This document shows positions 1 through 24,998 of a stretch of DNA of 24,998 nt, one piece after another. The DNA is taken from the IMG/VR virus record IMGVR_UViG_3300032163_000097, positions 1 through 24,998 of that record. One strand, given 5' to 3'. Each line of letters opens with the position of its first letter. The first letter of the stretch is position 1. The notes under the pieces were generated by a model, which searched no databases, was not told where the DNA came from, and saw only the letters and a list, made by a program, of their open reading frames with translations. Both the position numbers and the translations under genes were made by a program. The DNA is from a virus (taxonomy: Duplodnaviria > Caudoviricetes).

Positions 1-156
1 GTTGACGCGGATGATATGGATGACCTCGAAGAGGATATTAATGACGTGGAGAAGAAAATTAAGGCTTCCCCGAACCCCCTGTGGAGGGGGTTCTGGAAGA
101 TTGTGCCCGCTGTTTATAGGGAGTTCTATATCGTGTTCGGGGGAAAGAAGGATTGA
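1..156 (+). CDS. 3' end of a hypothetical protein (partial)
   Basis: Frame 1 is open from the window edge (VDADDMDDLEEDINDVEKK...FGGKKD) to TGA at 154-156, overlapping the next start. Confidence 0.6.
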   Translation, partial: VDADDMDDLEEDINDVEKKIKASPNPLWRGFWKIVPAVYREFYIVFGGKKD

Positions 157-521
157 CTATTGACCTGAAGTACACTGGGAGCGACGCGGCGAATCCGGGC
201 GGGGTGGAAATTCCGATTCTTTTCGTCGATGGTGATCAGGCGGCGACAATTTATACGGAGCCCAGCACGGGGTTGCCGGTGGCGAGGATCGAGGTGCCGG
301 GATGCCCCAACTGTAACTCGATGGCATCGGGAGGTACGCTTTTAGTCAACCCGCAGGACGGAGACCACAGGTACTATAGGTGCCCTATATGCGGGTTTTT
401 CTCGCGGTGGGAGGTCCAGCCGAATAAGACTAGCGTTAAATTAGATCAGGATTTCAGGGTTTATAGCGGGAAGGTAACCGATCTCGATATCGATTCCGAA
501 GTGCCGAAATGGATGGAGTAA
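153..521 (+). CDS. Zn-ribbon hypothetical protein
   Basis: CPNC and CPIC pairs; overlaps both neighbours. Confidence 0.7.
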   Translation: MTIDLKYTGSDAANPGGVEIPILFVDGDQAATIYTEPSTGLPVARIEVPGCPNCNSMASGGTLLVNPQDGDHRYYRCPICGFFSRWEVQPNKTSVKLDQDFRVYSGKVTDLDIDSEVPKWME

Positions 522-1663
522 TTAAAATGCCCGTAAAAGGATCGAGAAGTGGGATTTTTACTACCTGTAATTATTGTGGAGAAACAATTTATGTTTATCC
601 TTATCAATTAAAAAAGTTTAAATTTCATTATTGTAATGCCGAGTGTAGGGGAAAGGGGCATGAACCAGATGAAGAGACAAGGAAGAAATTAGGCAAGAGT
701 CATCTTGGTCAGCCTTCTTGGAATAAAGGGTTACGGAAAGAAACCGATCCTAGAGTTAAAAGGATGGCGGAAAGCCTTATCGGAAGACCCTCCTACCGAA
801 AGGGTATGTCTTATGAAGAGGAGTATGGAGAAAAGCGAGCCAGAGAGATTAAGGAAAAACTTACAGGTCATATCGCTTGGAGTAAGGGTTTAACAAAAGA
901 AACCGATTCTAGAATTAAAAGGGGAGCCGAACGCCGTACTGGGAGACCTTCCCATCGGAGGGGTGTGTCTTTTGACGAAGAGTATGGGGAAGAGCGAACC
1001 GAAGAGATTAAGGAAAAACTAAGCCAAAGCCATATAGGTCAAGTTCCTTGGAATAGAGGGTTGACCGTTGAAACAGATGAAAGAGTCAGAATAAAGGCGG
1101 AAAATCAGTTAGGAAGAGCGGTTTCCCCAGAAACTAAAGAAATTCTTAGTATAAGAGCCATAGAAGGATATGAAAACGGCAGAATAAATCCTATGAAAGG
1201 AAAGAAAAGATCAGATGAATGGAAACTTAATCAATCTTTAGTTAATAGAGGTAGGGTTCCTAGTGCAGAAGCAAGGCAAAAACAATCAGAAAGTATGAAA
1301 CTCCTTTATTTAAATCATCCAGAAAAACACCCAAACGCTCGTATGAGAAAAAATAAAAAGATGACGAAAATAGAGAGATTAACAAAAGAGTTCTTCGAAC
1401 GACTAGGATTTAAAATGGGAGAAGATTTTGTATATCAATATCTAGTTGTTTGCTCAAGGGGGACAAAATGGATAGATTTCTATTTCCCAAAATTTAAATT
1501 GGGCATAGAGTGTGACGGTTCTTATTGGCATCAAGATAAGGAGAAGGATAAGAAGAGAGACGAAGAGATATTATCCTTTTTAGGAGAAGGTAATATAATA
1601 GAGCATTTAACGGAAAAAGAAATTTTTAGTTTAAGATATTTACAAGGTGTAAAACATGTCTGA
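509..1663 (+). CDS. free-standing putative homing endonuclease (Zn finger, NUMOD3-like repeats, DUF559/Vsr-like nuclease domain)
   Basis: N-terminal CxxC...C finger; three W(N/S)(K/R)GLxxETDxR(V/I) repeats; C-terminal IDFYFPKFKLGIECDGSYWH...DKKRD motif; more AT-rich than flanks. Real start may be ATG 527. Confidence 0.8.
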   Translation: MDGVIKMPVKGSRSGIFTTCNYCGETIYVYPYQLKKFKFHYCNAECRGKGHEPDEETRKKLGKSHLGQPSWNKGLRKETDPRVKRMAESLIGRPSYRKGMSYEEEYGEKRAREIKEKLTGHIAWSKGLTKETDSRIKRGAERRTGRPSHRRGVSFDEEYGEERTEEIKEKLSQSHIGQVPWNRGLTVETDERVRIKAENQLGRAVSPETKEILSIRAIEGYENGRINPMKGKKRSDEWKLNQSLVNRGRVPSAEARQKQSESMKLLYLNHPEKHPNARMRKNKKMTKIERLTKEFFERLGFKMGEDFVYQYLVVCSRGTKWIDFYFPKFKLGIECDGSYWHQDKEKDKKRDEEILSFLGEGNIIEHLTEKEIFSLRYLQGVKHV

Positions 1664-3665
1664 TGAAGGAAAAAAGAGACCGTCAATTTTGCATCCTATA
1701 GCTAGAGCGAAGTGGGATGCTATGCGGTCTAGTTATAACGATGTTGTGGCTAGGGTGTTGCCCGCGGACGAAGCCGCCCGGTCTGATGTGGATCTCCCCC
1801 TGCAATGGCGTCAGGAACCGATTCAGTGGATTCTTTCAACTTTAGGGATTAAGAAACCTCCGGTTGGCTCTGGCGCCGGGTTCGTTCAGAGTCCGTACAT
1901 GGATATATATACCAAAACTTTTGGAACGACTCCGCTGGCGGATTTACCTAAGTATAGGTTGATGTTCAGAAATAATCCAGATATTATGGCCGCTATTGAG
2001 ATGCAGGCAAATTTGGCGATTGGGCGGGGGTTTTCGATATCCCATCCCAATAAGGAGGTTGTAGACTATTTAACTAGGCTCTGTGATAGGTTGAACGTAC
2101 AAAATGTGATGCTTGTCCTAGCGGCGGATTGCTTGATTTATGGGAACGCCTACGCAGAAATCTGTTACGATAAGCAAACCGATGAAATGGAGCCTCTATA
2201 TGATTTCAAGGGGGAAGCCTACACCAAAAAGGAACTAGAAGAAATTGGAGTAAAGGACGCACCGCAGGCGATGGCAAAAAATAGGTGGGTTCTGGACGAG
2301 GAGAAGATGGAGAATAAGCTCGTAGCCTTCGATAATCCCGTGCCTTTCACCGCTCAGGTGATCAGAAAGGCGGAAGACGCCGAGACTATAATTCAGTTAA
2401 AGCCGTTGGATCCTGTCTACATGCGTGTCAGACGGGATAGTTACGGGAATGTGTTTGGATTTATACAATGGATGAACTTCCCCCCGGCACTGATAGATAC
2501 AGATTCGATGATGCATATAAAATATCGCGAGAAGTCGTGGGGTTATGAAAGTGCGTATGGGACAAGTATTTTAATGCCTCTCGTAAAGAACAACGACCTC
2601 TTCAACCAGTTCGAGACCGATGCCGCCGTCTGGATTCATAGCAGAGCTGTGCCCCCCCTAATCGTTCAGGGAGGAAGCACAGAGAAGCCATACACCACAG
2701 CCCAGATGACCGACCTCATGTCGAAGCTCAAGGGCAGAACCGCCGCATCGATGATCTTCACGAAGGGCGACGTTCAAGTCAACGAGGTCGAGGGCGCGGC
2801 TAGGGCTCTCAACGTACAGTGGTGGGTTGACCTGCTCTTAACGAGACGCTATCAGGCTCTCGGAGTTCCACCCGTGCTTATGGGTTTACCCCAGAGCACC
2901 GGGAACCAGAGCGTGGGCGAGGTCATCTTCCAAGAGTTCGTCACCCGCCTCCAACTCTTGCAGGAGTTTTTGTCGGACGCATTCGAGACATATGTATTCT
3001 ATCCCCTAATTTTGAAGAAATTCGGGGAGACTATGGAGGACGAAAGCGGAAAGAAAATACCGATGCCAAAAGCTGAGATGGTATGGAAACCTATCATAGA
3101 GGAGGACCGCAACATGCGGGCTCAGAGGCTCATTCAGGGAGTCCAAGCCGGAACCATCAGTGTGAACGAATACCGCAAGGAGATGGGCTTCAAGGTGCTG
3201 GATGACCCCAAATACGACGAGATCAAGCCCATGGTGCCCGCCCAGATTCCATCGGGCACGCCCTTCCAAGACCAGAAGGTGAAGGACATCACGACGGTCC
3301 CGGAGGGGGTTCGGAAAAAGGATATCCCAGCGCCCCCGGTCGCACCTATAGAGATGAGCACCGAATTCAAGAATAATATGGTCGATGTGATCAGGGAGGC
3401 TAAGGCTTCTCTGGATGCGGGGAAGAGTTCTAGGGCGGTCAAGTCCGAGGCTAAGAAGAGGGCCAAGGAGCTGATCAACAAGTATGTTGTGTCCTTCTAT
3501 ATACAGGGGAGGGCCAAGGCGAACCTATCGCTGAATAAAACCGATGACATGAAGCTGAAGAAAGAGGAGATGCCCAAACTCATAGACCTCAAGAAGAAAT
3601 ATGAGAAGGACTTCGATAAAATCCTGACCGAGATGATAGAGGCCGATAAAGAGGGGAAGGCGTGA
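1656..3665 (+). CDS. portal protein with a C-terminal helical extension
   Basis: DCLIYGNAYAEI, LKPLDPVYMRVRRDSYG, YGTSIL, ALGVPPVLMG and GTISVNEYRKEMGF match phage portal signatures; first gene of the head module. Confidence 0.9.
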   Translation: MSDEGKKRPSILHPIARAKWDAMRSSYNDVVARVLPADEAARSDVDLPLQWRQEPIQWILSTLGIKKPPVGSGAGFVQSPYMDIYTKTFGTTPLADLPKYRLMFRNNPDIMAAIEMQANLAIGRGFSISHPNKEVVDYLTRLCDRLNVQNVMLVLAADCLIYGNAYAEICYDKQTDEMEPLYDFKGEAYTKKELEEIGVKDAPQAMAKNRWVLDEEKMENKLVAFDNPVPFTAQVIRKAEDAETIIQLKPLDPVYMRVRRDSYGNVFGFIQWMNFPPALIDTDSMMHIKYREKSWGYESAYGTSILMPLVKNNDLFNQFETDAAVWIHSRAVPPLIVQGGSTEKPYTTAQMTDLMSKLKGRTAASMIFTKGDVQVNEVEGAARALNVQWWVDLLLTRRYQALGVPPVLMGLPQSTGNQSVGEVIFQEFVTRLQLLQEFLSDAFETYVFYPLILKKFGETMEDESGKKIPMPKAEMVWKPIIEEDRNMRAQRLIQGVQAGTISVNEYRKEMGFKVLDDPKYDEIKPMVPAQIPSGTPFQDQKVKDITTVPEGVRKKDIPAPPVAPIEMSTEFKNNMVDVIREAKASLDAGKSSRAVKSEAKKRAKELINKYVVSFYIQGRAKANLSLNKTDDMKLKKEEMPKLIDLKKKYEKDFDKILTEMIEADKEGKA

Positions 3666-3672
3666 GTCTCCA

Positions 3673-3963
3673 TTGGCGGAAAAGGCTAAGGGCAAATACG
3701 ATGACGGGCGCACCACGGACTGGGTTGGCCGAATGGAAGACCTAGCATGGAGTCTATGTTTAGACACCTATAACGAGGGAACCCTTGATACATATTCGGA
3801 AAATAGAGACGTTGTAAAAAGAGTGAGATTTCTCACCAGCGAAGATGAAAAAGTTTGCCCCGAGTGTGGTTCTATGGACGGGGTGGAGTTTGAAATAGAT
3901 GAAGCCTATGGTATTTTAAGTCTTCATCCCTTCTGCCGCTGTACGTGGGTTCCAGTAACTTAA
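3673..3963 (+). CDS. MuF/SPP1 gp7-like minor head protein (C-terminal domain only)
   Basis: DEKVCPECGSMDG...HPFCRC signature, immediately after the portal. Confidence 0.85.
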   Translation: MAEKAKGKYDDGRTTDWVGRMEDLAWSLCLDTYNEGTLDTYSENRDVVKRVRFLTSEDEKVCPECGSMDGVEFEIDEAYGILSLHPFCRCTWVPVT

Positions 3964-3997
3964 AGGATGGTGAGTAACTTGGTGGAAGTGAGCGAGG

Positions 3998-4189
3998 ATG
4001 GTGATGGCCCGGGTGATCGACCGTCCGGGCAACTATCTAGAGGTGGACGAGTCGCGTGTAGACCTCACCAAATACCGGCGGGGTTGGTGCGGGGAGTGCT
4101 TCAGACCTCTCAATATATGGTGGGAAAAAGGTAGAGAGTTCGAGATAATCTGCGAGGAATGCAATAGAGAAATCTGGGGAGATGTGTAA
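3998..4189 (+). CDS. small Zn-finger protein
   Basis: CGEC...CEEC; stop overlaps the next ATG. Confidence 0.6.
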   Translation: MVMARVIDRPGNYLEVDESRVDLTKYRRGWCGECFRPLNIWWEKGREFEIICEECNREIWGDV

Positions 4190-4608
4190 TGAGCGTTGAC
4201 TTCGAGATAGAGATCGATGATGCCGACTTCCAGCGGTATATGCAAACCACGGGGATGAAACTCGACGATATTGAGAGGTATCTGGACTATGAACTCAGAA
4301 CCGCGATGTTCAACGCGGAAGCCGATGCGAAATATCTCGCGCCAATCGGGAAATCCCCAAGGAGCGTTGACCCGCTTCCGCACGGCAAACTTAGGAGGAG
4401 CATCCACGTAGAGCCGAGGGGATACCTGAGTTACGCCCTCGTAGCGGATGTGAGAAATATCAGAGGTCGGGGATACGCTGTATATCAGGAAAAGGGTTCG
4501 ATATACCAGATCGCCCGACCCTTTATGGGTCCGGCGATCAGGGCGAACATTGCCCAGTTTGTGGAGAATATCAGAGGCATCTTGGTCGGTGCCTTCAAGA
4601 AGGAATAA
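4189..4608 (+). CDS. HK97 gp10-like neck/tail-completion protein
   Basis: AKYLAP...GKLRRSI...YAVYQEKGS...ARPFMGPA pattern. Confidence 0.8.
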   Translation: MSVDFEIEIDDADFQRYMQTTGMKLDDIERYLDYELRTAMFNAEADAKYLAPIGKSPRSVDPLPHGKLRRSIHVEPRGYLSYALVADVRNIRGRGYAVYQEKGSIYQIARPFMGPAIRANIAQFVENIRGILVGAFKKE

Positions 4609-4610
4609 AA

Positions 4611-4925
4611 ATGAGCGAACACGTGGATATTTCCGCGAAGATTAGGCAGATGGAGGAGGAGGTCAAGGCAAAGCTGGCTGGAGGCGGCTTCAAACAAACC
4701 CCGAAACCCCAGAGCGTTGCCACACCTCCGACCCTAACTGCGAAGAATAAACTTCCGATAAGGGCGGACGATATGGGTGAGAAGTTCGTGTTTTGTCCCC
4801 AAACGGATTTCGGAATGAGTATTCAATTTTGTGCCGGTTGTAGAAGTTGGAGAGGAGAGAAGGATATGGTGGTCTATTGCGATTATTCGGCGGGGGAGCC
4901 CACGCCACGGGAGGATGAGGTATGA
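4611..4925 (+). CDS. Cys-containing hypothetical protein
   Basis: ORF coupled to neighbours; four Cys in the C-terminal half. Confidence 0.6.
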   Translation: MSEHVDISAKIRQMEEEVKAKLAGGGFKQTPKPQSVATPPTLTAKNKLPIRADDMGEKFVFCPQTDFGMSIQFCAGCRSWRGEKDMVVYCDYSAGEPTPREDEV

Positions 4926-5131
4926 TGGTCGCAGAAGAGGTCGCACCAAAATTGAAGCCGCTGGAGGTGAAAGCCATAGATGTCCCCGCGGACCAGAGGG
5001 CGTGCATTGTCTGTAGGTTCTTCACCGAGTTCGGAAATTGTAGGGAGGGGCTCAGGGTGGATTCGGGGAACATTCTCCTTGAAAATAATAAGTGTCCAAA
5101 GTTTAAGCCTGTGGTAGAGTCAGAATTTTAG
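4922..5131 (+). CDS. small Cys-rich protein
   Basis: CxxC..F...C...C.F pattern; ATGA overlap with the upstream gene. Confidence 0.6.
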   Translation: MMVAEEVAPKLKPLEVKAIDVPADQRACIVCRFFTEFGNCREGLRVDSGNILLENNKCPKFKPVVESEF

Positions 5132-5144
5132 GAGGTGTATTGGT

Positions 5145-5615
5145 ATGAGCGAAGGAGAAAGGGAAAAGCTGGAAAAAGAGATAAGCGCCCGAGAGAGAAA
5201 ATATGGGTACAAGAGAGGGAGTAATGCCTCTCTCACGAAGCCCGACGAATACAAAGATATCCCAGAGGGTTCCTTTGCGGACCCCGTGGGGTTTAACTAT
5301 CCCGTGGATGACGCCCACATAAGACCCGCGTTGGGGTACTGGTCTCATATAGATCATAGGGGGGCTTATAGTGATCCCAAAGCTAGGGCTTACATCACGG
5401 AGAAGATCGTGAAAACCGCGTTGGCGAAGGGAATAGAGGTCGCGTGGCAGGCGAATGATCCAGACTACAAGAAACTTCCCGAGAGCATGAAGCGCCGCAT
5501 GGAGGGATACGAGGGCGAAAAAGAGGTCAAGGCGATGGCTTTCGATGAGATAGCGGACGCTTTCGTGAGATACGATAGAGGATGGTATGAGGAAGAGGAG
5601 GGAAGTGAAAAATGA
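5145..5615 (+). CDS. DUF6582-like head-module protein
   Basis: FADPVGFNYPVDDAHIRPALGYW resembles DUF6582 proteins of phage head modules (from memory); GGAGGTG ribosome-binding site (RBS). Confidence 0.6.
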   Translation: MSEGEREKLEKEISARERKYGYKRGSNASLTKPDEYKDIPEGSFADPVGFNYPVDDAHIRPALGYWSHIDHRGAYSDPKARAYITEKIVKTALAKGIEVAWQANDPDYKKLPESMKRRMEGYEGEKEVKAMAFDEIADAFVRYDRGWYEEEEGSEK

Positions 5616-5785
5616 GTGAAGCGAGAGTGCGCCTAGTCGATAAGGTAAGCACGCAGAATGTGGTCGCCGCTGTAGTCATCGTCTCGGCGGTTGGTGCGAG
5701 TATCTACTATGGTAAGTGGGAGCTTCTCGCCTTTATCGCAGGTGCCGCTGTTGGTTATCTGTTTCCCAAAAAAGGGGAAAATTGA
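5612..5785 (+). CDS. 57-aa two-TM membrane protein (holin-like); not in the ORF track
   Basis: MSEARVRLVDKVSTQNVVAAVVIVSAVGASIYYGKWELLAFIAGAAVGYLFPKKGEN; ATGA and TGATG overlaps on either side. Confidence 0.7.
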   Translation: MSEARVRLVDKVSTQNVVAAVVIVSAVGASIYYGKWELLAFIAGAAVGYLFPKKGEN

Positions 5786-5931
5786 TGCCTAAAGAGATAA
5801 GATACGGCGGCTCCTTCGTGGGTGATGACTGGTACAGGCGTTGCCCATTATGCAAGAAAATAACGACGGTGGTCATTCTGGGGCAAAATTTCAACCGTTG
5901 CCCAAATTGTGGGGTTTTAATTTTAGGATAA
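5785..5931 (+). CDS. 48-aa Zn-ribbon protein
   Basis: MPKEIRY...CPLC...CPNC; ATG overlaps the previous stop, so it is preferred to the GTG at 5716. Confidence 0.65.
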   Translation: MPKEIRYGGSFVGDDWYRRCPLCKKITTVVILGQNFNRCPNCGVLILG

Positions 5932-5941
5932 GGTAAATGAT

Positions 5942-6115
5942 ATGGAGGAAATAACTAAGAAAGAAGAGGACGGGGAAACATCCAGTCCCGTCCCACCCGA
6001 GTGGGCTCAGGAAATCCAGAGGGCTCTGGATGGGTGGAGGGACGCAGTTTTTGTTCAGGATGTAGTCGGGGTTCTGAGGGAGAAATCGACTCAGAAAATC
6101 AGCAAGCAGGAATAG
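5942..6115 (+). CDS. 57-aa hypothetical protein; not in the ORF track
   Basis: MEEITKKEEDGETSSPVPPEWAQEIQRALDGWRDAVFVQDVVGVLREKSTQKISKQE; WAQEIQRAL resembles a segment of the prohead protease. Confidence 0.6.
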   Translation: MEEITKKEEDGETSSPVPPEWAQEIQRALDGWRDAVFVQDVVGVLREKSTQKISKQE

Positions 6116-6167
6116 CCTGCATCACTGTAACTGCGTTGGATAGGCGCAAGCGAGAGAGTTGGGGGCT

Positions 6168-6377
6168 GGCACCGCGGCATTGATCTTGCCGAGGATGTAA
6201 TCTCTTTGAACGAAGGATTGATCCTCCTTCGGGATAAGGGTTAGACCCCGATTATGGAGCGCGGGCTGATTCCAGCGCAAGTGCCCTTCCGGGGTAGGAG
6301 GAAGACCTAGAGGTGTGGGGTAGGTCTTTGTTCGGGTGCTATCACACCCTAATTCCCGAGGCTCCTGCCCCGGGAGG
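6168..6377 (+). ncRNA. candidate structured RNA of unknown class
   Basis: 15-bp stem 6286-6300/6362-6376 closes a three-way junction with two hairpins whose loops are complementary. Additional stems 6168-72/6281-85, 6175-79/6187-91, 6191-96/6221-26, and a cUUCGg hairpin at 6225-6234. Strand assumed from G-U pairs and context. Confidence 0.5.
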
Positions 6378-6448
6378 TTAAAAGAGGAGATTATTATAAA
6401 TCCTATGGAATGATGTAGTAAATTGTCTAAAATTTGCTGTGAGGTTAA

Positions 6449-6637
6449 ATGAAATTGTTTGATGATCCAATCGCTTGGTTTACCAAAATTTATTGCGCGA
6501 AATGTAAAACAAAGAGTTGTATGCCTAAAGGGATGATATACACTACCGACCCAAGCTCGAAGGCTCTATGCGTATTATCCTTGCTCTTGATGCTGGAAAC
6601 AGATCGAGGGTTAGCCAAAAGGACAAAGAGGGATTAA
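6449..6637 (+). CDS. small Cys-containing hypothetical protein
   Basis: GAGG RBS; CAKCxxxxC...C. Confidence 0.55.
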   Translation: MKLFDDPIAWFTKIYCAKCKTKSCMPKGMIYTTDPSSKALCVLSLLLMLETDRGLAKRTKRD

Positions 6638-6653
6638 GGGGGGTTAGTTATCT

Positions 6654-7718
6654 ATGTCTAATATTTTAAGAGAGACCGATGCGGAGATTTCCAGCTTTAG
6701 TGGTTCCAATATAACTTCGTTTGAAGTCGGAAAGCCCGTTTATAACAAATTTTTCGACAATACTTCAGGAAAATGGGAACGTTGGTCGGGCTCGGGCGCT
6801 CCTTTTGTTCGTTTTATTCCCTCTTTAGAGGATTCTGCAACCAATAGCGTTCGTGTTGATATTGTTGCCGGGGATATAGAACTCGGAACAATAGGAATAA
6901 CTGGCTCAATTGGTCTTTCTGTTACGGGCTCGAATGTAATAAAAAATGTAGGAATTGACATTACAGGCTCAATAGGAAAATCTATCACCGGTTCCATAGG
7001 TCTTTCTATCACGGGATCGTCTACCCTTACCGTTCAAGGTTCGGTGGGAGTAACAGGATCAACCCCTCTTATAGTAGATGCTAGACAAAGTGGTAGCTGG
7101 AATATCGCAGGTGGTTCTGTAGGGATAACAGGATCGGGCATCCTAAACACCCTAGTTATAAACACGGGTTCAGTACCCGTTAAGGCTCAACTTACACATG
7201 CTACAGGTATAGCCCTTCCTCTAGATGAGGATGTGGGAATGCTTGCGATAATAGATATCGACCATTATATGATTCATAGTGGCTCGCATTTCTTTGTAAA
7301 TGATGTTAGTTCTGGAAGCGTGGGAGTACCTAAAAACTGGTTGTTTGTTTCACCAGCCACGGGAGAAGTTCACGCTTATATTCAAACTTCTAATGCCGCC
7401 GCAGGAACTTGGAGATTCTGGGAAGATATACCTGTGAGTAATAGTGGTTCTCAAGGAACCGCGTATAATAATAATAGGCAATCTGAGAAGACTGCTGGAT
7501 TAAAGGTTTATAGCAATCCTGTGACCGGTTCTGGTGGAACTTTAATTGCAGTATTCTATATGGGAACTATTACACAAGGAAACGCTAAACCGGGGGGGTT
7601 AGCCGAAAGAAACCAAGAAGTTATACTAAAGACGGGTTCTAGATACGCCCTACAATGGGAGCCGGATTCTGGAACCGTTATGTGCGCGATTAACGCCCAA
7701 TGGTATGAAGTAGCTTAA
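6654..7718 (+). CDS. putative virion fibre/decoration protein (TGS-rich beta repeats)
   Basis: Repeated (I/V)TGS(I/V)G units followed by a globular C-terminal domain; paralogous to 8075-8803. Confidence 0.6.
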   Translation: MSNILRETDAEISSFSGSNITSFEVGKPVYNKFFDNTSGKWERWSGSGAPFVRFIPSLEDSATNSVRVDIVAGDIELGTIGITGSIGLSVTGSNVIKNVGIDITGSIGKSITGSIGLSITGSSTLTVQGSVGVTGSTPLIVDARQSGSWNIAGGSVGITGSGILNTLVINTGSVPVKAQLTHATGIALPLDEDVGMLAIIDIDHYMIHSGSHFFVNDVSSGSVGVPKNWLFVSPATGEVHAYIQTSNAAAGTWRFWEDIPVSNSGSQGTAYNNNRQSEKTAGLKVYSNPVTGSGGTLIAVFYMGTITQGNAKPGGLAERNQEVILKTGSRYALQWEPDSGTVMCAINAQWYEVA

Positions 7719-7770
7719 TAAATTAACTAATGTAACAAGTATAACAAGGAGTTAAAAGAGATTGGCATCC

Positions 7771-7795
7771 GGAAATAACTAAGAATATATAGAAG
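7771..7795 (+). repeat. 25-bp direct repeat, copy 1 (GGAAATAACTAAGAATATATAGAAG)
   Basis: 24/25 identical to 7973-7997; related copy at 9475-9500. Confidence 0.85.
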
Positions 7796-7805
7796 GTATA
7801 GCCTT

Positions 7806-7994
7806 TTGCCTAAACACATTTTCCCAAACGATGAGTCCGCCCACCTCGTGGAGTTCGCCAAGGGTTGGAACCCGAGGACGGTTCTTGAGGTGGGTTGCGG
7901 CGAGGGGCGGGAGTTGATGCTCATAGAGCCTCACGTGGGGAGGGTCTATGGTGTTGACCTAGCCTATTTTTTGGAAATTACTAAGAATATATAG
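7806..7994 (+). pseudogene. class I SAM-dependent methyltransferase fragment
   Basis: VLEVGCGEG (motif I) and VYGVD; truncated where it runs into repeat copy 2; no clear RBS. Confidence 0.65.
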
Positions 7995-7997
7995 AAG
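7973..7997 (+). repeat. 25-bp direct repeat, copy 2 (GGAAATTACTAAGAATATATAGAAG)
   Basis: One mismatch to 7771-7795. Confidence 0.85.
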
Positions 7998-8074
7998 AGG
8001 GATATGGTTCAAAGTTAGTTTTCGGATACGAAAATGGAGGTTAAGTGAATGGTTAATAAAAGGAGGAGTGAAAT

Positions 8075-8803
8075 TTGTCGCTAGGACCGACGGTCGAAAC
8101 GAGTGTCGTGAAGGCACCAGCATACGATCTCGCAGGAGATGTACTGAAGGTTAAGCTCAGTGGCTCCTATGTAGACCAACCAACTACTATAAAAATCCAT
8201 AGTGGCTCTGGATACACCGATGTCGGGTACTCAGGGAGCGATCTTTCAATTCCGGTGACGGTGATCGCTGGGGATATTGAGTTTGGAACGATAGCTATCA
8301 CGGGTTCAACCGTGACCTTCCCAGTGACGGGTTCCGTGGACGCTAGACAATCTGGTTCTTGGAACGTGGACGCACGCCAGAGTGGTTCATGGGGGGTTGG
8401 TGTAACTGAAGATATAGGGAAGTCTATCACAGGCTCTATAGCACTAACCGTTTCCAATCTCAGAGTTACGGGCTCCTTAACGACCACGCTTTATTCCGCG
8501 TTTAACTTTGCTTTAGGCGCTACGGGCTCAACGGGAAGTGGGAACTTTAATGTCACCCAATATTCGGGCAAGAGCGCCTACGCTTTTATTGGCACCACCC
8601 AGAACGCCTCGGGATCGCTGATAGTCTCGGGTTCCTTTGATGGGGGAACAAATTATTTCCAGTTCAGAAGCGGAAGCTTCGGGTCGGGGAGCCTGCAATG
8701 GTTCACATTCTTCGATGGTGTGACCCATATCTCCGTGAACCTTTTCAACCAAGTCACGGGTTCCGCGGTTTCTGGGAGTCTCTACTTAGTGGCACAGGCG
8801 TAG
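8075..8803 (+). CDS. putative virion fibre/decoration protein, paralog of 6654-7718
   Basis: Shares AGDIExGTIxITGS, DARQSGSW and IGKSITGSI with 6654; AGGAGG RBS before a TTG start. Confidence 0.6.
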   Translation: MSLGPTVETSVVKAPAYDLAGDVLKVKLSGSYVDQPTTIKIHSGSGYTDVGYSGSDLSIPVTVIAGDIEFGTIAITGSTVTFPVTGSVDARQSGSWNVDARQSGSWGVGVTEDIGKSITGSIALTVSNLRVTGSLTTTLYSAFNFALGATGSTGSGNFNVTQYSGKSAYAFIGTTQNASGSLIVSGSFDGGTNYFQFRSGSFGSGSLQWFTFFDGVTHISVNLFNQVTGSAVSGSLYLVAQA

Positions 8804-8821
8804 GGCGGGGAGGAGGAGCCA

Positions 8822-9475
8822 TTGAGCATAACAAAAAAGGGAGTTAAGAGGCAATATGGTATCGAGCCGGGGTTGGTTCTATGGCTTCCCTTCGATGGCG
8901 ATGTCCGGGACTATTCTGGGAATAGTAACCATGGGTTGAATTATGGGGCGTCATGGACGACGGGGAAGATCGGAGGTGCCCTCAGCTTCAACGGCGTAGA
9001 CAACTATATTAATTGTGGTTCTGCTCCAAGTTTAGATGACTTGACAACTTTTACATATAGCTTTTGGCTAAAGTCAAACTTACTGAATCAGAACGGTATA
9101 TCCCTAAGCAAAAAGTTTTGGTGGTCAAGAATAGAGAACGATGATAAATTCAGAATGAATATTTCCGCCGCTACTACTGCCGCAGATACAAAAACGACAC
9201 AAACTATTGGCACTTCAGCTTGGAAACATATCGTGATGACTTTCGATAATTCTGGCGATAGAAAAATTTACATTTACATAAATGGAGCTGAATCGGCATA
9301 CGATAACCAAACAGCAGCAGTAGGAGCCTTAACATCTGATGCTGCTAATTCTTTATGGATAGGCAAATATTATGATGGTCAGTATCCTTTTAAAGGCGTC
9401 ATCGATGAGGTTCGCATCTACAACCGCGCCCTCATCGCCGCCGAAATCTGGGATTTGTACCAGAGGGGATTGTAG
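8822..9475 (+). CDS. LamG/concanavalin A-like domain protein
   Basis: LVLWLPFDG..DYSGNSNHG, GKIGGALSFNG.DNYI, WKHIVMTFD, FKGVIDEVRIYNRAL. Confidence 0.9.
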   Translation: MSITKKGVKRQYGIEPGLVLWLPFDGDVRDYSGNSNHGLNYGASWTTGKIGGALSFNGVDNYINCGSAPSLDDLTTFTYSFWLKSNLLNQNGISLSKKFWWSRIENDDKFRMNISAATTAADTKTTQTIGTSAWKHIVMTFDNSGDRKIYIYINGAESAYDNQTAAVGALTSDAANSLWIGKYYDGQYPFKGVIDEVRIYNRALIAAEIWDLYQRGL

Positions 9476-9500
9476 AAAGTTACTAAGAATATTATAGAGG
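9475..9500 (+). repeat. degenerate third copy of the 25-bp repeat (possible promoter element)
   Basis: GAAAGTTACTAAGAATATTATAGAGG, directly after the LamG stop. Confidence 0.65.
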
Positions 9501-9509
9501 TGTTTATGT

Positions 9510-9665
9510 ATGACGGTATGCGGGATTTGTGGTCGGACCCTTGGGAGCCAAGAGTCAACCTATCATAGGGATGTCAGGAAACAGGGGGCTACTTCATATA
9601 CGAGCGTTTTATGCGCGGACTGTGCGAACCGCTTTCCAAATAGTTATACCCAAAAGGAGAGATAA
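9510..9665 (+). CDS. 51-aa Zn-finger protein; not in the ORF track
   Basis: MTVCGICGRTLG...LCADCANRF...; GAGGTG RBS. Confidence 0.65.
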   Translation: MTVCGICGRTLGSQESTYHRDVRKQGATSYTSVLCADCANRFPNSYTQKER

Positions 9666-9702
9666 AACATTTAGGTTTACAAAGAAATTTTGGTGAGTAA
9701 GA

Positions 9703-10716
9703 ATGGAGAAGGGATGTAACTATGGTCCGGGGCTTTGTAGAAAATGCGGTAAAGATCATGGTATACATCCTTGCTTAGGTAAACCGGGGCACCATCATTC
9801 TGAAGAAACTAAGAAAAAAATAAGTGATACTAAAAAGGGAAATAAAAATCCGATGTTTGGGCATACATATGGTGATATTCCTTGTATTAAATGTGGAAAG
9901 ATTCATACTCCCAATAGGGGAATGTTAGGAAGACGCCACACGGAAGAAACTAAAATAAAAATGAGTGAAAATCATAAAGGGTCGTTAGGAAAACATTGGT
10001 TTCATACAGAAGAATGGAAAAGGGATATGAGCAATAAATTAAAGGGTAGGCATCTTTCTGATGAACAAAAGGAACAAATATCGATTGTTCATACAGGTCT
10101 TCATCCATCTGAAGAGACTAGGGTGAGAATGAGTGAAGGAATGAAAGGAAAAAATAAAGGTAAAAAACGCACGCCGGAACAGATTGAACTATTTAGTAAA
10201 GTTCGTAAGGAGGAGTGGGAAAATCTTACTCCCGAAGAAAGAATGAAACGAGGAGCTATATCAAAGGAAGTTCAGAATAGACCCGATGTTAAAGCCAAAA
10301 AAAGCGAAAAACTTAAAAAGTCTTGGATAAACGGAGATTTTGATGAAGCAAATATGGGTGCGCGTGGAGTTGGAGGAAAACGATCCGATCTTAATGACCA
10401 GTTTTTCCGTTCTACTTGGGAAGCAAATTTGGCGAGAATTATGAACTATCATAAGATAAAGTGGGAATACGAACCTAAACGCTTTGATTTTGGAGAATTT
10501 AGTTATTGCCCCGATTTCTACCTACCCGAAACTGATTCTTGGGTTGAGGTGTACGGTTATCTAGATGAAGATAAAGCGAAAAAACTTTGGGCTATCTCCA
10601 AGTTAGTGAATATTCAAATTGTAAATGAAACCATCTATGACCAACTTAAAAGTGAGTTCAAGGACAAACTACCTTTCTGGGAGAATGGGAGAAAAAAGGT
10701 GAGTAATGATAAATGA
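9703..10716 (+). CDS. free-standing putative homing endonuclease (NUMOD3 repeats plus PD-(D/E)xK nuclease)
   Basis: HSEETKKKIS and HTEETKIKMS repeats; FRSTWEANLA...WEYEP...YCPDFYLP...VEVYG; AT-rich relative to flanks. Confidence 0.8.
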   Translation: MEKGCNYGPGLCRKCGKDHGIHPCLGKPGHHHSEETKKKISDTKKGNKNPMFGHTYGDIPCIKCGKIHTPNRGMLGRRHTEETKIKMSENHKGSLGKHWFHTEEWKRDMSNKLKGRHLSDEQKEQISIVHTGLHPSEETRVRMSEGMKGKNKGKKRTPEQIELFSKVRKEEWENLTPEERMKRGAISKEVQNRPDVKAKKSEKLKKSWINGDFDEANMGARGVGGKRSDLNDQFFRSTWEANLARIMNYHKIKWEYEPKRFDFGEFSYCPDFYLPETDSWVEVYGYLDEDKAKKLWAISKLVNIQIVNETIYDQLKSEFKDKLPFWENGRKKVSNDK

Positions 10717-11501
10717 GCACCGAAATCTTGTCTCCAGTCGATCAGCCATCGCTTTTATACCCCGCGTTGTATGGGGTGAAGCCTCGGCGGAAGGATTATC
10801 GGTGCAAAAGATGCGGCTCCGACAACCAGACGTGCCTCAGGGCTGAGACGAAATACTTCAGGGGGGGGAATCTCGAAGATGTTTTCTTCGACTTCGAGTG
10901 CGGATGCGGGAACGCTTTCTTCGTCGCCGCGAAGCTGCTGGTGAACGAGGTTCTGGAGGAGCAGATGGAGAGAATCTTCAACTTCACCAAGGTGACGGGC
11001 AAGGAGTTCGGGGCGCTGGTGATCAGGACCGTGGACGGGGATATCATTCTGGATATGTTCCAGATTGGGGAGAACCGCGAGGTGGAGATGGTTCCGACCC
11101 ACGAGATGAGGGAGGGGGAGGAGATTCTTGGAACCATGCATGTCCACCCCCAGTCACCAACATTTTCCTTATACGATCTGGCAACTATGATTCGCGACAA
11201 GAGATGGGAAAAGATAAGCATGGTGGCGGGGGCGGACGGGAGTTTCAACGTCGCCATACCCACCTCGAAGACGCCTAAAATGGAGGATATAGGCGCGTGG
11301 CTCAAAGAGAACGAGAATATGAAAGACGAGGACGGGAATGTAGACGCGGTGGGGTTAGCCAACAAGTATAACTTTCTGTTATACCGAGGGAAGGCGGATA
11401 ACCTGAAGTTGATTTCGGCGGATGATATTAAGACGTATACCTTGGAGGACTTGTTTAGGCGGGTCTCCGGGGTTAAGAATATAAAGGAGAGTAAGAAGTG
11501 A
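10713..11501 (+). CDS. JAB/MPN (JAMM-motif) metalloprotein with a Zn ribbon and an MCP-like N-terminal peptide
   Basis: KEFGA plus HVHPQSPTFSLYD (HxH-x7-S-x2-D-like); CKRC and CGC. Confidence 0.75.
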   Translation: MSTEILSPVDQPSLLYPALYGVKPRRKDYRCKRCGSDNQTCLRAETKYFRGGNLEDVFFDFECGCGNAFFVAAKLLVNEVLEEQMERIFNFTKVTGKEFGALVIRTVDGDIILDMFQIGENREVEMVPTHEMREGEEILGTMHVHPQSPTFSLYDLATMIRDKRWEKISMVAGADGSFNVAIPTSKTPKMEDIGAWLKENENMKDEDGNVDAVGLANKYNFLLYRGKADNLKLISADDIKTYTLEDLFRRVSGVKNIKESKK

Positions 11502-11590
11502 GAGTTATGATGGTTAAAAAGTTCCTCGTTTAGAGGATTAAAAAAGAGATAGGAGAAAAATAAAAAAGTAAAAGGGAGGAATGAAAAGAA

Positions 11591-11866
11591 ATGAGTGTTC
11601 CAGATGCAGTGTATCCGCTCAGGACATTCCCAGAGATAATCACGACAAGCTTGACGGCGACCAACGTGACGGGTAGCTCTATAGTTTCGGGCTCTTCCGT
11701 CTATGGCGCTTACGCCAAAATAACTACCGTCAGCGGAAGCACAATATCCGCCGCGGGTGGATCGTTCATCCCGCCGACGGGCTCGGCCTCGGGTTCTCTC
11801 GTCGCCAGCCTGACCATGGCGGTGAACATAACGGGAAGCACGTATTACGTCCAGTTATTTGCTTAG
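11591..11866 (+). CDS. small Ser/Thr-rich virion (fibre/spike-like) protein
   Basis: GGAGG RBS in an A-rich leader; beta-rich; six [ST]GS motifs; ends YYVQLFA. Confidence 0.55.
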   Translation: MSVPDAVYPLRTFPEIITTSLTATNVTGSSIVSGSSVYGAYAKITTVSGSTISAAGGSFIPPTGSASGSLVASLTMAVNITGSTYYVQLFA

Positions 11867-11895
11867 GTTCCTTATTTTTTTAGGGGGTTTTTTGA

Positions 11896-12135
11896 ATGTC
11901 AAAAGAAGAGGAGTGCGAGAGCGCGGAGAAGAATCCGATGTGCCCCTACCTCACGCAGATCACCAGCTTCGGCAAGAAACTGGATGGTTTGGAGAGTAAA
12001 TACGGAGAAAGTCAGACCTCTATGGCGGGGCTTAAGACGGACGTGGGATGGCTTAAAAAAGGATACTGGATTCAGATCGGTATACTGCTTTCGTTGCTAG
12101 GATTGGTGATATCGCTTTTTGGGAGAGGTGGATAA
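11896..12135 (+). CDS. coiled-coil protein with a C-terminal TM helix (XhlA/holin-like)
   Basis: Heptad segment followed by hydrophobic WIQIGILLSLLGLVISLF. Confidence 0.6.
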   Translation: MSKEEECESAEKNPMCPYLTQITSFGKKLDGLESKYGESQTSMAGLKTDVGWLKKGYWIQIGILLSLLGLVISLFGRGG

Positions 12136-12137
12136 AC

Positions 12138-13166
12138 GTGCCGTGGGAGGAAAATCCTGAAACTATTCGCAGCGGGCATGGGGAGATAGGCAGATTCGAT
12201 CCGAAATCCTTCAGAACCATAGATATCACCGAAGGAATCAAAGCTGTGATAGGTTGCCCCAAGGGAAACTTCGTGAACGGTAAATGCAAGGTGGGTACAG
12301 AGGTTCAGAGCTACATTTTTTCGAAGCCGAAGTTCACCATGAAAACTGCAAAGGCATGGTTCAAAGAGCACGAGGGCGCTAAGAAGGAGGAAGAGGAAAT
12401 GGACGAGAAACTTTCTTGGATTCAGGAGATAGAGCGCGCTTTCAGGGCTATGGATGATAAGGAGAGGTTTGTTGCAATTTCTACTTGGACAGAAGAGCAA
12501 CTTACAGAAAAGATCGCCGAACTTCAAAAACAACTCGATAGTTTATGGACGAAACCGCCTGAACCTGAGGATATAGAAAAAGAGAAAAAAAGAGCACGTC
12601 TTTCCGCGGAAATAGAAGCCTATAAACAAGCTTTAGCTGAACTTATTAAAAAGAAGGTTCAGGGAGAAAATATTAAAACTTCTAATTGGAAGGCGTCCTT
12701 TAACTACTCCGCGGGAACCATGATAGCCGAACTTTTGCCCGATTTCGAGACGCCGAATAAAAACGGCTTCTTCTTGGATAAATCTCTAAAGGAGAAAATA
12801 ATTGCGAAACTCAATTCGGGAAAGGTTTTTCTTACAGATTCCCACGGTAGAACATTAAGAGATATTTTAGGAAAAGTTACAAAGGGGTTCGAGCGGGGCG
12901 GGAAAATAAAAATTGAGGCTGATCTTGACCCAGATATTGATCCCAAAATCGATAAAATTCTTACGAAATATAAGGACAACTTAGGGGTCTCTTTAGAAGG
13001 TCCGGGCGCGGGATATTGTACGATTTGCGGTCAACGGGTTCACGGAATGGAGAGATGCTTCAAACATCCGAAGGCTCCAATTGTCGTGAAGGAGTTTGAC
13101 TTGAGAAAAGTCGCTCTTACGGACGATCCCGCGTGGGAGACGAGTAGGGTAGAGGATTATGTCTGA
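12138..13166 (+). CDS. prohead (maturation) protease with N-terminal accessory domains
   Basis: PNKNGFF...DSHG...LGKV...GVSLEG...CTICG...VALTDDPA match HK97-type protease motifs (putative His and Ser); directly before the scaffold. Confidence 0.8.
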   Translation: MPWEENPETIRSGHGEIGRFDPKSFRTIDITEGIKAVIGCPKGNFVNGKCKVGTEVQSYIFSKPKFTMKTAKAWFKEHEGAKKEEEEMDEKLSWIQEIERAFRAMDDKERFVAISTWTEEQLTEKIAELQKQLDSLWTKPPEPEDIEKEKKRARLSAEIEAYKQALAELIKKKVQGENIKTSNWKASFNYSAGTMIAELLPDFETPNKNGFFLDKSLKEKIIAKLNSGKVFLTDSHGRTLRDILGKVTKGFERGGKIKIEADLDPDIDPKIDKILTKYKDNLGVSLEGPGAGYCTICGQRVHGMERCFKHPKAPIVVKEFDLRKVALTDDPAWETSRVEDYV

Positions 13167-13275
13167 ATGGAATAATTATAAACAAGTGGCTAAAAGTTCG
13201 CCCCTCGATTCAATAGCCGGTTTAAGCCAAGTCGGCGAGAGGGGAGAAAGAAATAAAAGGAGGAAAAAATGAAAG

Positions 13276-13914
13276 ATGTCTGTAGAAGAGAAAAAGGTGG
13301 AAGCTCAGACTGAGAAGAAACCTGCAGGGGATGACGCTGTAGTGCTCTTGGGAAAGAAACTCGAAGAGTACGGCAAGAAACTTGACGGCGTGATATCAAA
13401 GATGGAGTCTATTGAGCAGGAACTAGGCAAGGTAAAGGTTGCCGCGCCAAAGAAAGAGGCTAAAAAGAAGGACGAAGACGAAGACGAGGATGAGGCTAAA
13501 AAGAAAGACGAGGAAGAGGACGAGGACGAGGACGAAGTAAAGAAGAAAGATGAGGACGACGACGCTTGCCCGCCATGGGCTAAGAAAATGGGCAAGAAAC
13601 TCGATGAACTTCTGAAGGTAAAGAAGGAAGAGGCTAAAAAAGACGAGGACGAGGATGAAGACGAAGCCAAGAAAAAGGACGAGGATGAAGAGGACGACGA
13701 GGCTAAAAAGAAAGTGAAGAAAGCTGAGGCAAAGAAGAAAGGACCAGAAGAGGAAGAGGAAGAGGATGAACCTTGGGAAGACGAGGATGACGCCGAGGCT
13801 AAAAAGAAGGTCAAGGGCGCTGCCGTAGATAATGGCGAAGCAATAAAGGGCGCATCGACGAGTTGGTACGATGAGGTCAAGGCCGCGTCAAAGAAATATT
13901 TCCCAGATATTTAA
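13276..13914 (+). CDS. scaffolding protein (acidic/Lys low-complexity repeats)
   Basis: Coiled coil plus (E)AKKKDEDEDED repeats; lies between protease and cement/MCP genes. Confidence 0.75.
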   Translation: MSVEEKKVEAQTEKKPAGDDAVVLLGKKLEEYGKKLDGVISKMESIEQELGKVKVAAPKKEAKKKDEDEDEDEAKKKDEEEDEDEDEVKKKDEDDDACPPWAKKMGKKLDELLKVKKEEAKKDEDEDEDEAKKKDEDEEDDEAKKKVKKAEAKKKGPEEEEEEDEPWEDEDDAEAKKKVKGAAVDNGEAIKGASTSWYDEVKAASKKYFPDI

Positions 13915-13932
13915 AAAGGAGGATGATATGAA

Positions 13933-14364
13933 ATGGCATATCTAAGTCTTGAGGGTACGAAGGACTTCTTAGCTGCGACTCCGGCGCTTATCGTAACGTA
14001 CGTGGCGTCTGGGTCAATTGCTGCAGGGAACGGTCTGAAGTGGGATGCTGGAAACACAGGCGAGGTCTGGGCAGATACGGCGGGAGCGCTGGGTAAATGC
14101 GCGGGCGTCGCCTTGGCTACGGTATCCGATGGCGACAACGTTCCTGTGTTGGTCTGGGGCTACGCAAAGAATCTTGTTTCTTACGAAACGATGGTTCCGG
14201 GAGATCGCATCATGCTTAGTAGTGTTGCGCAGGGACCGGGATTTACTAAGGACGTACCAGTCCTTGTTTCCGGTTCATATTCTGCCAGCATATACAAGTG
14301 TGGTGTCTGTGTAACCAACGTGACGAGCGGAAGCAAGTTCATGGCCCTGATCAACTGCATGTAG
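13933..14364 (+). CDS. capsid cement/decoration protein
   Basis: A.GSIAAG...AGVALATVSDGDNVPVLVWG pattern (DUF2190-like), immediately before the MCP. Confidence 0.75.
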   Translation: MAYLSLEGTKDFLAATPALIVTYVASGSIAAGNGLKWDAGNTGEVWADTAGALGKCAGVALATVSDGDNVPVLVWGYAKNLVSYETMVPGDRIMLSSVAQGPGFTKDVPVLVSGSYSASIYKCGVCVTNVTSGSKFMALINCM

Positions 14365-14404
14365 GTAGTCTGAAGGTTCCACTTTTTTTAAAAGTTTGAG
14401 GTAG

Positions 14405-14431
14405 AAAAGGGGGGCTAATAACGCCCCTTTT
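14405..14431 (+). promoter_or_regulatory. intergenic hairpin upstream of the MCP gene
   Basis: AAAAGGGGGGC-TAATAAC-GCCCCTTTT imperfect inverted repeat, followed by an A-rich leader and AGGAGG RBS. Confidence 0.45.
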
Positions 14432-14463
14432 AAAAAATAAAAAAATAAAAGGAGGAAAATGAA

Positions 14464-15558
14464 ATGTCTTTATCTAGAGAAATTCTTAGTCCAGTAACTA
14501 CAGCCGGCTTGCTATACGAGAGGGATGAACAGTCTTCTCGGGCAAAATCCCGCGCTGCACACACTCGTAAGCCAAATCGCCATGCCGAACATGGTGGCGA
14601 GAGAGTAAGTAGTTCAAACCTTTTGAGCTATTATTCCGCCAGACAATTTCTGCAAAACTACAGTCTGACCGCCAGTAACTCAATAACCTTCCCGAAGCAG
14701 TCAGGATCGCCAGCGGCGGTCGTGAACCAAGTCGCGGAGGGCGCTGAGTTCCCGATGGATGTCACCGCGTACAGTGCTGTAAACGTCGTTCCTTACAAGG
14801 TCGCGCATGGTTTTATAATCACGCGTGAGACTATTGAGGACAGCCTCATTCCTATCCAACAGGATCAGCTTGCTCGTGCCGCTCTGCGTGTCGCGAACAA
14901 GGTTGACAAGGATTGCATCAGTGTAATCAACACGGGTAGGAGTGGCTCGACGGCGGCAACAGGAAAATCGCTTGCGCTGAATGGCACTGAGTTCGTCTTG
15001 AGTGGCTCTGGAGGCTTGGGTATCGGCATGTATACTCCTAAAAGGAGTAGTGTAAACGATATCATAGCCGCGAAGAGCCTTGTGGAGAACAACAACTATA
15101 TGCCTGATAGAGAAAGTAGTAATAAAATATTATTTCTCCGGGAAACGTTGTTAGTTCACCCACGAGCGAAGGTGTTCATAGAGAGGCTTCCGCACTTCAC
15201 GGCTCAGTATTCGTACGGAGAGCCGAGAATGCAGACGGGCTTCATAGCGACGCCGGGTAAGTTTGGTGATATCTTGGGACTAGATGCTTATGCTTCGACT
15301 AACTGCCCAACGGGCTCCGCATTCGTGCTGAGCAGGGGCAGAACCACGAACATCCTCGGCCAGTATAAAGGAGTCGGGTAACTCTAACTTCTTGCTGAAA
15401 GTCCGTTAGGATTCTTCGTGGAAAGAAGGCCCATCACCACAGCGATAAAGCCGCTCGAAGAGAGGGATAGCATCGGCATCTATGTGTCTATGAGGTACGC
15501 ACCAACTGTAATACGCGGCGAGGCCGCGTGCGAGATCACTGGTATCAATGTGAGCTAA
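14464..15558 (+). CDS. HK97-fold major capsid protein split into 6 exons: join(14464..14515,14547..14601,14643..15031,15056..15108,15145..15366,15400..15558), 309 aa
   Basis: Spliced product MSLSREILSPVTTAGLLYPALHTLVSQIAMPNMVARQFLQNYSLTASNSITFPKQ...VAEGAEFP...YKVAHGFIITRETIEDS...GIGMYDIIAAKSLVENNNYMPDTLLVHP...GDILGLDAYAST...GQYSPLGFFVERRPITT...DSIGIYVSMRYAPTVIRGEAACEITGINVS. Exons total 930 nt. Confidence 0.92.
14516..14546 (+). other. BHB intron 1 of MCP (31 nt, frameshifting)
   Basis: Central helix UGCU(14510-13)/GGCA(14541-44); bulges AU^A and AA^A; intron stem CGAGAGGG/UCUUCUCG; ligation gives CTA TAT CCC (L-Y-P). Outer helix imperfect. Confidence 0.88.
14602..14642 (+). other. BHB intron 2 of MCP (41 nt, frameshifting)
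   Basis: Central helix GGCG(14596-99)/CGCC(14637-40); bulges AG^A and AG^A; stems GAGUAA/UUAUUC and UAGUUCAAA/UUUGAGCUA; ligation gives GCG AGA CAA (A-R-Q). Outer helix weak. Confidence 0.9.
15032..15055 (+). other. BHB intron 3 of MCP (24 nt, in-frame)
   Basis: Outer helix UAUCG/CGAUA; central GCAU(15026-29)/GUGU(15050-53); bulges GU^A and AA^A; stem UACUCCU/AGGAGUA; ligation gives ATG TAC GAT (M-Y-D). Confidence 0.88.
15109..15144 (+). other. BHB intron 4 of MCP (36 nt, in-frame)
   Basis: Outer AUG/CGU; central CCUG(15103-06)/CGGG(15139-42); bulges AU^A and AA^A; stems GAGAAA/UUUCUC and UAGUA/UAUUA; ligation gives CCT GAT ACG (P-D-T-L-L-V-H-P). Confidence 0.9.
15367..15399 (+). other. BHB intron 5 of MCP (33 nt, contains an in-frame TAA)
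   Basis: Outer GGC/GUC; central CAGU(15361-64)/GCUG(15394-97); bulges AU^A and AA^A; stem AAGGAGU/ACUUCUU; ligation gives CAG TAT AGT CCG (Q-Y-S-P). Confidence 0.92.
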
Positions 15559-15572
15559 TCGCACCAAATATC

Positions 15573-15604
15573 GTAGGGGTTCGCCCCTACATCCCATTTT
15601 TTTT
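15573..15604 (+). terminator. hairpin plus T-tract after the MCP
   Basis: GTAGGGG-TTCG-CCCCTAC perfect 7-bp stem, then T8 at 15597-15604, just after the spliced-MCP stop (15558). Confidence 0.7.
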
Positions 15605-15691
15605 AAACATAAAGTAGTCACCCGAGGAGGGTGTTCATAGTCAATATGTCCGAGGAGGATAATTTATCCCTATAAATTAGGTGAATTAAAT

Positions 15692-16135
15692 ATGCCTTAC
15701 ACAACAGTTCAAGACACAGTAAATTGGTTGGGCGGGACGATTACGGGGAGCACCTGCTATTTTTGGGAACTTACGATACCTTCCGGGAGCGTGCAGGATC
15801 ACATCGTTTATGGTGAGCATTACCTTCACAACATCCTCGGAGACACCCGATGGAATGCGACAACCGACTACACTTCCGGAAGTCTCCGGCAACTCATCAG
15901 AAATTACGTATCCTTCAGAGTTCTAGTGGTTCTCACGGGGGGCATCATCACGGAGGGATTCCTTTATCGCACGGGGATGCCTATAGAGCGTCCACAACTC
16001 CTATCCACGCTCACCTCCATGATAGAGTCCTTCAAATCCGCTTCCGAGGGGGAGCTGATGAAGCTTCAGGACATCATAGTTTATGCTGAAGCGGATCAGC
16101 CCGCCTACGGCAAGACCGCACCGCCTGTTATGTGA
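15692..16135 (+). CDS. putative head-tail adaptor
   Basis: MPYTTVQD start typical of gp6/gp15-like adaptors; first gene after the MCP; size fits. Confidence 0.65.
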   Translation: MPYTTVQDTVNWLGGTITGSTCYFWELTIPSGSVQDHIVYGEHYLHNILGDTRWNATTDYTSGSLRQLIRNYVSFRVLVVLTGGIITEGFLYRTGMPIERPQLLSTLTSMIESFKSASEGELMKLQDIIVYAEADQPAYGKTAPPVM

Positions 16136-16145
16136 GGGAGAGCAA

Positions 16146-16646
16146 ATGGTTTCCACCGATCCCGTTATCAAGACCCTGAGTCTCCTAAGCTCTAGCTGGA
16201 GTCTCACGGGCAACCTAACGGGCTCCAACCTAAAATTCGGAACATACTGGCTCCGCGGTCCGCCCGACGTGATCCGGGATAACCGCTATTGGGTTGTCGT
16301 AAAGTGCTTCAACCCTAGAAGCACGCTTTTAACGACCGGGGCGCAACCTCTTTACCGCCACGACGAACTCCTGACCGTTGGGGTCTATGTACGGGTTGAC
16401 AGCGATAGAAACGCCACCACCTTGGGGCAGGGGAAGGCGGATATCTACAACATGCAAAAGGAGGTCGAAAGGGTTCTCTTCTCGGGAAGCAGGATCGCAA
16501 CGGGGAGCGCGGATGGTTCGAGCGGCAGGGAAGATTTCTTAATAGTGGGGAATTGGCGCGAAATGGATGAGACGAACTGGCTCCCTATTCTGTACAGGAG
16601 GGAGCTAGAGGTAAATTATTGTTATCACGAGAGTGGTTCAACATGA
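16146..16646 (+). CDS. putative tail terminator/neck protein
   Basis: Position, size and beta-rich pattern (LTVGVYVRV...EVERVL...YRRELEVNY); start reassigned to ATG 16146 after a GAGGGAG RBS. Confidence 0.55.
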   Translation: MVSTDPVIKTLSLLSSSWSLTGNLTGSNLKFGTYWLRGPPDVIRDNRYWVVVKCFNPRSTLLTTGAQPLYRHDELLTVGVYVRVDSDRNATTLGQGKADIYNMQKEVERVLFSGSRIATGSADGSSGREDFLIVGNWREMDETNWLPILYRRELEVNYCYHESGST

Positions 16647-16969
16647 TAGAAACGAAGGAACTCATCGAGGATTTCCTAGAGGAGAACTGGGAGAAAATCA
16701 GAAAGACCTATCCCAACGTGATAAACGTGGGGGTCGGCAACAAACGCATTAATGGGGCGGAGACGGACCAGCCCTGTATAGTTTTCTACGTCTCCCAAAA
16801 AAAGCCTCTAGCTGTGCTTAAACCCGAGCACCAGATTCCAAAGGTATTGGACGAGGTGCGAACAGATGTCGTGGAGTTGAGCGCGAAAGACTATGTAATG
16901 GGCGAGACGGAGCCCAGCAAACTGCCTCATAGGGTTCAAAAGAGGCTAGCGGGAGGGGTCAAGCGGTGA
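16643..16969 (+). CDS. stand-alone protease prodomain-like protein (Nal1 N-terminal-like)
   Basis: PNVINVGVGNK..NG.ETDQPCIVFYVSQKKP...L.PEHQIP..LD.VRTDVVE; ATGA overlap at 16643. Confidence 0.6.
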   Translation: MIETKELIEDFLEENWEKIRKTYPNVINVGVGNKRINGAETDQPCIVFYVSQKKPLAVLKPEHQIPKVLDEVRTDVVELSAKDYVMGETEPSKLPHRVQKRLAGGVKR

Positions 16970-17766
16970 GCGTTGATTTGCGCCCCCTTTGCAGCCCTAT
17001 TCGGAATCAGGGGCAATGCGGAAGTTGCACCGCCTTTGGCACCGTTGGGGCATGGGAGGAAATTCTGCGCAAACTCACTCCCGGGGATGACACGGACCTT
17101 TCGGAGAAACATCTATTTTTTTGTAGTGGCGGAAAATGTAGTGAAGGGAATACTCCAGATGCCGTTCTCAACCAAGCCACGAAAGGTGTCTGCATCGAAA
17201 GTTGTTTACCCTATGGAATAACAAGCTCAGGCATCGACTCGAAATGCGCGAGCGGGATTTGCGACAACTGGTGGGAGAAGGGGAAAAAGTTAGCCTCTTG
17301 GAAATCTGTTAAGGACGTAAATGAGATGAAGAATATTCTCCAGCAGGGGCACGCCCTAGCCACCACGATGGCAGTTCACCAAAGCTTCATGAACTTTTGC
17401 GCGGGGGTTTATCATAGCCTCGGGGCCAGCGATCCCATTGTGGGATACCACATGATCAGTTGTGTTGGTTTTAGCGATGGTCTGGGGGCGTGGTTGATAA
17501 GGAACAGCTGGGGCACAGGCTGGGGCGAATCTGGGTACGTTTGGATAAAATACGGGGATAGCGAAATAGACTCGGAGATGTACCAACTCATCCCCGATGG
17601 CGAAATTCCCCCTCAACCGGGCCCAACGCCCTCGCCGTGTTCGGTTGGAAATGGAGTCGCGGTGATCATGAATTTCTTTCCGTGGATTTTGGGGAGGAAG
17701 GGAAGATTTTATTATATGAATTTCAACAAAGTGAGTAATTGTAAAAAAGGAGGAAAACGAACATGA
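16966..17766 (+). CDS. papain-family (C1A) cysteine peptidase
   Basis: SVDLR...PIRNQGQCGSCTAF (Gln, Cys), GYHMISCVGF (His), WLIRNSWGTGWGESGY (Asn). Confidence 0.92.
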   Translation: MSVDLRPLCSPIRNQGQCGSCTAFGTVGAWEEILRKLTPGDDTDLSEKHLFFCSGGKCSEGNTPDAVLNQATKGVCIESCLPYGITSSGIDSKCASGICDNWWEKGKKLASWKSVKDVNEMKNILQQGHALATTMAVHQSFMNFCAGVYHSLGASDPIVGYHMISCVGFSDGLGAWLIRNSWGTGWGESGYVWIKYGDSEIDSEMYQLIPDGEIPPQPGPTPSPCSVGNGVAVIMNFFPWILGRKGRFYYMNFNKVSNCKKGGKRT

Positions 17767-18218
17767 CCGTGTACGCGGGCTGGCAATTAGCAGTTCTGAT
17801 GGCTACGGGGAGCGCGACGGGAAGTTTCTATAGCCCCTCAACGGGCATAGTTACCCTCGATGGGATTCAATCGCTATCTTACGACTATGTAAACAGGATA
17901 GAGGCAAAAGAGGAGACGGGAAAAAGGACACCCAGCGCCTTCGTTGAAGGTACTACGGGTATAACTGGAACCCTCGAAAGGTTCTGGACTGGAAGCGGCG
18001 TCCAAGCTCTAGGGTTCGATAAAAGCACTACGGGTTCGGCATTACCTAGCCGTTCTCTGATGGTTTGTCCCAACGGCTTCAACGTCTCGGGAAATCCCTA
18101 TCTCGTCATCGCCGATCTGAAGTGGGACTCCCAGAGAGTGACCCATAGACCCGGCTCAAATCTCATGACCGAGAGCCTAGGCTTTATTGCCACCTATGAG
18201 TATAGTGGAAGTTTCTGA
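17763..18218 (+). CDS. tail tube (major tail) protein
   Basis: IQSLSYDY...EETGKRTP...EG..GITGTLERFW pattern; precedes the chaperone and tape measure; no sheath gene seen. Confidence 0.7.
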   Translation: MTVYAGWQLAVLMATGSATGSFYSPSTGIVTLDGIQSLSYDYVNRIEAKEETGKRTPSAFVEGTTGITGTLERFWTGSGVQALGFDKSTTGSALPSRSLMVCPNGFNVSGNPYLVIADLKWDSQRVTHRPGSNLMTESLGFIATYEYSGSF

Positions 18219-18302
18219 TTTATTTAAAAGAGATATTTCGATATGAATTACAATATCTCTGAAAGAGAGATATTATAATTTAAAAACCGAGGAGGTTAAA
18301 AT

Positions 18303-18653
18303 ATGTCTGAGGAAGACAAGAAGAAAGAGCAAGAAGTTATTAAATTAAAAAAAGTCAACGATCTCTGGGTCTGCACGATCAACGGGCAGGAGTACGGTTT
18401 CAGAAAATGGACGTGGGGCGAGAAAAACACCCTCTCGTCCAGATGCATGAGAACCGACCCTATGAGCGGGGTTCCGCAATTTGACTCCGCCGAGTTCAAC
18501 ATGCAACTCCTGCTTTCGACGCTGAAGTTAGCGCCCTTCCAAGTCACTAGGGAGGAGTTGACGCGGCACCCAGATGCCATTCTGGTGGATAAACTTCTCC
18601 AAATAACTCAAAAGCTCAACATTCTTGGGCAGGTTGAAATACAAAATTTATAG
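18303..18653 (+). CDS. tail assembly chaperone (gpG-like)
   Basis: Between tail tube and tape measure; ends on slippery heptamer A AAT TTA. Confidence 0.75.
   Translation: MSEEDKKKEQEVIKLKKVNDLWVCTINGQEYGFRKWTWGEKNTLSSRCMRTDPMSGVPQFDSAEFNMQLLLSTLKLAPFQVTREELTRHPDAILVDKLLQITQKLNILGQVEIQNL
18644..18650 (+). promoter_or_regulatory. -1 programmed ribosomal frameshift site (A AAU UUA)
   Basis: X XXY YYZ heptamer directly before TAG; the -1 frame is open into ORF 18662-18859. Confidence 0.75.
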
Positions 18654-18661
18654 ACCTGACG

Positions 18662-18859
18662 ATGAGCCCCGCTGGGGGGAGTCAAGAACACACCCTTTTC
18701 GAGTTGTGCAAGGAATTCAAATGTTTGCCCAGCCAGATAGAAAAAGAGGAAGCAACGACCATAGAGAGTTTTATTGTAATACTCGATGAGCAGAGGCGGA
18801 AGGAAATAGCCGAGAGAGATAGGATAGAGAGAGAAAATAAGTTAAGGATGATGAGTTAA
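18662..18859 (+). CDS. tail chaperone gpT-like part (probably made as a gpGT fusion)
   Basis: FELCKEFKCLPSQIE pattern; no obvious RBS; in the -1 frame of the upstream gene. Confidence 0.7.
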   Translation: MSPAGGSQEHTLFELCKEFKCLPSQIEKEEATTIESFIVILDEQRRKEIAERDRIERENKLRMMS

Positions 18860-18860
18860 T

Positions 18861-19532
18861 ATGTCTACTGAAGAGGACGTGGAAATCAATGTGACTATGC
18901 GCCCCAGAGGCTTCGAGGAAACCCGAAGGAACGTCCGTGATATAAGCGACGAGGGGGACAGGGCTTCTATGAGCTACAGGGCGCTCTCACGCGACTTCAT
19001 GATGACGGCGAGAAGCATCAACATTATAAATAGGGAGTTTTTGGGAAACAACGCGATAGTCAAGGATATGGTCGGAATACTCTATGGTCTTACCGCCGTA
19101 TTAAGATTGGTCACGGTCGCAGAAAATCTCTTGGGAATGGCGGCTCTGGGAAACGTTGCTAAACATGTAGCAGAAACGGTGGCTATCCAAGGAAAGGCCG
19201 CCGCGTTAGCCATTATGCAAGCTCTTTCTGGTCCGGCGGGTTGGGCAATTCTGGCCGGGGCGGCTGTTATAGGGGCCTCTGCCATAGCCTCTATGAACAA
19301 ACCTATGAAAAGTATGCAACTGGGGGGTATAGCCACCTATACGGGTCCGCATCTCCTCCACGCCGGAGAGGTCGTGACGAATCCCCAATTAGGGCAGTCC
19401 CCGGGGCATACATTCATCAATATAGACATGAAGACGGGTCCGATTTCGAGCCAACTCGATGTCGAGTCGATGATAGAGGATATGAGTTCGAGGATAGCCA
19501 CAGAAACTAGGAGAAGAACGGGGCGAACATAA
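18861..19532 (+). CDS. short tape measure protein (223 aa)
   Basis: Follows the G/GT pair; Ala-rich helices, GPAGWAILAGAAV, and the C-terminal MQLGG...LHAGEVV motif. Confidence 0.75.
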   Translation: MSTEEDVEINVTMRPRGFEETRRNVRDISDEGDRASMSYRALSRDFMMTARSINIINREFLGNNAIVKDMVGILYGLTAVLRLVTVAENLLGMAALGNVAKHVAETVAIQGKAAALAIMQALSGPAGWAILAGAAVIGASAIASMNKPMKSMQLGGIATYTGPHLLHAGEVVTNPQLGQSPGHTFINIDMKTGPISSQLDVESMIEDMSSRIATETRRRTGRT

Positions 19533-21758
19533 ATGTCCGTAAACATCCCTAAAGTGTATTTGGAGATAACGGCGGATGATGGAACGTATGCTCTAACGAG
19601 CGAAGTCAACTCGGTAAAGATCACGAAGCCTGTCACCGCCGCCATAGGGGATTTCCAGATTAGGGTTCCTCACGGCTCGGGCTCGATTTTCACCCGCTAC
19701 CACGATGCCAACGTTTTCAAGAATGTCGATATCTGGTTAGGCACGGGAGTTACGGGAAGCTCCAAGATATTCTCAGGAAAAATAGATAGTTTCAAATCCG
19801 AGTTTGACCCAAAAGCTGGATACTTAATAACCTTCACGGGGCGCGATCTGGGCGAGGCTCTTTTCAGGCATCAAGTCACGAAAGATTATTTTGGCTACAC
19901 CTCGCTCTATCCCTCGCCTCGAAGGGGAACCACATCGGGCGGTTACGATGTCTACTGTCTAGAATCCTACACGGGTTCCGTGACCAATACTGCCACGCTC
20001 GTAACGGTGGGCACCGCCGTGGCTGATAGCCTCTTTCGCGTTAAACCCTACGCGACGATCAATGCCTCCTTCGGCACGAGTCTGCCGGGATTTTTCGGCA
20101 CGGGTTCCGTGACGACCGTGCCCTTCACGGCCACCGGTTCGGATTACGAGGTTCATCTTAAATTTATCAACGCCTCAGCCTTCGCCCATAGCGGGAAAAT
20201 GTATGCTCAACTATACGTAGTTGACGATACGGGTTCGATGACCAACCCAGTCGCCCTCTCCAGTTGGTATGGAGGAACTACCATAGATTTTCCCTCCACC
20301 GAAAATTTTGTTGTCGATGATACGATTAGCATCAACCTTCCATATTTCGCGGTCGAGAATAAGTACATCTACCTTCAAATGGTCTGGAAAGTCACGACCG
20401 CTGGAGCCGACGCCACTGCGGGGCTTAAGGTAGAATATGCCCAAAATAGCTTCTTGAATATCCCCAACGATACGGGTCTCGCGACGAATGTAGTCGTGGA
20501 TATCTTATCCGGTTCGGGAATTAACACGGGCTCAAATTTTCCGTGGAACGATACTCCCATCACCCAATCTTACAACAAAAAGAAGGCGTTCGATGCCATC
20601 AGGGAAATAGATGATATCGTCAATTGGGATTCCATTGTTGACGTGACGGGGTCGTTGCAGGCTTGGACTAGGAGAACCCATACCAACAACGGGCTTCTGC
20701 AAACGGGTTCAAATATCCTCAAATTCTCACATATGAAGGATGTTGATGCCGTCGCCAATAATATAAGAGTCTATGGAGCACAGGAGTCGAAGATTCCATC
20801 GGACGGAGATTATTGGACGGAGTATCTTTCGGGTAGTGAAGAGGGTTGGTCGCTAGTTAGCGGAAGTTTAACTGAAGGGAAAAGCGTGGCGGCTTTACCC
20901 GCTAGAATTGGATCGAAATACTTGAGTGGAAGTACCGATGATGCTGTCTCCAAATGGCTCATCTTCCGGCACGTAATTTCTCCATCCCTCGATCTTAGTA
21001 ACAATGAAACCGCAAAATTACTTTTCTATACAGCGGGGGGTACGATTTGGTCAGATGCCGCCTCGATTCATCAAGTGCGGCTCAAAAGAAGCGGATCAGA
21101 CGAAAAAAATTACTTCTATGCCCAATTGAAAGCTCTCACCGGAGATACGACTTGGACGGAAAACTCTTATGACCTTGGGAATAAGAATGTTACAGGTTCT
21201 GTTCAACCGGGGGACTGGGTTAAAGAAGGAAACATGAACTGGGCAGATGTCAATTACATCGAGTTCTATCTCTGGTATACTGGGGTCACCGCTGGACCGA
21301 CCTTTTATGTCGATGGTCTCTATTTCGGACCCACACGATGGAGCGGGTCCGCTATAAACGCGACCAGCACGGGGTCATATGGTAATAGACCCTATATCGA
21401 GGAGTCTGATTACTTCCACAGTAACGACGAATGCCAATCTCGGGCGGACTACCTTCTCGCTAGGATGAAAGACCCGCCGAACCAGTACCAGATACTGACC
21501 ACGGGAAGTGAGGGCATTAATCCCGGCGATAGGATATACTTGCTTCTGCCCTCCGAGGGAGTGAGTTCCCAGACATATTATGATATCATAGAGCTTACGC
21601 ATACCTTTACGGCTCCTGATGGGTTCGTAACGGAATTGATGTTAAGCGACGCGGAGAAAATCCGCGACGTGACGCTCCTGAAGAGTTACGGGGTTCTGAG
21701 ATCGTACGGAAAAAAGGATGTGGATGACGCATTGAGAGGAAATAGAATTTATTATTAG
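19533..21758 (+). CDS. baseplate hub/Tal-like protein with inserted beta-sandwich domains
   Basis: IFSGKID...ITFTGRDLGEAL at the N-terminus, VANNIRVYG centrally, INPGDRI...IIELTHTF...FVTEL.LS at the C-terminus. Confidence 0.7.
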   Translation: MSVNIPKVYLEITADDGTYALTSEVNSVKITKPVTAAIGDFQIRVPHGSGSIFTRYHDANVFKNVDIWLGTGVTGSSKIFSGKIDSFKSEFDPKAGYLITFTGRDLGEALFRHQVTKDYFGYTSLYPSPRRGTTSGGYDVYCLESYTGSVTNTATLVTVGTAVADSLFRVKPYATINASFGTSLPGFFGTGSVTTVPFTATGSDYEVHLKFINASAFAHSGKMYAQLYVVDDTGSMTNPVALSSWYGGTTIDFPSTENFVVDDTISINLPYFAVENKYIYLQMVWKVTTAGADATAGLKVEYAQNSFLNIPNDTGLATNVVVDILSGSGINTGSNFPWNDTPITQSYNKKKAFDAIREIDDIVNWDSIVDVTGSLQAWTRRTHTNNGLLQTGSNILKFSHMKDVDAVANNIRVYGAQESKIPSDGDYWTEYLSGSEEGWSLVSGSLTEGKSVAALPARIGSKYLSGSTDDAVSKWLIFRHVISPSLDLSNNETAKLLFYTAGGTIWSDAASIHQVRLKRSGSDEKNYFYAQLKALTGDTTWTENSYDLGNKNVTGSVQPGDWVKEGNMNWADVNYIEFYLWYTGVTAGPTFYVDGLYFGPTRWSGSAINATSTGSYGNRPYIEESDYFHSNDECQSRADYLLARMKDPPNQYQILTTGSEGINPGDRIYLLLPSEGVSSQTYYDIIELTHTFTAPDGFVTELMLSDAEKIRDVTLLKSYGVLRSYGKKDVDDALRGNRIYY

Positions 21759-21770
21759 GAGGAGAGATGG

Positions 21771-22139
21771 ATGGGCGCAAGTTTGATTAACGCTTCGGGT
21801 TCTAGTATTCCAAACCTAGTCATAAATGAGATCAAGGAAACTAAAGTCACGAGAAACGTCATCCTCGACGTTCCCGCCGCAGATCGAGACATCGTGCAAT
21901 CTATGGGAAACAAAAACCGGCGCTATGCCATAGACGGTTGGGCAATACAGACTGGCTCGAACAACCTCCCCCTCCAGACGGCTAGGACCGATCTGCAGAA
22001 CCTCGTGGGGAGAACCGGAAGCATTTCATCCGATATTATTTCGCAACTCCAAGTTCTCTTCCTTAATGTTGATATCGACGATAAGGGCGGGAGACCCCTA
22101 GAGTTCAAGTTTAAGATTGACGCGGTTGAAGTGATTTAA
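21771..22139 (+). CDS. distal tail (Dit)/baseplate-like protein
   Basis: LDVPAADRDIVQSMGNKNRRYAIDG...FKFKIDAVE tube-fold-like pattern. Confidence 0.55.
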   Translation: MGASLINASGSSIPNLVINEIKETKVTRNVILDVPAADRDIVQSMGNKNRRYAIDGWAIQTGSNNLPLQTARTDLQNLVGRTGSISSDIISQLQVLFLNVDIDDKGGRPLEFKFKIDAVEVI

Positions 22140-22140
22140 G

Positions 22141-22689
22141 GTGTCCGAAGCCCCCGACCTCACGGTTACAAATGAGTCCTTAACCATCACGGATGAGAGT
22201 TTTTACAGCAACATAACGGTCGATACCAGCGGGAGTTTGTATATTCAAGCCCACGTGAAAGCCAAGAAACTTACCGTTACTGGCTCGGCTTCTCTGGTCG
22301 AAGTCTCCGGTTCGGGATATCTAGAAATCACCGTTTTCGGTACGGGAATTTTTGACGAACTTGGAAACGCTTTCATCAGCGGCTCGATTGTAACAAGGGT
22401 CTTAGAAATTTTCGAGGGAAGGGGGGTTATACGACCTAGAGTTGAAACGAGTGATTATCTCCAATACTTGGGGGCAAAAAATAGAGCGTTCCGCGTTGAA
22501 ATGATCGCCACGGGGAGCGACCTGTCGATACCACGAAATATGATTTTAAGCGTATCTGGAAAAAAGGGATACTTAACGACCGCGGTTATTCCGCTAACAT
22601 ATGTCATCTTTTTGAATCCAGAGGTCGTAATGAGCGGAGATAGACCTATGGAGATAAAGGGGGCTATAACCGCTATAGAATTTAAGTAG
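22141..22689 (+). CDS. paralog of 21771-22139 with an N-terminal beta-repeat extension
   Basis: QYLGAKNR, VIFLN and GDRPMEIK align with QSMGNKNR, VLFLN and GGRPLEFK. Confidence 0.55.
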   Translation: MSEAPDLTVTNESLTITDESFYSNITVDTSGSLYIQAHVKAKKLTVTGSASLVEVSGSGYLEITVFGTGIFDELGNAFISGSIVTRVLEIFEGRGVIRPRVETSDYLQYLGAKNRAFRVEMIATGSDLSIPRNMILSVSGKKGYLTTAVIPLTYVIFLNPEVVMSGDRPMEIKGAITAIEFK

Positions 22690-22703
22690 GTGGTGGATAC
22701 TGT

Positions 22704-24287
22704 ATGAATTTCCTAAAGAAAATAATTAGAAGATGGGTGCTATCTCTCCTATCCGAGGGCATTAAAGTGGGAGAGAATACCGTCTACGTTTACCCTACCT
22801 ACATAGATGTCGGCGGGGGGAGCCTGAGAGCGGTCGGAGATGTCTCAGGCAGTTTAATCCCCACATACACCAACACCTATGATATGGGCTCCACGGATAA
22901 GTATTGGAAAGATGCATTCATCTCCGGTTCAATTCACGGAACACCGGGGGTTACGATCCCGGGGAGTTACCTGACTACCGGTTCGATAGAGGCAGGAAAA
23001 TTAGCGGCGGGAGCGGTTCAGACCGCGAATATAGCTAACCTAGCAATCACCGAAGCTCTCATAGCTGCTGGCGCGATCACTGAAGTGAAAATCAATACTG
23101 GTTCAATTACTGAAGCTAAATTAGCCGCTAACGCGGTCACTGAAACAAAAATTGCCAATGGTTCAATCAGCACCCCTAAGATAGTTGCGGGAGCGATCCA
23201 AGCCGGTCAGATCGCAGCGGGAGCCGTGACCACAGAGAAAATAGATGCCTTAGCCGTAAACGCCGATAAGATCGCGGCTAATGCTGTAACTACAGCTAAG
23301 ATAGATGCGCTGGCTGTAAATGCGGCGAAGATTGCGGCGGGCGCAGTATCCGCCCAGAAGCTTGCTATCGTGGATTGGTATCCCGTTGGGTTGACTTGGA
23401 CGGATAATAGCCCCTCGGCGGGGTACGTGGCTTGGTCCGCCTGTACTATGTATTACAACGGTAATAGCTATTCCGTCGCTGGGGGTAACACGAACCTACA
23501 GTATATTTGGTGGGATTTCACCTATCCCACCGCCTTCCAAACCTCCGCCACGAAGCCGACCCTTACCGGTGAGGATGCTATGGTCGCGGTGAATAGGGCG
23601 GGAACCCACCATCAGATTCTTCAGGCTACGTTGATTGATGGTGGCTCTATACTCACGGCTAGTATTTACGCGGATGAAATAGGGGCAGGGGCAATCACTT
23701 CCGCTAAAATTTCGTCCGATCAGATTTTTGGTAAAGACTTCCGCACCGCGGAAAATGTTGGGGAGGTGAGCGGATCCGCGGGAGTAAGATTTGATTCCAG
23801 TGGCATCAGAGGCTATTTAGGGGGAACAACAAAAACCTTCAAGTTGAGTTCAACAGATGGTGTTATCACCGTATTAGGAAATGGTGTGTTTAAACTTGCT
23901 AAAGCAGACGAAACTTTGATTGGTTGGCTTGATTATTCAAGTTATGATAGTATCGATTCTCTTGCATTAAGAGCCAATGCAGCGCGTTTGGTATTAGATG
24001 CAAATGGTGATCCAATATATATTGACCAAGGTGGAAACATTACTTTCAGTGATAACTTTGTTGCGCTTAGACCAGCCACTGATTTAGGCGTTGATTTAGG
24101 AACACCTTCTGCATCCTTTAGATACTTTGTGCCAACAACAGCTTCCGCTAGTCGTCCTGCCGCGTCGGCGAATGTGCATGGTCTTCTATGGATAAATACG
24201 GCGGCAGGCGCAAAAGACACGGCTTGGATTTGCCTGAAAAACGATGCTGATGGATATGAGTGGGTTCAGGTGGCGATAAGCACGTGA
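22704..24287 (+). CDS. tail fibre protein
   Basis: About 13 tandem 10-aa repeats (A(I/V)TxxK(I/L)AAx); P..T..YD.GS...W fibre motif. Confidence 0.8.
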   Translation: MNFLKKIIRRWVLSLLSEGIKVGENTVYVYPTYIDVGGGSLRAVGDVSGSLIPTYTNTYDMGSTDKYWKDAFISGSIHGTPGVTIPGSYLTTGSIEAGKLAAGAVQTANIANLAITEALIAAGAITEVKINTGSITEAKLAANAVTETKIANGSISTPKIVAGAIQAGQIAAGAVTTEKIDALAVNADKIAANAVTTAKIDALAVNAAKIAAGAVSAQKLAIVDWYPVGLTWTDNSPSAGYVAWSACTMYYNGNSYSVAGGNTNLQYIWWDFTYPTAFQTSATKPTLTGEDAMVAVNRAGTHHQILQATLIDGGSILTASIYADEIGAGAITSAKISSDQIFGKDFRTAENVGEVSGSAGVRFDSSGIRGYLGGTTKTFKLSSTDGVITVLGNGVFKLAKADETLIGWLDYSSYDSIDSLALRANAARLVLDANGDPIYIDQGGNITFSDNFVALRPATDLGVDLGTPSASFRYFVPTTASASRPAASANVHGLLWINTAAGAKDTAWICLKNDADGYEWVQVAIST

Positions 24288-24998
24288 CTAAAAAAGAGGA
24301 GATATTCAATAAATTCCTTAAGGAGTATCTTTCTCTAGGAATTGCTAGCGTCGCTGCACAAAAACTCGCGGAGGAGATGACCGGACGGGCGATTAATGAA
24401 CTCCGCGTTCTTGTTCTCGATCCTATATCGGGCGGACCGACTTCGTGGAACTGGCAGGATATTGTACCCAACGTTGATACAATACCGAATGGCGGACCCG
24501 CTTCTTGGGCGTGGACTCTCTTCTCTGGAAGTCTTACTACTCCCATCGGTGATCCTTTGGGATGGGATTGGGGGCAGATTTCTGGGACACATTCCGATAT
24601 AGCCCACGCAGATAGTGGGCATAGCGATATCCATTCAGATATATTGCATTCGGATGCTGGGCATTCCGACAGTCACTCTGATATCTCACATTCAGATGCA
24701 ACCCACTCTAATATAGTTTACTCTGACTCACATTCAGATGCAACCCACTCTAATATAGTTCATTCCGATACGTTACATTCCGACGCGGGACCAGATGTTC
24801 ATAGCAATACCCATAGTGATGTATTACATTCCGACGCCGGTCCTGATATACATAGCGATGTCGCTCACACGGAGCACGCGGAGGGCACGCATCAAGATGT
24901 TCCACACTCGGATATAACCCATTCTAATATTTCTCACGCAGATATCCATTCTGATATTTATCACTCTAATATAGCTCATTCTGATGCTGCTCATTCGG
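24284..24998 (+). CDS. His-Ser-Asp repeat protein (partial, runs off the window); not in the ORF track
   Basis: GTG overlaps the fibre stop; frame open to the end: MTKKEEIFNKFLKEYLSLG...GQISGT-HSDIA-HADSG-HSDI-HSDIL-HSDAG-HSDS... Confidence 0.85.
   Translation, partial: MTKKEEIFNKFLKEYLSLGIASVAAQKLAEEMTGRAINELRVLVLDPISGGPTSWNWQDIVPNVDTIPNGGPASWAWTLFSGSLTTPIGDPLGWDWGQISGTHSDIAHADSGHSDIHSDILHSDAGHSDSHSDISHSDATHSNIVYSDSHSDATHSNIVHSDTLHSDAGPDVHSNTHSDVLHSDAGPDIHSDVAHTEHAEGTHQDVPHSDITHSNISHADIHSDIYHSNIAHSDAAHS
24685..24760 (+). repeat. 34-bp exact direct repeat (42-nt period) in the HSD array
   Basis: CTCACATTCAGATGCAACCCACTCTAATATAGTT at 24685-24718 and 24727-24760. Confidence 0.9.

What the first reader, a model, noticed from the sequence alone, without database searches (positions are those of the whole stretch)
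10713..10769. JAB/MPN protein begins with a copy of the spliced MCP N-terminal arm
MSTEILSPVDQPSLLYPAL versus spliced MCP MSLSREILSPVTTAGLLYPAL: 12 of 16 residues identical with the same spacing but many different codons, so conservation is at the protein level. LLYPAL exists in the MCP only after intron 1 removal, giving independent internal support for that splice. Inference: the peptide mimics the capsid N-arm to dock the JAB enzyme on the capsid or scaffold, or acts as a decoy. A virion-linked JAMM isopeptidase could strip ubiquitin-like modifiers attached to virion proteins by host defences.
Basis: partly seen in the sequence, partly recalled or inferred. Interest (0 to 1): 0.78.

Follow-up and report, generated by a model that had tools for sequence, protein, structure and literature searches.

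The report
Capsid-arm copy on viral JAMM enzyme
In a clade of uncultured, likely archaeal tailed viruses, a zinc enzyme with the catalytic residues of deubiquitinase-type (JAMM) proteases starts with a conserved copy of the first ~20 residues of the virus's own capsid protein, which likely works as an anchor that builds the enzyme into the virus head.

Summary
The JAB protein (10713-11501) shares 12 of 16 residues with the spliced capsid protein (MCP) arm, but only 4 of those 12 codons. Intronless relatives prove the splice (275 of 309 residues identical after removing five introns). The arm is complete in 28 of 30 JAB homologues that reach the N-terminus and degenerate in 2. It is as conserved as the catalytic core, yet unstructured in the predicted monomer. 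In two 100-kb relatives only MCP and JAB carry it. It maps onto the mature HK97 N-arm, not a propeptide. The JAMM residues are invariant in 35 of 35 rows, and three alleles carry an intein inside HxH. Covariation with the genome's own MCP is weak (p=0.01 for 8 pairs, 0.13 for 5 direct pairs, no tree correction). Both 100-kb relatives also encode a separate operon with an E1 (ThiF), a second JAB, and putative Ubl and E2 genes, so the substrate could be viral. Best reading (0.55): the arm anchors an active JAMM enzyme in the head. Binding, packaging and substrate are untested, and co-folding was unavailable. Two earlier findings of this scan report the same arm.

The parts
10713..10769 (+). MCP-like N-terminal arm of the JAB protein (residues 1-19; shared 16-mer = residues 4-19)
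   Evidence: pLDDT 36 and no secondary structure in the monomer model
10713..11501 (+). arm + zinc ribbon + JAB/MPN (JAMM) protein, 262 aa
   Evidence: Prok-JAB E 1.9e-5; model mean pLDDT 77
10803..10907 (+). four-cysteine zinc ribbon (C31, C34, C63, C65)
   Evidence: C in 31, 31, 33 and 31 of 35 rows, the rest mostly fragments; weak TFIIS/Rpb9-type ribbon matches
11004..11177 (+). JAMM catalytic residues E98, H143, H145, S152, D155
   Evidence: each present in 35 of 35 rows; intein inside HxH in L010, L020, L021
14464..15558 (+). HK97-fold major capsid protein gene, 309 aa after removal of five short introns
14464..14515 (+). MCP exon 1 (most of the N-arm)
14516..14546 (+). intron 1 (31 nt, bulge-helix-bulge), splits the N-arm at its Tyr codon
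14602..14642 (+). intron 2 (41 nt; borders chosen by the bulge-helix-bulge fold among 8 slip-equivalent ones)
15033..15056 (+). intron 3 (24 nt, in frame; borders +/-1)
15109..15144 (+). intron 4 (36 nt, in frame)
15367..15399 (+). intron 5 (33 nt, holds an in-frame stop)
12138..13166 (+). likely prohead protease (by position and a recalled C-terminal motif; no Pfam S78 hit)
   Evidence: same position in L001, L002, L003, L019
13276..13914 (+). likely scaffold (acidic/basic; fused to the protease in relatives)
   Evidence: inference
13933..14364 (+). likely cement/decoration protein
   Evidence: weak Phage_cement_2 E 0.029
1656..3963 (+). portal and small MuF-like protein of the same head module
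   Evidence: Phage_portal E 8.8e-12; Phage_Mu_F E 4e-9

Best explanation
The JAB protein carries a conserved copy of the capsid protein's N-terminal arm, which likely binds where a capsid N-arm normally binds and so would build a few copies of a likely active JAMM zinc protease into the virus head. Shown: shared ancestry and protein-level conservation of the two arms; the splice; intact JAMM residues; a fixed place in the head module upstream of the protease and MCP; exclusivity to MCP and JAB. Predicted: the arm is not part of the JAB fold; it corresponds to the mature HK97 N-arm, so it is a retained structural element and not a cleaved propeptide. Inferred: it occupies an N-arm site, either on the scaffold or shell interior during prohead assembly, or at sites left empty by the missing penton at the portal vertex. 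It keeps the Pro/Tyr/hydrophobic anchors (P5, V6, L12, Y13, P14, L16) and has drifted at positions 7-10. Inferred, least certain: the enzyme removes ubiquitin-like tags from head proteins during assembly, or from targets in the next host after release; the tag may come from the host or from the virus's own Ubl-E1 operon.
For: Arm complete in 28 of 30 homologues that reach the N-terminus, across all branches of the JAB tree. Column conservation: arm 0.67, JAB core 0.68, linker 0.43, zinc ribbon 0.52, C-terminus 0.49. Residues 1-20 have pLDDT 36 while the core is mostly 80-93: conserved but unfolded alone, as for a binding peptide. An MCP-arm profile scores only MCP and JAB in G001 (57.7, 31.6; next -7.2 of 201,856 16-mers) and G002 (62.5, 51.2; next -3.4 of 212,538). 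MCP model residue 23 aligns with HK97 residue 126 (Z 16.0, rmsd 3.6, 216 aligned) and residue 27 with HFTV1 residue 125 (Z 15.5, rmsd 3.7, 216 aligned); HFTV1's mature chain starts after residue 100 (PMC12494034, passages). All 3 IMG/VR records found through the clade's MCP carry the arm-bearing JAB in the head module. Precedents for peptide anchoring: T4 capsid targeting sequence (PMC9958956); the P74-26 portal vertex protein's N-arm joins the MCP P-domain sheet (PMC12407722).
Against: No binding, packaging or activity is shown. Own-genome pairing is weak: p=0.010 for 8 pairs (3 linked only by equal contig length), p=0.13 for the 5 directly observed pairs; it rests on about four substitutions and is not corrected for kinship. 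The JAB arm has lost T8, which is kept in 56 of 57 MCP arms, and falls to 6-7 of 16 identity with its own MCP in two pairs. In P0007/L003, P0010, P0110 and P0112 the called protein has 35-55 extra residues before the arm, so a free N-terminus may not be needed. The MCP model is low-confidence (mean pLDDT 61.5; arm below 50). More distant relatives with a similar MCP arm (L025/L026, 40% identity) have no such JAB in the loci or in the 47-kb record, so the enzyme is not needed for this capsid type.
Confidence: 0.55

Rival explanations
1. Shared docking motif for a third protein only: both arms bind the same assembly factor (scaffold, prohead protease or a host chaperonin). This brings the JAB transiently to assembly sites, where it acts, but it is not retained in the virion.
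For: Only the hydrophobic/Pro anchors are shared and positions 7-10 differ. HK97-type N-arms are disordered and inside the prohead before expansion (T4; PMC9958956), so they are free to bind partners there.
Against: It predicts nothing about the head-protein-like small domains fused in front of the arm in P0110/P0112 (family recalled, no Pfam hit). It overlaps with the best explanation if the partner is the scaffold.
Confidence: 0.18
2. Decoy or bait: a host capsid sensor or ubiquitin-like ligase recognises the MCP N-arm. The JAB shows the same peptide so that it is recruited to that machinery, soaks it up and removes the tag.
For: Ubl conjugation onto virion proteins is a real defence (Bil conjugates a Ubl to the central tail fibre; 10.1101/2023.09.04.556158, abstract and passages). 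The MCP arm is nearly invariant and so a plausible target.
Against: A decoy should match the MCP arm closely, yet the JAB arm keeps its own P/S signature. An escape target would vary rather than stay invariant. No host is assigned and no host system was tested.
Confidence: 0.12
3. Pseudosubstrate or cleavage-site copy: the arm is a protease recognition site, cut in both proteins by the prohead protease, or bound by the JAB's own active site as an auto-inhibitory mimic of its substrate MCP.
For: The T4 capsid targeting sequence also permits proteolytic processing (title of ref. 58 in PMC9958956). The JAB gene lies just upstream of the likely prohead protease.
Against: The MCP arm maps on the mature N-arm with no propeptide in front. 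The monomer model does not pack the arm on the JAB domain (pLDDT 36).
Confidence: 0.1
4. Relic: an old duplication of the MCP gene's 5' end (ribosome site plus first codons) was fused to a JAB gene, and the peptide has no function.
For: The start of both genes coincides with the match. Mobile segments move around this gene: a helical segment is an insertion, an N-terminal extension or a separate ORF in different loci.
Against: The arm is as conserved as the catalytic core across JABs only 40-50% identical. Changes among close strains are mostly synonymous (3:1 and 5:2 codons). Codons are largely different from the MCP's.
Confidence: 0.05

Closest known systems
Phage T4 capsid targeting sequence (CTS) of internal proteins IPII/IPIII (PMC9958956, passages)
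   Same: A short N-terminal peptide on a non-shell protein; in T4 it directs cargo into the head.
   Different: The review describes the CTS as conserved in IPII and IPIII, not as a copy of the capsid protein's arm. Here the tag is a paralogue of the MCP N-arm and is found on one protein only.
Portal vertex protein (PVP) of Thermus phage P74-26 (PMC12407722, passages)
   Same: An accessory head protein whose N-arm joins the MCP P-domain sheet at the vertex that lacks a penton.
   Different: PVP is structural. The passages read report no sequence likeness of its arm to the MCP arm and no enzyme domain.
MuF minor head proteins and MuF toxins, e.g. SPP1 gp7 (PMC5576092, passages)
   Same: Encoded near the portal, present in few copies in the head, proposed to deliver enzyme domains (peptidase, ADP-ribosyltransferase) into the host.
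   Different: No MuF domain in this protein; the MuF-like gene is separate (3673-3963). 'JAB' does not occur in that paper's main text.
Lambda/T1 tail assembly protein K (JAB + NlpC/P60) with Ubl protein I (PMC1779556, passages)
   Same: A viral JAB domain in a virion assembly module.
   Different: Tail rather than head; partnered with an adjacent Ubl and NlpC/P60. Here there is a zinc ribbon and a capsid arm, and no adjacent Ubl was seen (only a scan for GG-ending small ORFs).
Encapsulin cargo-loading peptides (recalled; encapsulins top the fold search)
   Same: An enzyme is loaded into an HK97-fold shell through a short terminal peptide.
   Different: Cellular compartments; as recalled, their loading peptides are not copies of the shell protein's N-arm.
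Bil (BilABCD) Ubl anti-phage system (10.1101/2023.09.04.556158, abstract and passages)
   Same: Shows that Ubl tags are put on virion proteins and that a deubiquitinase belongs to such systems.
   Different: Host-encoded, bacterial, targets the tail fibre. No link to this virus was tested.

Membership tests
JAB/MPN+ (JAMM) metalloproteases | E...HxH...S-x2-D metal-site motif | tested here: met
   E98, H143, H145, S152, D155 in 35 of 35 rows; H145-S152 spacing is x6 (canonical x7 spacing recalled)
JAB/MPN+ (JAMM) metalloproteases | Family profile match (PF14464) | tested here: met
   25 bits at cut-off 25 for the window protein; 30.8 and 27.3 bits for P0005 and P0009
JAB/MPN+ (JAMM) metalloproteases | MPN fold by structural comparison | not tested
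   A model was made (mean pLDDT 77) but no fold search of it was obtained; sequence search of the PDB found no JAMM relative at E<=1
JAB/MPN+ (JAMM) metalloproteases | Cleaves after the C-terminal Gly of a Ubl (isopeptidase activity) | not testable with these tools
   Needs an assay. A weak match to the JAB-like DUF4329 (P0005, E 0.0025) leaves other JAB-fold activities open
HK97-fold major capsid protein | HK97 fold with N-arm, spine helix, P and A domains | tested here: met
   Z 16.0, rmsd 3.6, 216 aligned to HK97 mature capsid; Z 15.5 to HFTV1; Pfam PF25209. Model is low-confidence
HK97-fold major capsid protein | Shared peptide is the mature N-arm rather than a cleaved delta domain | tested here: met
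   Register places residues 1-22 before HK97 residue 126 and residue ~3 at HFTV1 residue 101, its first mature residue; the arm itself is not confidently modelled
T4-type capsid targeting sequence | Shared by several internal proteins of one virus | tested here: not met
   Only MCP and JAB score in the window, G001 and G002
T4-type capsid targeting sequence | Sufficient to direct a passenger protein into heads | not testable with these tools
   Needs a fusion experiment
MuF minor head protein / MuF toxin | MuF domain (PF04233/PF06152) at the N-terminus | tested here: not met
   No such Pfam match in the window JAB or 7 homologues. An Atlas cluster with PF06152 in 63% of members scored 0.84 against the core, a lead only
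Archaeal bulge-helix-bulge intron (intron 1) | 4-bp helix between two 3-nt bulges at the splice sites; removal restores the protein of intronless relatives | tested here: met
   (motif definition recalled)
Archaeal bulge-helix-bulge intron (intron 1) | Spliced RNA observed | not testable with these tools
   No RNA run was available to lay

The most novel reading that the evidence does not exclude
These viruses run their own ubiquitin-like cycle on the capsid. A virus-encoded Ubl-E1-E2 operon (or the host's system) tags head proteins, and a JAMM deconjugase that copies the capsid's own N-arm plugs into the N-arm sites left empty at the portal vertex, where it strips the tags as a maturation checkpoint or travels in the virion as a pre-armed counter-defence. 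It would be self-mimicry of a capsid arm used as an enzyme-loading signal.
Probability: 0.2. Interest if true: 0.87.

Novelty: new variant of a known kind. Interest (0 to 1): 0.62.

Why it matters
If right, it shows a simple route to new virion components: duplicate the capsid's own arm onto an enzyme. It gives a defined 16-20 residue tag to test for loading HK97-type shells. It also puts a deubiquitinase-type enzyme in the head module of likely archaeal viruses whose relatives encode their own E1 and a putative Ubl, which makes Ubl conflict over virion proteins testable in archaea. Ten literature searches showed no report of such an arm copy. The library lacks most subscription papers and I read no supplements. 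Within this scan it is not new: two earlier findings describe the same arm in other genomes.

Tried and rejected
A deeper search of protein representatives and a fold search of the JAB model were also not obtained, so distant JAB relatives and the structural match stay open. No RNA holder listed. No JAB or MCP match in the INPHARED phage collection. The genome-contig scan gave one weak, unrelated hit, so no provirus and no host. A DNA pattern for the MCP arm gave 6 stretches: 3 known clade members and 3 chance matches. Atlas hits were all under 0.9, leads only. RNA-level explanation (shared 5' element or recent gene conversion): rejected, since identical codons among identical residues are 4 of 12 (window), 3 of 8, 7 of 14, 6 of 11 and 1 of 5 (L001, L002, L003, L019). 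The window row was mis-indexed and is replaced. Other proteins with the arm: none. Head JAB as a recent paralogue of the operon JAB: rejected (hhalign probability 2.5%; one match per genome). The 'JAB' hits in the Asgard virus preprint were accession numbers. The Bathyarchaeia virus preprint's main text has no JAB, MPN or ubiquitin; its supplements could not be seen and may annotate such genes. Rows left out of the pair test: L009 (its MCP arm has a different in-frame insertion with ambiguous borders), L015 and L017 (near copies of L019), duplicates of one record, and JAB loci without MCP. P0116 was left out of the tree.

Full report
Setting. The window is a 25-kb fragment of a tailed-virus genome (the whole of G000). 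It holds a portal (1656-3665), a MuF-like protein, fibre-like genes, a NUMOD3 endonuclease, the JAB gene (10713-11501), a likely prohead protease, scaffold and cement protein, and an HK97-type MCP. The host is not assigned. An archaeal host is inferred from bulge-helix-bulge introns in an mRNA (their dependence on the archaeal splicing endonuclease is recalled) and from family B polymerase, clamp-loader, ERCC4 and archaeal DUF2153 matches in relative G002 (119 of its 123 listed ORFs scanned).

The observation. The JAB ORF starts with the stated 19 residues. The MCP gene holds five short introns (14516-14546, 14602-14642, 15033-15056, 15109-15144, 15367-15399). Their removal gives 309 aa, 275 of 309 identical without gaps to intronless P0038. 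Intronless MCPs in L001-L003 carry the arm unbroken, and a near strain's contig in DNA run X3 lacks introns 1, 4 and 5. The arms share 12 of 16 residues (9 of 16 unspliced) and 4 of 12 codons. Among 435 pairs of 30 window proteins, only one other pair, two paralogous fibre-like proteins, reaches 12 of 16. Family against family, only the first 22 columns align (E 2.9e-6).

Distribution. Of 35 JAB rows (some are close strains), 5 are fragments lacking the start, 28 have the full P-x7-Y-P arm and 2 (P0111, P0112) keep only its second half. The arm occurs on every branch of the JAB core tree (34 rows). Its column conservation (0.67) equals the catalytic core's (0.68) and exceeds linker (0.43), zinc ribbon (0.52) and C-terminus (0.49) (26 rows). 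A profile from 57 MCP arms (of 88 homologues; most others are fragments or interrupted genes) scores only MCP and JAB in the window and in the 101-kb and 106-kb records G001 and G002. All 3 IMG/VR records reached through the clade's MCP carry the JAB in the head module. More distant viruses (MCP 40% and 26% identical) lack it in their loci and records (G003 is 52% complete, G004 100%).

Does it track the MCP? Weakly. The MCP arm is nearly fixed (T8 in 56 of 57, A9 in 52 of 57), whereas the JAB arm has P9 (18 of 20) and S10 (17 of 20). Own-genome identity is 12, 8, 14, 12 and 7 of 16 in five directly observed pairs, and 6, 8 and 9 in three pairs linked only by equal contig length. Permutation gives p=0.010 (identity) and 0.0016 (BLOSUM) for 8 pairs, and p=0.13 for the 5 direct pairs. 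The signal rests on about four substitutions and is not corrected for kinship. L009, L015, L017 and duplicates were left out.

What the arm is. The MCP model (L002 sequence, mean pLDDT 61.5, arm below 50) matches HK97-fold shells and encapsulins. Residue 23 aligns with HK97 residue 126 and residue 27 with HFTV1 residue 125. HFTV1's virion MCP lacks residues 1-100 (PMC12494034, passages). The shared peptide is therefore the mature N-arm with no propeptide before it. In the JAB model (mean pLDDT 77) residues 1-20 are unstructured (pLDDT 36), ahead of a zinc ribbon, a long helix and the catalytic domain. A conserved peptide outside its own protein's fold points to a partner in trans; that step is inference.

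The enzyme. E98, H143, H145, S152 and D155 are present in 35 of 35 rows. Three alleles (L010, L020, L021) carry an intein within HxH; inteins favour essential catalytic sites (recalled). This argues for an active metal site. The substrate is unknown. G001 and G002 both encode, far from the head genes, a four-gene operon: a ~70-aa protein ending in TTGA (weak ThiS match, E 0.012, in G002 only), a ~415-aa protein with a His-Pro...Cys motif that I read as E2-like (recalled, no Pfam hit), a second JAB (E 5e-4, 1e-4) and a ThiF/E1 (E 4e-30, 4e-27). The two JABs are only remotely related. The window is too short to show whether its own genome has the operon. A weak DUF4329 match and Atlas leads leave open a JAB-fold effector instead of an isopeptidase.

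Mechanism. Best reading (0.55): the arm binds an N-arm site and incorporates the enzyme in the head, on the scaffold or inner shell during assembly or at the portal vertex where a penton is missing. Precedents are T4's capsid targeting sequence (PMC9958956, passages), the P74-26 portal vertex protein (PMC12407722, passages) and MuF cargo (PMC5576092, passages). Context fits: in the distant relative L026 the same region holds large proteins with a repeated RDxxG[RK]W motif, one with an ADP-ribosyltransferase-like match; reading that motif as a head-cargo tag is recalled and untested. Rivals: transient docking on a shared assembly factor (0.18), decoy for a host sensor or ligase such as Bil (0.12; 10.1101/2023.09.04.556158), cleavage site or pseudosubstrate (0.10), relic (0.05). 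No complex was folded, so direct binding remains open.

Novelty. Ten paper searches listed no report of a capsid-arm copy on a viral enzyme. Viral JABs in print that I saw are the lambda-type tail protein K (PMC1779556, passages). Two further preprints were checked by term only, and no supplements were read. Two earlier findings of this scan describe the same arm in other genomes; they agree but are not independent support. Verdict: real, conserved family-wide, a new variant of peptide-directed head loading, with untested mechanism; interest 0.62.

Noticed in passing
window 14464-15558: Five bulge-helix-bulge-type micro-introns (24-41 nt) in one viral capsid gene; relatives have other insertions at other sites, some with endonuclease genes (L009 MCP start; P0070, P0076, P0085, P0093-P0098). 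One search for such introns in archaeal virus capsid genes found no paper.
   Followed up: partly
L109:13143-16696 (G002); L107:10376-13842 (G001): Virus-encoded operon of a putative Ubl (ends TTGA), an E2-like protein, a JAB and a ThiF/E1 enzyme.
   Followed up: partly
L010:1735-3666, L020:358-2232, L021:3617-5434: Intein with a DUF559-type endonuclease inserted inside the JAMM HxH motif; the window allele has Val at the Cys position that the intein uses.
   Followed up: partly
window 11591-11866; L001:7565, L002:7607 and 4983, L116:10826, L011, L016, L018, L020, L115: The gene after JAB starts with a second conserved N-terminal motif (VP/IP-x3-PL-x2-Y/F) on otherwise variable Gly/Ser/Thr-rich proteins, possibly another virion-anchoring peptide.
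   Followed up: no
L011, L015-L021 (insert); L003, P0010 (N-terminal extension); L002:6646-6843, L115:7065-7235 (separate ORF): A ~35-residue helical segment moves between three positions relative to the JAB gene: inside the zinc ribbon, in front of the arm, or as its own ORF upstream.
   Followed up: partly
P0110, P0112: A small PKP..GE.R...L.RCM domain is fused in front of the arm; recalled as common on head-module proteins, no Pfam hit.
   Followed up: partly
L026:65-6945, L025: Distant relative without JAB has three RDxxG[RK]W motifs on a giant portal extension and a large ORF with an ADP-ribosyltransferase-like domain (E 1.9e-6).
   Followed up: partly
window 6654-7718 and 8075-8803: Two Gly/Ser/Thr-rich fibre-like proteins share a 16-mer at 12 of 16 identity.
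   Followed up: no
window 16619-17766: NAL1_N-like small protein followed by a papain-family (Peptidase_C1, E 2.4e-31) protease within the neck/tail genes.
   Followed up: no
window 24260-24997: Open-ended ORF with many His-Ser-Asp repeats.
   Followed up: no
L003:5866-8949, L116:4843-8043: Portal genes carry what appear to be inteins at the same site.
   Followed up: no

Follow-up and report, generated by a model that had tools for sequence, protein, structure and literature searches.

Why would the major capsid gene of a tailed virus be broken in five places, and how could such a gene still yield a capsid? The window analysed here, a stretch of 24,998 nucleotides, is the head-tail module of an uncultured, likely archaeal tailed virus. 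It runs from a portal gene (1656-3665) through Mu F-like and neck genes to a likely protease gene (12138-13166), then through acidic scaffold-like and decoration-like genes to the capsid gene, with tail genes downstream. The capsid gene occupies six exons on the plus strand (14464..14515, 14547..14601, 14643..15031, 15056..15108, 15145..15366 and 15400..15558, the last including the stop codon). A Shine-Dalgarno-like AGGAGG stands at 14450..14455 (+), 8 nt upstream of the start codon, and recurs in the near-identical virus L018; a terminator-like hairpin, identified by eye from the sequence, follows at 15573..15604 (+), with a 7-bp stem, a TTCG loop and then a T run. Family match, fold and position after the protease and scaffold genes all identify the product as an HK97-fold major capsid protein: even the unspliced frame, 305 codons long with a stop at 15381, matches PF25209 (E 4e-6) and four PHROG major head families, and a structure model of an intron-less homolog, of low confidence (pLDDT 54) and used for fold class only, matches HK97-type capsids (E 6e-8). 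The best matches among phage records are staphylococcal capsids at 26% identity, and the protein clusters of 10 capsid homologs carry no attached names.

The original prediction held that five inserts of 31, 41, 24, 36 and 33 nt, each with its own pair of bulge triplets, split this gene, and that cutting them out restores one frame of 309 residues. A geometric scan located all five at the predicted places with the predicted triplets, and the restored frame, ending at 15558, was confirmed. All lie on the plus strand: intron 1 (14516-14546; 31 nt, 3n+1) after coding nucleotide 52, intron 2 (14602-14642; 41 nt, 3n+2, with a stop in the exon frame) after nucleotide 107, intron 3 (15032-15055; 24 nt, in frame) after nucleotide 496, intron 4 (15109-15144; 36 nt, in frame) after nucleotide 549, and intron 5 (15367-15399; 33 nt, with an in-frame TAA) after nucleotide 771. 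When all 32 splice states were enumerated, the 309-residue protein came from the fully spliced state only, and retention of intron 5, in whatever combination, costs the capsid protein its final 52 residues. All inserts but intron 1 are richer in A and T than the exons (0.28-0.52 vs 0.53). An intein reading was rejected: introns 1 and 2 shift the frame, and intron 5 holds a stop.

Homology marks the inserts independently of their RNA structure. A homolog search returned 88 other proteins, 48 of which are full-length homologs and were compared with both translations, as the original prediction had proposed. The spliced protein aligned with zero gaps to 30 of the 48, the best of them 89% identical, whereas the unspliced protein showed at least 44 gap positions against every one of the 48. 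A spliced aligner working from protein only, and hence blind to RNA structure, set inserts 1, 3, 4 and 5 exactly on the cuts expected for bulge-helix-bulge (BHB) motifs; it placed insert 2 6 nt upstream of its BHB cut, where the same residues are encoded, so that this placement is ambiguous but compatible. At the placements that the protein allows, a strict BHB is expected by chance at 0.002-0.014 per insert.

In all five inserts the upstream exon and the intron 3' end form a central helix with four of four pairs, G-U allowed, and all five have a flanking helix on the intron side. The exon-side helix beside the 3' bulge can be closed only in inserts 3, 4 and 5 (7, 3 and 3 bp). Because no exon-side helix closes at introns 1 and 2, these are relaxed HBh' motifs, and the assertion that each insert carries two 3-nt bulges therefore stands strictly for inserts 3-5 but not for the relaxed inserts 1 and 2. 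Intron 3 has the full hBHBh' form, with 7-bp helices on both sides and two G-U pairs in its central helix. Over the ensemble of the whole pre-mRNA, the probability of the central helix is 0.9-1.0 for introns 1, 4 and 5 and 0.2-0.35 for introns 2 and 3; the exon-side helix is well populated in intron 3 only, that of intron 4 not being populated. Each intron with its flanks folds better than its shuffles (z -1.6 to -5.5). Relaxed HBh' forms are cleaved by the (alpha-beta)2 and epsilon2 types of EndA, according to the available text of PMC5829648. The BHB motif alone is unspecific, since a loose scan of the window yields 40 candidates on the plus strand and 18 on the minus strand, and it is homology that singles out the five inserts. 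Other BHB-like candidates within the capsid gene (for example 15513-15534) were rejected as introns, homologs retaining them. The remaining window genes with homologs (portal, JAB-domain, protease, decoration, tube and others) aligned without such breaks, which leaves the capsid gene as the sole member of this set in which introns were seen. Two free-standing nuclease ORFs of the window were considered as BHB-intron-borne and discarded, no convincing long-range BHB being found around them.

Might the gene instead be decayed or mis-assembled, and not expressed as capsid at all? The window is a single assembled contig, and among the listed pieces of its likely source run none spans the whole gene. 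Yet the exons are intact and 89% identical to an intron-less homolog, the spliced gene differs from that of L018 by 8 residues against 73 bases, and the same inserts appear in other contigs and runs. Assembly error, a danger that the original prediction had itself raised, was checked directly: inserts 3 and 4 are identical in L018, a separate contig, and DNA contigs of other runs span the inserts, those of X2 covering introns 3-4 and 5 gap-free and those of X4 covering introns 3-4. No RNA data set figures among the 16 runs listed. In further DNA contigs, from X3, X5, X8 and X9, individual introns are missing, the net differences being 31, 41, 36 and 33 nt: intron 1 is absent in X3 and X9 contigs, intron 2 in one X9 contig, intron 4 in X3 and X8 contigs, and intron 5 in L018 and in X3 and X5 contigs. 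The five capsid-gene inserts are real, and a dead or mis-assembled gene strikes us as close to inconceivable.

The wider capsid family carries similar inserts. The comparison drew on three viral and 49 metagenome loci, among them L005, which is the window itself and not independent; L052 and L072 were not alignable and were left out. Fifteen control inserts (14 in-frame pieces of 18 or 21 nt and one spurious gap of 1576 nt) were set aside, and after these exclusions the protein-only alignment left 45 candidate introns, 34 of which break the frame or hold a stop. When a strict BHB test was applied at the placements that the protein allows, 26 of the 45, window included, passed it where 0.24 would be expected; without the window, 21 of 40 passed, against an expected 0.22. 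The other 19 of the 45 failed the strict test at protein-optimal placements. Two of the 15 control inserts also passed, so this control is not fully clean; a second one was, consisting of eight in-frame indels (12-30 nt) in capsids of a neighbouring clade, which form at most three central pairs. The in-frame inserts of 18 and 21 nt, found in seven loci, were rejected as introns, their synonymous variation indicating a protein insertion, and an insertion in the portal gene of L001 reads as an intein rather than a BHB intron.

Adjustment by hand afterwards shifted six boundaries by 1-5 nt and split one insert in two, giving a catalogue of 46 introns of 24-880 nt at 17 sites in 16 loci. Four central pairs form in 44 of the 46, a figure partly selected by the hand adjustment, and the exon-side helix is closable in 31. 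Central pairs are formed in 98% of cases over 31 distinct combinations, compared with 45% when shuffled, the boundaries being partly motif-chosen; where alleles are compared within a site, two-sided changes occur at six central positions. Among the 88 returned capsid homologs, 39 are truncated or nuclease-fused; some of these are contig ends, and many start or end at intron sites. Gene callers evidently miss spliced capsid genes, many of whose homologs appear in this truncated or fused form.

We consider it highly probable, on sequence grounds, that the inserts are introns of homing origin spliced by the host enzymes EndA and RtcB. In the proposed mechanism the intron 3' end would pair with four exon bases, EndA would cut both bulges behind their second base, and RtcB, whose role as a ligase is described in the available part of PMC12135372, would join the exons; native capsid protein would require the removal of all five introns. 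The virus thus likely needs host RNA splicing for its capsid. The central proposal of the original prediction, that EndA-type introns reside in a viral capsid mRNA, gains support from the gap-free homology, the coincidence of cut sites, the compensatory pair changes and the finding that five of five tested genomes hosting a neighbouring virus clade encode both EndA and RtcB.

Removal from the RNA could in principle follow another route, by self-splicing or by a virus-encoded nuclease and ligase instead of host EndA and RtcB; two of the motifs are relaxed, and the window is a 25-kb fragment. We judge this very improbable. No Rfam family matched at gathering scores in the window plus 9 loci, and group I and II introns were rejected, no ribozyme core being found in these sequences and 24-41 nt being too short for such ribozymes. 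EndA was found in neither of two incomplete relatives of about 100 kb, G001 and G002 (0/2), and the geometry of the inserts is that given for EndA substrates in the available text of PMC5829648. A further alternative is that the ribosome skips the inserts, by translational bypassing or frameshifting, or that they are excised from the DNA. Known bypass sites contain hairpins and in-frame stops, and matching codons do flank intron 2. However, matching take-off and landing codons occur in only one of the five window inserts and 4 of 46 overall, the junction repeats of 0-3 nt mean that there is no target duplication, and both forms of the alternative leave the pairing of exon with intron, and its compensatory changes, unexplained; we give it hardly any credence. 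Even taken jointly, other removal routes and a dead gene are improbable.

Which host would supply EndA and RtcB? The relative G002 is 106 kb long, and its capsid shows 73% identity with the family query; for three of its products, the small subunit of RFC, a polymerase of family B and a nuclease of the Hef/XPF kind, the best matches are archaeal families and structures, a PriL match being weak. An archaeal host is likely. The window's own capsid clade was searched for in the genome collection and not found, and a portal search of viral contigs returned nothing. For a neighbouring capsid clade (38-41% identity) there were 14 hits, every one of them in a Bathyarchaeia genome; they comprise 13 capsid genes, four of them with stop-holding BHB introns, and one CRISPR array. 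Among 401 Bathyarchaeia genomes, further BHB introns were found in 5 of the 11 loci examined. The genomes that host this clade encode EndA and RtcB in five of five cases, four of them with two EndA-family genes. For the one EndA catalytic (alpha) subunit examined, four entries are the nearest matches, and the alignment with them extends through its N-terminal lysine-rich loop; we take these four to be crenarchaeal enzymes and the loop to be their specificity loop. In a quick tree the window's clade (support 99) stands separate from the proviral capsid clade of Bathyarchaeia, which are perhaps the host of the window's virus as well, a lead drawn from the neighbouring clade only. None of the 70 spacers of the Bathyarchaeia array L072 match the window, and one of them matches the neighbouring clade at 27/29 nt. 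Comparison of the window DNA with the 401 Bathyarchaeia genomes gave no spacer-like match; there were short hits, and none of the seven checked lies in a repeat array. A 27/28-nt match of intron 5 in L126 was dismissed as chance: the hit falls where the sequence appears to code for protein and where neither a tRNA nor an Rfam family matches, at an E of 0.003 per genome over 401.

Where did the introns come from? Ten inserts of the family are 597-880 nt long. Eight of them match the Vsr, DUF559 or MTES_1575 families of nucleases, several of these having zinc fingers as well, and the other two comprise one LAGLIDADG and one weak NERD match; nine of the ten reach E 7e-5 or better, and the tenth is weak. 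Nuclease-bearing alleles exist in relatives at all five window sites. DNA evidence places them at site 1 (L021, 610 nt, 3n+1), site 2 (L018, L038 and L047) and site 5 (a 608-nt LAGLIDADG allele in L030, with a 33-nt allele in L028), and protein evidence only at site 3 (a nuclease fusion in protein P0070) and site 4 (nuclease insertions in proteins P0060 and P0074). At site 3 the same 24 nt occur in L018, and L030 has an allele of 51 nt. The window inserts themselves, at 24-41 nt, have no nuclease ORF inside.

The closest comparison is with L018, which is about 98-100% identical to the window in its scaffold (97.6%), tube (98.7%) and two more proteins. The first 15 and last 14 nt of the window's 41-nt intron 2 are identical to those of the 790-nt nuclease intron of L018, and because the short intron shares both ends with the long one, the micro-introns probably arose by deletion from homing nuclease introns. 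A second short/long pair, from L021 and L028, has 6 and 23 nt in common at its ends; the other 17 short-long comparisons have only 0-5 bases in common at each end, so that most pairs are more distant. Deletion of the nuclease gene is a likelier direction than invasion of a pre-existing hairpin. In contigs of X4, X5 and X9, a long unlike sequence gives way to the second half of intron 1, and in one X5 contig the match to intron 5 breaks off after 15 bases and is followed by what resembles the start of a LAGLIDADG gene; each of these is a loose end of only 30 letters. L018 and the window have three of the five sites in common; two are missing from L018, which has three others in addition. Their 73 exon differences cluster, with 56 in 300 nt near the discordant sites compared with 17 in the other 630. 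These blocks of divergence could be homing conversion tracts but also fit ordinary recombination; they come from one pair and are not independent of each other.

The spread that we propose would begin with a long allele encoding a Vsr/DUF559-like or LAGLIDADG nuclease, by which a co-infecting virus would be cut at its unoccupied site; repair would copy the intron into the cut site, and later deletion of the nuclease gene would leave a hairpin of 24-76 nt obliged to keep its splice motif. As part of the same proposal, most of the nucleases, being start-less, would be translated from mRNA not yet fully spliced by ribosomes that begin at the capsid start codon, and some would need a retained upstream 3n+1 micro-intron to come into frame. 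Among the roles first suggested for the inserts, that of selfish introns is the one for which there is evidence, in the nuclease alleles at all five sites, the shared ends and the patchy presence.

The other suggested roles would have real introns kept for the benefit of the virus, either as a gate tying capsid synthesis to host splicing or as a shield that breaks up the sequences recognised by homing nucleases or CRISPR spacers. A homing nuclease would find its site blocked by whatever insert occupied it, the capsid gene was alone in showing introns when the window genes with homologs were compared, and in relatives retained and spliced RNA would yield nuclease and capsid respectively. We nevertheless hold a benefit of this sort to be unlikely: no site is fixed, many relatives are intron-free and near-identical viruses differ, and codon conservation is higher at the insertion sites than at random ones (0.84 vs 0.79, p 0.003), as expected of homing elements. 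The window is also without a spacer match in the L072 array and the 401 Bathyarchaeia genomes, which leaves escape from CRISPR unsupported.

If the introns are homing elements, how would their nucleases be made? Nine of the ten nuclease frames are open at the intron 5' end and readable from the host gene's start codon. Nucleases fused in frame to an upstream exon are known from organelle group I introns, and four of the nine continue the exon frame; the other five are shifted. In all five shifted cases the capsid start codon reaches the nuclease frame only if an upstream 3n+1 micro-intron is retained (31, 40, 76, 31 and 31 nt). One of the shifted nucleases is without any ATG, and in others no ATG precedes the zinc finger, the first lying within or beyond it. 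At all five of these loci the shifted frame runs through the intervening exon without a stop; in loci without 5' introns, a shifted-frame stop occurs in 11 of 18 over the three longer segments and in 1 of 18 over the short one, and such a stop is also present in L021, which at 94% identity to L028 lacks the nuclease of the latter. At one site, L028 and L051 have homologous nucleases (46% identical): that of L028, with an upstream intron of 76 nt, is shifted, and that of L051, with one of 36 nt, is in frame. The pattern is confined to five related loci at three sites, and against it three other start-less nucleases need their upstream introns removed. The +1 shift at site 1 may be an inheritance from a long ancestor (610 nt, 3n+1).

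The window itself appears to preserve a trace of this arrangement. Retention of intron 1 shifts reading into the frame of the relatives' intron-2 nuclease, and the window keeps the 31-nt intron, an exon 2 that is open in the shifted frame, and a remaining stump of the nuclease intron at site 2; a micro-intron/nuclease pair of this sort likely survives as a relic in introns 1 and 2. Translation of the nucleases from intron circles was considered and rejected, three of the five shifted cases having no start codon upstream across the circle junction. Separately, several nuclease frames extend beyond the intron 3' end, and for this reason linear and circular RNA would give different nuclease tails.

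We tentatively put forward, as a possibility that falls somewhat short of an even chance, that the splicing state of one mRNA decides its product, unspliced RNA giving nuclease and fully spliced RNA giving capsid. Homing BHB introns would accumulate at many sites, decay and cooperate, all on the host's tRNA-splicing enzymes, with a retained frameshifting micro-intron acting as the start switch for a neighbour's start-less nuclease.

An intron in the cbf5 pre-mRNA of Crenarchaeota was reportedly described by Watanabe in 2002. This intron is 16-44 nt long, often has a relaxed BHB, and is cut by hetero-oligomeric EndA between bulge bases 2 and 3, according to the available text of Yokobori 2009 (PMC2738675). 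The capsid introns are likewise short inserts (24-41 nt) in a protein-coding frame. Unlike them, cbf5 is a cellular gene with one intron at one site and, in the portion of that literature at hand, no known nuclease allele, whereas here five introns lie in a viral gene, with 17 sites and long alleles across the family. The same text (PMC2738675) raises the idea that cbf5 introns are deletion derivatives of nuclease introns and says that proof would need a long allele; long and short alleles at the same sites of the capsid gene supply the link that it asks for.

Nuclease-bearing BHB introns sit in archaeal rRNA and tRNA genes, as set out in accessible sections of PMC6125680 and PMC8598171. The rRNA introns resemble ours in their BHB ends, a nuclease ORF in the loop, patchy presence and short deletion derivatives (PMC2738675, PMC6125680 and PMC8598171, in the sections available). 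They differ in three respects: the host gene here is a translated viral mRNA; the nucleases are mostly Vsr/DUF559-like with zinc fingers, by 8 to 1 of 10, rather than LAGLIDADG; and 9 of 10 nuclease frames are open at the 5' end and so readable from the host gene's start. In the Haloferax gene HVO_1309, a BHB intron occupies the 5' UTR, and the available text of Schwarz 2020 (PMC7714728) names cbf5 as the sole other mRNA case. There too an mRNA is the EndA substrate, as is predicted here, but the HVO_1309 intron is outside the reading frame, single and cellular, and the capsid introns are none of these.

Protein genes of an archaeal virus have been noted before to contain short inserts, putative and apparently unspliced introns of 12 bp (Peng et al., as cited in the available text of PMC2738675); those are in frame and possibly need no splicing, whereas 34 of 45 inserts here break the frame or hold a stop, and the ends are BHB. 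Nuclease-driven intervening sequences in conserved viral genes are also known from phages, as group I and II introns and inteins (PMC11878797 and PMC12350094, in the parts available); they splice themselves, while the capsid inserts, without a ribozyme or intein core, would need a protein enzyme of the host. A literature search covering few subscription journals found no report of BHB introns in a viral protein gene, and the available text of PMC13149111 and PMC12397907 mentions no viral case. The kind of element, the archaeal BHB intron, is known; what is new here is its occurrence in a viral mRNA, the presence of five in one gene and of 17 sites in the family, and long and short alleles side by side.

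Only two archaeal mRNAs, cbf5 and one with an intron in its 5' UTR, had been named as EndA substrates in the literature consulted. The capsid gene offers a compact test system, with a 1.1-kb RNA, two enzymes and five introns. If our reading is right, enzyme-spliced mRNA introns would be common in one prokaryotic lineage, and capsid synthesis in these viruses would depend on the enzymes by which the host matures its tRNAs. If the splicing state of the mRNA also decides between nuclease and capsid, a prokaryotic virus would practise alternative splicing by intron retention, and its capsid mRNA would house an intron economy resembling that of eukaryotes.

Introns of 26-68 nt with bulge-helix-bulge (BHB) geometry, the predicted substrate of the archaeal splicing endonuclease EndA, occupy one common site in capsid genes found in Bathyarchaeia genomes, where a neighbouring capsid clade resides. 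The loci carrying them are L064, L068, L069, L070, L083, L085, L088, L105 and L108 (in genome G003), some of which may be the same record twice; the L108 capsid gene holds two introns, 22 nt apart. A Bathyarchaeia CRISPR array of 71 repeats (L072, 2781-7422) includes one spacer that matches capsid genes of this clade, with 27 of 29 nt agreeing with locus L063.

Among the long, nuclease-bearing introns of the relatives, four (L013 5403-5999, L047 169-930, L028 2259-2897 and L051 403-1209) have a length divisible by three and a nuclease frame without a stop, so that, judged from sequence, the excised circle would form an endless reading frame. Where might such nucleases come from? The window encodes two free-standing ORFs of the NUMOD3 plus PD-(D/E)xK type (509-1663 and 9703-10716), which are a possible source pool; the intron nucleases of the relatives show weak similarity (25-32%) to the ORF at 509-1663. 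By eye, the portal gene of a relative (L001, 2665-3717) shows an intein-like insertion, in frame, that includes a LAGLIDADG-like domain. Finally, seven loci (L022, L026, L027, L029, L031, L035 and L043) share a 13-residue insertion at capsid residues ~238-241, the last 21 nt of which partly resemble a BHB intron, with two of the seven passing the test for strict BHB geometry at protein-allowed placements. This insertion is possibly an old intron that was absorbed into the protein.

Several other features of the window deserve mention. The likely virion proteins encoded at 6654-8803, 11591-11866, 15692-16646, 17763-18218 and 19533-24287 are rich in the tripeptide Ser/Thr-Gly-Ser (16 in 354 aa, 17 in 242 aa and 18 in 741 aa); among the window proteins counted, none occurred in the portal, protease, scaffold or nuclease ORFs. 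The 106-kb relative G002 carries many glycosyltransferase genes. Inserted among the tail genes is a papain-like C1 peptidase with a small protease-associated gene (16619-17766), a region sharing an identical 27-nt stretch with peptidase genes of two Bathyarchaeia genomes, and an ORF with His-Ser-Asp-rich repeats of about ten residues each (24260-24998) continues past the window end. Between the decoration-like and capsid genes, a G/C hairpin precedes a T run and an A-rich stretch (14405-14434), which suggests that the capsid gene may have a separate transcript. The head module includes a JAB-domain protein (10713-11501), kept in that module in at least 12 related loci, and together with a ThiF/E1-like gene in G002 this protein hints at a ubiquitin-like system.

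Follow-up and report, generated by a model that had tools for sequence, protein, structure and literature searches.

A bulge-helix-bulge (BHB) intron is found in the pre-mRNA of the crenarchaeal cbf5 gene, for which splicing has been shown (Yokobori et al. 2009, PMC2738675). That paper describes a relaxed motif in the cbf5 BHB introns and proposes that these introns are possible deletion derivatives of ORF-bearing introns, the proof of which needs the long form (PMC2738675). In Haloferax volcanii, the 5′ UTR of HVO_1309 contains a BHB intron, an mRNA substrate of the splicing endonuclease; cbf5 is named there as the only other mRNA BHB case as of 2020 (Schwarz et al. 2020, PMC7714728). At the 16S rRNA locus, long nuclease-coding introns, remnant introns and hairpin BHB introns of <50 nt have common sites, according to the accessible text (PMC4496867; also PMC8598171), and homing can also bring about the co-conversion of adjacent hairpin introns (Jay and Inskeep 2015, PMC4496867). 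Protein genes in the genome of an archaeal virus contain 12-bp insertions that are putative introns (Peng et al., cited in PMC2738675). As far as the citing paper describes them, these insertions are in frame, their splicing was not shown, and neither a BHB nor a nuclease is mentioned (PMC2738675). Three further sources (PMC11291895, PMC3082918 and PMC13465236) hold, in their available portions, tRNA or rRNA introns or references only. In a literature search that covered few subscription papers and no supplements, protein genes of archaeal viruses were nowhere described as having BHB introns.

The ORFs of organellar group I/II introns are startless, lie in frame with the upstream exon, and are made from the unspliced precursor as a fusion to the N-terminal part of the host protein. 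These introns are self-splicing ribozymes with the ORF in the exon frame, whereas the BHB introns described below are predicted to be spliced by protein, and half of their ORFs need a retained upstream micro-intron that shifts the frame.

The gene considered here encodes a viral capsid protein (MCP) and lies in a 24,998-nucleotide stretch of viral DNA, IMG/VR record IMGVR_UViG_3300032163_000097, which is referred to as the window. While the cellular gene cbf5 has a single intron site with one intron, five are predicted in this single viral gene and 20 sites are known in its family; moreover, long and short forms of a viral mRNA intron are both in hand, in the relative L020 and in the window. 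The HVO_1309 intron is single, cellular and located in a non-coding region, unlike the viral capsid set. Archaeal rRNA introns reside in a gene that has no frame constraint and, in the accessible text, their nucleases are LAGLIDADG (PMC4496867), whereas the viral intron ORFs are mostly DUF559/Vsr-like (9/11) and appear tied to the capsid start codon and to upstream intron lengths. In the literature found, so far as its text could be obtained, the archaeal mRNA introns are those of cbf5 and one 5′ UTR, while here one essential viral gene would need five splicing events. What sets this case apart is a viral mRNA with several predicted introns and a likely route, by way of intron retention, to a nuclease that lacks its own start.

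The five inserts of the capsid gene

The window contains a head-tail module with a portal gene at 1656-3665, a neck protein and an HK97-type MCP. The MCP was called as an ORF at 14464-15381, which matches PF25209, PF05065 and phrog_544. Its best match among solved structures is PDB 8QPQ, a structure of a haloarchaeal tailed virus. By its family matches, and by the portal in the head module, the product is assigned to the HK97-fold MCPs. An HMM search of the genome found one capsid gene only on the contig.

All features of the gene lie on the + strand. A Shine-Dalgarno-like AGGAGG (14450-14455) is located 8 nt ahead of the capsid ATG. A second ATG occurs five bases upstream of the capsid start and opens a 12-codon overlapping ORF in another frame (14459-14497). 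Exon 1 (14464-14515, 52 nt) encodes codons 1-17 and the first base of the invariant Tyr18. It is followed by intron 1 (14516-14546, 31 nt, 3n+1), which has the BHB central helix UGCU/GGCA at a pair probability of 0.92-0.95, forms 6/6 tested stem pairs and is free of stops in the entering frame. Exon 2 (14547-14601, 55 nt) reads YPALHTLVSQIAMPNMVAR in the capsid frame and is open in the shifted frame too. Intron 2 (14602-14642, 41 nt, 3n+2) has the central helix GGCG/CGCC and carries a TAA at 14606-08 in the capsid frame. Exon 3 (14643-15031, 389 nt) precedes intron 3 (15032-15055, 24 nt), an in-frame insert with a full BHB of which L020 has an identical copy. Exon 4 (15056-15108, 53 nt) precedes intron 4 (15109-15144, 36 nt), also in frame and with a BHB. 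Exon 5 (15145-15366, 222 nt) precedes intron 5 (15367-15399, 33 nt), which has a BHB and is in frame with a TAA stop. Exon 6 (15400-15558) includes the stop codon and is missing from the database protein.

The inserts were placed by spliced alignment, blind to RNA structure, against a profile of 48 intronless homologues, with resulting lengths of 31, 41, 24, 36 and 33 nt. Introns 1, 3, 4 and 5 fall exactly on BHB cut sites, and intron 2 was placed with the right length but 6 nt off its BHB cut site. In the manner of archaeal tRNA introns, each insert is bounded at its junctions by two 3-nt bulges, in which the predicted cut follows the second base, and forms a stem of its own. The central helix, which pairs the exon with the far intron end, has 4/4 pairs in 5/5 of the window introns, and the intron-side helix has 6/6 tested pairs in all five. 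The exon-side helix is contiguous in introns 3-5, while its first pair is mismatched in introns 1 and 2. This is a relaxed motif, and the host enzyme must therefore tolerate the mismatch. Apart from this relaxed exon-side helix of introns 1 and 2, the inserts carry every defining feature of archaeal BHB introns that is testable in sequence, and they are likely cut from the viral mRNA by the host tRNA-splicing endonuclease and ligase.

In the local fold, the central helix of intron 2 has a pair probability of only 0.06-0.13, because a hairpin in exon 2 competes with it, and forcing the BHBs of introns 1 and 2 together costs 2.6 kcal/mol. This hairpin (14582-14601) spans the A-M-P-N-M-V codons and is the exon helix of the codon-32 introns in relatives. 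In competition with the BHB of intron 2, it could set the order of splicing. At the intron 1 site, the central helix is paired in 20/20 cells over five related sequences, with one two-sided change. Covariation there is otherwise weak; two of five measures did not beat shuffles (175/500 and 235/500). A structure-only BHB scan of the window gave 81 hits on the + strand and 43 on the − strand compared to 64-80 in five shuffles, and is uninformative; all of the intron calls rest on homology first.

Other classes of intron were considered and rejected. Group I or II introns have a ribozyme core of some hundreds of bases, for which inserts of 24-41 nt have no room, and the window has no Rfam match. 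Spliceosomal introns (GT...AG) do not fit the ends, which are AC..AA, AG..AG, AT..AA, AG..AA and AA..AA.

An earlier note on this DNA had proposed that introns 1 and 2 compensate each other's frameshift and thereby hide exon 2. The positions and lengths that it gave for intron 1, exon 2 and intron 2 (31, 55 and 41 nt) all check out. Unspliced RNA is open but misreads exon 2, since the frame from the ATG at 14464 reads ERDEQSSRAKSRAAHTRKPNRH; the frame of 14465 holds PALHTLVSQIAMPNMVARE, which is closed by the TAA at 14606-08 within intron 2, as had been claimed. Removal of intron 1 alone gives 37 aa, and removal of intron 2 alone gives 57 aa. As judged from these frames, the hidden 55-base exon needs removal of both introns to be read in frame. 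In silico removal of all five inserts yields a product of 309 aa that aligns gapless to four homologues and restores the invariant Tyr18. The fully spliced form is the best of 32 splice combinations, with 576 bits compared to 393 bits for the unspliced form. It is identical to the intronless homologue P0003 at 275/309 residues and to the spliced L020 protein at 301/309.

Homologues support the same frame. A search with the unspliced ORF returned 89 proteins (88 non-self), of which 48 are full-length (308-322 aa). The motif YPxL...MPN[ML] (YPALH...MPNM in the window) is present in 46/48 of the full-length homologues, and in three of these it is exactly PALHTLVSQIAMPNMV. Homologues matching the alternative ERDEQ frame, which the earlier note had named as contrary evidence, number 0/48. 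The sole ERDEQ-like match among the 88 non-self proteins is P0085, which was itself translated from unspliced sequence; the relative that it comes from has an insert at the corresponding site. In the HMM search of the genome, the interval 14549-14614 matches profile positions 19-40 on its own (E 9e-6). The predicted switch of frame and return is thus borne out by the profile alignment, by the motif and by the separate exon 2 match. Among eight intron-bearing genes, differences within exon 2 (81 in total) are distributed 57/14/10 over codon positions 3/1/2 of the capsid frame. The note had also expected a wrong database MCP, and entry P0001 is indeed the unspliced 305-aa product, which is also 52 residues short at its end, owing to the stop in intron 5.

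The conserved 309-aa capsid is obtained only if the inserts are taken out at the BHB cut sites, and the ends of intron 2 are those of the corresponding L020 intron. BHB splicing of the gene is very probable. The 16 runs listed for this sequence include no RNA run.

Inserts and nuclease introns in related genes

Of 82 loci, 55 close ones were analysed, with the window's own record (L008) left out of the relative counts, and N-terminal inserts called in distant loci (26-38%) were dropped as unreliable. Seventeen loci of relatives contain inserts, 57 in all and distributed over 20 sites, and a complete 4-bp BHB helix is present in 53/57. Both helix and stem were passed by 47/55 machine-placed inserts compared to 3.4% of 20,000 random placements. 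An 830-nt call in L020 consists of two introns (40 + 790 nt), which were placed by hand. No insert was called in 31/55 close loci. Seven 39-nt "inserts" near codon 239 represent a 13-aa protein indel and were rejected; 0/7 of them pass the BHB test, and the indel was excluded from the insert counts and served as a control. The capsid family has at least 20 insert sites and up to nine inserts in one gene: nine BHB inserts are found in the L047 capsid gene (L047:4747-6706), and seven in that of L034 (L034:4786-5966).

The inserts differ between close relatives. The window and L020 have three sites in common and differ at five. In run X3, DNA contigs lack introns 1, 4 and 5 to the base (31, 36 and 33 nt), so that the neighbouring exons are directly joined. 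By this comparison, intronless alleles are present in close strains for these three introns.

Across the 17 loci, with duplicates collapsed, the lengths of short introns are 3n in 15, 3n+1 in 14 and 3n+2 in 4. None of the 3n+1 introns up to codon 32 is interrupted by a stop when read in the entering frame. Over all short introns, such stops occur in 11/33 compared to 19.4 in shuffles (P about 0.0015, with a shuffle that ignores the hairpin), and this depletion may be inherited from ancestral ORFs.

The window introns (24-41 nt) contain no nuclease ORF, while long versions at the same sites in relatives have one. At the intron 2 site, L020 has a nuclease-coding intron of 790 nt, and L041 and L055 have introns of 785 and 762 nt. 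L047 has a 750-nt nuclease intron at the site of intron 4, and L032 has a 608-nt LAGLIDADG intron at the site of intron 5. In total, 11 long introns with ORFs were found in ten loci, of which 9 are DUF559/Vsr-like, 1 is LAGLIDADG and 1 is unassigned. The L020 intron ORF encodes a DUF559/Vsr-like nuclease with DNA-binding-type N-terminal domains; a search of IMG/VR for this nuclease gave no further copies. Contig 4 of run X2 agrees with L020 in the distance between two anchor points (920 bases), and the continuation of a loose end in run X3 is that of L020.

Intron 2 of the window and the 790-nt intron of L020 agree in their first 15 and last 14 bases, while the middle 12 bases of intron 2 are absent from the L020 intron. 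This suggests that intron 2 is likely the remnant left by internal deletion of a nuclease intron of the 790-nt type. An origin in the opposite direction, by insertion of a nuclease ORF into a short intron, would be a less simple alternative. The comparison between the window and L020 is the kind of long-short comparison that Yokobori et al. 2009, in the available text, named as the missing proof of a deletion-derivative origin (PMC2738675).

Proposed frame coupling and competing explanations

The nuclease ORF of L020 starts at the first base of its intron, in a shifted frame. Reading in the capsid frame ends at intron codon 2, and the ORF is open from the capsid ATG only with the upstream 3n+1 intron retained. 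In most cases the ORF of a long intron takes up the whole intron, beginning with the first codon. Among the 11, 5 are in the capsid frame, 5 are shifted, and 1 (L036) has an ATG at codon 4. In all five shifted cases, the capsid frame meets a stop at intron codon 2, and the ORF is open from the ATG only if the upstream 3n+1 intron stays. The L036 ORF is unreachable from the capsid frame, and that of L023 needs the upstream intron removed.

With just the L041 nuclease as the query, 5 strong matches were obtained, and 5/5 are capsid-leader fusions through the shifted frame (xGxER); two of these, P0086 and P0105, were judged from the protein alone. The shift in the five fusions is supplied by inserts near codons 18, 30 or 32, which are three sites. 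At codon 48, L030 and L081 have homologous nucleases (46% identical) in different frames, each of which fits its own upstream intron (76 vs 36 nt). These cases of frame coupling are few and related, and between 5 and 12 of 13 intronless genes, according to the span considered, have no stop in the shifted frame in any case.

The shifted nuclease ORF, together with the fusions through a retained upstream insert, makes it likely that the frame shift of intron 1 is a relic switch, by which unspliced RNA would have given nuclease and spliced RNA capsid. The ERDEQ...HGGER stretch of the window would then be the remains of the leader of a capsid-leader/nuclease fusion. In the proposed course of events, unspliced or partly spliced pre-mRNA would be translated into a capsid-leader/nuclease fusion, and this nuclease would promote homing into intronless capsid genes, while fully spliced mRNA would give capsid. 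The nuclease would then have been lost from intron 2 of this virus by internal deletion, leaving a 41-nt remnant that happens to restore the frame and so hides the exon from gene callers. This history of a retained-RNA fusion with homing, followed by deletion to a frame-restoring remnant, is considered fairly likely. The explanation in its broader form, in which the inserts are BHB-spliced and the intron 1 shift is a relic of nuclease read-through, is held with somewhat greater confidence, as probable. For the family as a whole, the available loci tilt toward alternative splicing by intron retention, in which tiny tRNA-type introns would be frame switches, one start codon would lead to capsid or to a startless nuclease, and intron lengths would be co-adapted. 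The mRNA introns would then be disseminated by homing and shrink to micro-introns, and a comparison of close strains would reveal the cycle.

The arithmetic of the earlier note is correct, since 31 + 41 = 72 nt keeps the unspliced RNA in frame, but the compensation was probably not selected, and the shift of intron 1 is its informative part. The long introns at the intron 2 site return to frame in 2/5 cases (L041 and P0086 do, while L020, L055 and P0105 do not), which is the chance level, and the return in the window is probably a one-in-three accident of deletion. It seems unlikely that the splicing is as described and the compensation was nonetheless selected, either because it kept the RNA open to a former nuclease in intron 4 or 5 or because it avoided ribosome stalling on the pre-mRNA. 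Such selection would agree with an unspliced RNA that is stop-free through introns 1-4 and has its first stop in intron 5, with the long nuclease introns of L047 and L032, which are in the capsid frame at the sites of introns 4 and 5, with P0088, in which a shifted stretch is followed by capsid-frame sequence and this in turn by a nuclease, and with short introns being poor in stops. However, three downstream nuclease ORFs need upstream introns removed rather than retained, and the window gene has no nuclease left. Circular archaeal rRNA introns are known, and nucleases of such introns are made from the excised circle or from internal starts. If this were true of the viral introns as well, the match to the upstream frame would be a coincidence. 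Possible internal starts (ATG, GTG or TTG) are indeed present in 9/11 nuclease ORFs, and the ATG at codon 4 in L036 would serve in the same way. This reading is nevertheless improbable, as the ORFs are open from the first codon of the intron, 5/11 would be endless reading frames if the intron were circular, 5/5 of the site-36 nucleases are open from the capsid ATG via three different upstream inserts, and the frames are swapped between L030 and L081.

Two further readings would do without splicing. In phage T4 gene 60, the ribosome bypasses a stretch of mRNA with matched take-off and landing codons, and in intron 2 two AGA triplets match at a distance of 41 nt, with a stop close by as well as a hairpin. 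That the inserts are skipped by the ribosome, through bypassing or frameshifting, is still very improbable: matched triplets are found in 1/5 of the window introns and the other four have none, intron 1 splits the invariant Tyr18 codon, versions of 600-880 nt have the same ends, and bypassing does not need a 4-bp helix that pairs the exon with the far intron end. Equally hard to credit is a decayed or mis-assembled gene in which the hairpins are neutral insertions. The source is a metagenomic contig that is 24% complete, which would allow for such errors, but exon changes between the window and L020 keep a codon-position bias (54/14/5 at positions 3/1/2), independent contigs and runs have inserts at the same sites, and the gene is the sole capsid gene on the contig. 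These observations largely refute decay or mis-assembly and leave BHB splicing, with the intron 1 shift as a relic of nuclease read-through, as the preferred reading.

Annotation, likely host and neighbouring genes

The suggestion that such introns are systematically missed in databases holds within the capsid family. At least 18/88 non-self database matches are mis-called and show a retained insert or a nuclease fusion. Many more matches begin at internal methionines, where introns and contig ends are indistinguishable. Frame-neutral sets of introns yield plausible but wrong proteins. In L047, the 750-nt intron is stop-free and in frame, and results in database fusions that look like inteins (P0074 and P0060).

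If BHB splicing of the gene is true, the virus depends on the tRNA-splicing enzymes of its host to make capsid, and mRNAs with several introns, and with isoforms that are functional through retention, are workable in archaea. This would have a bearing on the possible emergence of intron-rich genes and alternative splicing where there is no spliceosome.

The virus record behind the window is linear and 24% complete, and the host was approached through a relative. G002 is a 106-kb relative with a family MCP that is 73% identical. It encodes a family B polymerase (archaeal-type PolB) nearest to Deep Vent-type enzymes, as well as an archaeal-type RFC small subunit and a Hef/XPF-type nuclease; its PriL match is weak. 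These replication genes of G002, rather than the window contig, point to an archaeal host. No EndA or RtcB was found in the incomplete relatives G001 and G002, and there are no tRNA genes in the window or in 15 loci. A search of GTDB genome contigs for a host, with the capsid alignment and the G002 polymerase, gave no match, and a search of GenBank phages gave two weak Staphylococcus phage matches only.

Several neighbouring genes have features of their own. The N-terminus of a JAB-domain protein encoded at 10713-11501 closely resembles that of the capsid protein (MSTEILSPV...LLYPALY compared to MSLSREILSPV...LLYPALH in the capsid), and the resemblance is present in L003 too. This likeness is possibly a capsid-incorporation tag or a common processing signal. 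Two free-standing genes for NUMOD3 + PD-(D/E)XK-like endonucleases (509-1663 and 9703-10716) overlap the starts of the portal and JAB genes, and their domain type is related to that of the intron nucleases. About 4.6 kb (6112-10713), containing a LamG protein, an endonuclease and unknown ORFs, separate two genes that are adjacent or fused in L003. This segment was considered as an intron relative to the single L003 ORF and rejected, as it has no convincing BHB and other relatives begin the gene at 10713. In the tail region, a small NAL1_N-like ORF is followed by a papain-family (C1) protease (16619-17766), an arrangement conserved in L020. The G002 locus L085 (G002:40001-60000) contains about a dozen clustered glycosyltransferase, epimerase and methyltransferase genes.
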